Under the pieces are notes generated by a model, which had not been told where the DNA came from, searched no databases, and worked only from the letters and a program-made list of their open reading frames with translations. Shown here piece after piece: positions 1-64,000 of a stretch of DNA of 64,000 bases; positions within the stretch are counted from its first letter, which is position 1, and the number at the start of each line of letters is the position of its first letter. Made by a program: the position numbers and the translations under genes. The stretch is taken from positions 13,805 to 77,804 of the forward strand of contig JAPDIW010000005.1 of the NCBI GenBank assembly GCA_029259415.1, in the 5' to 3' direction. Source of the DNA: Archaeoglobi archaeon. GTDB lineage: Archaea; Halobacteriota; Archaeoglobi; Archaeoglobales; Archaeoglobaceae.

Positions 1-589
1 ACCAGAACCTGTCAAAGGGCTCCTTGAACTTCGGCTCATTCACAATCGTGTACTTTCCAGCAAGAATCACGGGGTTGTGCATCTTGTAGATCATGTATCC
101 AGGATGCTTCTCGTTGAAGGGCTCTCTAACAACCTCGGGGTTCTTTTCAGGCGTTCCAAATGTGCGGGTCGCCACATCCTCGGGGTCAATCTTGTAAACC
201 TCTTCAATGTCGAGTGTCGCAAAGGGCTGGCCTTTCAGCATGAGAACTAGCCTGTCTCCCTCCTTGACATCAAGAGCTTTGTAGTCCTCTTCACTGATGT
301 CAAAAAGAATCGGATACGGGAAAATCCACTCACTCAGCAATCTTCTCTCATTGAGGACTCTCTCCAGCTCATTCTGCACCATTGAACCCTCAACGGGGCT
401 GAAAAAGCCGTAACAGACGGACATTATTTCTCTGTAAACGTGGCGAATTGGTGTTCCATCCGGCAGCGTTGTGGGCTTCAGTTCATAAGTTGGGCATCCA
501 GCAATCATTTTTTCGGCAATGTCTCTCTTTTTAACAACTCTCTCCACAAGTTTTCCGCCGTGCGGTGGCGGCATCTTAATTAAAGGCAT
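1..589 (-). CDS. sat: Sulfate adenylyltransferase, N-terminal part (runs off window start)
   Basis: Manual translation from ATG at 589: MPLIKMPPPHGGKLVERVV..., the typical Sat N-terminus (PHGGKLV); RBS GGAGGTGG upstream. Confidence 0.9.
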   Translation of the reverse strand, partial: MPLIKMPPPHGGKLVERVVKKRDIAEKMIAGCPTYELKPTTLPDGTPIRHVYREIMSVCYGFFSPVEGSMVQNELERVLNERRLLSEWIFPYPILFDISEEDYKALDVKEGDRLVLMLKGQPFATLDIEEVYKIDPEDVATRTFGTPEKNPEVVREPFNEKHPGYMIYKMHNPVILAGKYTIVNEPKFKEPFDRFW

Positions 590-756
590 TTATTCCACCT
601 CCTAACCTATGATGTATTTTTTTTCACAGCCTTATATAAAGGTTTCGAAAAATATTTTAATGATTAAAGGTTTTCGAATTTTCAAACTTGGTCAAAACCG
701 CGAAGATTTCAAACCTCTCGAAAACAAATGCCGTAAGAGTTCTAAAATTTTCTCGT

Positions 757-1425
757 TCAGAATTTCGAAATTTTCGAATATCTTTCAATTAAACAGTAAC
801 CCCTCACACCATCCCAAAATTTTTTCATGCCGTCAGTTCTTATTTTGAACTTGTAAAGAGGGGCGTCAAGTACAAGAGTCTCATACTCTCCCCCTTCACC
901 TGCCAGATGCACTCCGTATTTCCTATTTAGCTTTTTCAGGTCTTCAATGCAGTTTTCATCGATTTTTCTACCGAGAAAACTTTCGTCAAGCCCCATTGCC
1001 GAAACGCTGACAATTACCGCTTCAAACTTCTCAGCAATCTCGCGCATTAGCTGTTCAGGATTCATCTTCCACAGTGGTGCAATCAGCTCCTTCCCCGCTT
1101 CTCTGCAAACCCTTTTGAACCTCCTCTTTTGATAATTCGACTCTATCCCTCCAATGCAAAGAGCCTCTGCATCAATTTCTCCGATCTGCTCCGCAAGCTC
1201 ATCCACCTCTTTTTCCTCCTTACCGGAAACGTAGAGCTTTTTCAAGGGCAAGCCAATTGACTCTGCAATAACATCAAGCATGTGGAGGTTCACGGAATGG
1301 AACATGTAAGAATCGGCATTTTTGGGAAATACACCAACCAGTGAAACAATTTCATGCTTCTCTGCCACTTTGTGCAGTGCGAGGATGGAGTCTTTCCCAC
1401 CTGAAATGAGTGCTGCAACTTTCAT
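757..1425 (-). CDS. Diphthine-ammonia ligase (Dph6-type PP-loop ATPase)
   Basis: SGGKDS PP-loop, YMFH, GEGGEYET motifs. Confidence 0.88.
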   Translation of the reverse strand: MKVAALISGGKDSILALHKVAEKHEIVSLVGVFPKNADSYMFHSVNLHMLDVIAESIGLPLKKLYVSGKEEKEVDELAEQIGEIDAEALCIGGIESNYQKRRFKRVCREAGKELIAPLWKMNPEQLMREIAEKFEAVIVSVSAMGLDESFLGRKIDENCIEDLKKLNRKYGVHLAGEGGEYETLVLDAPLYKFKIRTDGMKKFWDGVRGYCLIERYSKISKF

Positions 1426-2390
1426 ACTCTGAAGAACTCTATTTTAGTCCCCAGATTACTCTTAATCGCATTCTCGTAAACGACTTTCGCCACGGCCACA
1501 TCCTGAATCGCCAATCCAGTGGAATCGAAAATCGTTATCTCCTCTTCACTCTCCCTTCCAGCCTTAAGACCTACTATAACCTCTCCTATGGTTGCATGGA
1601 TGTCTTCAACCCCTATAACACCCTCTGATATCGCAACGTTAATCTCTCCACCATGTTTTGCCTGCTCCAAATCGTCAACAACAATTTTAGCCTTCTTCAG
1701 AATTTCAAGGTCGAGTTCCTGCTTTCCTGCAGCATCCGCTCCGATTGCGTTTATATGTGTCCCCTTCTCAACCCACTCGGCCTTAACAACAGGTTTTCTT
1801 GATGGGGTGGTTGTGACAAGGACATCGCATTTACACACCTCTTCGATTGATTTTGCAGAGGCAGCAATTCCTTTTTCTATACAGTGTTCAACAAATCTCC
1901 TGGCGGCCTCTTCTCTTACGTCATACGCTTTAACTTCTTCGATGTTAAAAACTCTCCTCAGAGCTTCAAGCTGGAAATATGCCTGGGTCCCGCAGCCAAC
2001 GAACCCAAAAACTCTGCTATCCTTCCTCGCCAAGTACTTAGCAGCTATTCCACCTGCCGCGCCCGTTCTCAAAGAGGTCGTGTAAGTTGCGTCCATCACC
2101 GCAAGAGGGAATCCTGTCTCGGGACTGTTGAGAATCATGAGCGCCATAACCGTCGGCAAACCTTTCTCGGGGTTGTTAGGATGAGAATTTACCCACTTCA
2201 CCCCCGCATAACCCATTAAATGTGCTGGCATCGCCCTCAAATCTCCACTCTCAAACTCAAGATAAACCTTCGGAGGCATATCAGCCTTGCCGAGAGCGTA
2301 AAGTCTGAAAGCTTCCTCAACTGCATTCATAGCCTCATCCATCGATATCAGAGATTCAACCTCTTCCTGAGTTAAAATCAGGGTCTCCAT
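1422..2390 (-). CDS. ala: Alanine dehydrogenase, ornithine cyclodeaminase/mu-crystallin family
   Basis: MPPKVYL, KWVNSHP, RTGAAG, GCGTQA, FDSTGLAIQD; closely matches the Archaeoglobus enzyme as I recall it. Confidence 0.92.
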   Translation of the reverse strand: METLILTQEEVESLISMDEAMNAVEEAFRLYALGKADMPPKVYLEFESGDLRAMPAHLMGYAGVKWVNSHPNNPEKGLPTVMALMILNSPETGFPLAVMDATYTTSLRTGAAGGIAAKYLARKDSRVFGFVGCGTQAYFQLEALRRVFNIEEVKAYDVREEAARRFVEHCIEKGIAASAKSIEEVCKCDVLVTTTPSRKPVVKAEWVEKGTHINAIGADAAGKQELDLEILKKAKIVVDDLEQAKHGGEINVAISEGVIGVEDIHATIGEVIVGLKAGRESEEEITIFDSTGLAIQDVAVAKVVYENAIKSNLGTKIEFFRV

Positions 2391-2540
2391 GCTATCAGTC
2401 TTAACTAAAATGTATTAAAGTTAGTGTCAAATTTTTCTTACAACGTATCAAGAAAACTTTCTTAATGCAGAAATATTCTTTCAGTAGATGCTTTGGAAGG
2501 GCAGGCAAAACTGTTTTATCCTTCCTATCTACCATAACTG

Positions 2541-4802
2541 ATGAAGCTCAATCGCACTGCCGAAACTGTGCTTAGGAAGAGGTACCTTCTCAAAGATGAT
2601 AAGGGTAACGTAATTGAGACACCTGAAGAAATGTGCTGGAGAGTTGCAAGGGCAATTGCCAAAGCTGAAGAGAATTACGGAAATGATGCTGAAAAGTGGG
2701 CTGAGGAGTTCTTCAAACTTTTGTGGGAGCAGAAGTTCATGCCCAACTCACCAACGTTGATGAATGCCGGAACGGAGCTGAATCAGCTTTCTGCCTGCTT
2801 TGTCATTCCCGTTGAGGACTCCATTGACGGCATATTTAAGGCTTTATGGGACATGGCAAAGGTTCAGAAGAGTGGCGGTGGTACGGGTTTCAGCTTCTCA
2901 AGGCTGAGACCGAAAGGAGACATAGTGAAATCAACGATGGGTGTGGCAAGTGGGCCAGTGAGTTTCATGAAGATATTCGACGCTGCCACGGAGCAAATAA
3001 AGCAGGGAGGACGGAGGAGAGGAGCAAACATGGGAGTTCTGAATGTCCATCACCCCGACATCGAGGAGTTCATAAAGGCAAAGTGGGAAGAGGGTGTATT
3101 AAGAAACTTCAACATCAGCGTTGCAGCTACCGACGCCTTTATGGAGGCTCTGAAGAAGGATGAGGATTACGAACTCATCAACCCCAGAACGGGGGAAGTC
3201 GTGAGGAAGGTTCCTGCAAGGAAGATATTCAACCTCATCGTTGAGGGTGCGTGGAGAAACGGAGAGCCGGGGATGATTTTCATCGACACAATCAACCGCT
3301 ACAACCCCACACCCCACGTGGGGATGATTGAAGGTACTAATCCATGCGGTGAACAACCCCTTCTGCCGTACGAATCCTGTAACCTCGGCAGCATCAACCT
3401 CGCAAAATTCGTTAAAGATGGTGAAATTGACTGGAATGGGCTTAAAGAAGTTGTCTGGACCGCTGTAAGATTTCTTGATGACGTTATTGACGTTAACAGC
3501 TATCCTATCTCTGAAATTGAGCAGATGACGAAAGCGAATCGCAAAATTGGTCTGGGCGTGATGGGCTGGGCAGACACTCTTTTCCTGCTCAGCATTCCTT
3601 ACGACAGCGAGGAGGCGATTCAGCTTGCTGAGAAGGTGATGAAGTTCATTCAGGGGGAGAGCCACAAAGCTTCGCAGCAACTGGCTGAAGAGAGAGGAGT
3701 TTTTCCGAACTGGAAGGGGAGTGTGTGGGAGAAGAAAGGGATGAAGATGAGAAACGCGACAACCACAACTATTGCCCCCACAGGCACGATAAGCATCATA
3801 GCAGGATGTTCGAGCGGGATTGAGCCAATTTTTGCTCTCGCATACAAGAGAACAAACATCCTCGATGGAGAGGAGTTTTTCGAGATAAATGAGATATTTG
3901 AGGAAGTTTTAAGGAAGAGAGGCCTCTACAGCGACGAGCTCATTGAGAAGGTCGCTGAGAGGGGTAGTATTCAGGAGATAGAGGAGATTCCGGAGGATAT
4001 AAGGAGAGTTTTCAAATGTGCTCTCGACATCCCGCCAGAGTGGCACGTCAAAATGCAGGCAGCCTTCCAGAAGTACACGGACAATGCAGTTAGCAAGACA
4101 ATTAACATGCCGAACTCTGCGTCAAGAAAAGACGTAGAGAAGGCATTTTTGCTGGCTTACGAGCTTGGATGCAAGGGAATTACCGTTTACAGGGACGGGA
4201 GCAGGGAGGAGCAGGTTTTGAGGATAAAGAAGGCTGAAGAGGAGAAGAAAGAGAAAGAAGCGAAGCCGAGACCACCGGCAAAGTACATCGAGCCAAGGCC
4301 AAGGCCCAGAATAACAACGGGCAGAACGATTGAAACGAGGACGGGTTGCGGTTCCCTTTATGTTACCATCAATGAGGATGAATATGGAATTGCAGAAGTT
4401 TTCGTCCAGCTCGGAAAGAGTGGAGGTTGTGCCGCTTCCCAGACAGAAGCCATGGGAAGACTTCTGTCTGTCGCACTGAGAAGCTGGATTGATCCGGAGG
4501 TGCTCATAAGGCAGCTGAAGAATATCCGCTGCCCCTCGCCAGGTTTTGATAACGGAGAGGTTATCACGTCCTGTGCGGATGGTGTGGCAAAGGTTCTCGA
4601 AAAGTACCTCAAGGGAGAGTACAAGAAGATAAAGTTCGAGGTTGAAGGAATTAAACCGCTGACAGCATTCACCGGAGAAGAGGAAGAGAAGGAACCAAGG
4701 ACGAAGCAGATTGGCGGTGTTTGCCCTGAATGCGGTAACGTGTTAGAGTACGGGGAGGGCTGCGCAACCTGCAGGTTCTGCGGGTTTACGAGATGTGGTT
4801 GA
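2541..4802 (+). CDS. nrdJ: Class II (B12-dependent) ribonucleotide reductase with C-terminal TSCPD/Zn-ribbon region
   Basis: PNSPTLMNAG, LSACFV, TNPCGEQPL, TTIAPTGTIS, terminal CxxC-CxxC. Confidence 0.95.
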   Translation: MKLNRTAETVLRKRYLLKDDKGNVIETPEEMCWRVARAIAKAEENYGNDAEKWAEEFFKLLWEQKFMPNSPTLMNAGTELNQLSACFVIPVEDSIDGIFKALWDMAKVQKSGGGTGFSFSRLRPKGDIVKSTMGVASGPVSFMKIFDAATEQIKQGGRRRGANMGVLNVHHPDIEEFIKAKWEEGVLRNFNISVAATDAFMEALKKDEDYELINPRTGEVVRKVPARKIFNLIVEGAWRNGEPGMIFIDTINRYNPTPHVGMIEGTNPCGEQPLLPYESCNLGSINLAKFVKDGEIDWNGLKEVVWTAVRFLDDVIDVNSYPISEIEQMTKANRKIGLGVMGWADTLFLLSIPYDSEEAIQLAEKVMKFIQGESHKASQQLAEERGVFPNWKGSVWEKKGMKMRNATTTTIAPTGTISIIAGCSSGIEPIFALAYKRTNILDGEEFFEINEIFEEVLRKRGLYSDELIEKVAERGSIQEIEEIPEDIRRVFKCALDIPPEWHVKMQAAFQKYTDNAVSKTINMPNSASRKDVEKAFLLAYELGCKGITVYRDGSREEQVLRIKKAEEEKKEKEAKPRPPAKYIEPRPRPRITTGRTIETRTGCGSLYVTINEDEYGIAEVFVQLGKSGGCAASQTEAMGRLLSVALRSWIDPEVLIRQLKNIRCPSPGFDNGEVITSCADGVAKVLEKYLKGEYKKIKFEVEGIKPLTAFTGEEEEKEPRTKQIGGVCPECGNVLEYGEGCATCRFCGFTRCG

Positions 4803-4856
4803 ATTATTTTTTAACTTATTTTCAACTTGCCTATCGTCTGGTTACAATCCCACATC

Positions 4857-5921
4857 TCATCCCAGAATCTGAATCAGCACTCCTGCAGCAACCGCTGATC
4901 CGATAACTCCAGCCACGTTCGGCCCCATCGCATGCATGAGAATGTGGTTTGAAGGGTCCTCCTCTACTGCTAGTCTTTGCACAACTCTTGCCGACATTGG
5001 AACAGCAGAGACTCCCGCGGCACCAATCATGGGGTTTATCTTCTCCTTAAGAAACAGGTTCATGAGCTTGGCAAGCAGCACTCCTCCTGCTGTCGCTGCG
5101 GCAAAGGCAACAACTCCAAGAGCTAAGACGAGAAGCGTTTTCTGAGTAAGAAAGCTCTCCGCCCTCATCGTGCTTCCAACGGAGAGGCCAAGAATTATCG
5201 TCATTATATTCATCAGTTCCTCACTCGCTCCCTTCGCCAGTCTGTCGGTGACACCGCTCTCCCTGAACAGGTTGCCCGTCATGAGCATTCCCACAAGGGG
5301 GAGAGCTTTAGGGGCGAGGAAACCGGAAATGATTATGGTTGCAATTGGAAAGATTATTTTCTCCCTTTTTGACACCACTCTGAGCTGCTTCATCTTGATC
5401 TTCCTCTCCCTTCTCGTCGTGAGTGCTTTGATGATTGGCGGCTGGATAATCGGGACGAGGGACATGTAGCTGTAAGCAGCTACAGCTGTAGCTGCGAGCA
5501 GGTGTGGGGCAAGAATTGTTGTTGTGTAAATCGTCGTCGGGCCGTCAGCACCGCCGATTATACCTATTGATGCAGCCTCCTGCGGAGTGAAGCCGAGAAA
5601 AAGTGCAGCAATAAGGGCTGCAAAAATGCCAATCTGGGCTGCAGCGCCCAGCAAGAACGTTTTCGGATTTGCGAGTAAAGGCGAGAAGTCAGTCAATGCC
5701 CCCAATCCGAGAAATATTAATAGGGGAACTATTTCGGTGTGGATGAGGTATTTCAGGAAGAGGTCGAAAATGCTCCCCTCCTCAGCCAGCCCCGCACCGG
5801 GAATGTTGACGAGGATTGCCCCTATCCCGATTGGCACGAGGAGGAGGGGCTCCATTCTCTTGACTATCCCTAAATAAATCAAAACCAATCCAACACCTAT
5901 CATCACAAAGCTTCCGAGCAT
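4857..5921 (-). CDS. Na+-translocating carboxylic acid decarboxylase beta subunit (OadB/MmdB)
   Basis: [38 protein letters not shown]; start placed at MLGSF after RBS GGTGA. Confidence 0.93.
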
Positions 5922-5925
5922 CAGC

Positions 5926-6360
5926 TCACCGCTGAATGATTGCCACAACATCTCCCGCTTCTATCCTCTGCCCCTCCTTCACCGTGATTTCAGCAACAAC
6001 ACCATCAACGGGGCTTACGATTTCATTTTCCATCTTCATCGACTCGATTATCACAACCGGATCTCCGGCTTTTACCCTGTCTCCCGGACTGACAAGAATT
6101 TTAAGCACAACTCCCGGAAGCATCGACGTTACAGCTTCTCCTGTTCCCTTCAGCTCATTCCTGACTTCAGATATCAGAGCAGAAGAGGCAACCGGCTCAA
6201 ATTGTGTTTTTTCCACTGTTCTTTCCACCCTCTCGTAGATGTCCTCAACAACAACCTCAGCCTCCTTTTCGCCAACCTTTACCCTGTAAACTCCCTCTCT
6301 GAGCTTCTCCACACCGACTTTGAAGTCCACTCCGTCCACCCTGATTCTGTAAAACCTCAT
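5926..6360 (-). CDS. Biotin carboxyl carrier subunit of the decarboxylase
   Basis: ESMKMENEI biotinyl-lysine motif; operon context. Confidence 0.9.
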
Positions 6361-6644
6361 TCCACCCACCTCATTGCATACAGTCTGGCAACCTTTTTCC
6401 AGTTCTTTGGAGGTTCAACATCCACAACCTGCATTCCTTCGTGCCTCATCAAAGCTGCAACGATTGCAAAGATTTCCTTATCGCTAAATCCTGCTTCCTT
6501 CAACTTGGAGACTGGTTTTACTTCCTTAACCTCTCCCCTTCCAGCCAGCTTTCCCATAGTCCACATAAATAGCGCCAAAACAGATAAAACGAGAAATACA
6601 ACGCTCATTCCCTCCACTGTGAGCATTAAGGCCAGATCTATCAT
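6357..6644 (-). CDS. Decarboxylase OadG/delta-type subunit
   Basis: GMSVVFLVL TM segment and W-K-x-x-A-R tail; operon context. Confidence 0.8.
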   Translation of the reverse strand: MIDLALMLTVEGMSVVFLVLSVLALFMWTMGKLAGRGEVKEVKPVSKLKEAGFSDKEIFAIVAALMRHEGMQVVDVEPPKNWKKVARLYAMRWVE

Positions 6645-6681
6645 CCATCCTCCCTAAACCTTATGATTAAAAAGTTTTGGT

Positions 6682-7317
6682 TTACTCAGATTTGTAAGCG
6701 TGAACGAATATGTGGTCTTTATGATAGGGCATTAAGCTTCCATGGTTGACGATTTTAAACTTCTCGCCCATTTTTCTCAGAACGGACTCAAAAACCTCTT
6801 CAGGCTCAGCAGTGGAGTCTATGCTCCTCGCCTTGACCATTATGATTACCTCTCCACCCCTTTTGAGGAAGAACTCAGCATTGCTCTCCAGTATTTCAAT
6901 CTGGTTTTTCTGGGCTATGTCCTGATAGATTAGATCGACCTTCTCAACTATTCCGCTGTACTTCCAGGGCTTTGAGGCGTCGAATAGAAGGGGGATTATG
7001 TTGTTCCTTTCTCTGGCAAGCTCTAAAAGCTTTTCAAATGGCTTTGCCGCATACTCAACAGCATAAATTAACCCTTCATCCACGATGTCTGCCAGGTGAC
7101 TTACAGTCGTCCCGCTTGCCGCACCAAGGTAGAAGACTTTCTCATCCCCCCTCAGCTTTAGCCTGTGTCCCTTTAAAATCATCGCTGCAAGCTTGCTTCT
7201 CCACGGAATCCACTCTCTAAAGCCATCAAAGACCTTCTCTCCGTAGTGGGAGCCGTACTTGCTCTTTGTCACCAGCGTTCCATCCTTCAGGTAAACGTTT
7301 CTCATCAGCTCTTTCAT
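6682..7317 (-). CDS. flpA: Fibrillarin, box C/D rRNA 2'-O-methyltransferase
   Basis: WIPWRSKLAA, YLGAASGTTVSH, YQDIAQKNQ. Confidence 0.96.
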   Translation of the reverse strand: MKELMRNVYLKDGTLVTKSKYGSHYGEKVFDGFREWIPWRSKLAAMILKGHRLKLRGDEKVFYLGAASGTTVSHLADIVDEGLIYAVEYAAKPFEKLLELARERNNIIPLLFDASKPWKYSGIVEKVDLIYQDIAQKNQIEILESNAEFFLKRGGEVIIMVKARSIDSTAEPEEVFESVLRKMGEKFKIVNHGSLMPYHKDHIFVHAYKSE

Positions 7318-8099
7318 TTCCTCCTCAACTCCTCGTATCTCTTCCTGATGCTCTCATAAAGGCTTTCGTCAACCTCTCCCCTGAAGTAGTCGATTTTAGC
7401 TGCGATAGCCAGCTTTGCAGCCAAGAACCTCGCCATCTTTCCCCTTTTGGATTTCGGAAGTGTCCTTATGAATGGATGCAGAAATATAATTCCGTGCTTT
7501 GGTATTTTTGCCTTCTTGCCCTTCCTCATTCTCGCAAATGCCTTGTAAAGGCTCTTTTCAGCTCCGATAACCTGAATCTTGCTTGCCGGCAACCTTACCA
7601 GCCTTTCCATACTCCCAGCCCTTTCGAGGAGCTTTGCTGCAATCTTTGCCCCAACAAGCTCCGTCATGTTCGGTGCTATCTTCTCCATAACGTCTTCAAT
7701 TTCCCTCTCAACCTCTCTCCTCAGCTCCCTCAACTCCTTGATTTTACCTTCAAACTTCTCCGTTATATCGGACTCCTTGACGGCCTTTATGTCTTCAAGC
7801 TTCTCGTTGAGCATGTTTATCGCTTCATCGATTTCCTCAAGAGCTTTTACGAGGGCAACAACGTATCTGTCCTCTCTCCTGAGTTCTTTCTCAACCTGCT
7901 TTTCAGACACCTGCAGAGCGGTTTTGCGTAAAATTCGGTAATAATCCTCTCCCAAAACCTGCATTCCCAGCTCAGAAACGTTAAAAGGAAGTGGAGAAGG
8001 GTTTTCGGCCTTTAGAAAAGATTCCTCGAAATTATCACTTAGCATAACCTCCTTTCCGTCGTAAACTCCAAACCAGAGGTTATACTTCAATTTCGACAC
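7314..8099 (-). CDS. nop5: Nop5/Nop56 box C/D RNP protein
   Basis: APNMTELVG, PASKIQVIGAEK, PKHGIIF, GKMARFLAAK. Confidence 0.95.
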   Translation of the reverse strand: MSKLKYNLWFGVYDGKEVMLSDNFEESFLKAENPSPLPFNVSELGMQVLGEDYYRILRKTALQVSEKQVEKELRREDRYVVALVKALEEIDEAINMLNEKLEDIKAVKESDITEKFEGKIKELRELRREVEREIEDVMEKIAPNMTELVGAKIAAKLLERAGSMERLVRLPASKIQVIGAEKSLYKAFARMRKGKKAKIPKHGIIFLHPFIRTLPKSKRGKMARFLAAKLAIAAKIDYFRGEVDESLYESIRKRYEELRRK

Positions 8100-9021
8100 C
8101 TCTGTTTCTCGCCTTGGTTATCAAAGTCCTGCACTCGTATCCATTTTCTGCGAAATAGTCTTTAAAGCTCCTCTCAATCTCCCTAGCATTCGTGTCTGTG
8201 ATGGCGTAAACCGTAGGGCCTGTAGAACTCATTCCCGCGCAGTCTGCAAGGTCGAAGCAACCTTTAATCAGATCACCGTACTGCTCGACTTCCGCCTTCT
8301 TGAAGCCAAGCTCCTGAATTCGTCTTATTGTCGCTGCGAAACTGTCGAGGTCGGCTTCAACAACTGCGGGGAGCATTTTCATGAGTATGAGGTGGCAAAT
8401 CTCCCTGACATCATCAAGCGGGACGGGACAGCTTTTCTGAAACAGGTTGACTTCAGCATCGCCAAAAAAGCCCTTAAGTTCAGGAATTGCAAGAACAACA
8501 TCCCAGTCAGGAAAGTCGAGCCTCGCAATCATAGGGGCAGGTTTCGCCTTGCTCGCTGATGAAGGCAGAAAGCTTTTCTTCTCCTTCGTTGAATGCCCGC
8601 CATCTACAACCAGCCCTCCGTGGTCGAAAACAGCCACTCCAATGCCAGAAGTCCCCCCTCTGCCCATTATTTCTGCAATCTGCCTCGTTGTCAGATTCAG
8701 ACCGTAAAGCTCACTGAACGATTTTCCAACGGCAAGGCTGATCTGCGTACCACTTCCAAGTCCGACATGAGCTTCATAATCGGAGAGAACCTCAATTTCA
8801 GCGCCCTTTCCACAGTATTTGATCATCTTTTCTGCTGAAAGATTAAATCTCTCGCGGTTGATTGGATCTCCTTTGAGAATAAAACCATCGTGTTCTTTAA
8901 CTCTGATTTCGATGTGGGGCTCCTCCAGAGCCAGCCCCACACCGCCATCCACTCTCCCTATCGCACCGTTGAGGTCGATGAGCGTGATGTGTATTCTCGA
9001 AGGTGTCCTCAATTTTAGCAT
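8080..9021 (-). CDS. beta-Ribofuranosylaminobenzene 5'-phosphate synthase (GHMP family)
   Basis: TPSRIHITLIDL, HVGLGSGTQ, GRGGTSGIG, GGLVVDGGH. Confidence 0.9.
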   Translation of the reverse strand: MLKLRTPSRIHITLIDLNGAIGRVDGGVGLALEEPHIEIRVKEHDGFILKGDPINRERFNLSAEKMIKYCGKGAEIEVLSDYEAHVGLGSGTQISLAVGKSFSELYGLNLTTRQIAEIMGRGGTSGIGVAVFDHGGLVVDGGHSTKEKKSFLPSSASKAKPAPMIARLDFPDWDVVLAIPELKGFFGDAEVNLFQKSCPVPLDDVREICHLILMKMLPAVVEADLDSFAATIRRIQELGFKKAEVEQYGDLIKGCFDLADCAGMSSTGPTVYAITDTNAREIERSFKDYFAENGYECRTLITKARNRGVEIEV

Positions 9022-9122
9022 AGCAGGTTATTGATTTAAGGTTTAAAAACGCTTTTCGAATTGAAGTGATGTGCCAGAAGGAAGGTAAATACCGAGGTCT
9101 ACTTACCGAGCATTCGACTAAC

Positions 9123-9559
9123 TTAACACAAACATTGGTTGTAGTACAGCATAAACAGCTTGCAGAAAATATTCCAGTTTCTAAAGGCAGCTAATAGAGC
9201 AAAAGAATCTGCTTCAGCGAGCTAAACACCAGATTCGACCAAACTACCTTCACGAGGCCTATGCTCGTATTCCAAACAAAGATTCTCTAGAATGCCAATC
9301 AGCCAGCTTTATCCACAACAAATTTTCGGCTTGTTCTCAGTATTCGGGCAATTCCCTGAATTTTTCAATAATTCTCCTCGCGCGTAGTAACGTTTTTCAT
9401 TGGCTTTAACAACCGTTTCGTCTTCTTTATCCAGACAGAGGTTTTTGAGACAGGAAGCATCTCGGAAAGAATATGCTAAATACTAATTTTAATTTCGAAG
9501 GGTACTTTGTTTCTTGTGAATACCTTAAGCTCCTTAACGATTTCCCTTACTAATTGCAT
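9123..9559 (-). pseudogene. Degenerate IS6-family transposase
   Basis: Fragments in shifting frames: FTRNKVP, PVSKTSVW, KFVVDKAG, EYEH, VES/VFSSLKQ, FFCSI, CKLFMLYYN; many stops. Confidence 0.65.
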
Positions 9560-9714
9560 AAACTATGTTTCAGAATTATAGGTTTTTAGTAATGTGGACA
9601 TATCCAAAGAAGTCAGAAATGCCAAACTTATCATCCAATTTTTGAAATCTCCTAATAGATAATTGAGGCACTTTTGTTCAATCATTAAGCAATATAATTT
9701 AAAAATAAAAATAT

Positions 9715-10365
9715 TTATTCTCTTCTACCAGCAAATCCTGCAGCAACAGCTACTCCCACGATCCCAACTAGAAACTCGAATCCTGGTATCGATGGCACTT
9801 CGCTCTTAGCGTAAATTCTTGCGTTAAATGCATCTGCTCCCGTCAAATGCCACTCTGCCTAATAACATTCGCGTTTGAGTCAACTATTTTCCCGGGCATC
9901 TCCAAGTAATAATGTAGTGCAAAGGAACTTAGAACGGCTTTCGTAAACTCATCTGTCGGTTGTTGCTCATTTTCAGATGCCCATGTTAGATCTTCGAACA
10001 CTATGTGATTACCCTCTTTCCACACCCCTATTTTCGAATTATCCTTGGGTATGAAGTCTCGCACCTCGATTATTATAGACACTTTGTCACCTTCATCGTA
10101 TGTGATTTTATCCCGTACTTCCTCACCGAGGTCCATCTCCTTAGTGAAGTTGCTTAGGAAAGCTTCACGCAGTGAAGAGTATCCTTTCTTCTTCGCACCC
10201 TCGGTTAAAAGCGCGTACACGTACGAACTTGTGTTTATAATCAGCTTATAGTTCTCAATTGCACCGTCCTTATTCACTTTGGTGTTCACGCTTAACGTTG
10301 CGCAACCGCTGAGTTAGAGCAGCAATCAGTACAAGCAAAGTTAAAACAAGCAATTTCCAATTCAT
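9715..10365 (-). pseudogene. Lipoprotein with PGF-CTERM sorting signal, broken by two frameshifts
   Basis: MNWKLLVLTLLVLIAAL / SGC lipobox; 148-aa middle ORF 9843-10289; tail AEWHLTG...IPGFEFLVGIVGVAVAAGFAGRRE in another frame. Confidence 0.7.
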
Positions 10366-10425
10366 GATATCCTCCTTGATTTACTACCAATATAACTTTT
10401 ACCAAAAAATTTTCTTCGGATCAAA

Positions 10426-11802
10426 CTAATCATCGCTTCTCCCCCTCATAGCCCTCTTTAAAATTTCAAACACAACTTTCAGACGTCCCTTTCTGATTTC
10501 TTTCCATATAAAACTTGGTCTAAGGTAGAAGCGGAGATAGCAATGTTTTAGAAGCTTTGAAATCTCTTCAGGAGTCATGTATATGTTTTTCAAAACAGGC
10601 TTACCGGCGGTGTACTCGTCAAAGTTTTCAGTAAGAATAAGACCTTTTTCTTTCGCCTCTTCATAAATTTCTGTTCCCGGATACGGCGTAAGGATTGAGA
10701 ACTGCGCATAATCTGGGTTGAGCTTAATAGCAAACTTTAGAGTCTCTTTCATATCTTTTTTCGTTTCATGTGGAGCGCCGATGATGAAGGAGCAAACTGT
10801 CTCAATTCCCACCTTTTTCGTGATCTCAATCGCCCTTTTAACAGCATCGAGCTTTATCCTTTTCCTGTAGTATTTGTTCAGAATCTCCTCATTTGCAGAT
10901 TCAACACCGTAGTATATTACCGAGCATCCGGCTTCTCTCATTTTACGGAGCATTTCTTCGTTTATTGTGTCAACTCTTGACGAGCAGCTCCACTCAACAT
11001 CAAGTCCCCTTTTCTTTATCTCGTCACAGATCTCAAAAACCCTTTTTCTGTTGAATGTGAAGGTGTCATCACCAAATCCGATGTGCTTCGCCCCGAAGTC
11101 CTCGGCGAGCCACTCCATTTCATCCACGACGTTTTTTGCACTCCTTGCCCTGAATCTTCTCCCGAGAAAGAGCGAGGAGCTACAGTATCTGCAGGCGAAA
11201 GGGCATCCCCGGGAGGTTATCATGGGAAACTGCTCAAGTTTCTGGCCAAGGAGAGAGTACTTTTCGAGTGGCATCAAGTCAAAAGCGGGAAAAGGGAGGG
11301 AATCGAGGTCTTCAATGAATCCTCTAGGCCCGTTATCTACAATCTTACCTTTATCTCTGTAAATCACCCCTTCAACGCCATCCAGGCTTTTTCCAGCCTC
11401 AACTCTCCCTGCAACTTCGACAATTGTTTCCTCTCCCTCCCCCATGCAGACGGCATCGACAAAGTCATGTCTGAGTGCATCAAAAGGGCGGAAGGTTACG
11501 TGGACTCCCCCCATTATAACGAGAGCACCGAGCTTTTCCTTTATCATTTTGGCATACCTTAAAGCAGAGTTGAACGTGGCTGTTGTTGAAGTTATCCCTA
11601 CAATCTCGGAGTTCTTCAACCTCTCCACAAGCTTCTCGAAACTCAGCTTCTCCACGAGGTCGTCAATGATCTGAACCCCGAACCCCTTCTCCCTCAAAGC
11701 TGCCGCTAGGTAGCCAAGGCCGAGAGGAGGTGTGGAGATCCCCAGCCTCTTCACAACTTCAACGGCAGCGTTCGGGTTTACCAGAGATATAGTGTAGCCC
11801 AT
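10426..11802 (-). CDS. B12-binding radical SAM protein
   Basis: PPLGLGYLAA, GGVHVT, TSRGCPFACRYC. Confidence 0.9.
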   Translation of the reverse strand: MGYTISLVNPNAAVEVVKRLGISTPPLGLGYLAAALREKGFGVQIIDDLVEKLSFEKLVERLKNSEIVGITSTTATFNSALRYAKMIKEKLGALVIMGGVHVTFRPFDALRHDFVDAVCMGEGEETIVEVAGRVEAGKSLDGVEGVIYRDKGKIVDNGPRGFIEDLDSLPFPAFDLMPLEKYSLLGQKLEQFPMITSRGCPFACRYCSSSLFLGRRFRARSAKNVVDEMEWLAEDFGAKHIGFGDDTFTFNRKRVFEICDEIKKRGLDVEWSCSSRVDTINEEMLRKMREAGCSVIYYGVESANEEILNKYYRKRIKLDAVKRAIEITKKVGIETVCSFIIGAPHETKKDMKETLKFAIKLNPDYAQFSILTPYPGTEIYEEAKEKGLILTENFDEYTAGKPVLKNIYMTPEEISKLLKHCYLRFYLRPSFIWKEIRKGRLKVVFEILKRAMRGRSDD

Positions 11803-13192
11803 ACTCCTTCACCTTCTCCCACCACTTCCTGTTGTTGGTACATCCAGGATCAGGCTTCAGGTAGTCGCCGAAGTAGTTGTAGGCTCTCGCTCTACAACCG
11901 CCGCAAACATACCTGTAGCTACAGCTTCCACAGCCTTCAAGCAAGTCTTTATCCCTCAAATCCTCAAAGACGTGGTTGTGCAACCATAACTCCTCCAGAT
12001 CATCCTCTCTCACATTCCCCACTTTAAGCGGGAAAAACACACACGGCTGAATGTCCCCATTCGCCTTTATGGCGAAGTAAAACCTTCCCGCCCCACAACC
12101 GCCAATAAACTCCGCCAACTCCCTCAGCCTCTCTCCGGCATTGACGTTGTAGAAGTGCGTCGGCACAATCTCTCCCTGACACTGGAGCGCAACTCTGGCA
12201 AACTGAGGAGCAGTTGAGAGGAGTGAGATGTTTGAGGAATAATTTTTCTCGTACAGCCACTTCAGCAACTCTTCCCTCTGCTCAGGTGTTATGTCCGACT
12301 CAACTATCTCCCTGCCCCTCCCTGTAGGAATGAAGTTGTAGTGCATGAACCAGTTAACGCCAAGTTTCTCGCATAACTCAACAACTGCCGGGACATCCTG
12401 GTAGTTGAACTTCGTAACCGTCATCGATACGTTGACAAACAGCCCCGCCTTTACCGCATTCTTTATCCCCTCAACGGTTTTGTCAAAACACCCTTTTATC
12501 CCTCTGAAGGCCTCATGCGTTTCCTTTACTCCGTCAAGGCTGATCTGCACGTATCCCACACCACTCTCCTTCAGTTCTCTGGCCTTTTCCTCGGTAATTA
12601 GAGTTCCGTTGGTCGCTATTGCAACGTAGATTCCTTTTTCGGCAGCATAACTCGTAAGCTCGAATATGTCCTTTCTGACCAGAGGCTCACCGCCTGAGAA
12701 TGCAATTATCGTCACGCCCAGTCTGTCGAGCCTATCTATGAGGTCGAGAGCTTCGTCGGTGGTGAGTTCATCATGCAAAGGTTTCCCTGCTGTTGCATAG
12801 CAGTGCTTGCAGCGGAGGTTGCATGCATAGGTCACATCCCACACAACCTGGAATGGTGCACCTGGGACGAAAGGCTTTCTCACGCCAAAATGTGCAATCC
12901 CTTTTATAACACTCGCTAAGCCTTTTCTCCAGTAAGCATCCTTGAACTTCTCTCTTAGCTCGTCCATCGTAACATTGAATGCCTCTGCCCCCCTGTTAAG
13001 AACAGTTCCGACGATCTTGGCTGCAGCTCTGCACTTCCAGCAGGCATCACTCCGATAACCAAGAGCCAATTCCAGAGCAACCTCGAGTCTCGACTTCTTG
13101 CAGGTTGAACAGTATGCAGTTAAGCCCTGAAGGGTTTTTCTCGTTATGGGATTACTCGCAAAATTTATGAAAATGGAAATTTTGTCCAACAT
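11759..13192 (-). CDS. Radical SAM/SPASM protein
   Basis: CNLRCKHC, SGGEPL, GCGAGR, CxxCxxxxxCGGCRARA. Confidence 0.92.
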   Translation of the reverse strand: MLDKISIFINFASNPITRKTLQGLTAYCSTCKKSRLEVALELALGYRSDACWKCRAAAKIVGTVLNRGAEAFNVTMDELREKFKDAYWRKGLASVIKGIAHFGVRKPFVPGAPFQVVWDVTYACNLRCKHCYATAGKPLHDELTTDEALDLIDRLDRLGVTIIAFSGGEPLVRKDIFELTSYAAEKGIYVAIATNGTLITEEKARELKESGVGYVQISLDGVKETHEAFRGIKGCFDKTVEGIKNAVKAGLFVNVSMTVTKFNYQDVPAVVELCEKLGVNWFMHYNFIPTGRGREIVESDITPEQREELLKWLYEKNYSSNISLLSTAPQFARVALQCQGEIVPTHFYNVNAGERLRELAEFIGGCGAGRFYFAIKANGDIQPCVFFPLKVGNVREDDLEELWLHNHVFEDLRDKDLLEGCGSCSYRYVCGGCRARAYNYFGDYLKPDPGCTNNRKWWEKVKEYGLHYISGKPERCR

Positions 13193-13470
13193 AGCAAATC
13201 ACCTTCAAAGATTTTTCCATTTAATGATAGTTTGAATCATACTTAACTTTTTTTGTTTAAAAACTAAACCAAATGTCCAGGAGCATGTTGACGGATATGC
13301 TAATTAATTCGAATTGTAGAGTATTTACTAAAAATTTTCATTTTCGAAGATTATAAATTAAAGTTTTCACAAAAACGTAAAATATAAAACGTTATAAAAG
13401 TTTTTCATGCGAAATATAGTAGAAAAACTTATAAAATATGTTGTTTACTGCCGATGAGGAGTGATGCCTC

Positions 13471-13752
13471 ATGCATAAAGAAGAGATAATTTTGCTGCAC
13501 CTGACCCTCTACAACATTAAAAAGCTTTTCGAAAATGCAGGCATTGCCAACGGGCATTTTAGAGCCTATGATGAACTGGGTGTCCAGCCCGTGCACATCC
13601 ACAAAAGTAAAACCGAACACAAGAAAGCAATTGCACTTCTTTGCAAAGGCATTTCCGAAATTTTCAGGGAGCGCAGCCCGGAAGATTTAATGGAAAGCGA
13701 AAATCTCAAGTTCGTAATCCAGTCTATTGTACCTGAGATGTGCGAGCCATGA
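13471..13752 (+). CDS. UPF0058 family protein
   Basis: MHKEEIILLH...PVHIHKSKTEHKKAI signature. Confidence 0.85.
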   Translation: MHKEEIILLHLTLYNIKKLFENAGIANGHFRAYDELGVQPVHIHKSKTEHKKAIALLCKGISEIFRERSPEDLMESENLKFVIQSIVPEMCEP

Positions 13753-14173
13753 GGTAAGCATCTTCCCCATCGCTGTAGTAACCATGAATTACATCGATGA
13801 TTTCAAATCCAAATTTTTTATACAATCTTTGAGCCGGGATGTTTGAAACCCTCACTTCAAGCAGAATCTTCCTCTTTCCCCTTCCTTCGAGCCTTTTAAT
13901 CGCTTCTGAAAGAAGCATCTTCCCTATCCCCATCCCCCTGAATTCCTTTCTCACAGCGAAGGCCATTATCTTTCCAGTGAACTCATCAACATCCATCGTC
14001 ACTATATATCCAGCTATTTTTGAGCCGGTATCTGCAACAAGCAAATCGGAGCCGTAGGTTATGTAAACATAAACGTCGTAAGCAGGATTGCGCGGAGAGA
14101 AAGCTTCCTTGTCTATCTCAAGAATTTCTCTGAAGTCTTTGTGAGTGTAGTCCCTTATTATCACAGTCTGCAC
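13724..14173 (-). CDS. rimI: RimI-like GNAT N-acetyltransferase
   Basis: RGMGIGKML, LEVRVSN, YYSDGEDA. Confidence 0.9.
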   Translation of the reverse strand: MQTVIIRDYTHKDFREILEIDKEAFSPRNPAYDVYVYITYGSDLLVADTGSKIAGYIVTMDVDEFTGKIMAFAVRKEFRGMGIGKMLLSEAIKRLEGRGKRKILLEVRVSNIPAQRLYKKFGFEIIDVIHGYYSDGEDAYLMARTSQVQ

Positions 14174-14205
14174 AAAACTTAATTGTCCGTCTGAGATAAT
14201 AAAAA

Positions 14206-14598
14206 TTGTTCATGCTGCAGATTGCTGAATACATTGCAAAAAACTACAGCGGTAAAGTGGTGGAAGTAGGGATAGGAAGGTTTACAGCAGTGGCAGAACT
14301 TCTTGCAAAAAGGGGTTTTGAGGTCGTTGTGACCGATATAACCAGAAGGGACGTTCCTGAAGGATGCAAATTTTATCTGGACGATATTACAGACCCCAAA
14401 CTTGAAATTTATGAGGAGGCGTCTCTCATCTACTCGCTTCGACCGCCACCTGAGCTTTTTTCTGCAATACTGAAAGTCTCGCAAAAAGTTGGGGCGGATT
14501 GCATCATAAAACCCCTCTACGGGGACTACATGGAGTGGAAAGTGGTAAACTACAAGGGTGTGCAGTTCTACTTAGTAAGGAGGGAAGAGTATGATTAA
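14206..14598 (+). CDS. UPF0146 family protein
   Basis: KVVEVGIG, DDITDP, IYSLRPPPEL. Confidence 0.88.
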   Translation: MFMLQIAEYIAKNYSGKVVEVGIGRFTAVAELLAKRGFEVVVTDITRRDVPEGCKFYLDDITDPKLEIYEEASLIYSLRPPPELFSAILKVSQKVGADCIIKPLYGDYMEWKVVNYKGVQFYLVRREEYD

Positions 14599-15004
14599 GG
14601 AAATTGAGGTTGAACTGGACGGTTTCGGAGACATGGCTGACATAACAAATGAGGTGGAGAACTTTGTTAAAGAGAGTGGTGTTGAGAGCGGAGCAGTTCT
14701 CGTATTCAGCATCGGGAGTACCGGGGCTGTAACGACCATTGAGTATGAGCCGGGTTTGAAAAAAGACCTTCCCAGAATCATGGAGAAAATCGCACCATAT
14801 GGAGAGCACTACGAGCACCACAAAACATGGGGTGATGACAATGGCTCAGGCCACGTTAAGGCGAGCATAATTGGGCCGTCTGTTGTCATCCCATTCCACA
14901 ACCGCAGGCTGATTCTTGGGACATGGCAGCAGGTTGTTATCATCAACTTCGACACCAGAAGGAGAAAGAGGAGGGTATTGCTTCAGATTTTAAGGTCATG
15001 CTGA
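14591..15004 (+). CDS. YjbQ/UPF0047 family protein
   Basis: GSTGAVTTIEYEPG, HVKASIIG, LGTWQQV. Confidence 0.9.
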   Translation: MIKEIEVELDGFGDMADITNEVENFVKESGVESGAVLVFSIGSTGAVTTIEYEPGLKKDLPRIMEKIAPYGEHYEHHKTWGDDNGSGHVKASIIGPSVVIPFHNRRLILGTWQQVVIINFDTRRRKRRVLLQILRSC

Positions 15005-16005
15005 CCAAGCTTTACCTGAAAAAGAAATTCGAGGAGTATTACTCGAAAAATAATATCAAGCTACCGAGGGAATTCAGGAAGCGGGAATTTGCCTTCGTTC
15101 CGCTTGAGTCCCTTCCAGATTTCGTAATGCACAGGCACATATCCTTCAGCTCTGAAACTGACTTCAGAGCTTACGTTCTTTCCAACATTCCGGCTCATAT
15201 CTACTTTTCCTCAGCATACTATGAGAGGCCTGCGGAAAACAGGATGGAAGATAAGGGCTGGCTGGGAGCGGACTTGATTTTCGACATTGATGCGGATCAC
15301 CTTCCCGTGAAAACTAAATCTTTTGAAAAATCGCTTGAAATGGCTAAGAGAGAGATAAAGAAGCTTACAGCCATCCTCCGGGCCGATTTTGGGATAAGAG
15401 ATATGAAAATCTACTTTTCCGGTGGGAGGGGTTACCATGTTCACGTCCACGATGAGGATTTTCTCTTATTGGGGAGTGCAGAAAGAAGGGAGGTTGTTGA
15501 CTATCTCCGCCTAAATTCGCCGAGGATAGTTGTTGATGGAAGGATTGTGGATTCAAACGCAGCAAGAAGGATTCTGAACTACCTCAGGAGAAAAATTGAG
15601 AGCGATGAAACGCTGGCCAAGAAGCTCAAAATTTCAGCTGCAGACTTGAAAAAAGAAAAACTCCCCAAGAAGGCAATTCGAGCTATAGAGAAATTTGATT
15701 ATTCAGCTCTCAGCGTTTACATCGATGCTCCGGTCACTGCAGACATTAAAAGGCTTATAAGACTTCCGGGGAGTATTCACGGAAAGACGGGGTTGAGGGT
15801 GACGGAAGTTGAGGACATCGACAGCTTCGACCCACTAAAAGATGCTGTTGCCTTTGGTGAGGATGAAGTGAGTGTAAAAGTAGCAAAGAAAGTCAGTCTG
15901 AAGATTGGAAATTTCGAGGGGAGAGTATATCCAGGTAGAGTTAAGCTCCCTGAGTATGCTGCGGTTTTTTTGATATGTAGAGGGGTTGCAAGCTATGAGT
16001 CTTAG
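14998..16005 (+). CDS. priS: DNA primase small (catalytic) subunit
   Basis: [43 protein letters not shown]. Confidence 0.95.
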
Positions 16006-16418
16006 ACTTTTTTGACTGCTGAGATTAACTTTACGTTCATAACGCCTCTAGCAGCCGAGATTTTATCAACAAGTACTTTTATCCTCTCCATTTTTCCCTT
16101 AACGAGTATCATTTCAAGACACTGATCCTCATTGAGATGGATATGTGTGCTTGAAGTGATAATTTCGTGAAAGTCGTGCTGCAGATCGATGAGCAAGTCG
16201 CTGACACCTTTTACGTGGTGGTCATAAAGCACAACCAAAACTCCCACAATCTCCCCTTTTTCGCTCTCAAGCCACCTGTACTCGGTTATATAAGTTCGAA
16301 TTGCATCTCTGATAGCCTCACTTCTTGATGAATAGCCTCTGGTGGAGATTATTCTGTCAAACTCATCCAGAAGGTTTTTCGGCAGGCTAACACCTATTCT
16401 TGTAATTCCTTCTTCCAT
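16002..16418 (-). CDS. nikR: Nickel-responsive regulator
   Basis: [33 protein letters not shown]. Confidence 0.95.
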
Positions 16419-16548
16419 GCATAACTTCTTTCAAGAAATTATAAAAAAGTATTTCTTTCCGAAGATGTTTATTCAGAATAGAAATACACATTATCACACG
16501 GTAAATGCAGAACCTAAACTATATCTAACTTTTTGGAGTAATAATTAC

Positions 16549-17403
16549 ATGACAATCCTCGTAGGTGGAACGAATGGATTGATGGCACTCAAGGTTGCAA
16601 AAATTACCGGCATTCCTCTTTGCTACTCTCATGTAGACAGCTATCCGGATGGAGAGAAGTACTTCCGTTTTGCCTCCAACATTGAAGGGGAAGATGTAGT
16701 AATTTTCAACTCAATGCACCCGAATCCAGACGAAATTCTGTTTGAAACGCTCCTTATTGCCGAAACCGCCTACAGCAACGGAGCAAAATCAGTAACATGC
16801 GTCTTTCCATACTTTGCCTATGCAAGAACTCTAGATAGTATAAAGGGGGAAGCTTTACCAATCAAGACGGTCGTAAAAATGCTGAAAATCGCTGATATCA
16901 AAAAAATCATAACCGTCGACTTTCACCTTCAGGAGAACGTCTTCGGTGTTGAGCATCTTGACCTGACGGGAATGGAGAAGCTTGCAGAGTACTGTCTTGA
17001 AGAGTTCTCTGACAACTTTACAGTTCTCGCTCCTGATGAGAAAGCTGCCTACTGGGCCAAGAAATTCGCTGATAAGGCTGAATGCGAGGTGCTGGCTTTG
17101 AAAAAGATAAGAATTGATGCCGAAAACGTGATAGTTGATGATCTCAGAAAGGAGCTTGAAGGAGACGTTGTAATAGTTGACGACATAGTCTCAACAGGTG
17201 GTACCGTCTGTCAGGCTGCCAGGATAGCGAAAAGGGCTGGAGCTAAGAGAGTCTTTGTCGCATGCACTCATGCAATCCTTGCAAAGGATGCGATCATGAG
17301 AATTCTAGAGTCGGGGATAGAGGATATTGTTTCAACTGACACAATTCTAAGCCCCGTCAGCCATGTAAGCGTTGCAGATGTTGTTGCTTCTGCGATAGAC
17401 TAA
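16549..17403 (+). CDS. prs: Ribose-phosphate pyrophosphokinase
   Basis: YPDGEKY, PYFAYAR, VDDIVSTGGT; start placed at MTILV. Confidence 0.88.
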   Translation: MTILVGGTNGLMALKVAKITGIPLCYSHVDSYPDGEKYFRFASNIEGEDVVIFNSMHPNPDEILFETLLIAETAYSNGAKSVTCVFPYFAYARTLDSIKGEALPIKTVVKMLKIADIKKIITVDFHLQENVFGVEHLDLTGMEKLAEYCLEEFSDNFTVLAPDEKAAYWAKKFADKAECEVLALKKIRIDAENVIVDDLRKELEGDVVIVDDIVSTGGTVCQAARIAKRAGAKRVFVACTHAILAKDAIMRILESGIEDIVSTDTILSPVSHVSVADVVASAID

Positions 17404-17437
17404 GCTTTTAAAAACCCATCACTTTAACAGTAAAGTC

Positions 17438-18358
17438 ATGATGGAGAACGAAAAAGTCAAGGTTTATTTCCCTGACGGTCATCTTGAAAAACCCATCTGG
17501 GATGCACTCGTTACTGCTGGATATCGGCTCGGAAAGACGGAAAGAGGTTATCTGATCGACGTTGATCACCCAAAGCTCGTTTTCAAGCAGGTCAGACCCC
17601 AGATAATGCCCTTCTACATAGAAATGGGGAAGGGAGATGGGGGGATAACTGGAGAGGACATACTCCAGAACTGGATGCTGAAGTCCAACCTTAAAAACGT
17701 TGAAGTGCTGGAAGAGCTACCATTGAGGCCAACAAAGCTCGTCGTGGCAATTTCGGAAGAGATCTATCCTGATGTTTACACAATAGATGACTTCAAAGAG
17801 AAGGTCGGGGATAGGCAGGTATTCATAGCTTCGGAATTTCCAGAAATAGCCAAAATGTATGCTGAGAAACACGGCCTGAATGCGGTAGTCTTTGACCCCA
17901 TAGGAAAGACTGAAGCTTCTCTCCTGCCCCCAATGCCCGAAGCAGATCTTATTATTGAGATCACTGAATTCGGAACGACGCTGAAGGAGAACATGTGCAG
18001 GATTATTGATGTTGTGATGGACAAAGTTCACTCCGTCTTTATAGTTAACAAGGAGTCACTCAAGGACGAGGAGAAAAAGCAAATAATGGAGAACCTCGTA
18101 ACCGACCTCAAAGAAGTCATAGAGTCGAGAAATCTTGTCAGCTTTTACTTCAACGTTCCAGATGAAAATGACCTAAAGAAGATAATCAACTATCTGACTG
18201 AAAACGGCTTCGACCCCACAATTTCCCCACTGGCAAAGGGAGGAGCAGCAGTGCACATAATCGTTGACAAGAGTCGTGTTAAGTTTCTGAAGCCGATAGT
18301 GAGAAGCATGGGAGCGAAAAGGATTGCCACCTCACCTGTAATAACATTCGGGGATTAA
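17438..18358 (+). CDS. hisG: ATP phosphoribosyltransferase, long form
   Basis: RPQIMPFY, GITGED, GKTEA, ADLIIEITEFGTTLKEN, C-terminal ACT-like domain. Confidence 0.85.
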   Translation: MMENEKVKVYFPDGHLEKPIWDALVTAGYRLGKTERGYLIDVDHPKLVFKQVRPQIMPFYIEMGKGDGGITGEDILQNWMLKSNLKNVEVLEELPLRPTKLVVAISEEIYPDVYTIDDFKEKVGDRQVFIASEFPEIAKMYAEKHGLNAVVFDPIGKTEASLLPPMPEADLIIEITEFGTTLKENMCRIIDVVMDKVHSVFIVNKESLKDEEKKQIMENLVTDLKEVIESRNLVSFYFNVPDENDLKKIINYLTENGFDPTISPLAKGGAAVHIIVDKSRVKFLKPIVRSMGAKRIATSPVITFGD

Positions 18359-18362
18359 CTAT

Positions 18363-18770
18363 TTAATCAGCCAGTTCAACAAAAACTCTTTTATCTTCTT
18401 TTAAATATCCTACCGGAACTCCAATTTGCTTTGCTCTCTTTTTCAGCTCCTTATCATTCGTGATTAAAATACAACCATACTTTTGAGCAGCTTCAAGAAG
18501 CGATGGATCCCCTTCACTCTCAGTCTCCACGATTTCAAAATGGTCAAGAAGTTTCAGTGCAAACCTTGCTGCAACTTTTTCCTTTCCCCTCAAGCTCGAC
18601 TCAAGCTTTTCAAGCTCTCTCTTTACGGAAGCTGTAACAAAAAATTTGTTGAAACCGAACTCTCTCAACTGTCCGATGACGTCGGCTTTGTTGAGGTAGA
18701 TGTACATCAAAACATTGGTGTCTACTACAGCACACCTTACTTTATTATTCCTGCTCCTATCAGTCTCCAT
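18363..18770 (-). CDS. PIN-domain protein (Fcf1/Utp24-like)
   Basis: [22 protein letters not shown]; conserved position after aIF2-gamma. Confidence 0.88.
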
Positions 18771-19960
18771 CTGCTTCCTACTCTCCTGCTGATAGCAACT
18801 CTGGAGCCCTTCTCCGCACAAACTGGCCTTCTTAGAGTTACTTCTACAACGTCATCTCTTGCAGAAGTCACCACACCGAGGGTTATTGCAGTGCCTATTG
18901 CGAGCATCAGCGGTTCATTCATCTTTATCTTCTCAACCTCTACCTCCTCATCGAGTCCGACAACCCTCTCAAGAAGGTTAACTTCCATGGTGAAACTCGT
19001 AAGCACATCCGGTAGCTCATTTGGGTGGCCAACAACATTACCTACAAGAGCATCACTTTTAGTTAATGCAGGATCAAGCTTCGTTGCAATTCCAACGAGA
19101 CCTCCGGGAGTGGCTTCGTCAACAAACCTTCCTGAAGCCACAATACTCTGGACTTCCGTAAAAAGCGGATTCCAGTTCCCCCTGTCGTCCTTAACTCCAG
19201 GCCTTATCTCGATCTCGTCCCCGACTTTAATCCTACCTCTTGAGAGGCTTCCTCCTACCACACCCCCAAGGAGCTTTTCTGGCGGAGTACCGGGCTTGTT
19301 GACGTCGAAGCTTCTTGCAACATGCATAAGCGGAGGCGAATCGAGGTCTCTTTCAGGTGTTGGGATCGTTTCTTCGATAGCCTCTATGAGAGCATCCATA
19401 TTCACCTTTTGCTGTGCAGAAATGGGAATTATTGGAGCATTTTCGGCAATTGTCCCCTTAACGAACTCCTTTATTTCCTGGTAGTTCTCCAATACTCTCT
19501 CAGGGGTAACGATGTCTATCTTGTTCTGAGCGATAACTATTCTATTTATGCCAATTATCTGTAAAGCCATCAGGTGTTCTTTCGTCTGAGGGCGAGGACA
19601 CTTTTCATTTGCTGCAATAACGAGTACTGCCCCATCCATTATCGCAGCACCGCTCAGCATGGTTGCCATCAGCATTTCGTGGCCGGGACTGTCAACAAAG
19701 CTAACCGTTCTCAAAATTTCCGTTTCAACACCATGAATCGGGCATTTTTCCTCAACAGTATATGCCTCAGGAGGCTCGCATTCAGGACACTTCCTGAAAG
19801 TTGCATCAGCATATCCGAGCTTAATTGAAATACCTCTTTTCAACTCCTCACTATGTCTATCTGTCCAAACTCCACTCAACGCAGCCACAAGAGTGGTTTT
19901 ACCGTGATCAACATGACCGACAAGTCCAATATTGACTTCAGGAAGCGGAACTTCACTCAT
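18737..19960 (-). CDS. eif2g: Translation initiation factor 2 gamma subunit
   Basis: [28 protein letters not shown]; real start MSEVP at 19960. Confidence 0.97.
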
Positions 19961-20306
19961 GAAATCAATCCCGAGGGGAATGTATTTAAATGTTGAGGGA
20001 TTTGCAGGCAGGTTAGTAGAGGAGCTCATCACGAAGCTGGCTGAAATTTGGGGGATAAACAAGGACAGTAACCCCGGCCGGATTGATGACGCATGACATC
20101 CGTAGCCCTCCAAACCTCAACATGCATCCGGTTTATTAATTCCTTATACATTCCACATAACCCGTTCTCTGCAACTTCTCCAATCTATTCATCTCTTTAG
20201 CCTCAAAATTCACAAACTCCTTGTCATCCGGTCTGATCTGCCATATACACCCCCAACCGTTCCTTGCCTTTCAACTCCTCATGCAGCGTTGCGCAATGGG
20301 GGGGCG

Positions 20307-20903
20307 TTATTCAACGTTCAACCCATGACCCTCAAGGGGGTCAAGGGAGGGGGGTTGTTCACCTATACTTGATTTCAAGATGTGATCCTCCCACATCACC
20401 TCTGAGAGCCACATCACCTTAACTTTATCCCTACCAAATATGTACTTCTGCCTCTTCATGTTGAGCAGTCCGAGGTCGAAGTGAGCAATGTTGTGACCGA
20501 TAAGGTGCTTGGGATTCTCCCTCAGGAACTCAAAAAACTGAACTATCAGATCCTCCTCGGTTGAGTAAAGATGAAATGCAACCTCAATCCCGTAATTCTT
20601 CAGCTCCTCCTTAATCCTCTCCCTTACCTCTTCATCAACAATGCCGTGAACGAAGAAATGAACCTTTTTGGCCGAGATATCATAAAGCTGGATGCTCCTG
20701 ACCTTCGAGTTCAACCTGTAGCTCTCAATATCGAGAACGTAAGCATCCTGAATCGGAAACCATCTTGAAGCATCCAAAAAACGCTTTGTCTCTATTCTTC
20801 TGTTAAAAGGTAAATCATCCAAACTGATGCCCTGACTCTGACTAAGATCAACCTCAACATCAATATCTCCCTGCCTCGCATTTAAATCAGCCAGGGTCAG
20901 CAT
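20307..20903 (-). pseudogene. N-terminal 3'-5' exonuclease region of a family B-like DNA polymerase, truncated
   Basis: ExoI VLDIES and ExoII LIGHNIAHFDLGLL present; no ExoIII or polymerase motifs downstream in any frame I translated. Confidence 0.7.
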
Positions 20904-20998
20904 ACTTCATACTCTGGATCAACACCGTTCAGCCGGTAAACCGACTTCCAGGAACAGCCCTCGTCATCCGGATCCTCAGAAACATTTTTATAAAATAA

Positions 20999-21022
20999 AA
21001 GCCCCTCAATATTGAGGGGCTT
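20999..21022. repeat. Perfect 24-bp palindrome AAGCCCCTCAATATTGAGGGGCTT (terminator- or cruciform-like)
   Basis: Read directly; followed on the minus strand by TTATTTTAT. Confidence 0.9.
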
Positions 21023-21060
21023 GCAGCTTAACGCTGTGAGTTCCTCCAATGCCTTCCACC

Positions 21061-21339
21061 TCAGTACTCCGCATTGATCCACTGAACCCTCTTTTCTCCC
21101 TTTGTGATGTACTTTGCCGGCACCTTCAGAATCACCTTGCCGTTCCTCTTCTCTCCGTGCTTCAGAGCTGACTGAATTGCCTTCTCGCCGAAGAAACCAA
21201 TCGCATCGATTTCCTCTCCATTGTGCCTCCCGTAGACGACCAATATTTTCTGGCCGTCCTTCTCGGTTGTCTGGGCATCCACCACCTCAATTTCTTCCAA
21301 ACCAAACAGATCTCCGAGTTCCAACCCCATTTCTACCAC
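21061..21339 (-). CDS. 92-aa beta-rich protein, possible ssDNA-binding protein
   Basis: Strong RBS GGAGGTGG; located just upstream of the polymerase fragment; function is inference. Confidence 0.6.
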   Translation of the reverse strand: MVEMGLELGDLFGLEEIEVVDAQTTEKDGQKILVVYGRHNGEEIDAIGFFGEKAIQSALKHGEKRNGKVILKVPAKYITKGEKRVQWINAEY

Positions 21340-21342
21340 CTC

Positions 21343-21492
21343 CTAACTTTCGCTTTTGCTCCCCGCCGGACTTGCACCGGCTGAACCGCTATCTCGGTGG
21401 GGAGCATCCAAATTCCTGGCCCTATTCTTGAGCCACCACTCCCTGAATGCCTCAACAGCCTCACAAAACCGGTCAAGAACGTCGTAATCCAT
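21343..21492 (-). CDS. 49-aa hypothetical protein MDYDVLDRFCEAVEAFREWWLK...
   Basis: Manual translation; RBS GGAGGG; coupled to neighbours. Confidence 0.55.
   Translation of the reverse strand: MDYDVLDRFCEAVEAFREWWLKNRARNLDAPHRDSGSAGASPAGSKSES
21357..21405 (-). ncRNA. Minimal tRNA-like structure (acceptor stem, T-arm, one short hairpin)
   Basis: GCTCCCC-ACCG/AGATAG/CGGT-TCA-GCCGG/TGCAAGT/CCGGC-GGGGAGC-A. Confidence 0.5.
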
Positions 21493-21494
21493 CC

Positions 21495-21659
21495 TCAACC
21501 CTCCTCAAAAATAGAAACAAGCTCTTCAGGCGGGATGTTCTCGACCAAATGCTTCACGTTCTTCAGTATCGTCTTCCTAAGGATCACCGGATCCTTGTTA
21601 AGTTCACGCCCAAGAATCCTCGCCATTCTGCCCAGCTCTGGATACACTACTCTCGGCAT
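21495..21659 (-). CDS. 54-aa small helical protein
   Basis: MPRVVYPELGRMAR...; RBS GGAGG. Confidence 0.55.
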   Translation of the reverse strand: MPRVVYPELGRMARILGRELNKDPVILRKTILKNVKHLVENIPPEELVSIFEEG

Positions 21660-21760
21660 GTCAGCCTCCACCCGCACCTGCTGCATCTCCAGCCCTCTTC
21701 AGTTTCCTCGAGTAAACCACCGCAGGGGCAAAGGCCAGAATCAACGAACTGCTGGAGCAT
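21647..21760 (-). CDS. 37-aa zinc-finger protein
   Basis: MLQQFVDSGLCPCGGLLEETEEGWRCSRCGWRLTCRE; RBS GGAGGG. Confidence 0.65.
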   Translation of the reverse strand: MLQQFVDSGLCPCGGLLEETEEGWRCSRCGWRLTCRE

Positions 21761-21762
21761 GC

Positions 21763-21930
21763 TCAACCCTCCAATTTTTTGACCTCTATTTTATTTTCAC
21801 ATATTTTAATAAGAACCTGCTCTCCACTTTTGAATTCAAGAACTTTCACGAGTGATTTTGGCACATAGATTCTCCCTGAACCTTTTTGATCTATGTGATA
21901 CCTACCTACGCCCACACATAAATCGCTCAT
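21763..21930 (-). CDS. AbrB/SpoVT-like regulator, 55 aa (missing from ORF track)
   Basis: MSDLCVGVGRYHIDQKGSGRIYVPKSLVKVLEFKSGEQVLIKICENKIEVKKLEG; RBS AGGTGA; paralogous to 22044-22226. Confidence 0.8.
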   Translation of the reverse strand: MSDLCVGVGRYHIDQKGSGRIYVPKSLVKVLEFKSGEQVLIKICENKIEVKKLEG

Positions 21931-22040
21931 TCTATCACCTCTGATAGAATTCTACAACCAATCCTATTTAACACTTTCGATAACCTTCGATAACTCTCGA
22001 CAAACAAAACTAGGTTTAAGAACCTTACAACAAATGATAA
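21929..22040. promoter_or_regulatory. Divergent promoter/operator region
   Basis: Inverted repeat ATTCTATCA-cctc-TGATAGAAT at 21929-21950; tandem TTCGATAAC x2 plus TCTCGACAAA at 10-bp period (about 21965-21995). Confidence 0.65.
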
Positions 22041-22043
22041 GTT

Positions 22044-22226
22044 ATGGCCGAAGAAGACAAAAGCATTCTTGTATCGGTTGGGAAGATTCACATCGACTCC
22101 AAAGGAGCTGGACGCATTTATCTCAAAAAGAAAGTAATTGATGCTCTTGAAAAGATTGGAATTCAGCACGGTGATGAACTCAGAATTGAAGTTAAAGACG
22201 GAAAACTCATTATCACTAAACTCTAA
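22044..22226 (+). CDS. AbrB/SpoVT-like regulator, 60 aa
   Basis: VGKIHIDSKGAGRIYLKKKV...GDELRIEVKDGKLIITKL. Confidence 0.8.
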   Translation: MAEEDKSILVSVGKIHIDSKGAGRIYLKKKVIDALEKIGIQHGDELRIEVKDGKLIITKL

Positions 22227-22265
22227 ACCGCAATTTATTTCAAGAACAAAATATACACAGAAACT

Positions 22266-22715
22266 ATGATCTATGCATATTCCTTTGCAATCTTCGCAAT
22301 CTTGGTCATTTTCTCGGGAGTGATCGTTATAGTTACTACCCTCATTCTTAAATTTTCCAAAAATGAGCAGCTCAAAGATCGTATTAAGCCTATTGACTTC
22401 TGGCTTACCAAGACTATGAACTTCTCTTTGTTTATGATGCTTGCTTCCCTCACACTTGCTGCTATCTTCAAAGATCCCCCTGAGATGTTCATCCCTCAAA
22501 ACGTCTGGAACCTCGTTCAGCAACATGAAAGCCTTGGAGTTCTCGCTTTTGTTGTATACCTCTGGCTTACCCTCGACAGAAGACTCACAAAAGTCGAGAC
22601 GCAGATTGCACATATTGACGGAGATGTTGAATCCCTTCGAATTGACTTTAAAGAAGAATTCAAGCAACTTCGTGACGATATTAGACATATGTGGAACAAC
22701 ATCTCTAAGAAATAA
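22266..22715 (+). CDS. Membrane protein, about 3 TM segments plus C-terminal coiled coil
   Basis: Hydrophobic segments; LDRRLTKVETQIAHIDGDVESLR heptads. Confidence 0.7.
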   Translation: MIYAYSFAIFAILVIFSGVIVIVTTLILKFSKNEQLKDRIKPIDFWLTKTMNFSLFMMLASLTLAAIFKDPPEMFIPQNVWNLVQQHESLGVLAFVVYLWLTLDRRLTKVETQIAHIDGDVESLRIDFKEEFKQLRDDIRHMWNNISKK

Positions 22716-22850
22716 CATGCCTAACCTCCTCCGTGCACGTAGCCAGGGACGTGAGCACTCCACCTTTACAGGATCAAAATAGCGGCATCTCCTCGGGTTG
22801 TGTAGCCGGCAACGATAAGGGCTGTAAGGATCAAAGTTACTGCACCTCAT
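22716..22850 (-). CDS. Cys-rich small protein (N-terminus of the 307-aa track ORF); true 3' end uncertain
   Basis: MRCSNFDPYSPYRC...CRYFDPVKVEC internal repeat; coupled TGAATG start. Confidence 0.45.
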
Positions 22851-23183
22851 TCAACCCCTCCGAAAATCGCCGGCCAGCTTTCTCTTAAACTGCACATCCT
22901 CAGCCCTGACGAGCTTGGACATCACTCCTCCATCTTCCGTGAAAACCACGAAGAGGTAAGCCCGTTATTTTCCACAAGATGGTCGTGCTGCTCCCTATCC
23001 AGAGTGAACCTGCCCCTGCACCTCCCGACTCCGTTCCTGTGGCACTCCTGACAGGCTTTGATCTCCACCGGCTTACCGTCAATCTGCCCGTCAACGAGCC
23101 CGTTACTGAGAACTTGCAAGCTCCTCAGCCCTCTGACCGTTCAGGTATGCCCTCTCGTTTCTGACGGTTATCAGATCGCTCAT
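22851..23183 (-). pseudogene. Small PD-(D/E)XK nuclease (Holliday-junction-resolvase-like) with two frameshifts
   Basis: MSDLITVRNERAYLNGQRAEELA / DGQIDGKPVEIKAC...GRFTLDREQHDHL / YLFVVFTEDGGVMSKLVRAE in three successive frames. Confidence 0.7.
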
Positions 23184-23329
23184 TTCATCAGCCCCCTGTA
23201 ACAATCACGGCAGAGAGGGCAGCAACCGAGCCAGACCACCTGATCCTCTGACAACCGCTTACCGCAATAGGCACATTCTACAACTGTGATCCGCCTCTCA
23301 ACGTATTCCTTAAGAGTGATGAAAGGCAT
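23180..23329 (-). CDS. 49-aa zinc-finger protein
   Basis: MPFITLKEYVERRITVVECAYCGKRLSEDQVVWLGCCPLCRDCYRGLMK. Confidence 0.7.
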   Translation of the reverse strand: MPFITLKEYVERRITVVECAYCGKRLSEDQVVWLGCCPLCRDCYRGLMK

Positions 23330-23553
23330 CAGGCATCAGCCTCCTCAAAAACAAGATTTATGCAATCGTATGCGTTTGTCAAATGTTTAATCTTCAATCC
23401 GTGCTTTCTCGCCGTTTTCACGATTTTTCCAAAAGTTTCCTTCGCCAGAACTCCGTGAACTTTGAGATGGTAACTGAACTTTTCGCCATTGACAACTTCA
23501 ATCGAAGACGCCTGCGGCAACTCGTCAAGCAACCTCTTAACATCCTCAAACAT
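23329..23553 (-). CDS. 74-aa hypothetical protein
   Basis: MFEDVKRLL...VFEEADA; TGATG coupling at both ends. Confidence 0.7.
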   Translation of the reverse strand: MFEDVKRLLDELPQASSIEVVNGEKFSYHLKVHGVLAKETFGKIVKTARKHGLKIKHLTNAYDCINLVFEEADA

Positions 23554-23672
23554 CAGGCAACCCTCCACTCCCTGCTGACGAGCTCCCTGAGCTCCCTCAA
23601 CCTCTGCTCCCTCGGCATGCCCCTGAGCTTCGCCTTGAGCTCCTCAACCGTCATCTCCCTGTAGCCGGTCAT
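23553..23672 (-). CDS. 39-aa hypothetical protein
   Basis: MTGYREMTVEELKAKLRGMPREQRLRELRELVSREWRVA; coupled. Confidence 0.6.
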   Translation of the reverse strand: MTGYREMTVEELKAKLRGMPREQRLRELRELVSREWRVA

Positions 23673-24019
23673 TAGGCCTCAGCCTCCTTCAGAATAGCAT
23701 CCTCAACCTTACTCTCAAGCCTCTCAAAATTCATCTCAAGTTCCTCAATTCTATCATCGAGCTCTCTAATTTTCTTTTTCAATTCAGCGATTTTGTTGTG
23801 CAATATTCCGATATCTGAATATAGCATTCCGATTGTATCGTTTGCATCAGCCTCCTCATCAAAACTCAAAAAACCCTGCTCCACCATGTTTTTGACACTC
23901 AACACAAGTTCACGCATGCATCTTGGACAAATCGGATATGCACCATCTATATGCCAGAATGTCTTGGCACCGCAGCCTCTGCAGTTTCCTGGAACTCCGA
24001 ATTTATCGTATAGTGGCAT
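23672..24019 (-). CDS. Zn-finger plus coiled-coil protein
   Basis: CRGC...CPRC followed by heptad repeats. Confidence 0.75.
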   Translation of the reverse strand: MPLYDKFGVPGNCRGCGAKTFWHIDGAYPICPRCMRELVLSVKNMVEQGFLSFDEEADANDTIGMLYSDIGILHNKIAELKKKIRELDDRIEELEMNFERLESKVEDAILKEAEA

Positions 24020-24525
24020 CAGGCATCAGCCTCCTCAAAGAAATCGCTTGAAAGAACTTTCTCGAACTCTCCAGCCCTTATCATCTCGGCCATGCGCTCT
24101 TTGTAGGTCTTCAGCGCCTTGAGCCTTGAAAGAGCTGAATCTCTGTTCTTCTTGAATTCCTCAATTCTCTCTTTTGTCTGGGCGATCATCTCATCGATGT
24201 CGAGAAGCTGGCACATCTTGGCCTTGGAGTCCTCTTCTTCGAGAAGCCTCTTCTTGCGATTTTCGAGATCGGCGAGATATCCTGTATCTTCTTCTATCTC
24301 CCTTTCGTATCTTTCGATTTTTTGTTCTGTATCTGCTATGAGCCTCAGATAATCCCTATACAGATTAAGAGCCTCCTCGATCTGCAGGACCTTGAAGAAG
24401 AGCTGGCCGATTACGGCGTCTGCATCCTCATTCTCGTCGATCGCAACTCTTAGACTGATGCGCTCGTTGTTGTAGTTCTTGAGGTTGAAAAGTCTCGAGT
24501 ACTCTACCTCTCTCACCTTCATCAC
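24019..24525 (-). CDS. Coiled-coil protein, 168 aa
   Basis: E/K/R-rich heptads; coupled start and stop. Confidence 0.75.
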   Translation of the reverse strand: MMKVREVEYSRLFNLKNYNNERISLRVAIDENEDADAVIGQLFFKVLQIEEALNLYRDYLRLIADTEQKIERYEREIEEDTGYLADLENRKKRLLEEEDSKAKMCQLLDIDEMIAQTKERIEEFKKNRDSALSRLKALKTYKERMAEMIRAGEFEKVLSSDFFEEADA

Positions 24526-24698
24526 GCATCACCATCCAAAATCTCCACGTCGGCCCTCCTCAGCTTACTCGGCTCGCCCGTGTAGGGGCAGAACCGCCAG
24601 TAAGCCTCGCAGTCGCACCTGTACGCACAGTGCTGGCAGTTTTGCGGGTCTCTAAAATCCACACTCTCGAATTCCGACGCCCGGACAAAACCGAACAT
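24522..24698 (-). CDS. 58-aa Cys-rich protein
   Basis: MFGFVRASEF...CQHCAYRCDC...CPYTG; RBS GGAGGTGG. Confidence 0.65.
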   Translation of the reverse strand: MFGFVRASEFESVDFRDPQNCQHCAYRCDCEAYWRFCPYTGEPSKLRRADVEILDGDA

Positions 24699-24973
24699 CA
24701 CACACCACCTCCAAAAAATCCCCTCAACCTCTCCTCGTCCGCCTCGTCCAGCACCAGGCCGGCGTGATGCCTGAGGTTCTCCAAGACCTCCTCGGCTGTC
24801 AGGCAGTGCCAGGTCCAGATGGTTCTCCAGCCGCCGTTCCAGCGGCGTTCCAAGAAGTCCACCCTGCATCCCTGCTTGCGTTTGTAGCGGCGGATGCGAA
24901 GCAGTTCGAGGCCGTTCCAGGTGCGGCCGAGGTTCAGGGTCAGTTCCTCATTCCGTTTCGGTTTTGGGGTCAT
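24698..24973 (-). CDS. 91-aa hypothetical protein, first gene of the leftward micro-ORF operon
   Basis: TATA about 40 bp upstream; W/R-rich beta segment weakly recalls PC4-like ssDNA binders (inference). Confidence 0.65.
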   Translation of the reverse strand: MTPKPKRNEELTLNLGRTWNGLELLRIRRYKRKQGCRVDFLERRWNGGWRTIWTWHCLTAEEVLENLRHHAGLVLDEADEERLRGFFGGGV

Positions 24974-25062
24974 GGTTTCAGACCTCTCTTATAGTCCCAT
25001 CTATGAAACTAATGGTATATAAAAGTTCCGAATTAGGGTTCTGGTTTCAAAATTGAAACTAA
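24973..25062. promoter_or_regulatory. Divergent promoter with paired half-sites TGGTTTCA / TGAAACTAA
   Basis: TGGTTTCA at 24973 and 25042; TGAAACTAA at 25004 and 25054; GTTTCAA-aa-TTGAAAC at 25044-25059. Confidence 0.6.
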
Positions 25063-26005
25063 AATTAAAATCAAAAAATTTAAAAGAGATACAGTATAAC
25101 TCTTGCCGAGCTGGTGTCATTATGCCCGAGTGGCTGGATAAATTCGTTAAGGCTACCAAAAAAGCGACCGAGCAGGTGATCGATTCTTCAAAGAAAAAAT
25201 TGAATGAGATGAAATTACTTAGGGAGCTGTCGTTGCTGGAGAAATCCCTTAAAAAGCAAGTTCTGGATAGAATGAGTGATAAAAATCTGGAGAGTATTGT
25301 TAAAAACGAGAAAATTAAGAGTAAAAGTTTACTTATCAAGAAATATAAGAAGGGTAAAATCGACCTCTGGGAATACTTTGACAAGGACGAGTTGACTGAT
25401 TTGCTTGCCGACGAGCTCGACCTCGAAACCGTCCTCTTCTACGCAAAAGAGTTCAGGGTAAAGACCACAGACCTGATCCGCCAGTACAAGGAGAGGAGGA
25501 AGATCGTGATAGCCAGGCTGGCGAAGCTTCGAGATGGTGTCAAGGACTACGGGTCGCAGGATTATGAGGAATACTCCTTCACACCCGATTTGCTCGATGA
25601 GGTGTTGAGTGTCATAAAATCAGAATTTGAGCCGGAGCCGCCCATTATCAACGAGATGGACCTCGAAAAGCAGTTGTCCCTGTTCTTAAAGATGAAGGGG
25701 TACCAGTTCAAGAGGCAGTACAGTCCGGACGGTAAATACAAGGTTGACATCGTTTTTAACGGTGAGATGGGTGTCGAACTGAAGATAGCCGATGATCCGA
25801 GAAGATTGCTGAGCTGCCAAGCCAGGTGAAGCTGTACAAAAAGTGGCTGAGGGATTGTGCTGCCGTAATAGCCGTCCCTTACGGTGTCGATGAGAGCAGG
25901 TTGAGAGATTACTTCGAGCTGCTTGATGAGGAGGGGATCAGGTACATCGTAATCCGCATACCTTACCGGGCTTAAAACTTAAAAAAATTAAAATCAAAAA
26001 ATTTA
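25061..26005 (+). repeat. 22-bp direct repeat AAAATTAAAATCAAAAAATTTA flanking the nuclease gene
   Basis: Copies at 25061-25082 and 25984-26005. Confidence 0.85.
25122..25975 (+). pseudogene. Helical N-terminus plus PD-(D/E)XK nuclease, one frameshift near 25802
   Basis: KVDIVFNGEMGVELK, then in a shifted frame IAELPSQVKLYKKW...IRYIVIRIPYRA (QxxxY motif). Confidence 0.75.
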
Positions 26006-26072
26006 TTATTGGCTGCATTTGAGATAACAAGGTAAACCCTAAAAATGGCTTGAGATTAAAAAGTAGGCGTAG

Positions 26073-26795
26073 GTGATAAAGTTGCCAAGGTCGGCTACAC
26101 TGCTACGGATAGATCCTGAGGTAGTTGAGAGCGTTTTAAGTGTGTTTAAGAGCGTTGGAGAAGAAATCCCATATCAAGACGATTTAGCCATATTTATCAA
26201 GTCGTTTGAGGAATTTGATCAGTACTACATGGGACATATTCTGATCGACCTAGTGGACGAAGTAATGGTCAAAAAAAGAGTGGGTGGTGAGATCAGAGCT
26301 GAGCCTCAGAGTGTTCCTAGATGTGAGGAAGTCAAGTTTGCGTACTTTCCGAGGATCTCGGGGAGTGCTGAAATATCACACGTGACCGTCGTACTCGGTC
26401 GTGAAACCGTTGCCAGACTATTGGCGACGGTCATTGAAAGAATAGTTGGGCGTAGAGCTTTTTTGAAAGTGCGCTTCTCCTTCACACCCTCCAACGAGGC
26501 TGCTATCAGGAACAGCTTTGATGACATCGTGAGAATTCGCGGTGAAGATGTGGTTGACGCTGTAATTTCAGGAATATCGATCAAAGGAAGCAGAATCTAT
26601 CAGGCCTCTCCGGAATACCAGAAGGCCCTAAGCGGCGAGATTAAGCAAATCGGAGTGGCGTTGGGAGATGAGTGGTTTATCGTAGCTAGTTCGGGAAGGA
26701 TAACAACCTACAAAAGACTGTCGGATGAAGAGTTTATTGAGAGGGTTCGCCAAATCATTACGCGCTTTTTAAGGGCTGGGGCCGTAATCTTGTAA
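26073..26795 (+). CDS. 240-aa hypothetical protein
   Basis: Intact ORF with its own promoter; family not recognised with certainty. Confidence 0.75.
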   Translation: MIKLPRSATLLRIDPEVVESVLSVFKSVGEEIPYQDDLAIFIKSFEEFDQYYMGHILIDLVDEVMVKKRVGGEIRAEPQSVPRCEEVKFAYFPRISGSAEISHVTVVLGRETVARLLATVIERIVGRRAFLKVRFSFTPSNEAAIRNSFDDIVRIRGEDVVDAVISGISIKGSRIYQASPEYQKALSGEIKQIGVALGDEWFIVASSGRITTYKRLSDEEFIERVRQIITRFLRAGAVIL

Positions 26796-26799
26796 TTTT

Positions 26800-27501
26800 T
26801 TATATTATTCTTTTAATCTTAGACAGGTACCCGCCAAATAGCTCGTTCTCTATAATTTCAAAAGCTGCCGTAGCCTTTGCAATACTTAATATCATCACGT
26901 CAACCATATTGTCCGATTGATACGTCACCTGTCTGACGCCAAACTTATTAAGCCGTTCTTGGGCTTCCTCTTTGAATTTGCTTGCTTTAGATACATCTTC
27001 GAAAACTATTCGCATACCAAAAAAGGTTTTACTAGGATTAATGTACTGTATAAATCCCTCCGCAATGTCTGCAAGTTTCGAAACCGCTTCACTTAGGCAT
27101 TTTTTATCAATCTTTTCTGGAACCGCATAGATTTTCATTCTTTTCACGTATAAAACACCATCATCGAAGTCGGAAACGTTATCTCTCTCTTCCTCATAAT
27201 CTTCTTCCGACTCTGTAGGCAGGTACAGGTAGTCTGGAGCAACATCTTTTATTCTAACGTTCTCGGCAATGTATTCGTTTCCGTCCCTCTTAAAACCGAT
27301 ACTCGTTAGAATATCATCCAATCTAATTTTCCAGTCATCCAATCTAAGCGGTTCTACGAAGTCAACTACAAGAAATAGGCTCAAGCGGACTTTTCCATAG
27401 GAGCTTTTTTCGACTAATTTGAACGTCTTGTCTGCAAGCTTTGCTCCAATATGTGCCAAAAATCCTTTAGCAATGCCGTAACCAACAGTCTCGAGACTCA
27501 T
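26800..27501 (-). CDS. 233-aa hypothetical protein (AT-rich)
   Basis: Intact ORF convergent on the previous gene. Confidence 0.75.
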   Translation of the reverse strand: MSLETVGYGIAKGFLAHIGAKLADKTFKLVEKSSYGKVRLSLFLVVDFVEPLRLDDWKIRLDDILTSIGFKRDGNEYIAENVRIKDVAPDYLYLPTESEEDYEEERDNVSDFDDGVLYVKRMKIYAVPEKIDKKCLSEAVSKLADIAEGFIQYINPSKTFFGMRIVFEDVSKASKFKEEAQERLNKFGVRQVTYQSDNMVDVMILSIAKATAAFEIIENELFGGYLSKIKRII

Positions 27502-27856
27502 ATTACATTAGAGTTTTAGTGGTAGAAGTAAAAGTAATTTTTGGTGTTGGATTATATCCACTTCTCATCTCGCCCAGTATACCTCCTCAGGTTCGGTCAG
27601 CAGAGTAGTGGAACCCCCGGAATACGGTCAACAAGGTGTCGGAGGTAATAGCCCGAAAGGCTGTAAAATCTCGAAAGAAAGGCTGTAATGGGATTTTCTC
27701 TCCTTTAATAGAATATCTTCTTAAAAGAGATCTACTAAGAATAGGGTTCACATAAAATATAGAATAGCCAAAATTTATTTTTTGCCTTGGATCGTAATGG
27801 TTTGTGATAGGTCGATAATATTATCTCAAACTTATGAAAATAGACGATAGAACAGG

Positions 27857-28714
27857 CTAGTTCAGCCCACCCTCTTTATAAAGAACACGGTCAAGAACGG
27901 AGAGGTGGGACCTGAGCATCCTCATCCTCTCGGCAACAATTCCAAAAGCCTCCCTATCACCCAGACTCATCTCCTGCCTGTTCAGACGCTTCGAAAACAG
28001 GTTCCTCAAAAACCTCAAAAGCAGAATGAACCAGTACCTCTTCCTGTCGTCGAAAACCAAGGCAGCCCTCTTGCTCCTGCTGTAGCCCTTCCGCCTGAAA
28101 GCTCCCCTCACGCCGCTCGTGTAGCGGCCTATAAGCACATAGGTCTCGTTAGCGGCCCTCTTCTTGTGCTGCCCCGCCCTGCCCCTCACACCCTTAACCT
28201 GCCTCACGAGCTGGTTGAGGTTCTCCTGGGCCTTCGAGGGCGGGATGTACCACCTCCTCCTTCTCACCGTCAATGCAACCATGTGGACCTCGTGCCTGGT
28301 GATGGGGATGAAGAGCACCAGAGTGTCTGTGCGGCCGTCCCCCTTCTTGCCAGGCGAGAGGTGGATGTAATCTCCTGGTTGCTTGACCCCAGCGGCAGAC
28401 AGCATCTGCAAAAACAGCACCTGCATCTTTGAGGAAACATCTTCAAAATCAAAAGAAAAGGGAGGTAAGAACCTTCCAGAACGCCAGACGGGCTCGAAGA
28501 TCTCCCTGTTCAGGTCGAGAAACTCCGCCGCCTCTTTTGCCGTTCCTTTAAATCCATAATAAGTCAATGCATCAAGGAGAGCCTTTGGGAACCTCACACC
28601 TTGAGACCTGATAAGCCCCACTACCTCGTCGAGCTTACAGGCTAACTCTGAGAGGGATGAGATTAGGTTGTCGAAAGATGGTCCTTGAGTTGTTGAGGCG
28701 TCAGCTGCTGTCAT
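27857..28714 (-). CDS. 285-aa basic hypothetical protein
   Basis: Coupled behind an RHH gene; R/K-rich C-terminal half. Confidence 0.7.
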   Translation of the reverse strand: MTAADASTTQGPSFDNLISSLSELACKLDEVVGLIRSQGVRFPKALLDALTYYGFKGTAKEAAEFLDLNREIFEPVWRSGRFLPPFSFDFEDVSSKMQVLFLQMLSAAGVKQPGDYIHLSPGKKGDGRTDTLVLFIPITRHEVHMVALTVRRRRWYIPPSKAQENLNQLVRQVKGVRGRAGQHKKRAANETYVLIGRYTSGVRGAFRRKGYSRSKRAALVFDDRKRYWFILLLRFLRNLFSKRLNRQEMSLGDREAFGIVAERMRMLRSHLSVLDRVLYKEGGLN

Positions 28715-28886
28715 GTGCTTTCAAAAGTCCCCTATTGGTAAGATCTTCACGAATCAAGGCCCTAATGTACTCACTGATCGACTTTGCCCCCAGTATTGGC
28801 GATTCATTCTCTATTAACTGTTCTATGAGATCCTTCCATTCTGCAGGTACGTCAGACCAAACTCGATCGAAACCTTTACGCACCAT
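28701..28886 (-). CDS. Ribbon-helix-helix (CopG-like) regulator
   Basis: SISEYIRALIREDL signature. Confidence 0.8.
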   Translation of the reverse strand: MVRKGFDRVWSDVPAEWKDLIEQLIENESPILGAKSISEYIRALIREDLTNRGLLKAHDSS

Positions 28887-28989
28887 TGCAACCTTTATTC
28901 AGTAATTACACCTATTTAAGGGTTGTGATTCTGCAACTTTTATTCAATTTTGACAATCAAATCTTTATTATTGGTTTCAGAGATGAAGT

Positions 28990-29310
28990 ATGGTTGAAGA
29001 ATTGGTAAAAGGTTTAGCAAAATCAGGTGCAATTAAAATCCTCAGAGCACTAAAAGATGATGGCAAACGATTGACGGATCTTGTTAGAGAAGTTGATCTT
29101 GATAAATCGACGGTATGGCGTCGTTTAGAGGAGTTTGAGAAAAAGTTATTCTTGGTTTATGTAGAATACAATAGAGAACTAAAAGCTCCAATTTATAAAT
29201 TAACACCATTCGGCCTCAAAATCCTCCAAAAGCTCGAAGAAATAGAGCAGATCTACGAGGAGGAGATGCAGAAGGCTCCTCCGAAGGGGAGGGCTTTTGT
29301 TGAGGAATGA
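28990..29310 (+). CDS. Winged-helix transcriptional regulator
   Basis: IKILRAL, LDKSTVWRRLEE, YKLTPFG. Confidence 0.85.
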   Translation: MVEELVKGLAKSGAIKILRALKDDGKRLTDLVREVDLDKSTVWRRLEEFEKKLFLVYVEYNRELKAPIYKLTPFGLKILQKLEEIEQIYEEEMQKAPPKGRAFVEE

Positions 29311-29324
29311 AGGGGGTGTGAATT

Positions 29325-30409
29325 TTGTCTGAAATAAAAACGCCTACTTGGACCCCTGATCCTCATACCCTAGCAAAACATGAAATTTTAAAGAGATACC
29401 TGAAGGCATGGTTTCCAATATTGGGTAGTAGAAACCGTAGAGTAGTTTATCTTGATGGATTTGCGGGACCAGGGATATATGAGGATGGGAGTAAAGGATC
29501 TCCAGTTATTGCACTGGAGTGTTTAATTGAGCACCAATTAAGGACTAAACTTACCAAGACAGAATTCGTTTTTATTTTTATTGAAAGAGATAGAAAAAGA
29601 AAAGAGATTCTGGAGAGTGTGTTAGAGAAACAATTTCCAGAGTTACCTGACAACATAAAAATCCATGTAATTAATGCAGAGTTTGCACCTACCATGAATG
29701 AGATCTTGGATGATTTGGAGAAATATGGTGCAAAGTTGGCCCCAACTTTTGCATTTTTAGACCCATTTGGGTATGCTGGCCTTCCTTTAGAAACAATAAA
29801 AAGAATGATGAGCTATAGATCTTGCGAAGTTCTAATAAACTTCAACTACAAATCAATCAATCGATTTGTTCAGGTTTCTGATACTCGTGAAAAAGTATTT
29901 GATGAGTTGTTTGGAACAAAAGAATGGAGAAAAGTCCCAAAGAAAGAAGACTGTTCTTAATTGAGTTGTACAAATCTCAGTTAAAACAGTTTTGCGAATA
30001 CATCAGCTCGTTTGAGATGGTCGACAAGTTCAATCAAGTTCTCTATGACCTCGTTTTTGCAACCAAGCACATTAAAGGATTAGAGGTTATGAAAAATGCA
30101 ATGTGGATGGTGGGACCCCCAGGATCATACAGATTCTCTGACACAACTGACGTCCGACAAGTGCGTCTTATTGATTATTTTGGAAATGACTTCTGGGTTT
30201 CGGATGCAGCAGAGATGGTTTTTAAAGAATTTAAGGGGAAAACAGCTACAGTTGATGAGATTTATGAGTTTGTGATAGCCAAAACACCATTTATATTTAA
30301 AAAAGAAATATTAAAGAGACTTGAAATTCAGGGTAAAATCACAGATGTGAAGAACAGAAAGAGAAGACTGACGTACCCTGATGGCTGTGAAATTATTTTT
30401 TCAAAGTAG
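29325..30409 (+). pseudogene. tcmP: Three-Cys-motif partner protein TcmP-like (SAM-binding domain plus wHTH), split by one frameshift near 29937
   Basis: WTPDPHTLAKHEILKRYL, YLDGFAGPG, GSPVIAL, FLDPFG, EVLINF; second ORF with LYDLVFATKHIKGLEVMKNAMW. Confidence 0.8.
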
Positions 30410-31348
30410 GCAATTACACCTGATCCTCCTGTAATCCAGCCCCAAAGCCTCCCACATTCCGACTGTCTCCTTGCACAGCCCATAATCTCTGAACCCCTTC
30501 TCCTCCAACAGGTCGATGACAAACCTGTACATCTCCAGTCTGACATCAAACCTCGGCTTCAGCCCCCAGTTACTTTTCTCATCCAAATACTTAACCCAGC
30601 TCGTATCCCTGGCACACCTTATGGTGGTGCTCAACCCCCTCAGCGTGCCGAGCGTAAATCTGTCGGGCTCAAATCTCCTGAAGATCTCCTCCACCAGCTC
30701 TCTGTAGTGCTCCCTCCAGCCCTCAACAGGGACCATCGGGTCAATCCTGACCCTCACAGGATATCCATGTTCATGGAGCTTGCGAGCTGCCTCAATTCTT
30801 CTCAGAGGATTGGGGGCTCCCTTCTCCCACCGCTCTGCAACCGGGAAGGCGTTGATGCTGAAACTCACTATAACGTTCTCGGGTTCAATCTTCAGAAGGT
30901 TGTCCACCCTGTCAGACTTGGTGACGAGAAGCAGTTTGTAGTTGTCCTGTTCCTGGAACATCCTGGCGAGTTTCACCGAAGCTGGTGGATTCTGGTACTC
31001 CCCAATAAGGGAGTCCGAGAGCTCACCAGCATTTAGCAACTCCTCCCTCGAATTGTGCTGGAAAAGAGCCGTAAGGTGCAGCTCGATCTTCTTCCAGTCC
31101 TTGACAAAAGGCCTCTTACCCCTGTCAAGGAGCCTAAAGGTCCCCTGCAGGTAGCACCAAGCGCAGTTGAAGGGACAGCCGTTAGCCCACTTCAGCTCCA
31201 GAAAATGGGGGCAGACAACGTCAGTGGTCTTCTTGGGCACAGGAGTGCGGTCAAACAGCTTGATGATGGACCCATCTCCGACACGTACCACCCTCTTTTC
31301 CATTTCTCCAGTCAGCGATGTTACATAGTCAACAACGACTTTTGGCAT
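30401..31348 (-). CDS. Spore-photoproduct-lyase-like radical SAM protein
   Basis: GCPFNCAWCYLQ, GELSDSL, LVTKS, SFSINA, RIEAARKL, RVRIDPMV; start placed at MPKVV. Confidence 0.85.
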   Translation of the reverse strand: MPKVVVDYVTSLTGEMEKRVVRVGDGSIIKLFDRTPVPKKTTDVVCPHFLELKWANGCPFNCAWCYLQGTFRLLDRGKRPFVKDWKKIELHLTALFQHNSREELLNAGELSDSLIGEYQNPPASVKLARMFQEQDNYKLLLVTKSDRVDNLLKIEPENVIVSFSINAFPVAERWEKGAPNPLRRIEAARKLHEHGYPVRVRIDPMVPVEGWREHYRELVEEIFRRFEPDRFTLGTLRGLSTTIRCARDTSWVKYLDEKSNWGLKPRFDVRLEMYRFVIDLLEEKGFRDYGLCKETVGMWEALGLDYRRIRCNCLL

Positions 31349-31507
31349 CTCCTCTACTATAAACCCATCCCACAAATTTAACTTTTTTTTGAATTGAACG
31401 CCTGGGAGATATCATCTTCATCATACCTTAATTTTCATCCTATATTAATTTTTCTCAACCCGCTTACAATGTTGATGGCTGTCATGCACGCAAAATAAAT
31501 TTGAGAC

Positions 31508-31777
31508 TCAGAACGACTTCTCATACCACTCCGCCACCGCCTTCTTGACCCTCTCAGGTGTGGCGAACCAGAGCATCCTCTCAAACAGGTCATCCAGCAG
31601 ATCCTGCCCCATCTCTATCCTGCAGCTCTTGAAGTCCACGTAGAACAAGCCGTATAATCGCCCAACGGCCTCCCTCATGGGAATGAGCTTCGCATCAACG
31701 TCCACCTTCTCGTCCTGGCCCTTGACCCTCAAAATGACCCTGAACCTGTAGTCATCCCTCTCGAGCTCCTCAACCAT
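31508..31777 (-). CDS. 89-aa hypothetical protein
   Basis: Coupled to the upstream 65-aa gene. Confidence 0.65.
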   Translation of the reverse strand: MVEELERDDYRFRVILRVKGQDEKVDVDAKLIPMREAVGRLYGLFYVDFKSCRIEMGQDLLDDLFERMLWFATPERVKKAVAEWYEKSF

Positions 31778-31967
31778 CCCTCTCACCCCTCAACCAATCG
31801 TAGAACCTCTCCGCCACCTCAACAACCTTTCCAGCATTTCTGTCCGGGCTGCTGAGCCTCGACTGTTCCGAGACCGTGACCACCTCCACAGCCAGTTTCA
31901 GTGCTGTGTGCCGGGCTATGCGCTCCTTCTCCCTATACATCTTCTCAATCCGCTCCTCCCGGCTCAT
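31770..31967 (-). CDS. 65-aa helical protein
   Basis: MSREER...IARHTALKLAV...VAERFYDWL; TATA CTTTATA 21 bp upstream (leaderless). Confidence 0.7.
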   Translation of the reverse strand: MSREERIEKMYREKERIARHTALKLAVEVVTVSEQSRLSSPDRNAGKVVEVAERFYDWLRGERDG

Positions 31968-32154
31968 GAATATCTCTACCCACGCGGGTATAAAGCTTTG
32001 AACCCCCAGATGCAAGTGAAAACTTATCTACACATAGAGATTTGTTTTAAGCTTGCACTTGTATCAAAAGGTGTTACCCGTCTAAGTTACAGTAAGATTA
32101 ACCATGAAAATAAAAATTCTGAGCGGTTTTCGATTCCAGGAGCTCTGCAGGATC

Positions 32155-32508
32155 TCACTCGAGGCAGTAACACCCAAGAGAGGGTATGTGGACATCACCC
32201 CTCAAATGCCTGACAGCAGCGGTGATCCTCTGCACGGTAGCCACGTCAAGCTCCCTCATCACGTTGTGGAGCGTGGACTTCTTTGGAGGATTTCTGTAGG
32301 TCCACCCGTGCTGTCTCAGCATGTCAAGGTTCTCTTGGCACCACCTCTCCGCCTGCCTCAGGCTCCACCCCTCCTTGAGGGTGAGGTAGATTACCGCCGT
32401 CAGCAGGGTGCGTGGGTAGGGATGTCTTCCCCTCTTCACCTGGTGGTGATCCGACCCACCGAGGACCATCCTGCACGCCTCGAGGATAACCTCGAACTCA
32501 TCCCCGAC
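32155..32508 (-). CDS. Stand-alone transposase-type N-terminal HTH domain (IS4/IS5-like), no DDE domain; start approximate
   Basis: RGRHPYP...LTAVIYLTLKEGWSLRQAE...PPKKSTLHNVMREL. Confidence 0.6.
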   Translation of the reverse strand, partial: VGDEFEVILEACRMVLGGSDHHQVKRGRHPYPRTLLTAVIYLTLKEGWSLRQAERWCQENLDMLRQHGWTYRNPPKKSTLHNVMRELDVATVQRITAAVRHLRGDVHIPSLGCYCLE

Positions 32509-32575
32509 CAAACTACCAGCACCCCTCAGACGCAATCTGACCTGTCCAAAAAATAGAATTTTGATGAACCCTATG

Positions 32576-33166
32576 TCAAACATCCAGCGTCACGGTAGCC
32601 TCCAGGATCTTGTCTCCGTTCCACCTCCAGACCTCGCTGTGTATGGTGTAGGTCCCGTGGCTCCAGCCCCAGATCTCGACGGTGTAGGTCTTAGTCTCGT
32701 TGGGCTCAAGGTTCAGCGGCACGGGGAACGGGGCGTTGAACTCGCTGATCCTGCCATCGGGGCCTATCACCTTCACGAAGCCCGTTACGTAGTCGATAGA
32801 TCTATTGTCTACGTTCTTCAGGGTGACCAACGCCGTTCCCGCATCCAGATCGACCGAGTAGTCCACGATCTCCAGGTCGTTGTCGGTCTCTTCAGCATAC
32901 ATCTCCGCAAACCTTTCGTAGCGCTTTTGAATCTCCATGTACTCCGCCGTCTCGCTCCTCCCCTTCTGCTCCAGCTCCCTCAGCCTGTTCTCGTACTTCT
33001 CCATGATCTTCTTCACGGCCCCATCGTATGCGTCGTCGCTCACTATGCGGAGCATTCTGCCTATCTCCATGACGTGCAGGTAGAGCTGATCTGTAACGTC
33101 CTCCAGGAACATTCCTAGGGGGGCCGCAACGACCAGCGAGAGCATGACCAACGCTGCACTATTCAC
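32576..33166 (-). CDS. Signal-anchored protein with coiled coil and C-terminal Ig/CARDB-like domain
   Basis: GTG start after GGAGGTGG; VTLKN...LEPNETKTYTV. Confidence 0.75.
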   Translation of the reverse strand: MNSAALVMLSLVVAAPLGMFLEDVTDQLYLHVMEIGRMLRIVSDDAYDGAVKKIMEKYENRLRELEQKGRSETAEYMEIQKRYERFAEMYAEETDNDLEIVDYSVDLDAGTALVTLKNVDNRSIDYVTGFVKVIGPDGRISEFNAPFPVPLNLEPNETKTYTVEIWGWSHGTYTIHSEVWRWNGDKILEATVTLDV

Positions 33167-33456
33167 GACTCCACCTCCCACACAAGGCAGGGAACCACAG
33201 CCCCGTTCTCCTGCTTCCTCGCTGACTTCACAGCCACATACCAGCGTCCCTTCCACCACACGGGAAACTCGTCACCGAAATCGGCGGTGGCGAACTTAGG
33301 ATGCCTCTGTGGCTTGGGAAAAATGGTCCTTATGCCGGTCCCCTTCCTCCCGTACACAACGTAGTCCTCATCCTCGAAGCGGGCCTGCTGCTTGAACCTA
33401 ATCGTGGTCCTCTCCCGCTTGGGGCGGGTCGCAACTCGTCTCCGCCTGGGCAACAC
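33163..33456 (-). CDS. 97-aa basic protein
   Basis: RBS AGGAGGTGA; coupled to the next gene. Confidence 0.7.
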   Translation of the reverse strand: MLPRRRRVATRPKRERTTIRFKQQARFEDEDYVVYGRKGTGIRTIFPKPQRHPKFATADFGDEFPVWWKGRWYVAVKSARKQENGAVVPCLVWEVES

Positions 33457-33473
33457 ATCTCACCTCCTCCAAC

Positions 33474-34697
33474 TTATCCGACAGGGCTCAGCTGGATCCT
33501 CACCACGTAGGGATTCATCGGATCCACAGCCGAGCCGTACACACCCATCCCTTTAGGAATGTTGTCCACAACCTTATAAAAAATATCGATAAAACCTTCG
33601 AACTTCACACTTGCCGTCCTTACCAACCTCGTCAGCTTGCTACGCTGGACATAGCCGAGTACGTATATCTCGTCTGCATTCTCCACAACTATCCTCTCAA
33701 GGGCATCTGGTGACTGGGTTTCCAAGAACACCGTCCACCCATACGATCTCGCCAGCACAGTGACCAGCCTTATTATCTCCCTTTTCGCCTCGAACTCGCC
33801 GGTTTCAGGAGCGTAGATGTGGCTCTCGGTTATGCCTATAAAGCACTCTTGCCTCTTGTAGGCCCTCTCGACCATCTTGAGCATCTGCGCAACAACGAAG
33901 CGCTTGATGTCTATATCTCCGAGATCGGACAGATCCACGATGTTAATCTGCTCTGGATGGATGTAGCCGTGCACGGTTTTGGCTTTGTTCACTTCAAGAA
34001 GCTGGTCCATCCTCAGCAGCTCGATGAAGCGCTTAACATGCAGCACCATGGTGTTGAAGTATGGGTCGTCCTGAAACCTGTAAAGCTCGTTCTCCACCGC
34101 ATCAACTAAGTCCTGGATAGTAATGTGGTTATCCCTACTCTGCCAGACCCTCTCCAGCACAAGTCCTGCTACCGTAGAGGACATCCGCTTGCCGAAGTAC
34201 TCTGCAATCGTTGAGTAGTCCAACTCGGCAAGCGGGATTTTGAGTTCAATTTCTTCCCTGCTCTCACTCTCTTTTAGTGGAACGAGATACCTCTGCGGTG
34301 AAGCACAGCCATCGGGTGGAGCGAGCCTGATTCTCTCTATGCCAGCCTCCCTTATCTGGTTTAGCGACGGTGAGCGGTTGAAGTCCAGGTCCCCCCTCTT
34401 CTCCTGGAATGCCACGATGGGGTTCTTGGTGGTCCTGTAATAGGCTTGGATGATGTTGCGCATGAGGTTCGTTTTGCCTATTCCCTTTCCCGCCACCACA
34501 AGGATCACCTTGCCCTTCTCGACTGAGTAGGCTGAGGGGTTAAAGTAGTGGGGCTGCATCCAGGGCGTGCGGTGACCTATTTTGTAGCCTATCTTCACCG
34601 CATTCTCGCACCCTCTGTATACCAGCCTGAGCGGGATGTACCTGTCGTCCCTCCTCTTCGGCAGCTGAAGCCTTGCCGTATTATATTTTAATAGCAT
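33474..34697 (-). CDS. HerA/FtsK/VirB4-like P-loop ATPase (putative packaging/extrusion motor)
   Basis: Walker A AGKGIGKT; Walker B region FIGITESH; LARSYG; FLETQSP. Confidence 0.85.
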   Translation of the reverse strand: MLLKYNTARLQLPKRRDDRYIPLRLVYRGCENAVKIGYKIGHRTPWMQPHYFNPSAYSVEKGKVILVVAGKGIGKTNLMRNIIQAYYRTTKNPIVAFQEKRGDLDFNRSPSLNQIREAGIERIRLAPPDGCASPQRYLVPLKESESREEIELKIPLAELDYSTIAEYFGKRMSSTVAGLVLERVWQSRDNHITIQDLVDAVENELYRFQDDPYFNTMVLHVKRFIELLRMDQLLEVNKAKTVHGYIHPEQINIVDLSDLGDIDIKRFVVAQMLKMVERAYKRQECFIGITESHIYAPETGEFEAKREIIRLVTVLARSYGWTVFLETQSPDALERIVVENADEIYVLGYVQRSKLTRLVRTASVKFEGFIDIFYKVVDNIPKGMGVYGSAVDPMNPYVVRIQLSPVG

Positions 34698-34727
34698 GTC
34701 CGTCGGACCTCCCACCGGACTCAACCA

Positions 34728-35267
34728 TCATCTTTTGAGCACCTGTCCGAGCTCACCCATAGTCATTCCACTATACTTGGAATGGTTGAAGTAGACGACC
34801 TTCCTGTCTGCTATTAGAATTGAACCGATCAGACCCTTTGATTCGAGCTCTTTCTCTATATCCGAGACCGTCTGCTTCTTCAACCCCAACATTCTGACTA
34901 TTTTTGTGGTCGGGGCTACGCCTCCGAGTTCCTTCAGCGTCAACAGGTAATTCTTCAGGTTGTCGCTGCCGTTGAGCGAGTTTAGGGCGCTTGCCAGCCA
35001 GTCCTCGAAATCCTCTTCGACCTCTGCTTCCTCGACCTCCGTTTCCTCTTCGGCCTCCATGCGCTTTACGGCGGAACTCTTCTCCTTCAGCTTGGCTATC
35101 GTGTGGATCGTCTCGTTATCCAGATCATCTATTGCCTCAAGCAGCCTCTCGAACTCCTCCAGCACGATCTCCATGTTGGGAAAGTCCTTGCTGATCTCCC
35201 TCAGCAGCTTCTCCAGGATCCTGTTCCGGTAGAGCATCAGCCTTCCTATGGTTTCGAGTTCGCTCAT
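34728..35267 (-). CDS. Coiled-coil plus C-terminal winged-helix protein
   Basis: Acidic linker; TTKIVRMLGLKKQTVSDIEKELESKGLI. Confidence 0.8.
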   Translation of the reverse strand: MSELETIGRLMLYRNRILEKLLREISKDFPNMEIVLEEFERLLEAIDDLDNETIHTIAKLKEKSSAVKRMEAEEETEVEEAEVEEDFEDWLASALNSLNGSDNLKNYLLTLKELGGVAPTTKIVRMLGLKKQTVSDIEKELESKGLIGSILIADRKVVYFNHSKYSGMTMGELGQVLKR

Positions 35268-36163
35268 ACGTACCTCTCTCCGCCCTCGACCCTTGCGTTG
35301 AGGTTCTGCAGCTTCTCCGTAGCCCTCCTTATCCTCTCCTCCCTGAGCTTCTTCCCCTCCAGGGCGTAGAACTCGTCTATCTCCTCGTCGCTCAGGATGC
35401 CCTGCAGGAGCCTCTGCTGGTAGTAGTACTGCCTGAAGAACGGGTTGGTGAAGACGGAAAGCTTAACTGCTCTGTTCATGTCCTTCAGCAGCTCGGTGTT
35501 TAGCTCGGAAACCCGCTTGTAGGCCCTCCTGAGGAAGCGGTTCTCCTCAATTGCCGGCTCAACCCTCTCCGGAGGCACGACCCTGAAGGTGTTGCCATCT
35601 ATCGTCTGCAGCGTTTTTGCATGAATGATGATCTCCTTGGGCGAAATGCTGAGGATGAGCTCCTCCGGGACCTCGAGCCTCTTCCTTCCCCTGCCGAAGA
35701 TCCTTGTTATCGCTTGGATGCCGTTGAGGAAAATGCTGTTGTGGACGGGGAAGTAGTAGAAGACGTAGTAGCCGTGCAGGCCGTCGAGGCTCAGCCTGTC
35801 GTAGCTGTGCAGCTTTCCTATGACGACGTTACCCTCCCCGAAGGCCGTCTGCTCGTCGTACCATATGGTGATCCTCTGTCCCCTGGCCTTGTGCAGCCCC
35901 CTGGTGGCCTTCTTCAGCCTCTTCTCCGCCTCCTTCTCGGCCTCCTCCCTGATCTGCTGTTCTATCTCCTTCTTTGACTCCTCTTCGATGATCCTCTTTA
36001 TCTCCTCCCTCGGGATCGTTATCCCGACCTGCTCCAGCGTGCTCTCCGCCTCCTCCACCTTCCTCTTCTTTCTTCCTGCCTTAGCGACGAGGTAGAGGAT
36101 GATGGACGAGGCCAGCGCGATTGAGAGCGTGAAGATCAGAACCATCGGATCGCTAGGAAGCAT
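35264..36163 (-). CDS. N-terminal TM plus coiled-coil protein, 299 aa
   Basis: One TM followed by a basic patch and heptads. Confidence 0.8.
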   Translation of the reverse strand: MLPSDPMVLIFTLSIALASSIILYLVAKAGRKKRKVEEAESTLEQVGITIPREEIKRIIEEESKKEIEQQIREEAEKEAEKRLKKATRGLHKARGQRITIWYDEQTAFGEGNVVIGKLHSYDRLSLDGLHGYYVFYYFPVHNSIFLNGIQAITRIFGRGRKRLEVPEELILSISPKEIIIHAKTLQTIDGNTFRVVPPERVEPAIEENRFLRRAYKRVSELNTELLKDMNRAVKLSVFTNPFFRQYYYQQRLLQGILSDEEIDEFYALEGKKLREERIRRATEKLQNLNARVEGGERYV

Positions 36164-36590
36164 CCTCGGCCACCTCCGATTTTACCAGCACTTCCACCCT
36201 CCTCCTCTCCTTGGCGTCGTGCAACTTCAACGCGGAGAGGAGCATCTGCATGACCGAGTATGCAACGAGGGCGTAGCCCACAACGTAGCCGTAGCCGACG
36301 TACTGGGCGTAGTCTGGAGCCACCACGAGGATCCTCTCGATGTACACGTTGGCGACGTCGCTGAGCCTCAGGATGGTCGTTCCCAGACCCAGAAAAACGA
36401 CCGAGTTGAGGAAGAACACCAGAGCTTCAAGAATCTCGGATGGGATCTCCCTTCTCTTCCCGTTTTTCTTCTCTCCGGTCTCGACGTCTTCTTCGTCGAT
36501 ATCTTCTACCTCAAAGTCATCCCAATTCTCTTCAACATCGACGTCCTCCTCATCAACCCGTCTTCGCCTGAACAACCTAATTCCTGTCAT
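36153..36590 (-). CDS. Membrane protein with acidic N-terminus and 2 TM
   Basis: D/E-rich tract followed by two hydrophobic segments. Confidence 0.75.
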   Translation of the reverse strand: MTGIRLFRRRRVDEEDVDVEENWDDFEVEDIDEEDVETGEKKNGKRREIPSEILEALVFFLNSVVFLGLGTTILRLSDVANVYIERILVVAPDYAQYVGYGYVVGYALVAYSVMQMLLSALKLHDAKERRRVEVLVKSEVAEDAS

Positions 36591-37203
36591 ACCACCACCC
36601 CGCTAAAGCCAGGAAGCCCAGGGTTCCGAGAACGGCGTAGACGACCCACATGGGCGGGAAGTAGAGCAGGAACCCCATCAGCTGCTCCCCGACGGTCGGT
36701 TTATCGGCAACTGCCTCGATATCTGTCCTCATCGACTTCAGCTCCTCCTCAAACCGGGACAGCTTGTCGTTGAGCTCGATTAGCTTGAGCCTCATCTCGT
36801 CCGGAGTGACGGGCCTGTAGAGCTCTTCTGGGTACACCTTGGCTTTGAAGGTCTTGGTTGAGTAGCTGAAATCGTTATCTGACAGCTTCACGTACTGAAC
36901 GTTCACAACCTGCTGGGTTACCCTGAGCTTCCAGCCCGTCTGATCCTCCTTCTCAATAACACCACCAGTAACCTTGATCCTGTCCGCTATGGCCCTCGGA
37001 AAGTGACTGTACCCTCCGATGTAGAGCTCCCTCGTGACGTCCCCCTCGTATGTGTAGTAAATGGAGGACTTCAGGCAAGCGGGCTCGCCATCTCCGACCT
37101 CGGATGCCTGCACGATCGCTATCGTAACTATCCCGTACAGGCACAGGGTGAGTAGGACCAGCAGGATCACCACAATCGCTCTTCTAGCGTCCACTCTCTC
37201 CAC
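36577..37203 (-). CDS. Protein with N- and C-terminal TM and an extracellular domain
   Basis: Hydrophobic termini and a short coiled coil. Confidence 0.75.
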   Translation of the reverse strand: MERVDARRAIVVILLVLLTLCLYGIVTIAIVQASEVGDGEPACLKSSIYYTYEGDVTRELYIGGYSHFPRAIADRIKVTGGVIEKEDQTGWKLRVTQQVVNVQYVKLSDNDFSYSTKTFKAKVYPEELYRPVTPDEMRLKLIELNDKLSRFEEELKSMRTDIEAVADKPTVGEQLMGFLLYFPPMWVVYAVLGTLGFLALAGWWYDRN

Positions 37204-37441
37204 CCCCCGTCAGCCTGAGAACCGTATCAAGGGCGTTCAGCTGAGCTTTTAGCTCCTCTAATCTCTCTTGGGCAAACTTGCGTGTTTCTGGGTCGTTAAT
37301 GTTTCTGAGGTCAATTTCCAGCCGTTTTATGTCAAATTCCAGAATTCCTTTCTGTCTTTCGATTTCTTTTCGATCCTGTTCGGAGTATGGCACTTGGACA
37401 TTGAGCTTCTTCGCTCCATTCTTGAATCTGATGTTTATCAT
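37184..37441 (-). CDS. 85-aa coiled-coil protein
   Basis: Overlaps both neighbours. Confidence 0.65.
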   Translation of the reverse strand: MINIRFKNGAKKLNVQVPYSEQDRKEIERQKGILEFDIKRLEIDLRNINDPETRKFAQERLEELKAQLNALDTVLRLTGGGESGR

Positions 37442-37833
37442 ACCCTCACGACCTCCTTAACGAATCTGATACTGTCTAAGACTCTCTCCGCAACATACAC
37501 AACCGCCCAGATTAGCAGAAATGCCCATATCAGCGTAAACCCTGCAAGATGTCTGTGCACATCCTTTGAGACGAGTATAGAGAGCGTTGCCACTGCTGTA
37601 AATGCTATCATGCCTTCAAGAGCATAGTCAATGATTCCTGCAAGCCACCCATAATCTGCAAGCCACTCCAGACCTCTCCACGCTTCCCCTCCAAACAGGT
37701 CTGCGAAAGCCCATACCCTGAAAACGTATCCGTCCGGTAGGCCGAATCCCCTAAAAACAACCCACTCCATAAGGAACAGGGTAATCCAGTAGCCAAGCAT
37801 GCCCAAAATTCCGGTTTTGAGATGTTGGTTCAA
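37438..37833 (-). CDS. 131-aa multi-TM membrane protein
   Basis: Three hydrophobic segments; TTG start. Confidence 0.7.
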   Translation of the reverse strand: MNQHLKTGILGMLGYWITLFLMEWVVFRGFGLPDGYVFRVWAFADLFGGEAWRGLEWLADYGWLAGIIDYALEGMIAFTAVATLSILVSKDVHRHLAGFTLIWAFLLIWAVVYVAERVLDSIRFVKEVVRV

Positions 37834-39228
37834 CTACTCACCTCCCTCCTGCCTCCAGACGACAAACTTCAAAACTCCAGCAAGAACCGCCAAACCCACC
37901 AAAATCTGAGCCCAAGGCTCGTTCAGGTACTCGTACCAGCTTCTCTCCTCCGACAGGTTGAGGTTAAGGGCGTTGTTGATTGCCTTGACAGCGTTGATCT
38001 GCCCGTACTCGACCTTATCATCCGGATCGCTTATCTCGTCCGTGCTCAGCTTGATCAGCGTCTCTGCTTGGCTAGGCGTGATGCCCTTCTCAGCTTCAAC
38101 CAACAAGAGGACACCAGCAATGTGAGGAGCTGCAAAGCTCGTTCCGTCTCCGGAGTACAGGTTTCCGTCCGACGACAGCACCGGAACTTGAACGCCGGGA
38201 GCTGCTACCAAAGCCCCGCCGTTGCTGAATGAAGCGACGCTTCCGTAAATGTCCGTCGCAGCGACAGAGATGACGGTATCGTAGGCCGCAGGGTAGAGCG
38301 ATGTAGCTCCTCCCGAGTTTCCGGAGGCTGCCACAAGGATGACGCTCTTGCCGTACAGCAGATCACAGAGGGTTTCAAGCTCTGGTGGGGCTAAGTCAGC
38401 TCCCAGGCTCATCGACACGACATCTATCCTCTCACCAGCGTTCACTTTATCGAGAACCCACTCCAGGCCTGCTATTACGTCGCTCCAGTTCCCCTCGCCG
38501 TTATCGTTCAGAACCTTGAGGGCATAATAGCCGGCAGAGGGAGCCACGCCCGTATACTTGTCCTCTCCCTCCGCCAGGATTATCGAAGTGCACTCGGTGC
38601 CGTGGCCGTAAACGTCGTCCGGCTCCGCGTCGCCGTAGGCGAAGTCGTAGCCTCCGAGGTAGCCGTCGTCGAGGTCTGGCAGGTTGTGATTGACGCCTGT
38701 ATCCAGAACTGCCACAACTGCACCTTTGCCGGTGAAGTTCGATCTGTGGGCGATATCTGCCTTTATCGCTTCGAGATTCCAGCCCAGATCCTGAACTACG
38801 GGCTTAATCGGGATCTGGGAGAGGGTATCAGCGAAGCCTACCGCCCTGACCCTCTGGTCGTAAAGAACCTTCTGAACCCTCGGGTTTTCGAGCAACTTTT
38901 GGAGTTCCTTATAGTCCCCCTCCACGACGGCCCAGTTCGCATACTTGCCAGCCTTGATGACCTTGAATCCCTGCCTTTCCAGCTCAGTAGCATTAACGCC
39001 GCTCACGAACATTCTAACCGGCTTCTTGGGATTCGTGGCGAACTTCTGCTGCAGAACTGGGTCGAGCTTCTGGTTCTTGACTTCCTCCTGTTCTATCTTT
39101 TCCTCAAGCCACTTCCCGAAATCCGGTACGTGGATGAGCGGCGGGTCTGCGATGTAGGCCGCGTAAACGAATGCCGCAAGTCCGAGGGCTGCGATTGCAA
39201 TTCCGAGGAGCTTGAGATCGTCGCCCAT
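37834..39228 (-). CDS. Subtilisin-like S8 serine protease with N-terminal anchor, prodomain and C-terminal TM
   Basis: Triad motifs VAVLDTG, YGHGTEC, GTSFAAPH; oxyanion AASGN. Confidence 0.95.
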   Translation of the reverse strand: MGDDLKLLGIAIAALGLAAFVYAAYIADPPLIHVPDFGKWLEEKIEQEEVKNQKLDPVLQQKFATNPKKPVRMFVSGVNATELERQGFKVIKAGKYANWAVVEGDYKELQKLLENPRVQKVLYDQRVRAVGFADTLSQIPIKPVVQDLGWNLEAIKADIAHRSNFTGKGAVVAVLDTGVNHNLPDLDDGYLGGYDFAYGDAEPDDVYGHGTECTSIILAEGEDKYTGVAPSAGYYALKVLNDNGEGNWSDVIAGLEWVLDKVNAGERIDVVSMSLGADLAPPELETLCDLLYGKSVILVAASGNSGGATSLYPAAYDTVISVAATDIYGSVASFSNGGALVAAPGVQVPVLSSDGNLYSGDGTSFAAPHIAGVLLLVEAEKGITPSQAETLIKLSTDEISDPDDKVEYGQINAVKAINNALNLNLSEERSWYEYLNEPWAQILVGLAVLAGVLKFVVWRQEGGE

Positions 39229-39229
39229 C

Positions 39230-39478
39230 TCACAACCTCCCGAGAATCAGATTCCAGATCGGGTTGAAGATCAGGTAGCCGGTTAGCCACCAGATGAGCA
39301 TGTAGAAGCAGATATGGGCAGCCACACCCACTATGGTCTCGCTCTCGGACCAAGCGTGCTTGGCTGACTTCCACATGGCCAGCAAGAAGAAGATGAGCGA
39401 GAGTGGGCTCAGGCCGGTGATTATCTGAAGCTGCGTGAAGAGGTTGACGATGCTGCTGAAGAGGTCGGCAACGGTCAC
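39230..39478 (-). CDS. 82-aa membrane protein
   Basis: GTG start overlapping the upstream stop; 2 TM. Confidence 0.65.
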   Translation of the reverse strand: MTVADLFSSIVNLFTQLQIITGLSPLSLIFFLLAMWKSAKHAWSESETIVGVAAHICFYMLIWWLTGYLIFNPIWNLILGRL

Positions 39479-39654
39479 TCTCTCATCCCCCTGATCACAT
39501 CGATGAAGACTCCAGCCCCGGCGGCGAGGGCCGCGTAGTTCAGCGCCTGGTTCATGAACCACTTAGTGAACTCCTCGTAGCCGAACTCCTTGATGTAAAC
39601 GAGGCAGAGGCAGACGAAAAGGCAGAGACCGAGGAACGTGAACGTGGGCTTCAT
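39475..39654 (-). CDS. 59-aa membrane protein
   Basis: MKPTFTFLGLCLF...; RBS GGAGG. Confidence 0.65.
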   Translation of the reverse strand: MKPTFTFLGLCLFVCLCLVYIKEFGYEEFTKWFMNQALNYAALAAGAGVFIDVIRGMRE

Positions 39655-39974
39655 CGCATCGCCCCCAGGCTTACGGTTATGTTCGCGAAGTTCCATGCGA
39701 CGACTGCTGCGAGTATCGCCGTGCAGAGCAGCAGTCCCTTCTTGGCGAGGATTGGGTTCCTGCTCCTTAGCTCGTAGGCGATCATGACGACCAGACTCAG
39801 GCTCACACCCTTCGCGAAGAAGAATGCCTCCGGCGAGTGCTCGTAGATCGGGTTCAGCTCGAAGCCCAAGCCGGCTTCGATGGCGTATATCGTCACCGCC
39901 GCGTCGATGGCAGAGAGTACTATCACGCACGTAAGCAGCAGGCTGAAGCCGACCCAGGTCTTCAAAGCGTACAC
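39651..39974 (-). CDS. DUF5658-like membrane protein
   Basis: AIDAAVTIYAIEAGLGFELNP motif; 3 TM. Confidence 0.7.
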   Translation of the reverse strand: MYALKTWVGFSLLLTCVIVLSAIDAAVTIYAIEAGLGFELNPIYEHSPEAFFFAKGVSLSLVVMIAYELRSRNPILAKKGLLLCTAILAAVVAWNFANITVSLGAMR

Positions 39975-39986
39975 CTCCGAGAAAAA

Positions 39987-40508
39987 TTAGAGGATGACTC
40001 TGATGATCCCCATGCCCACCTTTATTCCGACCGCCACCCCCACAGGGATTATCAGAATCCCCCAGAGGAGCGTATCGACGAGCAGGTTGTTGAACAGCGG
40101 CGGGCAGCTCTGCTTCACGAAGAGGAAGTATCCTGCCACATAGCTCATGTAGCCCTCGTAGCCCGTGACGTTGAGTGTTATGGTGTCCGTTGCGGGGGAG
40201 GTTTCTATCGTGATTGTGCCCGAAGACTTGTCCACGTGGAAATATGCGTTATCCTCTCCCTTGTTGACTCCGTCAACGAGGATTGAGTAGCCTGTGCCAT
40301 CGGCAACCCTCACGAAGATTGTATCGCCGTAGTGGACTTCAACATCTGTGAAGTTGGTCGTGTAGCTCCCTTCCAAGCCAAAAAGCCCTCCGTTGCACAC
40401 TTCGAGGGTTGCGGCTGTGGCGTTGACAATGGCTGCCGTGCTGACTGGAATCCATGCGAGCATTAGAAAAATAAGGAGTTTTAAAGCTCTCATTCCAGCC
40501 CTGTTCAT
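39987..40508 (-). CDS. Secreted protein with C-terminal TM
   Basis: Signal peptide ending STA-A; beta-rich domain; TM. Confidence 0.75.
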   Translation of the reverse strand: MNRAGMRALKLLIFLMLAWIPVSTAAIVNATAATLEVCNGGLFGLEGSYTTNFTDVEVHYGDTIFVRVADGTGYSILVDGVNKGEDNAYFHVDKSSGTITIETSPATDTITLNVTGYEGYMSYVAGYFLFVKQSCPPLFNNLLVDTLLWGILIIPVGVAVGIKVGMGIIRVIL

Positions 40509-43333
40509 AGTACCACCCTTATCAGCGTCAGCACCAGGCTCACTACGATGAGTCCGCCTATGAGCAGTATGAACGCCCACAGAATGCTGTCTATCGCTTG
40601 GTTACCGAGAATCGGATAAGCAGTTGCGAGCTGTCCGAGAAATCCGCCGAACCCCGTGGTGGTGCCGACCTTCACGGTAATCTCGTTCTCAACAGTCTCC
40701 CCGGTGGCCGAGACTGCTGTAACGTTGTACACCCCCGCCTCGTCGAACGTGTAGCGTGCGGGATCCTTGACGAAGGTTGCAGTCTTGTTTCCGTTGATGT
40801 ACAGCTCTCCTCCCTCTGCGACGACTTTCCCGTTCTGCAGGATGGCGAACTCCACCTCGGAGCCAACTGGTAAGGCGACATCGCCGAACTGCCAGCTCTT
40901 GAACCACTCGTCTATGCTGTCCCAAGCCCAGTAGAGCCCGTAGCCCATTCCTGCTCCTATCGCGGCTCCGGGGATTGCTCCGATTCCTCCGCCGAGAATT
41001 GCTCCGATTACTGCTCCTATTCCAGCTCCAAGTCCGGTTGAACCCATCGTGTTCTCGCTGCTCTGCTCTGGCACTTTAACGAGCTTCCAGCTGAGGAGGT
41101 AGCTGTTCGGGTCGACGACCTCTATGTAGGCTATGTCCGTCAAGCCGTTGTACTCCGCCCTGAGCGTGTAGTTGCCCGGGTCAACGAAGTCGTAGTCCAG
41201 CCAGGCCCCGAAGAACCAGCCCCTCGTCTCGCCAATCATCTCCCCGTTAAGATATATCGGCACGTCAGCCAGCTCGGCTCCGTGCTCGTTCACGACGCTG
41301 ATTTTGCGTTTTCCAACCCACACAACCTGCCCGTCTGCATCGCTTCCGTCTATCCTCAGCTCTATCCTTGTTGTTGTGAGGTCTTCACCCCCATCGTCGT
41401 CCAGGTCTCCTGATGGCTTGAGGTAGACCGTAAGCTCGGTGTCAGCAGAGAACTGCCTGTCCTCAATCAGCTTGTTGCTGTAGTCTCCTGATGGGTCGGA
41501 CACATGGATGGTGTAGCTAACTCCCGAATCCACCGTCAGAACTGCTGTACCATCCTCCCTGGTCACCTTCTGCTCCACGACAGAGCCGCCCTTCAGCAGC
41601 GAGACCACCACACCCGGGATGGATTTCTCCGAGTGCTCGTCGAGAACCCTGACCGTGAGGGTGAGGCTCCCGCCGTCCTTGTCAAACTCGTCTACATCGC
41701 TGTAGACGTAAACAGTCCCAGTTCCGGTGCGGAGCACTCCTGAAGAGGTGGTTATCTCCGCATAGACCTCGTGCAACCCCACATTGTTGAAGGGATAAGT
41801 AAGTTCGGGGTCGGCATCCCCTATCCTTTCTCCATCGACAAGTATGACACTCCTCACAGCCTCCTTCTGCACCCCGTTGCAGACCTTGACTGTCTTGAAT
41901 GTGACCTTGCCCCCTACCTTGACGGACTGAGGGGAATAGATGAGCGTGTACTGGCATCCGTCCTCATCCGGCTCGGTTCTCGGGTAGTCACCGTCATCCG
42001 CTCCCCCGTTGACGTCGTAGGTCTCGTTCAGAATCGTAACGTTTGTTGCCCTGGAGAGCTCGTCACCGATTTTGGCGTAGACGTAGTGCTCACCTGCAGA
42101 GTCGACTCTGATTACCGCCTGCGGAACGTCTGGGTTAACGAGGTCGTCAAAGAAGTCGAAGAAACCCCAGTCGTCTGGGTCTTTGGTTTTAACTCCTGTT
42201 GATTGCCCGTCAACGTATATCTCAGCCCCCTCAATCCACTCTGGGTCGAGAGGATTCCACCATGCCTTCTGTGTGTTCTTGACCTTGACGATTATCGGCT
42301 CGTTGACCTTGGCTGTGTACTTGTCCAGAATGCAGATGTACTTGCTGTCGGGGTTGCCGTAATCTCCAGGCTGTTCTGGCTGCTCCTCAGGGATTTCCTC
42401 AACCGTTATCACTCCCACCTGGGTGTCGTTGTAGTAAATCTCCACGTACCTGGGAAACTCTGCTACCTCGGCAGCGAGGGAGTGCTCTGGTTCTGGTGTG
42501 CTGTACAAAACATCTCCGCTCTCGCTCTTAACCACAAACTTGAACTTCTTCCCAGACTCCTGAGACAGATAGACCCAATATGTACCCCCTAAATCTCTGA
42601 CCGAACCGTTGAAGGTCACAGAGTTCATTGAGGTGTAAACCTTGACGCTTGCGTGGTCTGGGATTGCTGGGGAGCTTCCGCTGCTTTGCGAAAGTGATAT
42701 TGATACTAAGCTGAGAGTATCCTTGACTATCGTTTTGTCGTTGTAAATATCGCCTATAAACTCACTGTACCACTGCACGATAGGTGTCCCCCAACTCGTG
42801 TACCCGACAATCCTGTACTCCTTAGCCCTTACAGTTATCGAGTCATCTGCAACTTTACTCCAGTCCACGTCAAAATAAATGTCCATCGTGCACGGTTCAA
42901 ATCCAACGTAAATCGTCGCTGTGCCGATTTGCGTTTTATCCGAACCCGTAACCACCCTTCCGTCCAACACCCAGGGCCCAGTAACATATTCTAAACTCGA
43001 TGTGCCGGCACCCAGTTCTGCCCTATAAACTTTATGTTTGCATGAGCTGGCTGGATAGATTATTTCCAGCTTGCTGATTTTTCTGCCAGCCAATCCACTT
43101 ATCGTAATCGCATTCTTCTCTACTATCCCATAATTCCAGCCTGTAAACTCTATATGCCTCTCAGTCGTTGACGAACTCGTGTTGGCCTCGAAGATTCTCT
43201 CGTAAACGTCCCCAGGGAGGTAAACCGTCTTGCTTATCTCTACAGTCGTTAGAGCGTCAACTTCTTGTGCCGACGCTGGAACTGCCGTCAGTGCAATAGC
43301 CACTATGCAAAAAAAGAGAAGAAAACGCTTCAC
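40505..43333 (-). CDS. 942-aa surface/spike-like protein with signal peptide, repeated Ig/PEGA-like domains, glycine zipper and C-terminal TM
   Basis: PASA signal cleavage; IYVDG, ILVDG, IYLNG, LYING repeats; many NxT/S sequons. Confidence 0.85.
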   Translation of the reverse strand: MKRFLLFFCIVAIALTAVPASAQEVDALTTVEISKTVYLPGDVYERIFEANTSSSTTERHIEFTGWNYGIVEKNAITISGLAGRKISKLEIIYPASSCKHKVYRAELGAGTSSLEYVTGPWVLDGRVVTGSDKTQIGTATIYVGFEPCTMDIYFDVDWSKVADDSITVRAKEYRIVGYTSWGTPIVQWYSEFIGDIYNDKTIVKDTLSLVSISLSQSSGSSPAIPDHASVKVYTSMNSVTFNGSVRDLGGTYWVYLSQESGKKFKFVVKSESGDVLYSTPEPEHSLAAEVAEFPRYVEIYYNDTQVGVITVEEIPEEQPEQPGDYGNPDSKYICILDKYTAKVNEPIIVKVKNTQKAWWNPLDPEWIEGAEIYVDGQSTGVKTKDPDDWGFFDFFDDLVNPDVPQAVIRVDSAGEHYVYAKIGDELSRATNVTILNETYDVNGGADDGDYPRTEPDEDGCQYTLIYSPQSVKVGGKVTFKTVKVCNGVQKEAVRSVILVDGERIGDADPELTYPFNNVGLHEVYAEITTSSGVLRTGTGTVYVYSDVDEFDKDGGSLTLTVRVLDEHSEKSIPGVVVSLLKGGSVVEQKVTREDGTAVLTVDSGVSYTIHVSDPSGDYSNKLIEDRQFSADTELTVYLKPSGDLDDDGGEDLTTTRIELRIDGSDADGQVVWVGKRKISVVNEHGAELADVPIYLNGEMIGETRGWFFGAWLDYDFVDPGNYTLRAEYNGLTDIAYIEVVDPNSYLLSWKLVKVPEQSSENTMGSTGLGAGIGAVIGAILGGGIGAIPGAAIGAGMGYGLYWAWDSIDEWFKSWQFGDVALPVGSEVEFAILQNGKVVAEGGELYINGNKTATFVKDPARYTFDEAGVYNVTAVSATGETVENEITVKVGTTTGFGGFLGQLATAYPILGNQAIDSILWAFILLIGGLIVVSLVLTLIRVVL

Positions 43334-43352
43334 AGCTCCTCGCCTCCCGCTG

Positions 43353-43748
43353 TTAGCTGGCGGACTCGTTGAACAGGAAGGTCAGGGTTGCTATCGTGTC
43401 CTTCGTGATGGTTACGTTCTTTGCGAGGGTGACTGAGTTCCACTCAGCCTGCACCTGATAGTCACCCACATCTACATCGCTGAAGTAGGCCGTGCCGTTT
43501 TCATCAGTTTGCTTGAGCAGCTCGGTCGACAGGATGCTGACGGTCACGTTGGCGAGCGGGACATCGTCGGTCGTATCGGCCGTCTGCATGGCATCGTAGC
43601 ATAGGACTTTGAGGTCGCCCTTGTCGGCGAACCAAGGGATGCGGTCGGCTGTCTGCTCCCACCAGCCGAGGTAATAGCCGACGCCAGCTATGATCAGCAG
43701 AACGCCGAAACCGGCAATCGCAACCTGCTTGAGCTCCATCCCCATCAC
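43353..43748 (-). CDS. TM-anchored carboxypeptidase-regulatory-like beta-sandwich protein
   Basis: PLANVTV...TDENGTAYFSDVDVGDYQV. Confidence 0.8.
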   Translation of the reverse strand: MMGMELKQVAIAGFGVLLIIAGVGYYLGWWEQTADRIPWFADKGDLKVLCYDAMQTADTTDDVPLANVTVSILSTELLKQTDENGTAYFSDVDVGDYQVQAEWNSVTLAKNVTITKDTIATLTFLFNESAS

Positions 43749-43749
43749 C

Positions 43750-44328
43750 TCACCTCAGTCCCTTTGCCCCCAGAACCGCTATACCGACGCCGAGCAGGAA
43801 CAGCAGCACCGGGAAGAACGCCTCCAACTCGTTGTCGTAGCTAATGGTAGCCAGCGGTGCCGCAACGCTCAGAGCAGCGAGGTTCTTGGCTTCGACGCCG
43901 TAAGCCGTTGCGCTGGCAGAAGTGAACGGGTAGACTTCGACACCGCCGATCAGCTCGATCTCCTTCCCCTTGAAGTCCTCGACCACGTAGCCGGGAATTA
44001 CCTCTTTTATCGTCTTGTCGTCGGTTATGTCGTAGATCGTGCACGTCACGCCACTGCCCGTCTTCATCGCATCGCAACCCTTAACCCAGTCCGGACTGAT
44101 CGAGAAGTAGCTCGGCTTGATAACTATCCTCGCCGAGATCGGATAGGACGTCTTCGGGTCCAGCTTGATCGTCACGTAGTTGAGGTCGTTGACCTCTACC
44201 GGGTCGCTCTGCGTTACGGTTACCGAAAGGGCCGTGTTGCTCTGCGTCACCACTCCAGCACTCGCCGGAACCGCAGCCGCAACGACCAGCACAACCAGCA
44301 CTCCCAAAATCCAACCGGTCTTCACCAA
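43750..44328 (-). CDS. Signal peptide plus C-terminal TM protein, candidate major envelope protein
   Basis: VPASA cleavage site; second gene of the operon; strong RBS GAGGTGA. Confidence 0.8.
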   Translation of the reverse strand: MVKTGWILGVLVVLVVAAAVPASAGVVTQSNTALSVTVTQSDPVEVNDLNYVTIKLDPKTSYPISARIVIKPSYFSISPDWVKGCDAMKTGSGVTCTIYDITDDKTIKEVIPGYVVEDFKGKEIELIGGVEVYPFTSASATAYGVEAKNLAALSVAAPLATISYDNELEAFFPVLLFLLGVGIAVLGAKGLR

Positions 44329-44334
44329 ACAACA

Positions 44335-44523
44335 TCACCTCGCCTTCTTTTTCTTCCTACCTCCACTATTCCCCTTCCTACCTCCTCCACTCTTCCCTTT
44401 CCTCTTCCTCCGCTTCCTGAGTTCGCTCATCGGCACCTCAACTACCTGCATGGTGCCTCCGGGCCCCTTCTTGAAGTGGTAGCCCATCCCCTTCTTCTTC
44501 CTAAACTGCGCGACCACTCCCAA
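44335..44523 (-). CDS. 62-aa highly basic protein, candidate nucleoprotein
   Basis: K/R/G-rich; TTG start after GAGGTGA. Confidence 0.7.
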   Translation of the reverse strand: MGVVAQFRKKKGMGYHFKKGPGGTMQVVEVPMSELRKRRKRKGKSGGGRKGNSGGRKKKKAR

Positions 44524-44547
44524 CCGGTCTCACCTCTGCAACTTTTC

Positions 44548-44652
44548 CGGGCCGGGGGATGGTGGCGGCGGGGTAGCTAACCGAAAAAACAAAAAAGTCC
44601 AACCCGTCTCCGCAAGGCAACCAGTCTCGCATGCTATCCCCGGCCCGTTTCA
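44548..44652 (-). ncRNA. Structured 5' leader of the structural operon with an internal U-tract
   Basis: CGGGCCGGGGAT...ATCCCCCGGCCCG closing stem; TTTTTTGTTTTTT inside; TATA at 44675-44682. Confidence 0.55.
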
Positions 44653-44674
44653 GTAAATAATGTGATAAAAGGAG

Positions 44675-44906
44675 TATATAAAATATGTAACTTTGTCCCC
44701 TATTTTTTGATGATGATTAATCCTGCCCTTGTGTCCACATCTATCTCCAAATAGTCTCCTTCACTCCATCCTAAGAGCTTCAAAACCGCGCTCGGTATAG
44801 TTACGCTTAGACTGTTTCCGGTCCGTTTCAACTTTACTTTTAATTTGTTAGCACTCATGTTTTACTTTTGTTCTAACGAGTATAAGAACAGTAAAGCTTT
44901 GTCCCC
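44675..44906 (-). promoter_or_regulatory. Two promoters sharing GGGGACAAAG-N8-TATA
   Basis: Motif at 44691-44700 and 44897-44906, each 8 nt from TTTATATA or TTCTTATA. Confidence 0.7.
44700..44858 (-). CDS. AbrB/MazE/SpoVT-like regulator, 52 aa (missing from ORF track)
   Basis: MSANKLKVKLKRTGNSLSVTIPSAVLKLLGWSEGDYLEIDVDTRAGLIIIKK. Confidence 0.88.
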   Translation of the reverse strand: MSANKLKVKLKRTGNSLSVTIPSAVLKLLGWSEGDYLEIDVDTRAGLIIIKK

Positions 44907-45262
44907 GAAAAATTTAAGCCGTGCACCTAACTCATGACTTTATGCACGGTCCGGGCCCTCTTATTTCGAGTTCTAATCCCTCTCGTAACTTTCAGCACGG
45001 CATCGAATTTTATAAACCCTTCGTTTAGTTTTTTCTGACTGATGTTTGGTTATAGCAAAGCGAGATTGTTTGTGATGTAGAGGCCGTCAGAAGGGAGATT
45101 GAGAGCACTGAAGAGCTACAAAACTTCACCAATTACCAGAAATTGCAGTGGAGAAGGGACCAGTATGAAAAACGAAGATTTTAGAATGAATAAACATGCT
45201 AATTAACTTTTCGATAATTCTTTTTCAGTAAATAATTTAAAATAGAAGCTGCATTATCAAAC

Positions 45263-46414
45263 ATGGAAAATCTCTTAGAGTTCATCCACAGAGTATGCAG
45301 AGAGTGTGGCCCGAGACTGGCTGGTAGCGAGGGAGAGAGGAAGTGTGGGGAGATAATCTACAGCGAGGTGCAGAAATTCTGCGATAAAGTTGAAAAAGAG
45401 CACTTCAGAAGCCATCCGCATGGATTTCTCGACTACATATGGTTTACTGCCGGATTCTACATTGCTGGAGTTGCCCTTTATTTTCTTGGTCATCCAGTTC
45501 TTGCAGGGATTTTAATGCTCTCTGCTTTCCTCCTTTTCCTCTTCCAGCAGTGCCTCCACTATGAAATCATTGACTTTGTCTTTCCAGAAATTGAGGAGTA
45601 CCATGTGATTGGAAAAATTAATCCGAGAGGCAAAGCTGAGAAACTGGCGATAATCTCTGCTCACTACGACTCTCCCTACGAGTTTCCATTGCTTGGAAGG
45701 TTGAAGAAGAAATCGGTTTACATTATCGGCCCGGCAATCGCCATAACTCTTCTCACGATGTTTCTTTCATTCATAGAGGGTGTGACAGATTTTCAAGTTG
45801 CCACCCTTGTGAAACCCCTAATGCTAATCGGGAGCATTTTACTGCTCTTGATAGCCTTCACTCTCCGTTCCAATCATGTAACTCTCGGTGCAAACGATGA
45901 CTTGGCTGGTATCGCAGCGGTACTTGAAGCTGGAAGGCATCTGAGCAGAGAAAGGCCAGAAAAAACGGAGGTTTGGGTTGTTGCCTTTGCCGGAGAGGAG
46001 CATATGAGGGGTTCAAAGAGGTTTGTCCAGAAGCACTACGATGAGCTGAAAAGAAGAGATGCGATAATGCTCGCCCTCGAATGCCCATCAGCCGACTACT
46101 TCCTGATAGCAACTGAAGAGAAGATGTACTTCGCCAAACACTCCCCCCTTGCCGTGGAATATGCCAGAAAAGCTGCGGAAAACCTGGACTTTGAGGTTAG
46201 AGTTGCACCGCTCCTGTTTGCAGGAAGTGATGCAGCAAACTTTTCGAGGAAGGGGTTGCATGCCGTCTCCGTCTTCGGACACTCGGCCAAAGATGATGCT
46301 CCCTACAACTGGCACACGATGAATGATGTTCCAGAAAATCTCATGGAAAAGCCAATAGTGAAGGCCGCAGAGTTACTGAGGAACTTTGTTTATGTTATAG
46401 ACTCTGCAGAATGA
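45263..46414 (+). CDS. M28 family metallopeptidase, membrane-associated
   Basis: SAHYDS, GANDDLAG, AGEE, NWHT. Confidence 0.88.
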   Translation: MENLLEFIHRVCRECGPRLAGSEGERKCGEIIYSEVQKFCDKVEKEHFRSHPHGFLDYIWFTAGFYIAGVALYFLGHPVLAGILMLSAFLLFLFQQCLHYEIIDFVFPEIEEYHVIGKINPRGKAEKLAIISAHYDSPYEFPLLGRLKKKSVYIIGPAIAITLLTMFLSFIEGVTDFQVATLVKPLMLIGSILLLLIAFTLRSNHVTLGANDDLAGIAAVLEAGRHLSRERPEKTEVWVVAFAGEEHMRGSKRFVQKHYDELKRRDAIMLALECPSADYFLIATEEKMYFAKHSPLAVEYARKAAENLDFEVRVAPLLFAGSDAANFSRKGLHAVSVFGHSAKDDAPYNWHTMNDVPENLMEKPIVKAAELLRNFVYVIDSAE

Positions 46415-46454
46415 TTTCATTTAACATTGTTTTAGAGAAACAAAACTACAACCT

Positions 46455-46713
46455 TTAACCCCCCATTCGAGAGATTCTTACCCCTCAATTATTCTTTTGT
46501 AAATCTCCTCTTTACACTCAAACACCGCCTCAGTTTGTGGAATCCCAAAGGATTTTGGCCAACACCTCTTAACTCGCACCCTGACCTCATCTGAACCTTT
46601 CACACCAATCAACCCTCTTCAACCTCTTTAACCTCAAAACCGAGCTTTTCCAAAATCCTGACTATCTCAAACCTAAGTTCTTCAGGCTTCAAACCAAAAA
46701 TATGTTGCTTCAC
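46455..46713 (-). pseudogene. Small hypothetical gene broken by frameshifts
   Basis: MKQHIFGLKPEEL...VEE / LIGVKGSDEVRV... / RISRMGG in successive frames; coupled to the upstream stop. Confidence 0.5.
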
Positions 46714-47339
46714 AGGAACATTTTGGCAATTCTAAGGGATTTGGCAATGTGACTTGCCGCATTTCCCTCAACGATATCTTCGTGTCCAGGATAGAGGTTC
46801 TCGACGTCAAGTCTCGATAGCTTTTCGAGTGATTTTATCAACTCTCTCGCACTCCCGCCAGGCAAATCAACCCTTCCAAAGCTTCCATAGGCGAATACAG
46901 TATCTCCGCTGAACAACCACTTCTTTTCAGGTTCGTAGAGGCATATACTCCCGGGAGAGTGGCCGGGTGTGTGTATTACCTCAAGGGAAAGCTCTCCAAG
47001 CTCGAATACCTCTCCGCCTTCGAGCAGTATGTCCGGCTCAAACTCTTTGAAGGTAACACCAAACATGAAGGATGTGAAACCCTGAGCCTTCAGCAGAGAA
47101 TACTCATCTTTGTGAATCGCAATCTTGGCTATTCCCTTGAAATGGCCTGCAGCGGCAGCGTGGTCGTAGTGAGAGTGTGTAAGAATTATGTAATCGAGTT
47201 CCCTTGGGTCAATATACTTTCTAAGTGCGTTGAGGATGAACTGAATGTCTCCCCCTACATCTATCAGAACTGTCTTCTCATCCAGAAGGAGATAGCAATT
47301 AGCTGCAAGAGGAGGAGCGACGATTCTGATAGGCTTCAT
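46710..47339 (-). CDS. MBL-fold metallo-hydrolase
   Basis: THSHYDH, HTPGHSPGS, SGDTVF, PGH. Confidence 0.92.
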   Translation of the reverse strand: MKPIRIVAPPLAANCYLLLDEKTVLIDVGGDIQFILNALRKYIDPRELDYIILTHSHYDHAAAAGHFKGIAKIAIHKDEYSLLKAQGFTSFMFGVTFKEFEPDILLEGGEVFELGELSLEVIHTPGHSPGSICLYEPEKKWLFSGDTVFAYGSFGRVDLPGGSARELIKSLEKLSRLDVENLYPGHEDIVEGNAASHIAKSLRIAKMFL

Positions 47340-47602
47340 AGAAGCTCCATGTCCTCTATTTCTACACTCTCCACTCCCTCAATCTTCCCGATTTCTTCCA
47401 CGTATCTGTCTCCGATGCCCTCAGCATCCGGCATGACCACCATCAGCACTATCGCCTTCAGACCGAACGCTATAGGCTGAATTGCCGTATCTCTAATCTC
47501 TACACCCTCAAACTGAATGTTCTTAATATTCTCCAGCACCTCTTCGAGGTTCACATTCACGTCACTCGGCATCACTCTTATTTTCATCATTACGTTGCCC
47601 AT
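47336..47602 (-). CDS. ef1b: Elongation factor 1-beta
   Basis: IRVMP, PIAFGLKA, VESVE. Confidence 0.95.
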   Translation of the reverse strand: MGNVMMKIRVMPSDVNVNLEEVLENIKNIQFEGVEIRDTAIQPIAFGLKAIVLMVVMPDAEGIGDRYVEEIGKIEGVESVEIEDMELL

Positions 47603-47613
47603 CTTATCACCTC

Positions 47614-47775
47614 TTAAGGCCCCTCAAACCCGCAGTTTTCGCAAACGTAGGGATTGCTCAGCCTTCTGCATTTCTTACAGCGGTAAATCATCTCTCCGCA
47701 TTCCGGACAGGGGAAAGCCACGTAATTAGCACCCACAAGTACTGCTCCGCAACTCACGCATCTTGTTATATCCAT
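47614..47775 (-). CDS. Zn-ribbon protein (DUF1610 / HVO_2753-like)
   Basis: [10 protein letters not shown]...FPCPECGE...CKKCR...[11 protein letters not shown]; conserved upstream of aEF-1beta. Confidence 0.9.
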
Positions 47776-47781
47776 CATCGC

Positions 47782-48402
47782 TCACCTCCCAATTATTAGC
47801 GTGCCTCTGGCTCTTCCTCTCAATATATAATTTTTTAGCCCTTCTGGGGAGCAAACGAACATATTAATTCCGTATTTTACCAGCAGCTTTGGGGTGTAGC
47901 TATCAACCACATCGGTTTTTAGTTCAGATGCTCTTACAACCTCCTTTAACCCCCCTTTTTCTCCGACTATCCCACCAGCAGCCGTTACCTTCACGACCTC
48001 GCTAAAACCAGCCTTTGCCGCTACCCATACCGCAATGCTATCCGAGGTAACATCCCACGAGTGTGGAAGCTCATCAAACCTTCTCAGCAAATTGTAGGGG
48101 AGTAAAACGGCTTTTTTGTCTGGTAAGTCGAAGTTTTCAGGTTCAACGAGCTCAAATCCAAATTTTCTTGCAGTTTCAGCCATATAGAAACCGTAGGTGT
48201 TCATCGCAGTGATAGCCATCCAGTGGGAGGTTGATGGACTTAGGCTTTTCTCTGAATCGATTTTTCTCACCAAATCGGCAAAAATCCAACCTCCCGGAAT
48301 AATATAGGCTCTCTGCAAGCTTTCAAGGGGCTCAAAGACCATTTCAAGCTTCTCTGCAACGCTCCCTCCGACCTTGAGCAGCACTTTAGTCTGTCGGCTC
48401 AA
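47782..48402 (-). CDS. Amino-acid-kinase-fold protein (MfnE/uridylate-kinase-like)
   Basis: LKVGGS, PGGWIFAD, HSWDVTSDSIA. Confidence 0.85.
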   Translation of the reverse strand: MSRQTKVLLKVGGSVAEKLEMVFEPLESLQRAYIIPGGWIFADLVRKIDSEKSLSPSTSHWMAITAMNTYGFYMAETARKFGFELVEPENFDLPDKKAVLLPYNLLRRFDELPHSWDVTSDSIAVWVAAKAGFSEVVKVTAAGGIVGEKGGLKEVVRASELKTDVVDSYTPKLLVKYGINMFVCSPEGLKNYILRGRARGTLIIGR

Positions 48403-48411
48403 AGGATTAAA

Positions 48412-48711
48412 TTACTTATCCTTCAGCTTCTCTTCAACCGACCTTATCTTCTCAGTCATCCTGCCACCCTTTGCCCTGTTGTCTATTTTGATTACATAGT
48501 AATTTCTCGGAGAACCGACTTCGAAAAGTACTTTGTCGATTTTTTCCAAGATTTTTGCAAGCTCCTCGAAACTCTCAACCTCAAATGAAGTCCCCATTGG
48601 GCTCAGGAAGTACTCGACATTCTCCTTCTTCAGAACCTCAATAACCTTTGCAACAAAACTGCTCAGAGACTCCCCCACACCAATGGGTACTGCGGAGAGT
48701 TCAACAATCAT
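48412..48711 (-). CDS. MTH1187/YkoF thiamine-binding family protein
   Basis: VPIGVGESLSSFVA, PMGTSFE. Confidence 0.88.
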   Translation of the reverse strand: MIVELSAVPIGVGESLSSFVAKVIEVLKKENVEYFLSPMGTSFEVESFEELAKILEKIDKVLFEVGSPRNYYVIKIDNRAKGGRMTEKIRSVEEKLKDK

Positions 48712-48735
48712 ATAAAAAATAGAGGGGATTGTTCT

Positions 48736-49914
48736 TTAAAGCCTGTCGATTATGGGAATAGAGACTTTCTGTTTTTCTTTTTTATACCTAACAGGTTCCG
48801 AAAAATTCGGCTGCTTTCTTACCTTCTCACCATTTTTTCTGCTATCAACTCTGATATCTCTCAGTTTTTGCTTCTGCGGAATGTCCTCATAGCTTAAGGA
48901 TCCAACAAACTCTTTGTCCTTTATCCCTGTCATTATGGACACAACTCTAACAAAGCCCTCAAACTCCTTGTCGATTCTTGCACCCCATATGACGTTTGCG
49001 TAGTCATCAATCTCGAAAGTGAGGTTTCTGATAATCTCCTCAGCCTCCTTAAGCGTCAGATCATGCCCACCTGATATGTGCACAAGTGACCCGGTCGCCC
49101 CTCTGTAATCAACATCAAGGAGCGGATGGGATAGGCAGTCTCTGACAACTGCATTCGCCTTGTCCTGAGCTTTTGCTTCACCCACAAGCATCACAGCAAC
49201 ACCACCATGTCCCATTATAGCCTTAACGTCCGCAAAGTCGATATTTACCAGAGAAGGAATTGTTATCGTGTCAGAAATGCCTTTTATTGTTTCTGCAATT
49301 AGCTGATCCATTACGCTGAAAGCAGCATCTATCGGCAGGTTCGGATAGTAGTCGAGCAGCTTGTTGTTGTCGAGAACAACAACCGTGTCGCAGACTTCTT
49401 TCAATTCCTCCAAACCGTTTAAGGCCTTCTGAATTCTCGCCCTCTCAACCCTGAATGGCATCTGGGCAAAGCCAATTACGATTGCTCCCTGCTTCTTTGC
49501 CACATCTGCCACAACAGGGGCCGAACCTGTTCCCGTACCGCCTCCCATTCCAGCACAGACGAAAACCATGTCGGAATCGGAAAGCAGGTCTTCAAGGACA
49601 TTTCTCGCAAGCTCAGCAGCCTTTCTACCAATTTCGGGATATCCTCCAGCCCCAAGACCCCTCGTAATGCTTCTGCCAATCAAAACCCTCTTGTCGGCTT
49701 TCGTCCTCAAAAGCTGCTGCTTGTCGGTGTTGATTGCAACAGTCATGGCACTCTCCACATTCATATTGGACAGTCTGTGTACTGTATTGTTGCCGCTCCC
49801 TCCACAACCAACCACAACGATTTTCGGCGTCTCGAAGTCCTTTACATCCTCACTAAACCTGCTATTCCTCTCCTGCTCCAAATACTGTTGGGCCTTACTC
49901 ACAATACTTCTCAT
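48736..49914 (-). CDS. ftsZ: Cell division protein FtsZ (FtsZ2 type by context)
   Basis: [28 protein letters not shown]. Confidence 0.97.
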
Positions 49915-49927
49915 ACCAAACAACCTC

Positions 49928-50110
49928 CTAACGATAAGTATCCATTTGGGCGATACTCTCGAGCTGTTCCTTGTATTTTTCCAGAAGAAGCTTTACAGCT
50001 TCTCTGACAGCTTCGCTAACCGAAGTGAACTCCCCGCTCTCAACGAGGAGTTCGAGCTTATTGTAATACTTCTCCGTGAGCCTTATGCTTATTTTTCTCG
50101 TTGGCGGCAT
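49928..50110 (-). CDS. cdrS: RHH regulator upstream of ftsZ (CdrS-like)
   Basis: ISIRL...[14 protein letters not shown]; conserved euryarchaeal cdrS-ftsZ2 arrangement. Confidence 0.75.
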
Positions 50111-50308
50111 ACTTCCACCGGAAACGATGCCCTATATCGGAGGACAGGTGGAGGACTGGTGTCTCCACCTGTCCGACTTTGTCCTTAATCTGGTATCAAT
50201 TGTCCGACATTATAATATTTAAGTTTTTCGGAGTCTATTATGATAAAGTGTTTAAGAAAATATTCAGAGAATGATAACTTGAAAGGGTTGATGTAACTTA
50301 AAATAGAA

Positions 50309-50391
50309 TGCGGGGGGAGGGATTCGAACCCTCGAACCCCTACGGGACAGGACCCTCAATCCTGCGCCTTTGTCCGCTCGGCAACCCCCGC
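50309..50391 (-). tRNA. tRNA-Leu (anticodon GAG)
   Basis: GCGGGGG acceptor, long variable arm, GGTTCGAATCC T-arm, anticodon loop TTGAGGG. Confidence 0.95.
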
Positions 50392-50475
50392 TTGTATGAA
50401 AGATTCTGCAAAGGATTTATGAATATTGTGGTTTATGTGCGATGGTTTCATATAGTTCCGAAATACACAACCTAT

Positions 50476-51195
50476 ATGAAAGCGGTGATGCTCCTGAGTG
50501 GTGGTGTTGATTCCTCCACTTTGCTCTATTATCTGCTGGATGAAGGTTATGAAGTTCATGCTTTAACTTTTTTCTACGGTCAGAAGCATTCCAAGGAGAT
50601 AGAGAGCGCAGAAAAAATTGCAGAAGCGGCTAAGGTTACACACCTCAAGGTTGACATCTCCACAATTCATGAGCTCATTTCTTACGGAGCCTTAACTGGA
50701 GATGAAGAGGTGCCAAAGGCGTTCTACAGTGAGGAAGTACAGAGAAGGACGATAGTCCCGAACAGAAATATGATTCTTCTTTCCATCGCCGCAGGCTACG
50801 CAGTAAAAGTTGGAGCGAAAGAAGTTCACTACGCTGCACACCTAAGCGACTACAGCATTTACCCCGACTGCAGAAAGGAGTTCGTTAAAGCTCTTGACAC
50901 AGCTGTGTATCTCGCAAACATCTGGACTCCCGTTGAAGTTAAAGCACCGTTCGTGGACATGAGTAAGGTGGACATCGTTAAACTGGGATTGAAGCTCGGA
51001 GTTCCGTATGAGCTTACATGGAGCTGCTATGAAGGTAGAGAGAGGCCCTGCCTCAGGTGCGGGACATGTCTTGAGCGGACGGAGGCCTTCCTGATTAACG
51101 GAGCAAAAGACCCTCTTTTGAGCGATGATGAGTGGGATGAAGCTGTAAGGATCTACGAGGAGATGAGGGCGGAGAATGAAGGCAAATCTAATTGA
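50476..51195 (+). CDS. queC: 7-cyano-7-deazaguanine synthase
   Basis: LSGGVDS, YGQKH, VPNRN, YPDCR, TWSCY, CGTCLER. Confidence 0.95.
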   Translation: MKAVMLLSGGVDSSTLLYYLLDEGYEVHALTFFYGQKHSKEIESAEKIAEAAKVTHLKVDISTIHELISYGALTGDEEVPKAFYSEEVQRRTIVPNRNMILLSIAAGYAVKVGAKEVHYAAHLSDYSIYPDCRKEFVKALDTAVYLANIWTPVEVKAPFVDMSKVDIVKLGLKLGVPYELTWSCYEGRERPCLRCGTCLERTEAFLINGAKDPLLSDDEWDEAVRIYEEMRAENEGKSN

Positions 51196-51853
51196 AATCT
51201 TTGAGTCGATTCAGGGAGAGGGCTTTTATGTGGGAGTTAGACAGCTCTTCATAAGGTTCGCAGGCTGCAACCTGAACTGCTACTATTGCGACACACCAAA
51301 AACGGCAAAGAGTTGCTTAGACCAGATTTCAGGCAAAACTCTGGATAATCCAGTTTCAGCCGAATATGTACAGGAGCGAATAGACTCCAGCAAAGTTCAC
51401 TCCATCTGCTTTACTGGCGGGGAGCCAATGCTGCAGGCTGAATTCATCGCTTCTCTTAACAAAACTCGACCATTCTACCTCGAATCTAACATGACCTTGC
51501 CGGAAAAGGCGAAATTGTTGAAGTTCTGCGACTTTGTTGCTGGCGACCTGAAAGTTAGAGAATCAGGAGTTGTAAACTACGACGAGGTGCTTCAAAAAAT
51601 TGTAAAATGCTTTAAAATTTTAAGGAACACCAGAAAGAGAAAGACGTTCTGTAAAATAGTCCTGCCTGAAAGTTTTGATGCAGAGGAAGTTATAAATTCA
51701 GCCTACGAAATTAAAGACTTCGTTCTCGGCTTCGTGCTTCAGCCAGTTTTCGGTAGCAGGGTGGATAAAATTCTTAAGCTGCAAAAGCAAATGATAGATT
51801 TCGCCGACACAAGAGTAATACCGCAGGTTCATAAGTGTCTGGGGGTGAGATGA
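51176..51853 (+). CDS. queE: 7-carboxy-7-deazaguanine synthase
   Basis: SIQGEG, RFAGCNLNCYYCDT, TGGEP, PQVHK. Confidence 0.92.
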   Translation: MKANLIEIFESIQGEGFYVGVRQLFIRFAGCNLNCYYCDTPKTAKSCLDQISGKTLDNPVSAEYVQERIDSSKVHSICFTGGEPMLQAEFIASLNKTRPFYLESNMTLPEKAKLLKFCDFVAGDLKVRESGVVNYDEVLQKIVKCFKILRNTRKRKTFCKIVLPESFDAEEVINSAYEIKDFVLGFVLQPVFGSRVDKILKLQKQMIDFADTRVIPQVHKCLGVR

Positions 51854-52200
51854 TGGAGCACGAGATGATTATAGGGATATCAACCTCGTTTAGCGCTGCT
51901 CACAGCATTCCTGGCCATGCAAAGTGTGGGAAGGTTCACGGCCACAACTTCAAGGTTGAGGTGGAGATATCAGGCAGAGTTGGTCAGAACGGGATGGTAA
52001 TGGATTTCTTCGACCTCAAAAGGATCGTGAACGAGGTGGTGTCAAAGTTTGACCACACCTTGCTGAATGAGCAGATTGAAATTCCCACTTCGGAGAACAT
52101 CTGCCTGAAAATTTTCGAAGAACTTATGGAGAAAGGGCTGAATGTTCGCAGAGTGAGGGTTGCTGAAAACGAAGACAAGTGGGCGGAGATTCGCAGGTGA
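51850..52200 (+). CDS. queD: 6-carboxy-5,6,7,8-tetrahydropterin synthase
   Basis: FSAAH, CGKVHGHN, MVMDF, PTSEN. Confidence 0.93.
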   Translation: MMEHEMIIGISTSFSAAHSIPGHAKCGKVHGHNFKVEVEISGRVGQNGMVMDFFDLKRIVNEVVSKFDHTLLNEQIEIPTSENICLKIFEELMEKGLNVRRVRVAENEDKWAEIRR

Positions 52201-52238
52201 GCACATAATATTTATATATTTTTTGCGTACTTCACATT

Positions 52239-52736
52239 ATGCGAAAAGGTCAGCTAGACGATATAGATATTGCTATCATCGAGAACATTTTGAGAGGAAA
52301 AACTCAGAGTGAGATTGCCGAGATGCTTGGAATAACTCTCAGAACTGTTCAGAACAGAGTTAGAGCTCTTGAAGATAACGGATATCTTATAAAAATCAAG
52401 GAGGGTTACTGGAAGGCAAACTACCAGAAACTTGGACTGAACATGCTCACAGTGACCTTTGTTGACCTCGACATTGAGTCGAAGGCAAGAATAGACGAGG
52501 TAATTGAGCACTTCAACAAGCTCGACTATGTGGAGAATGTCCTTGAACTTGTTGGTTCAGCCTACGACCTCTGCTTCATTGTCAGATACAGAGATATAGA
52601 GGAGTTCAACAGAGAACGCAGAAAGTTTATGGACTGGTTTGTAAAGAAGGGGATAAGAATAAACCATCTTGCGACCTATATCTCATCCAAAACGCACAAA
52701 GACCATCGTAGAACAATGATAAAGAACACAGGCTAA
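52239..52736 (+). CDS. Lrp/AsnC family regulator
   Basis: LDDID N-terminus, HTH, GSAYDL. Confidence 0.85.
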   Translation: MRKGQLDDIDIAIIENILRGKTQSEIAEMLGITLRTVQNRVRALEDNGYLIKIKEGYWKANYQKLGLNMLTVTFVDLDIESKARIDEVIEHFNKLDYVENVLELVGSAYDLCFIVRYRDIEEFNRERRKFMDWFVKKGIRINHLATYISSKTHKDHRRTMIKNTG

Positions 52737-52815
52737 TTCAAACTTTACGCATGAGCAAATCTTAAACATTCATATTTCACGAAAAGATTAAATATTTCAC
52801 AACTACTTATTTTTA

Positions 52816-53979
52816 ATGAGAGTCGGAGTTATCGGAGTTGGCTGTTCAAAGTTTGGCAGAAGAGATGATGTCACCATTCAGGAACTGTCATACGAAGCGG
52901 TCAAAGAGGCGCTGGATGATGCCGGGATAAGCAGGGATGATGTAGATGTCAGCGTTGTTGGAAGCGTTAACTCAAGGGGATACGAGCTGATGCCAGCAGT
53001 GCTGGTAAACGAGTACTGCGGTTTTACAGGAAAGGGGCCGATCAGAGTTGAGGCTGCTTGTGCATCGGGAGCAGCTGCTGTTTACACAGCTTTCACCTCC
53101 ATAGCTTCGGGTGTTGCCGATGTTGCCATAGCCATAGGCGTTGAGAAGATGACTGAAGTCGACACTGCAACTTCACTTGCCATTGGCGGAAGAGCGGGGA
53201 ATTACTTGTGGGAGTTCCACCAGTATGGCACTACTTTTCCTGCTTACTATGCCATCCACGCGTCAGCACACATGGCGAAGTACGGAACAACAGAAGAGCA
53301 GCTCGCGAAGGTTGCAGTTAAGGCTCACAGGAATGCTGCTAAGAACCCGAAGGCACACTTCCAAAAGGAGATTTCAGTCGAGGATGTGCTGAATTCGAGG
53401 TACATAACCTACCCCCTAAAGCTTTACGATTGCTCGCCCATAAGCGATGGCTCTTCTGCGGCAATTCTGGCGAGCGAGGAGAAGATTAAGGAGATGGGGA
53501 TTGATGATGTAGTTTGGATCGAATCCGTTGGCTACGCTTCCGACACATCAAACATGACGAGGAGGGAGAGCTTTGTCGGCCTTAAGGCTACCGTGCTGGC
53601 CAAGGAAATGGCGTACAGGAGGGCTGGTATAGAGGATCCGGTGAAGGAGTTTGACATCGCCACCGTCCACGACTGCTTCACCATTGCCGAAATCATGGCC
53701 TACGAAGACCTCGGATTCTGCAGGAAGGGTGAAGGTGGCAGATTGATTGAGAGCGGCGAGACGGACCTGGGCGGAAAGATTCCGGTTAACACGTTTGGCG
53801 GTTTGAAGGCAAAGGGTCATCCGCTTGCCGCAACCGGAGTTGCGATGGTCTATGAGATCGTGAAGCAGCTTCGCGGTGAGGCGGGAGAACTGCAGGTTGA
53901 TCTGAAGAACTATAAAGGTTTGCTGCACAATGTTGGAGGAACGGGCCATTTCGCCTACGTGATGGTCCTTAGGAGGTGA
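52816..53979 (+). CDS. Thiolase (SCP-x/archaeal type)
   Basis: EAACASG, CSPISDG, HDCFT, KGHPLAATG. Confidence 0.93.
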   Translation: MRVGVIGVGCSKFGRRDDVTIQELSYEAVKEALDDAGISRDDVDVSVVGSVNSRGYELMPAVLVNEYCGFTGKGPIRVEAACASGAAAVYTAFTSIASGVADVAIAIGVEKMTEVDTATSLAIGGRAGNYLWEFHQYGTTFPAYYAIHASAHMAKYGTTEEQLAKVAVKAHRNAAKNPKAHFQKEISVEDVLNSRYITYPLKLYDCSPISDGSSAAILASEEKIKEMGIDDVVWIESVGYASDTSNMTRRESFVGLKATVLAKEMAYRRAGIEDPVKEFDIATVHDCFTIAEIMAYEDLGFCRKGEGGRLIESGETDLGGKIPVNTFGGLKAKGHPLAATGVAMVYEIVKQLRGEAGELQVDLKNYKGLLHNVGGTGHFAYVMVLRR

Positions 53980-53984
53980 TAAGG

Positions 53985-54380
53985 ATGTTTATCGAGAGTC
54001 GCGAGTTGCTGATGAAGCATAAAATTCCTGTCGCTAAAACCGAGAAGTACTGGAAGGGGCTTGAGGAGGGAAAGGTGTACAAAACCGTCTGCAAGAACTG
54101 CGGAGAGGAGTATTACCCGCCGAGAGCGGAGTGTTTATGCGGTGGAGAGGTTGAGTGGGCCGAAATTGATGGCGAGGGAGTTGTTGAAGCTTTCACAACC
54201 GTCCACAGAATCCCTGCAGGTTTTGAATGGCATGAAAATCCGTACACGATAACCATTGCGCGGTTTGGAAATGTCAGAGTCATGGGATGGGCTGAAAACG
54301 TAAAGGTTGGGGACAAAGTAAGGCTGAAAACGGGTAAGGACGAGACGGGTGTCTGGAAGGTCTATTTTGAGGTGGTTTAA
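53985..54380 (+). CDS. DUF35 Zn-ribbon/OB-fold thiolase partner
   Basis: CKNCG..YYPPRAEC; position after the thiolase. Confidence 0.9.
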   Translation: MFIESRELLMKHKIPVAKTEKYWKGLEEGKVYKTVCKNCGEEYYPPRAECLCGGEVEWAEIDGEGVVEAFTTVHRIPAGFEWHENPYTITIARFGNVRVMGWAENVKVGDKVRLKTGKDETGVWKVYFEVV

Positions 54381-55531
54381 TGGTGGATTTCAAGCTGACT
54401 CCGGAGCAGGAGGACATAAGGAGGGCTGCAAGAGAATTTGCCGAGAAGGAGTTCACGCCTGAAATCATGGAGGAGTGCGACAGAGAGGAGAAGTATCCGG
54501 TGGATATAGTGAGGAGAGCGAGAGAGCTTGGCTTTTCCACGGTGAAGATTCCTGAAGAGTATGGCGGAATGGGGCTCAGCCTTTTTGAGGAAGCTTTGGT
54601 TACAGAGGAGTTCTACAGAGTCAGTCCAGGCATCGGCAACGCATGTCTCAGCTCGACCTTCGGCACTGAGTTATTGATTCTCTTCGGCAGTGAGGAGCAA
54701 AAGGAGAAGTATCTCAGGTGGGTGACCGAGAGAAACGGGATTTCGGCAATGGCGACAACTGAACCTGAAGCTGGCAGTGATGTTGCGAACGTCAAAACAA
54801 AGATCGTCAAAGAGGGGGACGAGTGGGTAATTAACGGAACAAAGATGTTCATAACGAATGGCAGCGTTTGTGATTTCGCTCTCGTTCTGGGGAGAACTTA
54901 CGAAGGTGAGAAGAGACATCACGGCCTAACGTTCGCCATAGTTGAGAGCAAGAGCAAGGGGTTCAAGGCAACAAAGATAAAGAACAAGATGGGCCTGAGG
55001 GCGAGCGATACGGCAGAGATCGTGCTGAAAGACGTGAGAGTTGGGGATGAAAACATCCTCGGAGAGCCGGGTAAAGGTTTCTACTACTTAATGGAGTTCT
55101 TCAACCACACGAGGCCGAGGGTAGCTTCTCAGGCAGTGGGAATTGCCCAGGGTGCCTTTGAACTCGCGCTCAACTATGTCAAGCAGAGGAGGCAGTTCGG
55201 TCAGCCTATTGCTGCTTTCCAGAACACCCAGTTCAAGATTGCTGAAATGGCAACCCGCATCCAGGCTGCAAGGCTGCTGGCTTGGCAGGCTGCGTGGCAC
55301 TGCAGCATTGGAGATCCAAGGCCAGAGCTTTCCTCGATGGCCAAGTTGTTTGCAGGCAAGACGGCAGTTTACGTCGCGGACTGGTGTGTGCAGCTTCACG
55401 GAGGTTACGGATACATTGGGGAGTATCCGGCAGAGCGCTACTACAGGGATGCGAAGCTCATGGAGATTTACGAGGGGACAAAGGAGGTTCAGAAGCTCGT
55501 TATAGCGAGAAGACTCGTAGGGAGGGTCTGA
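54380..55531 (+). CDS. Acyl-CoA dehydrogenase
   Basis: TEPEAGSD, NGTKMFITNG, KMGLRAS, GGYGY, IYEGT. Confidence 0.95.
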   Translation: MVDFKLTPEQEDIRRAAREFAEKEFTPEIMEECDREEKYPVDIVRRARELGFSTVKIPEEYGGMGLSLFEEALVTEEFYRVSPGIGNACLSSTFGTELLILFGSEEQKEKYLRWVTERNGISAMATTEPEAGSDVANVKTKIVKEGDEWVINGTKMFITNGSVCDFALVLGRTYEGEKRHHGLTFAIVESKSKGFKATKIKNKMGLRASDTAEIVLKDVRVGDENILGEPGKGFYYLMEFFNHTRPRVASQAVGIAQGAFELALNYVKQRRQFGQPIAAFQNTQFKIAEMATRIQAARLLAWQAAWHCSIGDPRPELSSMAKLFAGKTAVYVADWCVQLHGGYGYIGEYPAERYYRDAKLMEIYEGTKEVQKLVIARRLVGRV

Positions 55532-55532
55532 A

Positions 55533-56303
55533 ATGGGAGAGAGAGTGAAGTTCGAGGTTGATGGTCAGATTGGAATTGCCACACTGAGCAGGCCTGAAAA
55601 GCTGAATGCTCTGGACACGAAAACGAGGATGGAGCTGGCAGAGGTTGTCGAGGAGGCTGAGAAAAGCGTAAGGGTTCTGATTATAACGGGAAGTGGAAAG
55701 GCCTTTGCTGCAGGGGCAGACATCAACGAACTTTTGCAGAGGGATCCTGTAAAGGCTCTCGAAGCAACGAAGCTCGGAACCGAGCTATTTTCAAGGATAG
55801 AGGAGCTCGAAATTCCCGTAATAGCTGCAATCAACGGATTTGCGTTGGGAGGAGGATGTGAGCTTGCAATGGCCTGCGACATGAGAATAGCGAGCGAGAA
55901 GGCAAAGTTCGGTCAGCCAGAAATCAACCTCGCAATCATACCCGGAGCGGGTGGAACGCAGAGATTGCCGAGACTTGTTGGACTTGGGATGGCCAAAAGA
56001 CTTGTCCTCACCGGAGAGATAATTGACGCTCAGACAGCTTTGAGAATCGGGCTTGTTGATGAGGTGGTTGAGCACGATAAGCTGATGGAGAAAAGCAGGG
56101 AAGTTGCCATGAAGATTGTGGAGAAGTCACCTCTCGCAGTTAAAATTGCCAAGAAGGCCTTGAACGCGTCACTCAACATGCCGCTGAGAGAAGGTCTCAA
56201 ATACGAGGCGAGCCTCTTTTCGCTGCTCTTCTCAAGCGAGGATGCGAAAGAGGGTATGAGGGCGTTTTTGGAGAAGAGGAAACCCGAATTTAAAGGTCGT
56301 TGA
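55533..56303 (+). CDS. Enoyl-CoA hydratase/isomerase
   Basis: AFAAGADI, ALGGGCELA, PEINL, PGAGGTQRL. Confidence 0.95.
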   Translation: MGERVKFEVDGQIGIATLSRPEKLNALDTKTRMELAEVVEEAEKSVRVLIITGSGKAFAAGADINELLQRDPVKALEATKLGTELFSRIEELEIPVIAAINGFALGGGCELAMACDMRIASEKAKFGQPEINLAIIPGAGGTQRLPRLVGLGMAKRLVLTGEIIDAQTALRIGLVDEVVEHDKLMEKSREVAMKIVEKSPLAVKIAKKALNASLNMPLREGLKYEASLFSLLFSSEDAKEGMRAFLEKRKPEFKGR

Positions 56304-56312
56304 GGTGGTAGC

Positions 56313-57230
56313 ATGTTCAAGAAGATAGGTGTTGTCGGTTTTGGGTTGATGGGCACGCAGATTACCCAGTTCTTCGCTCAGCAAGGTCTGGAGGTTGTGG
56401 CCATTGATGTCAGCGAAGAATCGCTGAAGAAGGGTATGGAGGCTATCAAGGCCGGCAGATTCGGTCTGCAGAGGCTTGTGGAGAAAGGGAAGATTACGGA
56501 AGATGAAATGAACGCTGTGCTTGACAGAATCACGACTTCTACAGAATATTCTGCTCTGAAGGACTGCGATTTGGTTATCGAGGCTGTGTTTGAGGATGTA
56601 AACCTGAAGCTAAAGGTTCTGAAGGAAATCGACGCTGTGGTGGAGAATGCGGTTATCGGATCCAACACGTCGTCAATCAGCATAACCAAACTCTCTTCGG
56701 CAGTAAGCAACCCTGAGAAATTCCTCGGTATTCACTTCTTCAACCCCGCCCAGATTCAGAAGCTGGTTGAACTCGTAAAGGGTTTGCTGAGCGATGAAAA
56801 ACTAGTGAGCGACATTAAGGAGTGGTTTATCCAGCTTGGGAAGGTGCCGATAGTCGTGAACGACTCTCCGGGCTTTGCAACGTCCCGTCTTGGCCTCGTT
56901 CTGGGCAAGGAAGCCATGCTCATGGTTCAGGAGGGCGTGGCAACCCCGCAAGACATCGACATCGGAATGATGCTCGGCTACGGCTACTCGATGGGGCCTA
57001 TCGAGACAGGAGACTTGGTTGGCCTCGATACGAGGCTGAGAATATACGAGGCGATGTACGAAGCTACGAAAGACCCGAAGTGGGCTCCACCAAAACTGCT
57101 GGTTCAGTTGGTTGATGCTGGCTATCTTGGCGATCCATCTTTGAAGCCGGGAAGCAAGGGAGGAGTTTACGAGTATTTCGGGCAGGAGAGAGCAACGCAG
57201 GTTCTGAAGAGGTTGGGGATTCGTAAGTAA
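56313..57230 (+). CDS. 3-hydroxyacyl-CoA dehydrogenase
   Basis: GFGLMG, EAVFE, SNTSS, HFFNP. Confidence 0.95.
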   Translation: MFKKIGVVGFGLMGTQITQFFAQQGLEVVAIDVSEESLKKGMEAIKAGRFGLQRLVEKGKITEDEMNAVLDRITTSTEYSALKDCDLVIEAVFEDVNLKLKVLKEIDAVVENAVIGSNTSSISITKLSSAVSNPEKFLGIHFFNPAQIQKLVELVKGLLSDEKLVSDIKEWFIQLGKVPIVVNDSPGFATSRLGLVLGKEAMLMVQEGVATPQDIDIGMMLGYGYSMGPIETGDLVGLDTRLRIYEAMYEATKDPKWAPPKLLVQLVDAGYLGDPSLKPGSKGGVYEYFGQERATQVLKRLGIRK

Positions 57231-57384
57231 AGTTTTTATTTTTCACTATAATCCAATTTCTAGTAACACTTAAGCATGATTGACATAACTCTATTGTTAT
57301 TCTCTTTAAACTAGGTAACACTAAATAGTATCATAGTATCAGATACCACAATCTTAATATGTCCTAAAACCCTAAAATGTTAAC

Positions 57385-57720
57385 ATGGGAGCGAATGAAC
57401 TACTAAAAAGGAAGCAGGAGTGGCTCGAAAAGTTAAAGAGAGAGGGAAAGCTCAGGGATCCGACTGAAGACCATAAAATAGGTCTGATCGCTTTACAAAA
57501 TAGAATCAGGAGAGAGATCATTAAATTCCTCGGTATCGGCGGAAAGAAGAGTTTTGATGAAATAAAGGAGAAATTCAATCTCACAGATTCTCAGACGAAG
57601 ATGCATCTGGACTTACTTGAACAGGCTCTGTTCGTTGAAGCTGTTGAAGATGACGGAAGAAAGTACTACGTGCTCACGCCAAGGGGCGAGGCGTACCTTG
57701 AGAACGTTGAGTGGAGGTGA
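57385..57720 (+). CDS. Winged-helix (ArsR-like) protein
   Basis: RREIIKFL, HLDLLE, YVLTPRG. Confidence 0.8.
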   Translation: MGANELLKRKQEWLEKLKREGKLRDPTEDHKIGLIALQNRIRREIIKFLGIGGKKSFDEIKEKFNLTDSQTKMHLDLLEQALFVEAVEDDGRKYYVLTPRGEAYLENVEWR

Positions 57721-57723
57721 ATT

Positions 57724-57855
57724 ATGGATCATGTAAAGCTCGCTTATGAGGAAGGTATAAGCAGAGAAGAGGTTATTGAAGCCATACTCGTAGCATCTCT
57801 TGTCAGATTCGGCTCAGGAGTTCGGCATATTGAGAATTTAGGTGATGGTAGATGA
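57724..57855 (+). pseudogene. 43-aa fragment resembling the C-terminus of a carboxymuconolactone-decarboxylase/AhpD protein
   Basis: HVKLAYEEGISREEVIEAILVA. Confidence 0.5.
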
Positions 57856-58583
57856 AGATACTCGTGTGCGGCAAAGGAGGTTGTGGGAAAAGTGTCGTTT
57901 CCGCTTTAATCGCTAAGGAGCTTGCAAAAAGAGGTAAAAGGGTTCTCGTAGTTGACACGGACGAATCAAACTTCGGCATATACAAAAACTTTGGAGTTGA
58001 GCAGCCAAAGGATTTCATGGAATATCTGGGCGGCAAAGATGCTATAAGAGAAGCGCTCATAAAATCTATCCAGGGTGGAAGTGGCGAGAGAACAAAAATG
58101 TTCAAAGAAATTACGATTGATGGAATTCCAGATGATTACGCTGTAAGCAAGGGCAACATAAAGATTATGGCAATAGGAAAGATCCACGATTTCGGAGAGG
58201 GTTGTGCGTGTCCGATGGGTGCTGTTGCAAGAGAATTTCTCGAAGCTCTGAAACTCGATGAAAATGAATACGTGGTTGTTGACACAGACGCTGGCATAGA
58301 GCATTTTGGTAGAGGTGTTGAGGCGGGATGCGACGTTATCGTAGCTGTTGTAGAACCAAGTTACGAATCCATACAGCTCACGAGCAAAATAGTCGAACTC
58401 GCCAGCAAACTCGGTAAGAAAGCTATCATAGTGGCGAACAAGGTTAACGAGAAAACGTCGGAATTTATCAAGGCTGATGCTTATCTCCCGTTTAAAGAAG
58501 AGATATTTGGTGCCTGCTTGAAAGGAACCGAGATTCCCCATGTTCCCGAGGCCGGGGCGATAGTTGATGCAATTCTCAGTTAA
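57852..58583 (+). CDS. cooC: CooC/AcsF-type nickel-insertion ATPase
   Basis: CGKGGCGKS, GCACP, DTDAGIEHFGRG. Confidence 0.88.
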   Translation: MKILVCGKGGCGKSVVSALIAKELAKRGKRVLVVDTDESNFGIYKNFGVEQPKDFMEYLGGKDAIREALIKSIQGGSGERTKMFKEITIDGIPDDYAVSKGNIKIMAIGKIHDFGEGCACPMGAVAREFLEALKLDENEYVVVDTDAGIEHFGRGVEAGCDVIVAVVEPSYESIQLTSKIVELASKLGKKAIIVANKVNEKTSEFIKADAYLPFKEEIFGACLKGTEIPHVPEAGAIVDAILS

Positions 58584-59664
58584 GCCGATCGGCCTTATTA
58601 GATCCACTTATAGGGAAAAAGATCAAGCGCCACATCAGGGGAGATTTTCAAAGGAAATCGCGGAAATAGAGGTTTTTCCCGAATTTGAAGATGGCCTTAA
58701 AGATATCGAAACCTGCACACACCTCATAGTTCTTTACTGGCTTGACAGGGCAAAGAGAGATGTGCTAATAGCAACTCCCCCTCACGATGCCAGAGTGCAT
58801 GGAGTTTTCGCAACCCGCTCCCCTCACAGACCGAATCCGATCGGATTTGCGGTGGTGGAACTTTTAGAGAGAAAGGGAAGAATCCTTAAGGTCAAGGGGC
58901 TTGATGCCCTAAACGGAACGCCCGTTGTGGATATAAAGCCTTACTCCTCGGCGATAGACTCTGTCAGCGATGCGAGAATCGGATGGTTTGAAGAAGCAAA
59001 TCCGGAATCCAAGCTAAGAAGGTTGCTGCTGAAAGCGAAAGAATTTCACGGGCATATCTGTCCTTTTGTGGCAATTGGAGTCAGAATGTCCGTTCTGGCA
59101 ATGGAAAAGCTCGGGATTGATGGAGATAAGATGGCAAGTATTGGTGAAGACGTACTCGCGATAGTGGAGTGCAACAATTGCCTCACTGACGGGGTTCAGG
59201 TTGCCACGGGATGCACGCTCGGAAACAACTCTCTAATCTACCTCGACGTTGGAAAGAACGCTCTCACGCTCGTAAGAAGGGAAGACTGGAAGGGCGTGAG
59301 GGTTTACGTTGATGCGGAGAGTATGAGAAAACATTTCGGCAAGGAAGCTCTTGAACTTTTTGAGAAAGTAATAGTTAGAAGAGAAGGCAGTGTAAAGGAT
59401 GCGAGAAGATTAAGCGAGATTTGGGAAGAAATAGGATGGAAAATACTTGAAATACCGGAAGAAGAATTTAAGGTTGAGTTTATGCAGGTTGAACCCATTG
59501 AGAGGGCACCGATTTTCAAGAATGTTAGATGTGCGAAGTGTGGAGAGCTTGTGATGGCCACCCGCGTTAAGGATAATCTCTGTTTAAAGTGCGCGGGGAG
59601 CTATTACGCTGTCGTTGGAAGGGGAATTGTTAAGTTTGAGAACGGAATGAAGGAGGTGGTTTGA
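58567..59664 (+). CDS. TsaA/TrmO (YaeB-like) domain fused to an FmdE domain and Zn finger
   Basis: GVFATRSPHRPNPIG, LNGTPVVDIKPY; then EFHGHICP, CLTDGVQ..TGCTLG, CAKCGE. Confidence 0.88.
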   Translation: MQFSVKPIGLIRSTYREKDQAPHQGRFSKEIAEIEVFPEFEDGLKDIETCTHLIVLYWLDRAKRDVLIATPPHDARVHGVFATRSPHRPNPIGFAVVELLERKGRILKVKGLDALNGTPVVDIKPYSSAIDSVSDARIGWFEEANPESKLRRLLLKAKEFHGHICPFVAIGVRMSVLAMEKLGIDGDKMASIGEDVLAIVECNNCLTDGVQVATGCTLGNNSLIYLDVGKNALTLVRREDWKGVRVYVDAESMRKHFGKEALELFEKVIVRREGSVKDARRLSEIWEEIGWKILEIPEEEFKVEFMQVEPIERAPIFKNVRCAKCGELVMATRVKDNLCLKCAGSYYAVVGRGIVKFENGMKEVV

Positions 59665-60761
59665 TGAAGAAGCTTTTTGCTCTCATTCTGGTAGTTTTAG
59701 CCCTCATACTTTCCGGATGTGCCCAAGAAGAGAAGCAGCAAGTGGAGAAGACCGTCGTTACGGACATGCTTGGCAGAACGGTAGAAGTTCCCGAAAAAGT
59801 CGAGAGAGTCGTTGCGGTTGGCCCCGGAGCTTTGAGGTTGATTGTTTACCTGAACACAACAGACATGGTTGTGGGTGTTGAAGATGCCGAAACAGCATGG
59901 AGCCCGATGGGGAGGCCATACAGAATGGCACATCCGGAGCTTGCTGAGAAGCCCATTATAGGCAAGGGCGGTCCAAATCCCTCTCCAAATGCCGAGGCGA
60001 TTGTTGCCGTCAAACCTGACGTGATTTTCGCATGCTACATGGATGCCAGCAAAGCCAACGCTCTCCAGCAGCAGACCGACGTGCCTGTTGTGGTTTTGAG
60101 CTATGGCGAACTCGGAAACTTCAAGGCTCAGGAGATTTACGACTCGCTTAGACTGGCTGGCAAGATTCTCGGTAAGGAGAAGAGGGCTGAGGACATAATC
60201 AACTTCATAGAGTCCGCTTACAATGATGTATCATCAAGAGTTGAAGGGATTCCGGAGGATGCAAAACCAGCTGTTTATGTCGGTGCGTTAGGGTTCAAAG
60301 GTGGACACGGTATAGAGTCGACTCAGTGCAACTTCCCACCATTCATGGCTGTAAAAGCCAAGAACGTTGCATGTGAGGCAAACAAGAGTGGTTCCTTCTT
60401 CATTGACAAGGAGAAGCTTCTGGAGTGGGATCCAGACATAATCTTCCTCGACGAGAACAACCTGCACCTCGTTCTGATTGACTACGAGAAAAATCCGGAG
60501 ATATACAAGTCCCTTAAGGCCTTCAAAAACGGTGAAATTTACGGAATACTTCCATTCAACTACTACACGACCAACATAGAGACAGCAATAGTAGATGCCT
60601 ACTTCGTAGGCAAAGTTCTCTATCCAGACAGATTTTCAGATATCGATCCTGCAGAGAAGGCAGATGAGATATTCAAATTCTTCGTCGGCAAGGAACTCTA
60701 CGGAGAGATGGCCGAACATTATGGTGGGTTCAGGAATATAGCAGACGTCTTCGAGTCATGA
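59664..60761 (+). CDS. ABC transporter substrate-binding lipoprotein (iron/cobalamin type III)
   Basis: LSGC lipobox, VTDMLGRTV, PERVVA, EAIVAVKPDVI. Confidence 0.92.
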   Translation: MKKLFALILVVLALILSGCAQEEKQQVEKTVVTDMLGRTVEVPEKVERVVAVGPGALRLIVYLNTTDMVVGVEDAETAWSPMGRPYRMAHPELAEKPIIGKGGPNPSPNAEAIVAVKPDVIFACYMDASKANALQQQTDVPVVVLSYGELGNFKAQEIYDSLRLAGKILGKEKRAEDIINFIESAYNDVSSRVEGIPEDAKPAVYVGALGFKGGHGIESTQCNFPPFMAVKAKNVACEANKSGSFFIDKEKLLEWDPDIIFLDENNLHLVLIDYEKNPEIYKSLKAFKNGEIYGILPFNYYTTNIETAIVDAYFVGKVLYPDRFSDIDPAEKADEIFKFFVGKELYGEMAEHYGGFRNIADVFES

Positions 60762-61774
60762 TGGAGTACAGCAGAAGAATAAGAACAGCAGAAATTGTGC
60801 TTGTAACCACCCTAATTTTTTCGTTCATAGCGTCCCTTTGCGTAGGATCGTACAGCCTTACTCCTCAGGAGGTTTTAAGTTCTCTTCTCAATGATTCTCC
60901 GATACTATGGAACATCAGGCTGCCGAGAATAGTGACCAGCATACTTGTTGGGGCGAGCCTTGCTGTGAGCGGGGCTGTAATGCAGTGTATCCTGAGAAAC
61001 CCACTCGCATCCCCTTTCACCCTTGGCATTTCACAGGGTGCAGCCTTCGGAGCCGCTTTTGCAATCATTTTCCTCGGGGCAGGCTTGTTGCACAGAACAG
61101 GGGAGAGCATAACGATCCTGAACCCTTACCTTGTCCCGTTTTTTGCATTCTTAGGTTCTCTCATCAGCGTTTCTGTAATTCTCACGCTCTCAAAAATAAG
61201 AGACCTCAGTCCTGAAGCGATGATTCTTGCTGGAGTTGCGATGGCATCCGTCTTTCAGGCCGCAACGATGCTGATGCAGTACTTTGCCGAAGACGTTATG
61301 GTGGCATCGGTTGTTTTCTGGACTTTTGGAGATATGGGGAGAACGAACTGGAGCGAGATTTATATCATCTTCCTGGCATTTGCAGTCTGCATAGCCTACT
61401 TCATCTTCAGGCGCATGGACTACAACGCTCTAACGCTGAGCGACGAGACTGCCATGTCGCTCGGTGTTAATCCTCAGAGAGTCAGACTCGAAGGCTTGCT
61501 GCTTTCGTCATTTCTCACAGCAATCTGCGTTTCCTTTACCGGAATCGTGGGTTTTGTGGGGCTTGTCGCTCCGCACTCCATCAGAATTTCAGTCAGCGGA
61601 GATTACAGGTATCTGATTCCTTTTAGCACTGTTTTTGGAGCAACACTCTTACTTGTTGCCGACACTTTCGGCAGAACTGTCCTCTCACCGGTCTTAATCC
61701 CTGTCGGAATAATAACAGCATTTGTGGGTGCTCCAGTTTTCATATATCTGCTTTTGAGGGGTAGCTGGAGGTGA
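60758..61774 (+). CDS. FecCD-type ABC permease
   Basis: RLPRI, RNPLASP, GFVGLVAPH. Confidence 0.93.
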   Translation: MMEYSRRIRTAEIVLVTTLIFSFIASLCVGSYSLTPQEVLSSLLNDSPILWNIRLPRIVTSILVGASLAVSGAVMQCILRNPLASPFTLGISQGAAFGAAFAIIFLGAGLLHRTGESITILNPYLVPFFAFLGSLISVSVILTLSKIRDLSPEAMILAGVAMASVFQAATMLMQYFAEDVMVASVVFWTFGDMGRTNWSEIYIIFLAFAVCIAYFIFRRMDYNALTLSDETAMSLGVNPQRVRLEGLLLSSFLTAICVSFTGIVGFVGLVAPHSIRISVSGDYRYLIPFSTVFGATLLLVADTFGRTVLSPVLIPVGIITAFVGAPVFIYLLLRGSWR

Positions 61775-61779
61775 TTTGG

Positions 61780-62526
61780 ATGATTGCGGTCGAAAACTTG
61801 AGCTTCTCATACAAAGAACCTGTTTTAAGTGGCGTAAATTTTGAGGCAAAAGAGGGAGAAGTCATCTTTATTCTTGGCCCCAACGGTAGTGGAAAAACGA
61901 CTCTGCTCAGGTGCATTGCGGGAATCCTGAAACCAAAAGGAGCAGTTTTGATTGAAAACCAGACTTTGAACGACCTTTCAAAGAAGGATCTGGCTAAAAA
62001 GCTTGCTTACGTTCCACAAAGAAGTGATACGGGTTTTCTCACAGTTTTTGACGTTATTTTGCTTGGCAGGAAGCCATACATGGGTTTTGGCCCGACGAAT
62101 GAGGACTACCGGATTGTCGAAGAGGTTATATCCCTCCTGAATCTCGAAAAGCTTGCTTTCAGGAGGCTAAATGAGCTGAGCGGTGGAGAATTGCAGAAGG
62201 TTATGATAGCACGAGCCTTAGCTCAGAAGCCAAGAATTCTGCTTTTGGACGAACCTACCAACAACCTCGACGTTAAAAATCAGGTTGAGATACTGAGGCT
62301 AATCAGAAAGATTGCCAAGGAAAGCAACGTTTCTGTAATCTCAACCATGCACGACTTGAACCTCGCCTCTCTTTACGCTGACAGAATTTTGATGATAAAA
62401 AACGGCAAAATTTTCGCTTCTGGCGGGATTGAAGTTCTCAGCAGGGAGAACATAAAGGCAGTCTACGGAGTCGACGTAGAGGTTGTGCGGATGAATGGGA
62501 AAGTCGTTATTTTGCCCGGTGATTGA
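61780..62526 (+). CDS. ABC transporter ATP-binding protein
   Basis: GPNGSGKT, LSGGE, LLDEPT. Confidence 0.95.
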   Translation: MIAVENLSFSYKEPVLSGVNFEAKEGEVIFILGPNGSGKTTLLRCIAGILKPKGAVLIENQTLNDLSKKDLAKKLAYVPQRSDTGFLTVFDVILLGRKPYMGFGPTNEDYRIVEEVISLLNLEKLAFRRLNELSGGELQKVMIARALAQKPRILLLDEPTNNLDVKNQVEILRLIRKIAKESNVSVISTMHDLNLASLYADRILMIKNGKIFASGGIEVLSRENIKAVYGVDVEVVRMNGKVVILPGD

Positions 62527-62527
62527 C

Positions 62528-63541
62528 ATGCTGGAGATTCCAGAGCAGGCATCTGAATTTGAAGGTTTAATTCAGCAATGGAGTGATGGCTACAGAAAAA
62601 TCCTGCTGCTTAAAGCTGCAATCGAGCTCAATTTGTTTGAAACATTGAGAAATCCCAAAACTGCTGGTGAGGTGGCTGCAGAGCTTAATGGAGATAACAG
62701 GATTGTCAAACTAATGCTGGAATGCCTCGTAAATACCGGACTGCTCGTGAAAAAGAACGACAAGTATGCGCTCTCCGAAATTTCAAAAACGTTTCTGTGC
62801 TCGGACTCGCAGTACTCTCAGATTAACTTTTTGAAAAAGCATTTTTCCGACCTTGAATTGTGGCAAAATCTCGAAAAAATAGTAAAGAATGGGCCAGTCA
62901 GGGTAGACAGGGCAAAGTTTTTTTCAGAAACTGTAATCCACTCGATGGCTCAACACTCCTTGCTCGGTGAGCTGCAAAAAACGGTAGAAGTGGTTGCTAA
63001 ATACGAAGAGTTCTGGAGGGCAAGGAGGCTACTTGACCTCGGTGGTGGTCATGGCCTGTATTCGGTAGCGTTCACGAAGTTAAATCCCAAGTTAAAGGCG
63101 GTGGTGTTTGACCTGCCAGAAGTTGTCAGAAGGAGTAAAGAGTATGCGGAGAGTTACGGTGCAGAGAGGGTTGAATTCGTCTCTGGAGATTTCTTCAAAG
63201 ACGATATCGGAAGCGGATACGACGTCATCTTCTCTTCCTACAATCCGGGCGGGAAAAATGTTGGAATGATAGACAAAATAAAAAATGCTCTTAAAACTGG
63301 TGGGATTTACGTGAACAAGCAGTATTTCTGGGACGAAAATAAGGAAATAGATCTGTGCGATTTGGAGTGGAACCTGTGGTGTTTTGGTGAGATTGAAAAA
63401 AGCGAGAAAAGGTATATGTTCAAAAACGACCTCAGTCTTGAGAGATACATTGATGAGCTGGTTAAGAGAGGTTTTGAGATTGTGGATGTGATTGGTTTTG
63501 GAGAAGCAAAGATGATAGTTGCGAAGAAAAAGTCTCAGTAA
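62528..63541 (+). CDS. Class I SAM methyltransferase with dimerisation domain (O-methyltransferase-like)
   Basis: LLDLGGGHG, FDLPEV, GDFF. Confidence 0.88.
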   Translation: MLEIPEQASEFEGLIQQWSDGYRKILLLKAAIELNLFETLRNPKTAGEVAAELNGDNRIVKLMLECLVNTGLLVKKNDKYALSEISKTFLCSDSQYSQINFLKKHFSDLELWQNLEKIVKNGPVRVDRAKFFSETVIHSMAQHSLLGELQKTVEVVAKYEEFWRARRLLDLGGGHGLYSVAFTKLNPKLKAVVFDLPEVVRRSKEYAESYGAERVEFVSGDFFKDDIGSGYDVIFSSYNPGGKNVGMIDKIKNALKTGGIYVNKQYFWDENKEIDLCDLEWNLWCFGEIEKSEKRYMFKNDLSLERYIDELVKRGFEIVDVIGFGEAKMIVAKKKSQ

Positions 63542-63544
63542 ATA

Positions 63545-63901
63545 TAATACCTTCAGATTCATCTCCTCAGCAAATTCATTCAATGCCTTCTCTACCTCTT
63601 TATTCTGCCTCCAAATCAGGCTTGTCAAGGGAGTTCTTTAACCTCAGGAGGATTCCCTTTACTTCCGTTCACGTACTTTTTTCTCGTTTTGAGATTCACG
63701 TTATGCTGCCATAGCTTGTAGTTAACTTTCCTCCAGACGTGAATTAAGTCGATCTACCTCTCTTTGAAGTTCAGTCTTCTGTCAGCATCTCCCAACGCTA
63801 TCAATTCTCTGAGTTCTTCTTCCGTTCTCATCCTTTCTATACCAGCCCTGACAACCACATTCTCCCCCCTCGAAAATCGTTAATTCTATCTTCCATTCCA
63901 T
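63545..63901 (-). pseudogene. Degraded gene, possibly Schlafen/AlbA_2-like N-terminus
   Basis: EELRELIALGDADRRLNFKER followed by stops. Confidence 0.3.
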
Positions 63902-64000
63902 GAGTGGAGCTTTGTTTAAATCTTCAGCGAAGTAAATGCTGGCTTTAAGATCTCTGTCTATCTTCTATCCCAACTCCTGCGTATCGTTTGGTGAGAAGGA

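Follow-up and report, generated by a model that had tools for sequence, protein, structure and literature searches.

In the window (the whole 64,000-nucleotide stretch of DNA from an Archaeoglobi archaeon that was analysed), two small genes, L and R, are read away from each other across a short spacer. What does this pair control, and does it act as a bistable switch in the manner of cI and Cro of phage lambda, as the original prediction had it? The features that bear on this question are collected in Table 1.

Table 1. Features of the L/R locus and its surroundings (positions are those of the window).
Feature	Position	Strand	Description
L gene	21763..21930	-	ORF, 55 aa, AbrB/MazE-fold; leads leftward gene string
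R gene	22044..22226	+	ORF, 60 aa, AbrB/MazE-fold; opens rightward unit
Block of L, spacer, R and membrane gene	21768..22724	.	957 bp; CCTCC at both edges
Leftward gene string after L	20307..21766	-	Five small ORFs, then 198-aa ORF
39-aa zinc-finger-like ORF	21647-21766	-	CxC...CxxC; first after L
63-aa ORF	21495-21686	-	Leftward gene string
51-aa ORF	21343-21498	-	Leftward gene string
92-aa ORF	21061-21339	-	Leftward gene string
61-aa ORF	20897-21082	-	Leftward gene string
198-aa PolB-exonuclease-domain ORF	20307-20903	-	Pfam E 1e-6; PHROG 'DNA polymerase' E 6e-8
Divergent control region	21931..22043	.	113 bp between L and R
Palindrome, perfect, 9-bp arms	21929..21950	.	Arms 21929-21937 ATTCTATCA and 21942-21950 TGATAGAAT; 4-nt loop CCTC
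Operator triplet A (predicted)	21930..21958	+	TTCTATCAC, TCTGATAGA, TTCTACAAC; starts 21930, 21940, 21950; PWM matches
Leftward TATA box (predicted)	21964..21971	-	TTAAATAG; invariant in window, L001, L007, L040
Operator triplet B (predicted)	21976..22004	+	TTCGATAAC, TTCGATAAC, CTCGACAAA; starts 21976, 21986, 21996; exact 10-bp period
Rightward TATA box (predicted)	22015..22022	+	TTTAAGAA; invariant in four lineages
Operator-like site C, weaker	22026..22034	+	TACAACAAA; PWM score 8.6
149-aa membrane protein	22266..22715	+	39-nt gap after R

Comparison of the two products by BLASTP revealed 38% identity over 53 residues (E 5e-12), in an alignment that takes in the motif VGRYHIDQKGSGRIY / VGKIHIDSKGAGRIY, and their AF2 models have the same fold, so that the claim of two divergent paralogous AbrB proteins was borne out. 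In the L model (pLDDT 89.9), strands at residues 10-13 and 19-22, a helix at 25-31 and strands at 39-44 and 47-52 make up the beta-beta-alpha-beta-beta domain of about 50 residues that is proper to the SpoVT/AbrB/MazE group, and the order of elements is the same in the R model (pLDDT 88.0). Likeness to solved structures of this group was found with Foldseek: the top 15 matches of the L model were all MazE, AbrB-N, SpoVT, VapB or C68 (probability 0.72-1.00, TM 0.50-0.68), with E-values of 0.05 or worse, weak on account of the tiny domain. A profile of the L/R family searched against the PDB returned MazE, SpoVT and AbrB chains only (MazE, E 0.007). For Pfam, both proteins fell under the curated cut-off of MazE_antitoxin (PF04014, 24.7 bits). 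It was the best match of L (E 4.5e-4, 20.5 bits), followed by MraZ (E 0.0047), and R scored 20.6 bits, with no further Pfam match; precomputed PF04014 matches are present in some relatives.

The L/R family is a divergent subfamily: at E<=1e-10, 1.84 billion representatives yielded just 28 clusters. A homology search gave nine close homologs of R. L-type proteins are recognised by a conserved Cys5 and VGRYHIDQKG.GRIYVPK, R-type proteins by VGKIHIDSKGAGRIYLKKK and an EKIG insertion. The conserved GR..D.KG.GR.Y loops are consistent with interleaved-hairpin dimers in which loop arginines contact the DNA. Both genes are under purifying selection (dN/dS 0.09-0.2 for L and 0.07-0.19 for R), and L is found in many relatives, as expected of the real, conserved gene that it had been taken for.

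The spacer was then inspected for control signals. Its 113-bp length, the palindrome with 9-bp arms and the repeats of 10-bp period had all been described before, and all are present. In the spacer region, the motif TTC[G/T]A[C/T]A[A/G]C occurs about seven times, always on one strand, as two phased triplets and one further site. Triplet B is placed between both TATA-like boxes, next to the BRE position of the predicted leftward promoter; its first 1.5 repeats are invariant across four lineages. Triplet A, which had escaped the original prediction and was found as a second phased triplet, is flanked by the leftward TATA-like box and the L start codon, where it overlies the predicted L transcription start and SD. 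Its middle position reads TTCGATAGA / TTCGACAGA in the related loci L007 and L001, and three clean copies are found in L040. Site C falls after the rightward TATA-like box and ahead of the R start. It reads TGCTACAGC in L001 and L007, and these two loci and L016 all have a site at the corresponding place.

The promoter boxes of L and R are predictions assigned by rule only. The leftward TATA position follows from the standard archaeal -26/-27 rule, with a predicted start near 21941; a leader starting right at the SD would be unusual, a point that speaks against the explanation preferred below. The R ATG comes 22 nt after the end of the rightward TATA-like box, so the R transcript is probably leaderless. 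The predicted boxes of the two genes are about 50 bp apart.

In a scan of the 64-kb window with a weight matrix trained only on the spacers of the distant relatives L010, L013 and L016, no other site cluster scored as high as the spacer (54.4; 100 shuffles averaged 28.5 and reached 42.4 at most), and no further operator cluster was detected elsewhere in the island. Conservation of the spacer is much higher than that of synonymous sites: it is 82% identical to that of L001 and 81% to that of L007, synonymous sites in the flanking genes differ by 43-69%, and a 27-bp core of the spacer is invariant across four lineages. The class-II palindrome is absent from the window, and no known RNA family was detected in 20000-25500.

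The loop of the 9-bp-arm palindrome is GAGG on the - strand, and the whole covers the leftward SD-like GAGGTGAT (21934-21941, - strand) and two bases of the L start codon. It is unlikely to have arisen by chance, since only 83 of 20,000 shuffles of the region contained an inverted repeat of at least 9 bp. It is perfect only in the window: L007 has 5-bp arms, L001 has one mismatch and in L040 the palindrome is absent. The RNA hairpin is worth -13.1 kcal/mol at 37 C; at 80 C, the growth temperature of the host, only -1.75 kcal/mol is left. Riboregulation by an RBS hairpin was rejected as its main function, since at 80 C the fold would have marginal stability, the loop contains the predicted start and the structure is not conserved. 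Judged from these relatives, the palindrome is a lineage-specific by-product of two neighbouring operator copies.

A search for the same divergent pair in other archaeal elements, proposed along with the original prediction, was positive: the pair is present in at least 25 of 43 assessable distinct loci (Archaeoglobus, Geoglobus, Thermoplasmata). About ten more of the assessed loci have the partner with a weaker score, and some Thermoplasmata loci have a lone family member opposite the replication operon, without a paralogous partner. The order [L start]-sites-[TATA]-sites-[TATA]-[R start] is retained even where the operator sequence differs. Two alternative operator classes were seen, namely TTCTACCAC repeats in L026, L042 and L027b, and CCTTACGG-N3-TGTAAGG palindromes in L061, L067, L029, L031 and L043.

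Inspection of the loop residues relative to these classes revealed that xHxD in both partners goes with TTCKAYAR operators (7/7 pairs), Y/F + SKG with TCKACCA operators (3/3), and Y + KD/RD with GTAAGG palindromes. L-type and R-type proteins nevertheless form two separate old clades, across operator classes. Separate clades whose loop residues both track the operator class point to parallel co-evolution of both proteins with one operator, which argues that L and R read common operators. The spacer as a shared operator array, conserved and co-evolving with both proteins, is thus supported by sequence comparison.

As to what the array would control, the first three ORFs after L are conserved at that place in L001-L010. 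In L003 and L007, L is followed by small ORFs and then by a rolling-circle Rep of 623-689 aa, 26% identical to the Rep of pGT5, pTN1 and pTP1 and related to pGT5 Rep75. Replication proteins of three unrelated kinds (pGT5/pTN1-type Rep, MCM, prim-pol/D5) were found to the left of family-controlled spacers; in the prim-pol/D5 loci, the leftward gene adjoining the spacer is not an L/R family member. The earlier statement that L heads a replication operon therefore stands for relatives, where the string ends in a replication protein, but in the window this place is taken by a PolB-exonuclease fragment only. The 198-aa ORF matches only the exonuclease domain of family-B DNA polymerases and spans a recombination breakpoint at 20441-20443. 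With its replication gene truncated, the present copy of the module may be a relic.

On the other side, R does head a membrane protein, as had been stated. In the 149-aa product, two hydrophobic helices (9-27 and 50-68) stand out clearly, another probably lies around residue 90, and the C-terminal tail is charged. Its gene is probably co-transcribed with R. A homolog, 51% identical, follows R in the L010 lineage. The cargo behind R varies, being a membrane protein in two lineages and a third AbrB paralog, HicAB or ParE modules elsewhere. Because this cargo is interchangeable, the analogy with the exclusion gene linked to cI is weak. A metatranscriptome contig spans 22301-22552 of the membrane gene (unstranded, with DNA carry-over possible), and another lies over the 63-aa gene of a related element (an unstranded assembler contig); they are suggestive of expression.

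The 957-bp block is missing at the same position in co-occurring related elements, with joints 21767->22725/22728 in runs X1 and X4 and 21772->22774 in X12. These cassette-less contigs are about 8% diverged from the window and are therefore different elements, not excision products; the sample of run X4 contains forms with and without the cassette. Since related elements do without the whole block here, the module is not essential to that backbone there. A provirus here is at most putative: neither integrase nor capsid was found in the 20-45 kb island with Pfam and PHROGs, which left about 40 neighbouring ORFs mostly blank. An ORF beside tRNA-Leu (48736..49923), considered as an integrase candidate, is FtsZ. 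No att-type repeat joins the left flank to the tRNA region, and the loose-end sequences at breakpoint 20441 have no second copy in the window from which an empty site might be rebuilt.

The gene content resembles that of plasmid-like or thalassapleovirus-like elements, with zinc fingers, RHH-wHTH pairs and TA modules (PMC10919331), and relatives also carry a rolling-circle Rep. No VP4-like (pleolipovirus) protein was found in the window or the loci, the queries being the N-terminal parts of three thalassapleovirus proteins, and R, L and a 942-aa secreted protein had no matches in IMG/VR, INPHARED or PLSDB. GRIY and GRLY strings are absent from the thalassapleovirus GenBank supplements; the sole annotated AbrB protein there, GahPV1_gp03, is a canonical AbrB outside the L/R family.

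Taken as a whole, the locus is likely to be a module, complete in itself, that controls transcription in an archaeal integrated mobile element, with one shared array read by both L and R. That it is a two-repressor control module is well supported, and it probably controls the replication genes of the element. L and R would be divergently transcribed, each from an archaeal promoter of the TATA type, with about 50 bp between the two, and both proteins would read some seven same-orientation 9-bp sites spaced one helical turn apart: triplet A over the leftward start and SD, triplet B between the TATA boxes and touching the leftward BRE, and the weaker site over the rightward start. R would be made from a leaderless transcript together with 'maintenance' cargo, for which the window has the membrane protein and other loci have toxin-antitoxin pairs or a third paralog. 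By oligomerising along triplets B and A on one helix face, it would block TBP/TFB/RNA polymerase at the leftward promoter and keep the L-headed replication/early gene string silent or throttled. When the leftward promoter fires, L, the first product, would bind the same array, and it may differ from R in its preference for G-type versus T-type sites. It would feed back on its own operon as a copy-number control, like CopG at rolling-circle rep operons, and may additionally shut the R promoter. Such a circuit could be either bistable (cI/Cro-like) or simply homeostatic. Further points that weigh against this explanation are the Pfam scores of both proteins under the cut-off, the related elements without the block, the truncated replication gene of the window and the Thermoplasmata loci with a lone family member.

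The fold and the site arrangement have partial precedents. MraZ is an AbrB-fold protein whose own promoter holds a few direct repeats, one helical turn apart, that the protein recognises. It consists of two fused AbrB domains (about 150 aa), forms large rings and is bacterial, chromosomal and encoded by a single gene, whereas L and R, with 55 and 60 aa, lack such tandem domains, and only the direct-repeat operator logic is alike. A two-fold symmetric dimer is a non-obvious reader of direct repeats, which weighs against the preferred explanation. F55 of SSV1 binds tandem repeats overlapping the TSS and BRE of early promoters (PMC5569661), but it is an RHH protein that acts at several dispersed promoters with host RadA as partner. 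In the Sulfolobus plasmid-virus pSSVx, the spacer that separates the C68 promoter from a divergent one is bound by C68 itself (PMC5569661). Like L and R, C68 and C56 (pSSVi) are small single-domain swapped-hairpin AbrB-like regulators on archaeal mobile elements, and the C68 structure (3o27) is a Foldseek match to the L model. C68 differs in belonging to another, crenarchaeal sequence family and in having a CopG-type RHH protein, not a paralog, as divergent partner. To our knowledge, no phased direct-repeat array has been described for it.

The haloarchaeal sphaerolipovirus SNJ1 has a lysogeny repressor of the MazE superfamily, ORF4 (PMC10123103, PMC12426801). It resembles L and R in belonging to the MazE/AbrB superfamily and is the master repressor of an archaeal temperate virus. 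Unlike L and R, it is an experimentally tested single repressor. We know of no report of a paralogous divergent partner for it.

The cI and Cro genes of lambda encode homologous divergent repressors, share a short spacer with OR1-3 and PRM/PR, and cI is co-transcribed with rexAB. The L/R locus is similar in its shared multipartite operator and in that one gene heads the replication/early operon and the other stands with accessory genes. The lambda proteins have an HTH fold and palindromic sites, in contrast to the swapped hairpins, direct repeats and archaeal TATA/BRE-type promoters of L and R, and R has no C-terminal oligomerisation or cleavage domain. CopG of pMV158 and ORF56 of pRN1 resemble L as small repressors encoded first in an operon that ends in a replication initiator. 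The first place before rep is the classical CopG position in pMV158-type plasmids, and it is the place of L in L003 and L007. CopG and ORF56 are RHH proteins without a divergent paralog, whereas the fold of L and R is of the AbrB type. On the present data, a CopG-like circuit for the control of copy number or replication is no worse a fit than a lysis-lysogeny switch.

Two readings that take up one of these analogies in full were weighed. The first, which is possible but rather doubtful, is plain negative feedback: L would be a CopG-like autorepressor of the replication operon and R an independent autoregulator of the cargo operon, their shared sites reflecting common ancestry only. The position of L, first in a series of genes of which the last encodes a relative of pGT5 Rep75, agrees with it, as does the interchangeable cargo of R. 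However, L and R belong to old clades, and yet their recognition residues shift together with the operator class, which is hard to explain unless both act on the same DNA, and a spacer of about 100 bp is too short for independent control.

The second, likewise possible but rather doubtful, is a bistable cI/Cro-type immunity switch of a temperate archaeal virus, with R keeping the integrated state silent, L as the Cro-like protein and L-R heterodimers for tuning. R and the membrane protein would give immunity or exclusion, and L would head the early/replication operon. The divergent homologous repressors, the short spacer and the multipartite operator array, shared as judged from co-variation, are as this reading would have them. 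So are the replication genes headed by L in relatives and the likely co-transcription of R with accessory 'carrier-state' cargo, and SNJ1 ORF4 gives it an archaeal precedent as an immunity repressor (PMC10123103). Against it stand the island, in which the searches turned up neither a virion nor an integrase gene nor a VP4-like match, and the family, which is without match in IMG/VR or INPHARED. R, a single domain of 60 aa, has no sensor, cleavage or other induction-sensing part, and no antirepressor was identified. The only characterised viruses of the host's class, moreover, are chronic and non-lytic (PMC10919331).

A broader proposal, unlikely in its full form, is that of an archaeal two-repressor switch that is portable, can be orthogonally re-programmed, works with heterodimer titration and can be placed before rolling-circle Rep, MCM, prim-pol or PolB. 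Its proteins, minimal AbrB domains of 55-60 aa that arose by an old duplication into L and R, would co-evolve with an operator dialect of their own (at least three dialects were seen), and competition on a one-face direct-repeat array at TATA/BRE promoters would decide between silent carriage and replication.

AbrB/MazE domains are common DNA-binding heads of antitoxins, so L and R might be orphan antitoxins or toxin-antitoxin remnants, in line with the best Pfam match being MazE_antitoxin, with relatives labelled 'antitoxin component' in the sources and with the HicAB and ParE modules that often adjoin R in relatives. This is very improbable: the two proteins are the DNA-binding domain alone, without a C-terminal toxin-binding extension, no toxin follows L or R in the window, where the zinc-finger-like ORF and the membrane protein stand instead, the adjoining TA modules carry their own antitoxins (HicB, RHH), and the conserved partner is a paralog, not a toxin. 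Just as improbable is that L and R are chromatin-like, low-specificity DNA-coating proteins of the Sso7c4 type with incidental repeats, for although Foldseek also matched Sso7c4 and 'histone-like protein' chains, and another AbrB protein, of GahPV1, is annotated 'histone-like', the site cluster is unique in the 64-kb window, conserved and co-varying with protein residues.

The preferred reading, a control module with one array read by both proteins, would add to a short list. Among circuits of archaeal mobile elements, SSV1 F55, SNJ1 ORF4 and the SNJ2 three-gene module have been studied (PMC10123103), and very few are understood. The module is compact, with two proteins of 55-60 aa and some 110 bp of DNA, and is conserved across two archaeal classes. 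Its operator dialects, co-varying with identifiable residues, form a natural data set for swapped-hairpin DNA reading and for repression at TATA/BRE promoters. It also shows where replication is controlled in integrated elements of Archaeoglobi and Thermoplasmata that otherwise defy annotation and, if bistable and orthogonal, could be a source of genetic parts for hyperthermophile systems. Within one element (L027/L044), two different pairs lie side by side.

L and R, the leftward and rightward genes of the back-to-back pair, are separated by 113 bp and encode paralogs (38% identity over 53 residues, E 5e-12). In Pfam both match MazE_antitoxin (PF04014) below threshold, and L alone has a second sub-threshold match, to MraZ. 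AlphaFold2 models made from a 60-sequence family alignment were confident (pLDDT 89.9 for L, 88.0 for R) and beta-beta-alpha-beta-beta in both. The structures nearest to L were MazE, AbrB-N, SpoVT, VapB, C68 (an archaeal plasmid-virus regulator) and Sso7c4, and a PDB search with the family profile returned only MazE, SpoVT and AbrB chains (E from 0.007). Neighbours and profile matches agree with the paralogy and the models, so the original prediction of two AbrB paralogs was right. The subfamily is narrow and divergent: a search of 1.84 billion representative proteins yields 28 clusters at E<=1e-10.

Homologs of R were found in Archaeoglobus and Geoglobus metagenome contigs and MAGs, and remoter family members in Thermoplasmata, among them genomes of Picrophilus and Cuniculiplasma. 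The divergent pair, which it had been proposed to look for in other archaeal proviruses, does recur in other archaeal loci: of the 43 distinct rightward members that could be assessed in an HMM scan of 68 loci, 25 had a strong opposite-strand family member, mostly 60-150 bp upstream, and about ten more a weaker-scoring one. The dN/dS ratio was 0.07-0.19 for R and 0.09-0.2 for L, so that L, whose conservation had been in question, is a real gene. When the window is compared with L001, one of the numbered loci from other archaeal contigs and genomes, 65% of synonymous sites differ in L and 43% in R; despite this the spacer is 82% identical, with an invariant 27-bp core.

Both features first noted in the spacer are present: a palindrome (arms 21929-21937 and 21942-21950, loop CCTC) and three repeats of 10-bp period (21976, 21986 and 21996). 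An EM motif search in the spacers of six lineages gave a single motif, TTC[G/T]A[C/T]A[A/G][C/A], whose copies all share one strand and lie at multiples of 10 bp from each other. As a control against circularity, a site matrix trained solely on L010, L013 and L016, all distant lineages, was used to scan both strands of the 64-kb window. The L-R spacer was the strongest site cluster (score 54.4; 100 shuffles averaged 28.5 and peaked at 42.4), and the scan detected no second operator cluster in the island carrying the pair. The runner-up (58228-58347, - strand, score 43.9, barely above the null maximum) lies within a host ORF and is probably a chance occurrence.

Two A/T boxes, the predicted promoter elements TATA-L and TATA-R, are unchanged across four lineages. 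Archaeal TATA boxes are usually centred near -26; with this spacing, leftward transcription would start near 21941, right at the SD-like GAGGTGAT, and the rightward transcript would begin at the R ATG and so be leaderless. From the predicted sites and starts we therefore infer the layout L start, triplet A, TATA-L, triplet B, TATA-R, site C, R start. In this lineage the middle A site (TCTGATAGA; TTCGATAGA in L007) is by coincidence complementary to the weak first one, and this creates the palindrome. The palindrome would seldom arise by chance (reached in 83 of 20,000 shuffles), is not conserved as such among lineages, and would be barely stable as RNA (-1.75 kcal/mol at 80 C).

Positions of genes and predicted spacer elements in the window
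Feature	Position	Strand	Remarks
aIF2-gamma	18737..20113	-	
PolB-exonuclease-domain ORF	20307-20903		end of the leftward string; 198 aa; sole match: exonuclease domain of family-B DNA polymerases
L	21763..21930	-	55 aa
Operator triplet A (predicted)	starts 21930, 21940, 21950		21930 weak; 21940 TCTGATAGA
TATA-L (predicted)	21964-21971		leftward TATA-like box; CTATTTAA; - strand reading TTAAATAG
Operator triplet B (predicted)	starts 21976, 21986, 21996		
TATA-R (predicted)	22015-22022		rightward TATA-like box; TTTAAGAA
Site C (predicted)	22026		weaker, operator-like
R	22044..22226	+	60 aa
HerA/DUF87-type ATPase	33474-34724		within leftward block 31000-44600
Subtilase	37834-39228		within leftward block 31000-44600
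Secreted protein	40505-43333		942 aa; CarboxypepD_reg domains; within leftward block 31000-44600
FtsZ	48736..49923	-	

The same layout is kept with different sites elsewhere, as TTCTACCAC / TCGACCAC direct repeats (L026, L042, L027b) or as CCTTACGG-N3-TGTAAGG palindromes flanking a TATA box on both sides (L061, L067, L029, L031, L043). Residues of the first hairpin track the operator class in both partners: xHxD-(S/Q)KG pairs with TTCKAYAR (class I) in 7/7 pairs, Y/F + SKG with TCKACCA in 3/3, and Y + KD/RD goes with palindromic operators. In a neighbour-joining tree, the L-type (..Y[IV]PK, with a conserved Cys close to the N-terminus) and R-type (..YLKKK) proteins of Archaeoglobi form separate clades, each containing every operator class. 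The duplication therefore predates the operator dialects, with parallel re-tuning of the two copies; no other computational evidence argues as strongly for L and R acting on the same DNA. In class I, the site adjoining TATA-L is always G-type (TTCGA) on the B side and T-type (TTCTA) on the A side in four of five lineages, a pattern hinting, speculatively, that L and R prefer different sub-sites. L-type but not R-type proteins keep this single cysteine (MSDLC.., MRDIC.., ..STCKFY..), which might serve in a disulfide or in redox sensing or chemistry. Two complete divergent pairs of different dialect, GTAAGG-type and TCGACCAC-type, are neighbours within one element (L027 1271-2944 and L044 2098-3771).

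Three small ORFs behind L (a 39-aa zinc-finger-like one, 63 aa and 51 aa) are kept after L in relatives. The claim that L heads a replication operon holds for L003 and L007, where the leftward string terminates in a protein of 623-689 aa that contains an HVHNH motif and shares about 26% identity with the rolling-circle initiators from pGT5, pTN1 and pTP1; it is only partly true of the window, where the string ends in the cut PolB-exonuclease ORF. Contigs of related elements diverge either side of 20441-20443, inside this ORF; the polymerase gene was therefore cut short where recombination or integration made a junction adjoining aIF2-gamma, and the window copy may be a relic. A Thermoplasma MAG has MCM on the leftward side, and Picrophilus-type loci have a single family member opposite a prim-pol/D5-helicase operon. 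In two of the latter (L020 4159-4347 and L021 4162-4326, both -) a convergent AbrB-like gene of more canonical type comes after this member, and the spacer facing the replication operon contains TTCTGTAA / TTTGTAA repeats. The 689-aa Rep-like ORF of L003 (2807-4876, -) reads at its C-terminus into tRNA-like sequence (..GFEPTT..), which suggests integration at a tRNA gene directly after rep.

Rightward cargo varies between lineages: a 2-3-helix membrane protein in the window (51% identical to its L010 homolog), a third paralog, R2, in L001-L009 and L016, HicAB in L007 and L018, and ParE modules in L013 and L014. In assembler contigs from three public runs, 21767 is joined to 22725/22728 or, in run X12, 21772 to 22774. 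Being about 8% diverged from the window, these contigs are related elements and not excision products. What they lack at this position is exactly L, the spacer, R and the membrane gene (21768-22724), a block with CCTCC at both edges (GGAGG, the following gene's ribosome site). In L010 the pair is placed further upstream in an otherwise identical gene order. The module is therefore portable within the long leftward gene string (about 24973 down to 20307).

Taken together, L and R are well supported as a conserved two-repressor control module ahead of mobile-element replication genes. The assignment of each repressor to the promoter it acts on is putative; the module might be bistable and form L-R heterodimers, and the membrane protein might have an exclusion role. 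The module resembles cI/Cro and CopG-rep in logic and, in DNA reading, MraZ, whose direct repeats are spaced by one helical turn. The nearest known regulators are C68 of pSSVx, which has the AbrB fold, binds the spacer between its own promoter and a divergent one and is partnered with an RHH protein (PMC5569661), and SNJ1 ORF4, a lysogeny repressor of the MazE superfamily (PMC10123103). Beside these, the paired, divergent, co-evolving AbrB duo appears new, our literature search having found no earlier description.

The element may be viral. The only characterised Archaeoglobi viruses, the thalassapleoviruses, are chronic and non-lytic, and share rolling-circle Rep, zinc fingers, RHH-wHTH pairs and TA modules with these elements (PMC10919331). 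The L/R family was not found in their records, nor any virion gene in the window; a homeostatic copy-control circuit and a lysis-lysogeny switch are therefore equally likely.

The host is an Archaeoglobus-like archaeon, and the closest relatives of the L/R proteins are labelled 'unclassified Archaeoglobus'. The pair lies inside an island (about 20.4-45 kb) of shifting G+C and mobile-element-type genes. Its G+C-rich (50-57%) leftward block at 31000-44600, which also encodes several membrane proteins, gave no match in virus libraries. A third AbrB of the window, a canonical 52-aa SpoVT/AbrB protein outside the L/R subfamily (44700-44858, -; PF04014 E 7e-12), is encoded near a G+C drop that may mark the island's right end. 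RHH (28701-28886, -, 61 aa) and winged-helix (28990-29310, +, 106 aa; HTH_45, HxlR) genes form another divergent pair, of a type also present in L001, L002, L007 and L018, up to 3-4 per locus, with ParE toxins.

What the first reader, a model, noticed from the sequence alone, without database searches (positions are those of the whole stretch)
29325..31348. TcmP-like gene converging on an SPL-like radical SAM gene: candidate DNA modification/repair module
Seen: the two genes overlap at their 3' ends (30401-30409); TcmP has a SAM-binding-type DGFAGPG motif; the partner has a canonical CxxxCxxC. Known: TcmP proteins usually sit beside DUF5131 (phage Gp37/Gp68) three-Cys proteins and their chemistry is unresolved. 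Inference: an SPL-like enzyme replaces the usual partner, and the pair may modify or repair element DNA in a non-sporulating thermophile.
Basis: partly seen in the sequence, partly recalled or inferred. Interest (0 to 1): 0.65.

Follow-up and report, generated by a model that had tools for sequence, protein, structure and literature searches.

The report
Broken TcmP plus SPL-like radical-SAM module
Two tail-to-tail genes in an archaeal mobile element are a local, partly broken copy of a widespread, never-tested enzyme pair (a methyltransferase-like protein plus a radical-SAM enzyme shaped like a DNA-repair lyase) that probably puts an unknown chemical mark on DNA.

Summary
A TcmP gene (29325-30409, +) and an SPL-family radical-SAM gene (30401-31375, -) converge and overlap by 9 bp, and both motifs are present.

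The pairing is not chance. TcmP was adjacent in 62 of 80 genomes carrying this radical-SAM family, and 15 of those are single-ORF TcmP-SPL fusions. From the TcmP side, 73 of 80 loci had a radical-SAM partner: this SPL type, a second SPL type, DUF5131 or a small radical-SAM protein. The other 7 loci stop at contig ends.

The enzyme is not a true spore photoproduct lyase. It scores 76 bits against a cut-off of 400, the catalytic Cys is replaced by an invariant Glu, and four extra invariant Cys are present.

The radical-SAM partner is conserved (median 58% identity). TcmP is hypervariable (24%) and is swapped independently of it. Neighbours are often restriction-modification genes.

Here tcmP is a low-GC cassette inactivated by a 16-bp deletion. 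A second contig of the same assembly joins a different tcmP, also frameshifted, to the same SPL 3' end.

The most likely function is a two-part DNA-modifying module of the restriction/defence kind, decaying in this genome. The chemistry is unknown.

The parts
28990..29310 (+). Small winged-helix (HxlR/HTH_45/ArsR-like) DNA-binding gene just upstream of tcmP. It is a local neighbour, not a conserved part of the module.
   Evidence: Pfam HTH_45, HxlR, HTH_IclR and HVO_A0261_N hits. A homologue sits in the same position only in the closest relatives L005/L006. GC is 39%. Its 3' end (29201-29310) is the left boundary shared with the alternative cassette on contig C98.
29325..29960 (+). tcmP, 5' fragment (211 codons). 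It holds the SAM-methyltransferase-fold core with motif I DGFAGPG (residues 44-50), GSP (58-60) and motif IV-like DPFG (146-149).
   Evidence: TIGR04474 at 180 bits, profile 1-198. PADLOC PDC-M30A positions 8-216 of 381. These motifs are kept in 86-98% of 59 distinct TcmPs. The AF2 model of the intact relative has a class-I methyltransferase fold.
29934..29935 (+). Site of a 16-bp deletion (TAAGGAGTATTGATAA is present in L005/L006) that shifts the tcmP reading frame.
   Evidence: DNA alignment A3. A global alignment shows a 16-nt gap and a 3-nt gap, with the rest 96.9% identical.
29924..30409 (+). tcmP, 3' fragment in another frame (161 codons). It holds the end of the TcmP core plus the C-terminal winged-helix domain.
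   Evidence: TIGR04474 profile 202-261 at 40 bits. PDC-M30A positions 223-380. Weak Pfam GMT-wHTH hit, 19 bits against cut-off 27. H-E-H-H-E-E topology in the AF2 model, residues 296-365.
30401..31375 (-). SPL-family radical-SAM gene ('SPL_A'), body intact. It carries C67x3C71x2C74 plus four further invariant Cys (C55, C301, C320, C322).
   Evidence: PF20903 at 65 bits. AF2 pLDDT 92.7; best PDB match is spore photoproduct lyase 4FHF, TM 0.64, 24% identity. Invariant columns come from alignment A1. There are 108 synonymous against 32 non-synonymous codon differences vs L005.
31383..31390 (-). A8 run (A7 in L005/L006). It puts the ancestral ATG (31413-31415) out of frame with the gene body. In-frame TTG (31373-31375) and an ATG at codon 10 remain.
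   Evidence: DNA alignment A5. Many family members start at the position of codon 10 (A1). This could be a sequencing error; reads could not be checked.

Best explanation
The locus is a copy of a conserved, mobile two-component module.

The parts. TcmP is a SAM-methyltransferase-fold protein with a C-terminal winged helix. It works together with a radical-SAM enzyme of the spore-photoproduct-lyase fold. That enzyme has the canonical CxxxCxxC cluster and probably a second Fe-S cluster on four extra invariant cysteines.

The module is one variant of the catalogued but untested TcmP + DUF5131 pair (PADLOC candidates PDC-M30 and PDC-M41). Here the DUF5131 partner is replaced by a related SPL-type enzyme.

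Inferred mechanism. The fast-evolving, exchangeable TcmP binds SAM and selects, presents and perhaps methylates a nucleic-acid base, most likely in DNA. The strongly conserved radical-SAM partner then carries out radical chemistry on that base. The result would be a DNA modification used in the restriction/anti-restriction or defence economy of mobile elements.

State in this genome. The module is cargo of an integrated Archaeoglobi element and is decaying. The tcmP is a recently acquired low-GC cassette that has been inactivated by a 16-bp deletion. The radical-SAM gene is intact in its body and has been under purifying selection, but it has lost register with its ancestral start codon.

Shown: the anatomy, the lesions, the recurrence, the fusions, the partner swapping, the folds, and that this is not a true SP lyase. 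Inferred: DNA as substrate, the division of labour between the two proteins, and the defence or modification role.
For: Recurrence. All 6 metagenome loci holding near relatives have intact TcmP converging on SPL. Of 80 genome loci found with the SPL family, 62 have TcmP adjacent. Fifteen of those are single-ORF TcmP(N)-SPL(C) fusions of 583-730 aa. P0074 is a further fusion. Starting from TcmP, 73 of 80 loci have a radical-SAM partner within 1.5 kb, and the other 7 stop at a contig end.

Folds. TcmP has a class-I methyltransferase fold plus a winged helix, pLDDT 87. Motif I and the DP motif are kept in 86-98% of 59 TcmPs despite 24% median identity. The radical-SAM partner has the SPL fold, TM 0.64.

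Conserved enzyme, variable partner. Median pairwise identity is 58.5% for SPL and 23.8% for TcmP, with Spearman rho 0.07. Between L005 and L008, SPL is 86% identical and TcmP 20%.

Local mosaic. tcmP has 36.5% GC (GC3 30-40%), while SPL has 52.4% (GC3 67%), and the step falls exactly at the stop codons. Between the window and L005, tcmP is 96.9% identical while its flanks are 74-85%. Contig C98 carries a different tcmP joined to the same SPL 3' end.

Context elsewhere. The most frequent flanking families are Eco57I, N6_Mtase, MmeI_Mtase, TaqI_C and ResIII. TcmP-less copies follow a Res helicase-nuclease or an N6-MTase plus HsdS. A Dehalococcoidales hot spot that holds the pair in some genomes holds an OLD-family nuclease in another. 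TcmP matches the PADLOC defence candidates PDC-M30A and PDC-M41A.

Precedent. An SPL-like radical-SAM enzyme that modifies DNA bases is phage M6 gp53 (PMC8989533).
Against: No experiment exists for any member, and the literature search found nothing on TcmP, DUF5131 or PDC-M30 function.

The substrate could be RNA. The fold neighbours of TcmP include the tRNA/rRNA methyltransferases Trm1 and TrmM.

The immediate window neighbours have no defence or restriction-modification hits.

The geometry of the second Fe-S cluster could not be checked because no model coordinates were available.

SPL survives without TcmP in about ten loci, so the enzyme may also act alone or with other partners.
Confidence: 0.6

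Rival explanations
1. It is a genuine DNA-repair enzyme: a spore-photoproduct lyase or another radical-SAM lesion-reversal enzyme. TcmP would act as a damage-recognition helper that protects element or host DNA in a thermophile.
For: The best structural match is SP lyase, TM 0.61-0.64. The SPL Pfam family hit is above its cut-off. The Tyr98 equivalent (Y75) is conserved. Some sources label homologues 'spore photoproduct lyase'.
Against: The protein scores 76 bits on TIGR04070 (cut-off 400) and 35 bits on TIGR03886 (cut-off 437). The hydrogen-donor Cys140 aligns with an invariant Glu118, and Tyr96 aligns with Trp73. Four extra invariant Cys are absent from SPL. The gene is a rare accessory gene: 6 of 96 Archaeoglobi and 5 of 121 Dehalococcoidales. 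A repair enzyme would not need a hypervariable, swappable partner, nor restriction-modification neighbours.
Confidence: 0.07
2. It is a defence effector rather than a modification writer. On infection the pair would damage invader nucleic acid or make an antiviral nucleotide, as viperin-like radical-SAM enzymes do. TcmP would act as the sensor or targeting part.
For: TcmP matches the PADLOC defence candidates PDC-M30A and PDC-M41A. The pair occupies variable hot spots that elsewhere hold an OLD-family nuclease. It lies next to KAP NTPase, HicAB and AbiEii genes. Two independent inactivations of tcmP in one assembly would fit a costly or toxic gene.
Against: PDC systems are untested candidates. 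The SPL fold is a DNA-duplex-binding, base-flipping enzyme, not a nucleotide-pool enzyme. The frequent operon position beside or behind methyltransferase and specificity genes looks more like a modification arm.
Confidence: 0.17
3. It is an RNA (tRNA or rRNA) modification enzyme pair carried by mobile elements.
For: The fold neighbours of TcmP include Trm1, TrmM, TrmR and rRNA methylases. Many radical-SAM nucleic-acid enzymes, such as RlmN and MiaB, act on RNA; RlmN is among the weaker fold hits.
Against: The distribution is accessory, patchy and horizontally shuffled. The context is restriction-modification. A hypervariable partner is not expected for conserved RNA targets. The closest structural relative of the radical-SAM part binds DNA.
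Confidence: 0.1
4. The two genes are chance neighbours in a cargo region and have no functional link.
For: Their base composition differs sharply (36.5% vs 52.4% GC). They have different evolutionary histories. The tcmP is broken.
Against: Adjacency holds in 62 of 80 loci from one side and 73 of 80 from the other. There are 15 natural fusions, across bacteria and archaea.
Confidence: 0.01

Closest known systems
TcmP + DUF5131 ('phage Gp37/Gp68', PF07505) gene pair. This is the pairing behind NCBIfam TIGR04474 and the PADLOC candidate systems PDC-M30 and PDC-M41, which are untested.
   Same: The TcmP component is the same family. The intact relative P0121 scores 222 bits on PDC-M30A over positions 8-380 of 381. 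The window fragments hit TIGR04474. Coupling to a radical-SAM-superfamily partner is obligate. TcmPs 38-65% identical to this one do pair with DUF5131, which matches PDC-M30B and PDC-M41B. DUF5131 and the SPL type are linked by profile comparison: 81% probability directly, and 98% and 99.6% through the small radical-SAM class. Both lie in RadicalSAM.org Megacluster-5.
   Different: The partner here is a 324-337-aa SPL-family protein with the canonical CxxxCxxC and four more invariant Cys. It is not the roughly 250-aa DUF5131. It matches no PADLOC model, so PADLOC would not call this a system.
Spore photoproduct lyase SplB (TIGR04070; PDB 4FHC-4FHG, Geobacillus thermodenitrificans)
   Same: The fold matches (TM 0.61-0.64 over about 263 columns). 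The position of the CxxxCxxC cluster is the same. The Tyr98 equivalent is kept.
   Different: Identity is 22-24%. The score is 76 bits against a 400-bit cut-off. Cys140 is replaced by an invariant Glu and Tyr96 by Trp. There are extra Cys residues. The protein is paired with or fused to a methyltransferase-like protein. It is an accessory gene of anaerobes and archaea that make no spores.
Phage M6 gp53, an SPL-like radical-SAM isomerase in thymidine hypermodification (PMC8989533)
   Same: It is an SPL-fold radical-SAM enzyme that acts on a base already in DNA as part of a multi-enzyme modification pathway. This is a resemblance in how it might work.
   Different: No sequence relationship was tested or found here; the family has no match in 50,697 phage records. 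The M6 partners (5-hmdU kinase, aGPT-PPlase, PLP decarboxylase) are absent, and TcmP is the partner instead.
Exchangeable specificity subunits of restriction-modification systems (HsdS of Type I; target-recognition domains of Type IIG/MmeI enzymes)
   Same: A conserved catalytic part is combined with a hypervariable part that is swapped by recombination. The pair often lies next to such systems.
   Different: TcmP is not homologous to HsdS. It keeps a SAM-binding pocket, so it is probably itself an enzyme. No target specificity has been shown.

Membership tests
Spore photoproduct lyase (TIGR04070 equivalog) | Whole-protein HMM score above the curated cut-off (400 bits) | tested here: not met
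   76 bits, covering only residues 61-236. TIGR03886 gives 34.6 bits against a cut-off of 437.55.
Spore photoproduct lyase (TIGR04070 equivalog) | Catalytic hydrogen-donor cysteine (Cys140 in G. thermodenitrificans, Cys141 in B. subtilis) and the Tyr96/Tyr98 relay | tested here: not met
   In the profile alignment to 4FHG, Cys140 (Ser in that mutant) aligns with Glu118, which is invariant in 30 sequences. Tyr96 aligns with the invariant Trp73. Only Tyr98 is kept, as Tyr75.
Spore photoproduct lyase (TIGR04070 equivalog) | SPL fold with an N-terminal CxxxCxxC radical-SAM cluster | tested here: met
   Foldseek places 4FHF first with E 2e-14 and TM 0.64/0.61. C67x3C71x2C74 is invariant. Pfam PF20903 gives 65 bits against cut-off 27.
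Spore photoproduct lyase (TIGR04070 equivalog) | Repairs the spore photoproduct in DNA | not testable with these tools
   This needs an enzyme assay.
TcmP (NCBIfam TIGR04474) | HMM score above the cut-off (53 bits) | tested here: met
   The N fragment scores 180 bits. The C fragment adds 40 bits on profile positions 202-261.
TcmP (NCBIfam TIGR04474) | Intact open reading frame | tested here: not met
   A 16-bp deletion relative to L005/L006 splits the gene into two frames.
TcmP (NCBIfam TIGR04474) | Sits beside a three-Cys-motif (DUF5131, PF07505) protein | tested here: not met
   The partner has no PF07505 hit. It is an SPL-family protein, related to DUF5131 only at profile level.
PADLOC candidate system PDC-M30 | Both components A and B detected | tested here: not met
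   Component A is met. Component B is not: the radical-SAM protein matches no PADLOC model at E<=0.01, whereas a DUF5131 partner from L136 matches PDC-M30B at 293 bits.
Radical SAM superfamily | CxxxCxxC motif and a (partial) TIM-barrel radical-SAM core | tested here: met
   The motif is present and invariant. PF04055 gives 28.1 bits, just under its cut-off of 29.5. All fold matches are radical-SAM enzymes.
Class I SAM-dependent methyltransferase (TcmP part) | Rossmann-like fold with a glycine-rich motif I and an acidic or DPxx motif IV | tested here: met
   AF2 model pLDDT 87. There are 107 PDB matches at E<=0.001, the top ones SAM methyltransferases. DxFAGxG and DP are kept in 86-98% of 59 TcmPs. 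Methyl-transfer activity itself was not tested.

The most novel reading that the evidence does not exclude
TcmP plus its radical-SAM partner would be a modular radical-SAM DNA-modification system. The conserved SPL-type enzyme, with a second Fe-S cluster, would write a base modification not yet described. Exchangeable TcmP cassettes would set the target site, as specificity subunits do in restriction-modification systems.

This assembly would then capture the exchange in the act. Two different tcmP cassettes are joined to the same radical-SAM gene, and both have been silenced by independent lesions. That would suggest a changed specificity is costly to the host or element.
Probability: 0.3. 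Interest if true: 0.85.

Novelty: new variant of a known kind. Interest (0 to 1): 0.55.

Why it matters
Only two kinds of radical-SAM enzyme are known to act on DNA: SP lyase in repair, and phage M6 gp53 in hypermodification. A widespread, horizontally mobile pair of a methyltransferase-fold protein and an SPL-fold radical-SAM enzyme would therefore point to a new class of DNA chemistry in the conflict between hosts and mobile elements. The pair is often fused and often sits inside restriction-modification operons.

The survey here makes several things testable:
- Natural fusions give ready-made single-chain constructs.
- The conserved-enzyme, variable-partner pattern predicts that swapping TcmP changes the target.
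- Databases catalogue only the DUF5131 variant, so the SPL-type, 'SPL_B' and small radical-SAM variants go undetected.

This particular locus is a poor experimental source because it is degraded. It does document cassette exchange and decay of the module.

Tried and rejected
- A viral-contig scan with the SPL protein found no relative.
- The phage GenBank collection gave no match.
- The plasmid collection gave only true splB genes at 25-31% identity.
- A PDB sequence search with the TcmP profile gave nothing meaningful.
- A Foldseek search of the SPL model against viral structures returned only generic radical-SAM proteins.
- Literature searches for TcmP, DUF5131, PF07505, TIGR04474, PDC-M30, PDC-M41 and GMT-wHTH found only listings and no functional study.
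- My first iterative TcmP HMM was contaminated by TcmP-SPL fusion proteins and matched every SPL. I rebuilt it from the TcmP region only.
- Eight loci showed mtnA and mtnP (MTA / 5'-deoxyadenosine salvage) flanking the pair. I considered a functional link to by-product disposal and rejected it. In Dehalococcoidales lacking the pair, the same mtnA|mtnP gap varies from 35 nt to 1.9 kb. It holds unrelated cargo, including an OLD-family nuclease. The pair is present in only 5 of 121 genomes of that order. The gap is a variable hot spot.
- The winged-helix gene upstream of tcmP is not a conserved module member.
- The window neighbours gave no PADLOC or Pfam hints.
Full report
**What is in the window**

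Between 28.9 and 31.5 kb there are three genes.
- A small winged-helix gene lies at 28990-29310 (+). It gives HxlR, HTH_45 and ArsR-type hits.
- A tcmP gene is split into two overlapping frames, 29325-29960 and 29924-30409 (+).
- A convergent radical-SAM gene lies at 30401-31375 (-).

The two tcmP pieces hit NCBIfam TIGR04474 at 180 bits (profile 1-198) and 40 bits (profile 202-261). They cover positions 8-216 and 223-380 of the 381-position PADLOC model PDC-M30A. DGFAGPG is present. The partner has GC67PFNC71AWC74Y and matches Pfam SPL (65 bits).

**The local copy is damaged**

A 97%-identical intact tcmP exists on two metagenome contigs (L005, L006; 367 aa). Aligned to them, the window lacks 16 bp (TAAGGAGTATTGATAA) between 29934 and 29935. 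This is a true frameshifting deletion, not a homopolymer slip.

The radical-SAM gene body is open. However, an A8 run (31383-31390) replaces the A7 of L005/L006. This puts the ancestral ATG (31413-31415) out of frame. An in-frame TTG and an ATG at codon 10 remain, and many family members start at codon 10. The enzyme may therefore still be made, and the extra A could be a sequencing error.

Between the window and L005, the radical-SAM gene shows 108 synonymous against 32 non-synonymous codon differences. It has been under purifying selection.

**The pairing is real and general**

Starting from the radical-SAM protein:
- The protein search returned 1503 hits at E<=0.001; the listed top ones are 51-96% identical and come from archaea and many bacterial phyla.
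- A scan of one genome per species found 202 relatives, and 80 loci were fetched.
- HMM searches of all ORFs found TcmP next to the SPL-type gene in 62 of these 80 loci.
- In 15 of those it is a single ORF with TcmP at the N-terminus and the SPL-type domain at the C-terminus.
- The arrangement varies: upstream co-directional, downstream co-directional, or convergent as here.
- Of the 18 loci without TcmP, several end at a contig edge and one (L009) keeps only a 40-codon 3' remnant.
- In about ten loci with room on both sides, the SPL-type gene directly follows other genes. These include a Type III-like Res helicase-endonuclease (L015, L050), an N6-methyltransferase plus HsdS (L068), a Schlafen/AlbA_2 protein (L062), a DUF1016/YhcG nuclease (L078) and LexA (L065).

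Starting from TcmP (80 metagenome loci, 38-65% identical):
- 73 have a radical-SAM-type partner within 1.5 kb.
- The other 7 have TcmP within 15-279 nt of a contig end.
- Four main partner classes appear: this SPL type in 17 loci, a second SPL-like paralogue 'SPL_B' in about 26 (often in tandem with the first), DUF5131 in about 23, and an unnamed radical-SAM protein of about 255 aa in 15-20; about 8 loci have only weak SPL-like hits.
- Profile comparison links these classes: SPL type to small radical-SAM at 98%, DUF5131 to small radical-SAM at 99.6%, and SPL type to DUF5131 at 81%.
- This agrees with RadicalSAM.org, which places MJ0683-like, DUF5131 and SPL in one megacluster (PMC9477430).

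**What the two proteins are**

*The radical-SAM protein.*
- The AF2 model (pLDDT 92.7) matches spore photoproduct lyase best: 4FHF, TM 0.64/0.61, 24% identity.
- It is not an SP lyase. It scores 76 bits on TIGR04070 against a 400-bit cut-off.
- In the profile alignment to the crystal sequence, the hydrogen-donor Cys140 aligns with Glu118, which is invariant across the family. Tyr96 aligns with the invariant Trp73. Only Tyr98 is kept.
- The family has four further invariant cysteines: C55 in CPHF, C301 in CKE, and C320 and C322 in CNC. I infer a second Fe-S cluster from these, but I could not measure the geometry.

*TcmP.*
- The model of the intact relative (pLDDT 87) has a class-I SAM-methyltransferase fold followed by a winged helix. 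It has 107 PDB matches at E<=0.001, the top ones SAM methyltransferases (EgtD, HNMT, Trm1, TrmM, CamA and others).
- Across 59 distinct TcmPs that share only about 24% identity, DxFAGxG, GSP and a DP motif are kept in 86-98%.
- TcmP is therefore probably a SAM-binding enzyme and not only an adaptor.

**Conserved enzyme, variable partner**

Over 64 loci (2016 pairs), the SPL-type domain has a median identity of 58.5% (minimum 48%). TcmP has a median of 23.8% (minimum 14%). The two are uncorrelated, with Spearman rho 0.07. Two Archaeoglobi loci show this directly: between L005 and L008, SPL is 86% identical while TcmP is 20%.

The window shows the same mosaic.
- tcmP has 36.5% GC (GC3 30-40%).
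- The radical-SAM gene has 52.4% GC (GC3 67%), like the element's core at 54%.
- The step falls exactly at the convergent stop codons.
- Against L005, tcmP is 96.9% identical in DNA. The winged-helix gene is 74%, the radical-SAM gene 83.6%, and the outer flanking genes 78-85%.

tcmP has therefore been exchanged recently and on its own.

**A second version of the locus in the same assembly**

The window's genome (1.94 Mb, 104 contigs) has one SPL-type gene but a second TcmP hit on the 1.9-kb contig C98.
- The first 127 nt of that contig are identical to window 30529-30403, the 3' end of the radical-SAM gene.
- Nucleotides 1706-1815 are 96% identical to the 3' end of the winged-helix gene.
- Between these lie a 94-codon gene and a tcmP of a different subtype. 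This tcmP is 84% and 77% identical to the TcmP of L008 and resembles PDC-M41A.
- It is also broken, by a 1-nt deletion outside any homopolymer.

One sample therefore contains two alternative tcmP cassettes joined to the same radical-SAM 3' end, and both are inactivated independently.

Among the 96 Archaeoglobi species genomes searched, 6 carry the SPL-type gene. In those, TcmP is intact in 3, frameshifted here, reduced to a remnant in one, and cut off by a contig end in one.

**Context and likely role**

Of 132 ORFs directly flanking the module in the 80 genome loci, the most frequent families are Eco57I (10), N6_Mtase (10), MmeI_Mtase (6), TaqI_C (5) and ResIII (4). mtnA and mtnP were also frequent, at 8 each. 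I tested a functional link to them and rejected it.
- In Dehalococcoidales without the module, the mtnA|mtnP gap ranges from 35 nt to 1.9 kb.
- It holds unrelated cargo, including an OLD-family ATPase-nuclease.
- The module occurs in only 5 of 121 genomes of that order.

The gap is a variable hot spot, which again fits mobile or defence cargo.

In the window itself, the neighbours are ORFans with no defence hits. Notes from earlier agents place the locus inside an integrated Archaeoglobi element. The organism names of the closest homologues agree with that assignment.

Taken together, the best-supported reading is a two-part nucleic-acid-modifying module that most likely acts on DNA. The exchangeable TcmP would select and present, and perhaps methylate, the target base. 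The conserved SPL-fold enzyme would perform the radical step. Phage M6 gp53 is a precedent for an SPL-like radical-SAM enzyme that modifies DNA bases (PMC8989533). The substrate, the chemistry and the biological role are all inferred, and no member has been tested.

**Comparison with what is known, and novelty**

The closest known entity is the TcmP + DUF5131 pair, which underlies TIGR04474 and the untested PADLOC candidates PDC-M30 and PDC-M41. A DUF5131 partner matches PDC-M30B and PDC-M41B. The SPL type, SPL_B and the small radical-SAM partners match no PADLOC model.

This locus is therefore a new variant of a known but uncharacterised kind. Earlier agents of this scan reached similar conclusions at other loci. 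I read those notes only after my own survey, and they agree with it. They are not independent evidence.

What this window adds is threefold:
- a sharp compositional and identity mosaic showing exchange of tcmP alone;
- two alternative cassettes at one radical-SAM gene within a single assembly;
- repeated decay of tcmP while the radical-SAM gene persists.

**Verdict**

The module as a class deserves experimental work. This copy is mainly of evolutionary interest.

Noticed in passing
Own genome contig C98 = L088:1-1899 (overlaps window 30403-30529 and 29201-29310): This is an alternative version of the locus. A different tcmP subtype (L008/PDC-M41A-like) plus a 94-codon gene lie between the same SPL 3' end (127 nt, 100% identical) and the 3' end of the winged-helix gene (96% identical). 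This tcmP is also frameshifted, by a 1-nt deletion. It could reflect two strains or two element copies; this is unresolved.
   Followed up: partly
window 31383-31415 (-): An A8 run replaces the A7 of the closest relatives. It disconnects the ancestral ATG of the radical-SAM gene from its body. It could be a real +1 lesion, a site of transcriptional slippage, or a sequencing error.
   Followed up: partly
L031, L051, L080, L085 (Bathyarchaeia); L093-L095, L098, L104, L105, L107, L115, L116: Two SPL-like paralogues lie in tandem ('SPL_A', and 'SPL_B' scoring about 280 bits on the SPL_A profile), followed by a convergent TcmP. This recurrent three-gene form of the module is not in any catalogue.
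   Followed up: partly
L015:2358-5948, L050:2356-5945, L068:1520-5942: SPL_A without TcmP is translationally coupled to an 835-aa ResIII helicase with an endonuclease domain. In L068 it follows an HSDR_N+N6-methyltransferase gene and an HsdS gene, with AbiEii downstream. The radical-SAM enzyme may work with other methyltransferase or restriction partners.
   Followed up: partly
L011, L013, L014, L018, L030, L043, L049, L058, L070; L177-L186: In Dehalococcoidales the gap between mtnA and mtnP is a variable hot spot of 35 nt to 1.9 kb. It holds the TcmP-SPL pair or fusion in some genomes, an OLD-family ATPase-nuclease in one (L181), and unknown ORFs of 226-253 aa in others.
   Followed up: yes
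L101:3203-3973, L103:3223-3978, L106:3193-3960, L145:5120-5902: A class of radical-SAM proteins of about 255 aa (only the generic PF04055 hit, no PADLOC model) is a frequent TcmP partner. By profile comparison it bridges DUF5131 and the SPL type.
   Followed up: partly
window 28701-28886 (-): A 61-codon ORF with a ribbon-helix-helix-like sequence (…SISEYIRALIREDL…) overlaps the start of the 285-codon ORFan at 27857-28714. There is no database hit.
   Followed up: no
L001-L004 (hydrothermal metagenome contigs): In a second element family, the intact convergent TcmP/SPL pair lies next to a DUF6615 gene, a 718-aa KAP-family NTPase and a HicAB pair. This looks like a defence-island context.
   Followed up: no

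What the first reader, a model, noticed from the sequence alone, without database searches (positions are those of the whole stretch)
37834..39228. Doubly membrane-anchored subtilase embedded in the morphogenesis operon
Seen: complete D/H/S triad, prodomain, an N-terminal TM and a C-terminal TM; coupled between small membrane genes and sharing the GC-rich style of the operon. Known: S8 proteases self-cleave their prodomain, which here would leave the enzyme tethered by the C-terminal TM on the outer face. Inference: it matures the spike or envelope proteins, or cuts the S-layer for exit or entry. This role is unusual for archaeal enveloped viruses.
Basis: partly seen in the sequence, partly recalled or inferred. 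Interest (0 to 1): 0.8.

Follow-up and report, generated by a model that had tools for sequence, protein, structure and literature searches.

The report
Membrane-anchored subtilase of an Archaeoglobi mobile element
The gene is a real, intact subtilisin-type protease held to the membrane at both ends, and it is a conserved core gene of a previously undescribed family of integrated mobile elements in hydrothermal-vent Archaeoglobi, where it most likely trims the element's own surface proteins, though that role is untested.

Summary
Window 37834-39228 (- strand) encodes a 464-aa S8 subtilase with the D176/H209/S364 triad and oxyanion N304. It has an I9-type prodomain, whose model best matches unprocessed pro-subtilisins. 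It also has an N-terminal and a C-terminal hydrophobic helix.

The gene sits in a tightly packed, GC-rich operon of about 16 genes. Twelve of the 16 proteins are predicted membrane proteins, and the last is a HerA-type ATPase.

The subtilase is at the same position in all 18 related loci that cover it. The family forms one clade with no host subtilase nested inside. Its divergence tracks that of the other core genes, and dN/dS is 0.06-0.08.

The "enveloped virus" label is not supported. There is no detectable homology to the VP3, VP4 or ATPase of AvPV1, the known pleomorphic virus of Archaeoglobi. There is also no match to any virus record and no member in IMG/VR.

The elements are about 15-18 kb with intact tyrosine integrases next to tRNA genes. 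The window copy has no integrase.

The closest published parallel is the S8 protease ORF7, a core and particle-associated protein of haloarchaeal plasmid-vesicle elements (pR1SE/apHPVs). A maturation role for co-encoded surface proteins is the best inference. S-layer cutting is the main rival.

The parts
37834..39228 (-). S8A subtilase, 464 aa. Layout: N-terminal TM helix (about res 5-27), helical linker (37-65), I9-type prodomain (71-129), predicted autoprocessing zone (about 129-146), catalytic domain (150-425; D176, H209, N304, S364), 15-aa stalk with an NLS sequon, C-terminal TM helix (438-460).
39230..39478 (-). g82: 82-aa protein with two TM segments, directly upstream of the subtilase (1-nt gap). 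It is conserved in every locus, with motifs FTQLQ..TGLS(P/A) and Y(L/F)xxNPxWN. It is a candidate major small structural protein and a candidate substrate.
39475..39654 (-). g59: 59-aa protein with one N-terminal hydrophobic segment. It is a conserved partner of g82 and overlaps both neighbouring genes by 4 nt.
39651..39974 (-). g107: DUF5658 membrane protein with three TM segments. It is present in only part of the family.
39987..40580 (-). g197: protein with a signal peptide and a C-terminal TM anchor. The likely start is the ATG at 40508. Its C-terminal anchor motif (..DTLLW..TM..IRVIL) matches that of the 942-aa protein.
40505..43333 (-). g942: large surface protein with a signal peptide, beta-sandwich (CarboxypepD_reg-like) domains, a glycine-zipper hydrophobic segment at res 762-804 and a C-terminal TM. 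It is the most variable gene of the module.
43353..43748 (-). g131cpd: CarboxypepD_reg-domain protein held by an N-terminal anchor. Conserved core gene.
43750..44328 (-). g192: protein with a signal peptide and a C-terminal TM. Conserved core gene.
44335..44523 (-). g62: very basic 62-aa protein, the first gene of the GC-rich operon.
44700..44858 (-). AbrB/MazE-type 52-aa DNA-binding protein upstream of the operon. The L009 counterpart is called PF04014. The right edge of homology to related elements lies near 44959.
37184..37833 (-). g131tm (three TM segments) plus g85 (coiled coil): a low-GC variable cassette right after the subtilase. It is absent or replaced in several loci.
36577..37203 (-). 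g208: core protein with an N-terminal and a C-terminal TM. It is the first gene of the second conserved cluster.
36153..36590 (-). g145: core protein with an acidic N-terminus and two TM segments.
35264..36163 (-). g299: core protein with an N-terminal TM, long helices and a beta-rich domain (res 97-196). It is an orphan fold with no PDB or BFVD match.
34728..35267 (-). g179: coiled-coil protein with a MarR-like winged helix.
33474..34724 (-). HerA/DUF87-type P-loop ATPase, 416 aa, the last gene of the operon. The family is highly isolated: two full-length 50%-identity clusters among 1.84 billion representatives.
32155..33456 (-). Accessory tail shared with some related elements: g97, g227 (one TM) and g142 (DDE_Tnp_1_assoc/DUF772 domain). 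No integrase follows in the window.

Best explanation
The gene encodes an active pre-pro-subtilisin that is a vertically inherited core component of a new family of tRNA-integrating mobile elements of Archaeoglobi, about 15-18 kb long.

Shown:
- the S8A fold with an intact triad;
- a subtilisin-type prodomain;
- two terminal hydrophobic helices, both conserved under strong purifying selection;
- a fixed position at the end of the first gene cluster (secreted or anchored surface proteins plus small hydrophobic proteins), ahead of a second cluster that ends in a HerA-type ATPase.

Inferred mechanism:
1. The protein inserts with both ends in the cytoplasm and the bulk outside.
2. The catalytic domain folds on its prodomain and cuts itself somewhere in residues 129-146, after the conserved V-(R/K)-A-(V/I).
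3. The inhibitory prodomain stays tethered by the N-terminal helix until it is degraded.
4. The mature enzyme of about 34 kDa stays on the outer membrane face, on a stalk of only about 15 residues.
5. From there it can reach only membrane-proximal targets. I propose that it processes the element's own co-anchored surface proteins (g942/g197/g192-type anchored proteins or the g59/g82 small hydrophobic proteins) while a transfer particle, vesicle or apparatus is being made. This is the role proposed for the S8 protease ORF7 of pR1SE-like plasmid-vesicle elements.

Whether the element makes virions, vesicles or a cell-bound transfer machine is not known.
For: Enzyme. The top structural matches are unprocessed pro-Tk-subtilisin and pro-subtilisin E.

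Selection: dN/dS is 0.06-0.08 overall. TM1 plus linker, prodomain and catalytic domain each give 0.05-0.10, and the short C-terminal part gives 0.08-0.15.

Architecture: the double anchor is specific to the family, in 15 of 18 members against 4 of the 99 nearest relatives.

Core status: the gene is present at the same position in all 18 informative loci. Its pairwise distances correlate with those of g299 and the ATPase (r=0.84 and 0.80 without the mosaic L008), and mean divergence is similar at 0.37, 0.36 and 0.32. It forms a monophyletic clade, with bit scores dropping from 285 to 169 outside the family.

Operon: gaps range from -20 to +19 nt and composition is shared. Twelve of the 16 operon proteins have predicted TM segments.

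Mobile element: intact tyrosine integrases lie next to tRNA-Arg, tRNA-Asn and tRNA-Met in L001, L025, L012 and L021.

Analogy: apHPV ORF7 is an S8 protease. It is a core gene, was detected in plasmid vesicles, and is proposed to mature other particle proteins. Those elements also have two conserved clusters split by a variable region and end in a VirB4/HerA-like ATPase (PMC10818511).
Against: - No substrate is identified, and no cleavage motif shared by the candidate substrates was found.
- The glycine-rich segment of g942 that would fit a priming model occurs in only one lineage.
- Topology is predicted from hydropathy alone. The flanks of the N-terminal helix are acidic rather than basic, so the positive-inside rule gives no help.
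- No RNA data exist.
- There is no sign of an episomal or circular form.
- The window copy lacks an integrase and att repeats, so it may no longer be mobile.
- Homology to apHPVs could not be tested because no pR1SE sequence was available. The parallel is architectural only.
Confidence: 0.5

Rival explanations
1. S-layer or cell-envelope cutter. The outward-facing tethered protease locally degrades the host S-layer, or its membrane stalks. This would let a bud, vesicle or transfer structure leave the cell, or, if the enzyme is carried on a particle, let that particle reach the membrane of a new cell.
For: The orientation and anchoring are as predicted. Archaeoglobi have an S-layer that any membrane-bound particle must cross (general knowledge). 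The enzyme looks like a broad-specificity thermitase/subtilisin type with hydrophobic residues at the predicted P1 and P4 of the self-cleavage site. For pleolipoviruses, S-layer contact is known to matter at entry (cited in PMC10919331).
Against: The stalk between the catalytic domain and the membrane helix is only about 15 residues, so the active site sits close to the membrane. It could reach only the membrane-proximal parts of S-layer proteins. The known Archaeoglobi pleomorphic viruses exit without such a protease. No S-layer-binding domain is present.
Confidence: 0.2
2. Structural or scaffolding role, as in mycosin. The protease is mainly a stabilising subunit of a membrane complex built around the HerA-type ATPase (a DNA or protein transfer machine), and its proteolytic activity is secondary.
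For: The best NCBIfam match is T7SS mycosin, at E=2e-37. It shares with mycosin a C-terminal TM anchor and placement in an operon of membrane proteins with a FtsK/HerA-superfamily ATPase. The ATPase's weak best NCBIfam hits are the Ced DNA-import ATPases CedB and CedD. The pT26-2 core module, with many TM proteins, a CarboxypepD_reg domain and a HerA/VirB4-like ATPase, is interpreted as a transfer system (PMC6972569).
Against: The mycosin score is far below the family cut-off (129 against 279 bits). Unlike mycosin, this protein has a classical cleavable-type prodomain. The triad and oxyanion residue are invariant, so catalysis is under selection. No Ecc-like partners are present.
Confidence: 0.15
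3. Cargo gene with a host-level benefit. The protease serves the cell, for example in extracellular protein scavenging, exclusion of competing elements, or as part of a defence system, rather than the element's own transfer.
For: The window copy has no integrase, yet every operon gene is intact. This recalls the retained core modules of immobilised pT26-2 elements (PMC6972569). PADLOC lists a generic 'subtilase' model at 1e-20 and weak IetS hits. The ATPase hits mad8 at 2e-12.
Against: The position inside a translationally coupled operon is fixed in all 18 loci, and divergence tracks the structural genes. A scavenging enzyme would more likely be secreted, not tethered at both ends. The PADLOC hits are domain-level only. 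The 16-gene membrane module with integrase and tRNA linkage does not resemble any listed defence system.
Confidence: 0.1

Closest known systems
ORF7 (S8 serine protease) of pR1SE and other apHPVs, the haloarchaeal plasmids spread in plasmid vesicles (PMC10818511)
   Same: It is an S8 subtilisin-like protease that is a core gene of an archaeal mobile element. It lies in a first conserved cluster next to a large, variable surface-type protein. A variable region separates that cluster from a second one, which ends in a VirB4/HerA/packaging-type ATPase. The elements are absent from IMG/VR, and the hosts belong to the same phylum (Halobacteriota). The proposed role is maturation of the other particle proteins.
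   Different: The hosts are hyperthermophilic Archaeoglobi, not Halobacteria. The elements are small (about 15-18 kb) and integrate next to tRNA genes. No NEP1-like, WD40 or ORF23-type proteins were recognised. Sequence homology could not be tested here. Whether ORF7 has the double membrane anchor is not stated in the paper. No vesicles have been observed for the present family.
Pro-Tk-subtilisin (Thermococcus kodakarensis) and pro-subtilisin E
   Same: They are the best structural matches over the prodomain plus catalytic domain (Foldseek E about 1e-29 to 1e-30, 28-29% identity). They have the same triad and the same I9-type intramolecular chaperone/inhibitor logic.
   Different: Those are secreted soluble enzymes with a cleaved signal peptide and no C-terminal membrane helix. 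They are chromosomal housekeeping or scavenging enzymes.
Mycosin (MycP) of type VII secretion systems
   Same: It is a subtilase with a C-terminal TM anchor facing outward, encoded in an operon of membrane proteins with a FtsK/HerA-superfamily ATPase. It is the best NCBIfam hit.
   Different: The score is below the family cut-off. Mycosin has a wrapped N-terminal extension instead of a cleaved I9 prodomain. There are no Ecc partners. Mycosin is bacterial (Actinobacteria/Firmicutes).
Furin and other proprotein convertases (eukaryotic S8B)
   Same: The layout is the same: signal or anchor, self-cleaved prodomain, subtilase domain, C-terminal TM anchor. They prime membrane-anchored viral fusion proteins next to a glycine-rich fusion peptide. 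The g942 segment 762-804 resembles such a peptide.
   Different: The present enzyme is S8A, not S8B. It has no P domain and no evidence of dibasic specificity. The similarity is analogy only. The glycine-rich segment is not conserved across the family.
AvPV1 and 'Thalassapleoviridae', the pleomorphic enveloped viruses of Archaeoglobi (PMC10919331)
   Same: They share the host class and habitat, a similar size (9-18 kb) and integrases at tRNA genes. Overall gene order is similar: a small DNA-binding protein, then membrane proteins, then large surface protein(s), then an ATPase. They also share an accessory domain (DDE_Tnp_1_assoc).
   Different: No VP3, VP4, ORF6-like or AAA+ ATPase homology was found. 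The ATPase here is HerA/DUF87-type. AvPV1-like genomes carry no subtilase.
pT26-2 plasmid family of Thermococcales and Methanococcales (PMC6972569)
   Same: It has a conserved syntenic module rich in TM proteins, a CarboxypepD_reg domain protein and a HerA/VirB4-like ATPase near the end. It integrates at tRNA genes and is found in deep-sea hyperthermophiles. The module is retained in immobilised copies.
   Different: The family is reported as restricted to two other orders. No protease is mentioned in that paper. Its integrases are of the gene-splitting SSV type, whereas the integrases here are intact in the integrated state. Homology could not be tested because no sequences were at hand.

Membership tests
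Peptidase family S8 (subtilases), subfamily S8A | Asp-His-Ser catalytic triad in that order, with the DTG, HGT and GTS motifs and an oxyanion Asn | tested here: met
   D176, H209, N304 and S364 are present and invariant in the family alignment.
Peptidase family S8 (subtilases), subfamily S8A | Score above Pfam PF00082 gathering threshold | tested here: met
   142.3 bits against a cut-off of 21.8, E=2.5e-41.
Peptidase family S8 (subtilases), subfamily S8A | Subtilisin alpha/beta fold | tested here: met
   The AF2 model has pLDDT 93.2. TM-scores normalised to the target are 0.77-0.92 against subtilisins and thermitase.
Subtilisin I9-type propeptide (intramolecular chaperone/inhibitor) | A beta-alpha-beta-beta-alpha-beta domain N-terminal to the catalytic domain, docked as in pro-subtilisins | tested here: met
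   The model has the unit at residues 71-129. The top Foldseek hits are unautoprocessed pro-Tk-subtilisin and pro-subtilisin E with about 370-410 aligned columns. phmmer aligns from residue 62. The Pfam I9 model itself did not reach the reporting threshold.
Subtilisin I9-type propeptide (intramolecular chaperone/inhibitor) | Autocatalytic removal of the propeptide | not testable with these tools
   This needs expression of the wild type and S364A and N-terminal sequencing. The predicted site is in residues 129-146.
T7SS mycosin (TIGR03921) | Score above the curated equivalog cut-off | tested here: not met
   129.1 bits against a cut-off of 278.75.
T7SS mycosin (TIGR03921) | Encoded with EccB/C/D/E-type partners | tested here: not met
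   No such Pfam or NCBIfam hits occur among the operon proteins.
T7SS mycosin (TIGR03921) | C-terminal transmembrane anchor | tested here: met
   A hydrophobic segment lies at residues 439-457 and a model helix at 438-460.
Pleolipoviridae / 'Thalassapleoviridae' | VP4-like fusogen | tested here: not met
   hhalign of the large-protein alignments against AvPV1 gp06 (VP4-like) and gp05 gave probabilities of 1.2% and 5.1%. No PDB sequence hit, which would include the HRPV6 spike, was found. No structural model of g942 was made.
Pleolipoviridae / 'Thalassapleoviridae' | VP3-like small membrane protein | tested here: not met
   hhalign of 15 module families (all but the large proteins, the subtilase and the ATPase) against a 6-sequence VP3 alignment gave probabilities of 1% or less.
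Pleolipoviridae / 'Thalassapleoviridae' | Conserved NTPase of the AAA+ type shared with spindle-shaped viruses | tested here: not met
   The ATPase here is DUF87/HerA-type. hhalign against AvPV1 gp10 gave 11.7% over 17 columns, the P-loop only.
apHPV (pR1SE-like plasmid-vesicle elements) | At least 5 of 6 marker proteins (ORF6, 8, 17, 21, 23, 24) by HMM | not testable with these tools
   pR1SE (KX687704) is not in the collections, and no sequences are in the paper's supplements.
apHPV (pR1SE-like plasmid-vesicle elements) | S8 protease and a VirB4/HerA-like ATPase as core genes, in two conserved clusters split by a variable region | tested here: met
   The gene content and order match. The clusters recombine independently: L008 and L012 are mosaics. 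The variable cassette g131tm/g85 lies between them.
apHPV (pR1SE-like plasmid-vesicle elements) | Host in class Halobacteria; production of plasmid-containing vesicles | tested here: not met
   All named loci are from Archaeoglobi MAGs. Vesicle production is unknown.
pT26-2 plasmid family | Seven core genes (t26-5p, 6p, 7p, 11p, 13p, 14p, 15p) | not testable with these tools
   No pT26-2 sequences were available. The profile search of the ATPase found no named Thermococcales or Methanococcales relatives among the ten remote hits whose names were looked up.

The most novel reading that the evidence does not exclude
The family is a new kind of membrane-bounded transfer agent of hyperthermophilic Archaeoglobi: either a marine counterpart of haloarchaeal plasmid vesicles or a new enveloped-virus family. 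It would carry its own furin-like, membrane-tethered convertase. The protease would prime a large anchored surface protein next to a glycine-rich fusion-peptide-like segment (g942 res 762-804), or would mature the small two-helix proteins g59/g82. That would make particle infectivity depend on a self-encoded subtilase. No such mechanism is described in the archaeal virus and plasmid literature I consulted.
Probability: 0.15. Interest if true: 0.85.

Novelty: new variant of a known kind. Interest (0 to 1): 0.55.

Why it matters
How membrane-bounded archaeal viruses and plasmid vesicles mature their surface proteins and cross the S-layer is an open question. The only published hint of a dedicated protease is the uncharacterised S8 ORF7 of pR1SE-like elements.

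This family gives that question a second, independent case in a sister class from a very different habitat. Three features make the case clean:
- the protease is invariant across the family;
- its topology is easy to read (tethered at both ends, short stalk);
- the set of possible substrates is small and is encoded beside it.

The work also defines a new mobile-element family in Archaeoglobi that virus-detection pipelines have missed: none is in IMG/VR, and there is no match in 50,697 virus records. The enzyme is a compact, probably hyperthermostable membrane-anchored subtilisin, which is of some biochemical interest.

The main limitation is that all members come from metagenome-assembled genomes, so no culture is at hand.

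Tried and rejected
Searches against known viruses and plasmids
- ATPase tblastn against the phage and plasmid collections gave no match. PLSDB, to my knowledge (not checked here), may hold no archaeal plasmids, so the plasmid result says little.
- tblastn of g942 and g299 against virus records gave no match.
- No AvPV1 homology was found. The single 95.6% hhalign hit, large protein against gp08, covers 32 columns of Ala/Gly-rich hydrophobic low complexity. I rejected it as homology.

Searches for distant relatives and folds
- The ATPase profile against 1.84 billion representatives found only generic archaeal HerA-like proteins beyond the family. One of these, Halorubrum P0254, was checked as a possible pR1SE ORF25 relative and is chromosomal.
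- PDB sequence searches with the large proteins found nothing.
- The g299 structure came out at moderate confidence (pLDDT 72) and had no significant PDB or BFVD neighbour. The idea that it matches the secretin-N/TonB-like ORF23 of apHPVs therefore found no support.
- Pfam on g299 family members returned only noise.

Element boundaries and activity
- No att direct repeats flank the window element, and the window has no integrase.
- Contigs laid from four metagenome runs show the element at chromosome depth, with no clean excision joint.
- No RNA runs are available, and no contigs are circular.

Hypotheses set aside
- The fusion-peptide priming idea was weakened because the glycine zipper is lineage-specific.
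- The defence-system reading was rejected because the PADLOC hits are domain-level only.

Technical note
Full report
THE OBSERVATION

The ORF at 37834-39228 on the minus strand (ATG to TAG, 464 aa) is a subtilase beyond doubt. Pfam Peptidase_S8 covers residues 167-402 at E=2.5e-41, and PHROG 3677 'protease' matches at 8e-62. The motifs DTG (D176), HGT (H209), SGNS (N304) and GTS (S364) are all present. Hydropathy gives two strong segments, at residues 8-26 and 439-457.

An AlphaFold2 model built on 117 homologues has a mean pLDDT of 93.2. It shows, in order:
- a helix at 3-26;
- two linker helices at 37-65;
- a beta-alpha-beta-beta-alpha-beta unit at 71-129;
- a low-confidence linker at 130-150;
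- the catalytic domain up to about residue 425;
- a helix at 438-460.

The best Foldseek matches in the PDB are the unautoprocessed precursors of Tk-subtilisin (2zwp, 2z2z, 2e1p) and subtilisin E (3whi). They align over about 370-410 columns, that is, propeptide plus mature domain. By sequence the closest solved enzymes are AK.1 protease, thermitase and the subtilisins. So the triad, prodomain, N-terminal helix and C-terminal helix are all confirmed.

THE SETTING

The window has a GC-rich block (53-57%) from about 31.4 to 44.9 kb. The surrounding chromosome is about 45% GC and looks like an Archaeoglobus relative, with aIF2-gamma, FtsZ, QueCDE and acyl-CoA metabolism genes. The sequence is found in hydrothermal-vent metagenomes.

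From 44523 down to 33474, sixteen genes lie on the minus strand with gaps of -20 to +19 nt. The subtilase starts 1 nt after the stop of an 82-aa two-helix membrane protein, and the next gene follows it with no gap. Its GC3 (68%) matches the operon (64-85%) and not the host genes (44-63%). The two genes immediately downstream, g131tm and g85, are the compositional outliers at GC3 51%.

Twelve of the sixteen products have predicted membrane segments. Several combine a signal peptide with a C-terminal anchor: g192, g197 and the 942-aa protein. The operon ends with a winged-helix protein and a 416-aa DUF87/HerA-type ATPase.

IS THE SUBTILASE A PASSENGER?

It is not. The protein search returned a tight group of 17 full-length relatives (37-90% identity, 441-468 aa apart from two truncated entries of 346 and 402 aa). 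After these the score drops from 285 to 169 bits, into generic, mostly bacterial S8 proteins that align over the catalytic domain only. In a neighbour-joining tree of the 117 best hits the family is monophyletic, and no Archaeoglobi chromosomal subtilase is nested in it.

I collected genomic contexts by three independent routes:
- the subtilase itself;
- the ATPase;
- the core protein g299, scanned against one genome per GTDB species and against JGI metagenomes.

In every locus that reaches the expected position the subtilase is there, between the g59/g82 pair and g208. That makes 18 informative loci out of 18. They include the most distant branch (L010/L025, Archaeoglobi archaeon JdFR-42), where the subtilase is 38% and the ATPase 50% identical to the window's.

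Other measures point the same way:
- Pairwise distances of the subtilase correlate with those of g299 and the ATPase (r=0.84 and 0.80 once the mosaic L008 is set aside). Mean divergence is alike, at 0.37, 0.36 and 0.32.
- dN/dS against close relatives is 0.06-0.08 overall, and it is low in each part separately, including the first helix, the prodomain and the C-terminal part.
- All family members keep the triad, and all but three keep both hydrophobic ends: two are truncated entries and one (P0015) has a weaker C-terminal segment.
- Only 4 of the 99 nearest outsiders have both hydrophobic ends.

The large '942-aa' protein, by contrast, is the variable part of the module. It is replaced by unrelated large proteins in L001 and L022, is split in L009, and is missing in L007.

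WHAT KIND OF ELEMENT IS IT?

Related copies carry an intact tyrosine integrase of 383-405 aa. In L001, L025, L012 and L021 it lies directly next to a tRNA gene (tRNA-Arg, -Asn, -Asn and -Met respectively). In L025 the element spans about 15 kb. These are therefore integrating mobile elements.

The window copy has no integrase and no flanking repeats. It sits at chromosome depth in the metagenomes. It may be immobilised, although all its operon genes are intact.

I could not tie the module to any described virus or plasmid:
- tblastn of the ATPase, the 942-aa protein and g299 found nothing in 50,697 virus records.
- IMG/VR holds no member of the subtilase family.
- The ATPase family is extremely isolated, with two full-length 50%-identity clusters among 1.84 billion representatives and then only generic HerA-like proteins at E of about 1e-10 and weaker.
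- The only described viruses of Archaeoglobi, AvPV1 and the proposed 'Thalassapleoviridae' (PMC10919331), have a comparable size and gene order. However, profile comparisons of the module families against their VP3 proteins (15 families) and against AvPV1 gp03-gp10 (all but the subtilase) found nothing. The one exception is a 32-column Ala/Gly-rich hydrophobic stretch that I discount. Their annotation tables list no subtilase.
- The g299 model (pLDDT 72) has no significant neighbour in the PDB or BFVD.

Calling the operon a 'morphogenesis operon' of an 'enveloped virus' is therefore a hypothesis, not a finding.

CLOSEST PUBLISHED PARALLELS

Two element families in the literature resemble the module in architecture.

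The pT26-2 plasmids of Thermococcales and Methanococcales have a syntenic core rich in membrane proteins, a CarboxypepD_reg-domain protein and a HerA/VirB4-like ATPase. That core is read as a transfer system, and no protease is mentioned in the paper (PMC6972569).

The pR1SE-like 'apHPVs' of haloarchaea are more telling. They spread in plasmid vesicles. Their core is made of two conserved clusters separated by a variable region. Cluster 1 holds a large variable protein and ORF7, an S8 subtilisin-like protease that was detected in the vesicles. Cluster 2 ends in a VirB4/HerA/packaging-type ATPase. The authors suggest that ORF7 matures other particle proteins, and they found no apHPV in IMG/VR (PMC10818511).

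The present family shows the same logic. Cluster 1 runs from g192 to the subtilase, the variable g131tm/g85 cassette follows, and cluster 2 runs from g208 to the ATPase. The two clusters recombine independently: in L008 and L012 the first cluster is 65-80% identical to the window's and the second only 36-42%. I could not test homology, because no pR1SE sequence was within reach.

HOW IT MOST LIKELY WORKS

Shown: an intact pre-pro-subtilisin with two conserved terminal helices, under purifying selection, translationally coupled to membrane-protein genes.

Following from established subtilisin biology: the prodomain acts as a folding chaperone, is cut off by the enzyme itself, and then inhibits the enzyme until it is degraded.

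By alignment to pro-subtilisin E and pro-Tk-subtilisin, the cut should fall in residues 129-146, after the conserved V-(R/K)-A-(V/I). The hydrophobic residues at the predicted P1 and P4 suggest the usual broad subtilisin preference.

Inferred: both ends lie in the cytoplasm and the bulk lies outside. The N-terminal hydrophobic run of about 21 residues looks like an anchor rather than a cleaved signal. Four N-X-S/T sequons lie in the predicted ectodomain, and 0-1 in the predicted cytoplasmic ATPase and g299, which is weak support. After self-cleavage the prodomain would remain tethered beside the enzyme, and the mature enzyme would sit on a stalk of about 15 residues. Such a short tether restricts it to membrane-proximal targets.

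The most economical substrates are the neighbouring anchored proteins. The large proteins share a conserved juxtamembrane motif, LATAYP(I/L)xG, followed by D(S/T)xLW and the helix. The small g59 and g82 proteins, encoded directly upstream, are further candidates.

I rate the hypotheses as follows:
- maturation of co-encoded proteins: about 0.5;
- local S-layer cutting: about 0.2;
- a mainly structural, mycosin-like role in a transfer complex: about 0.15. Mycosin is the best NCBIfam hit but scores far below the cut-off;
- a host-benefit or defence role: about 0.1.

A furin-like priming of the 942-aa protein next to its glycine-rich segment (res 762-804) is attractive. That segment exists in one lineage only, so priming cannot be the general function.

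VERDICT

The enzyme is an ordinary member of family S8A in an uncommon double-anchored format. What is new is its status as an invariant core gene of an undescribed Archaeoglobi mobile-element family. That family parallels, and may or may not be related to, the haloarchaeal plasmid-vesicle elements.

I rate it a new variant of a known kind, with interest 0.55.

Noticed in passing
window 40922-41050 (g942 residues 762-804): A 43-residue Gly/Ala/Ile-rich hydrophobic segment (TMGSTGLGAGIGAVIGAILGGGIGAIPGAAIGAGMGYGLYWAW) lies about 140 residues before the C-terminal anchor. It resembles a viral fusion peptide or a glycine-zipper hairpin. It is present only in the WIN/L009/L021/L030 lineage.
   Followed up: partly
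window 40505-40600 and 39987-40080 (C-termini of g942 and g197): The two proteins share a C-terminal anchor, ..(I/V)D(S/T)(I/L)LW..TM..IRV(V/I)L. Large proteins of other loci keep LATAYP(I/L)xG just before the helix. This looks like a common sorting, docking or processing signal.
   Followed up: partly
window 37184-37833: The two genes right after the subtilase (g131tm, three TM segments; g85, coiled coil) have much lower GC (GC3 51%) than the rest of the operon. They are absent or replaced in L001, L003, L005, L010 and L022. They form a variable cassette between two conserved clusters.
   Followed up: partly
window 29325-30409 and 30401-31375: A TcmP-like gene (PADLOC candidate PDC-M30A, 1.5e-37) appears split into two overlapping ORFs of 211 and 161 aa, probably by a frameshift. 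It lies beside a spore-photoproduct-lyase-like radical SAM gene.
   Followed up: partly
window 20307-20903 (-): A 198-aa ORF carries only a family-B DNA polymerase exonuclease domain, directly after aIF2-gamma. It may be a relic of another element. Window 20.3-31 kb is an island of mostly unannotatable genes.
   Followed up: no
window 32155-32583 (-): g142 has a DDE_Tnp_1_assoc/DUF772 domain, the same domain annotated for AvPV1 gp15. It is an accessory gene type shared between two otherwise unrelated Archaeoglobi elements.
   Followed up: no
L008 5544-6752 and L012 4972-6069: An IS605 OrfB/TnpB gene is inserted between the conserved cluster and the ATPase. These two loci are mosaics: the subtilase side is 65-80% identical to the window and the g299/ATPase side only 36-42%.
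   Followed up: partly
L007 8313-16315: This copy has no large surface protein, g192 or g131cpd. A 313-aa gene and a DUF5658 gene precede g59/g82/subtilase, with host genes directly upstream. It is a truncated or reduced element that still keeps the protease.
   Followed up: no
L011 10001-11251: A 44%-identical ATPase homologue sits in a different integrase-bearing element, with GvpD-like ATPases and Orc1/Cdc6 and without the membrane module or the subtilase.
   Followed up: no
window 33474-34724 (-): The ATPase's best PADLOC hit is mad8 of the MADS defence system (2.2e-12). That is stronger than its Pfam DUF87 hit (8e-8). It is probably shared HerA-type P-loop ancestry.
   Followed up: no
L001 7046-7234 and 8480-8620: Runs of a 12-nt tandem repeat occur inside both large surface-protein genes of this element. 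They probably encode repetitive linker peptides.
   Followed up: no
window 44953-44965: Metagenome contigs of run X2 diverge from the window at this point in both directions. Homology to L009 ends at 44959. This is a likely right-hand boundary of the element, but no matching repeat was found on the left.
   Followed up: partly
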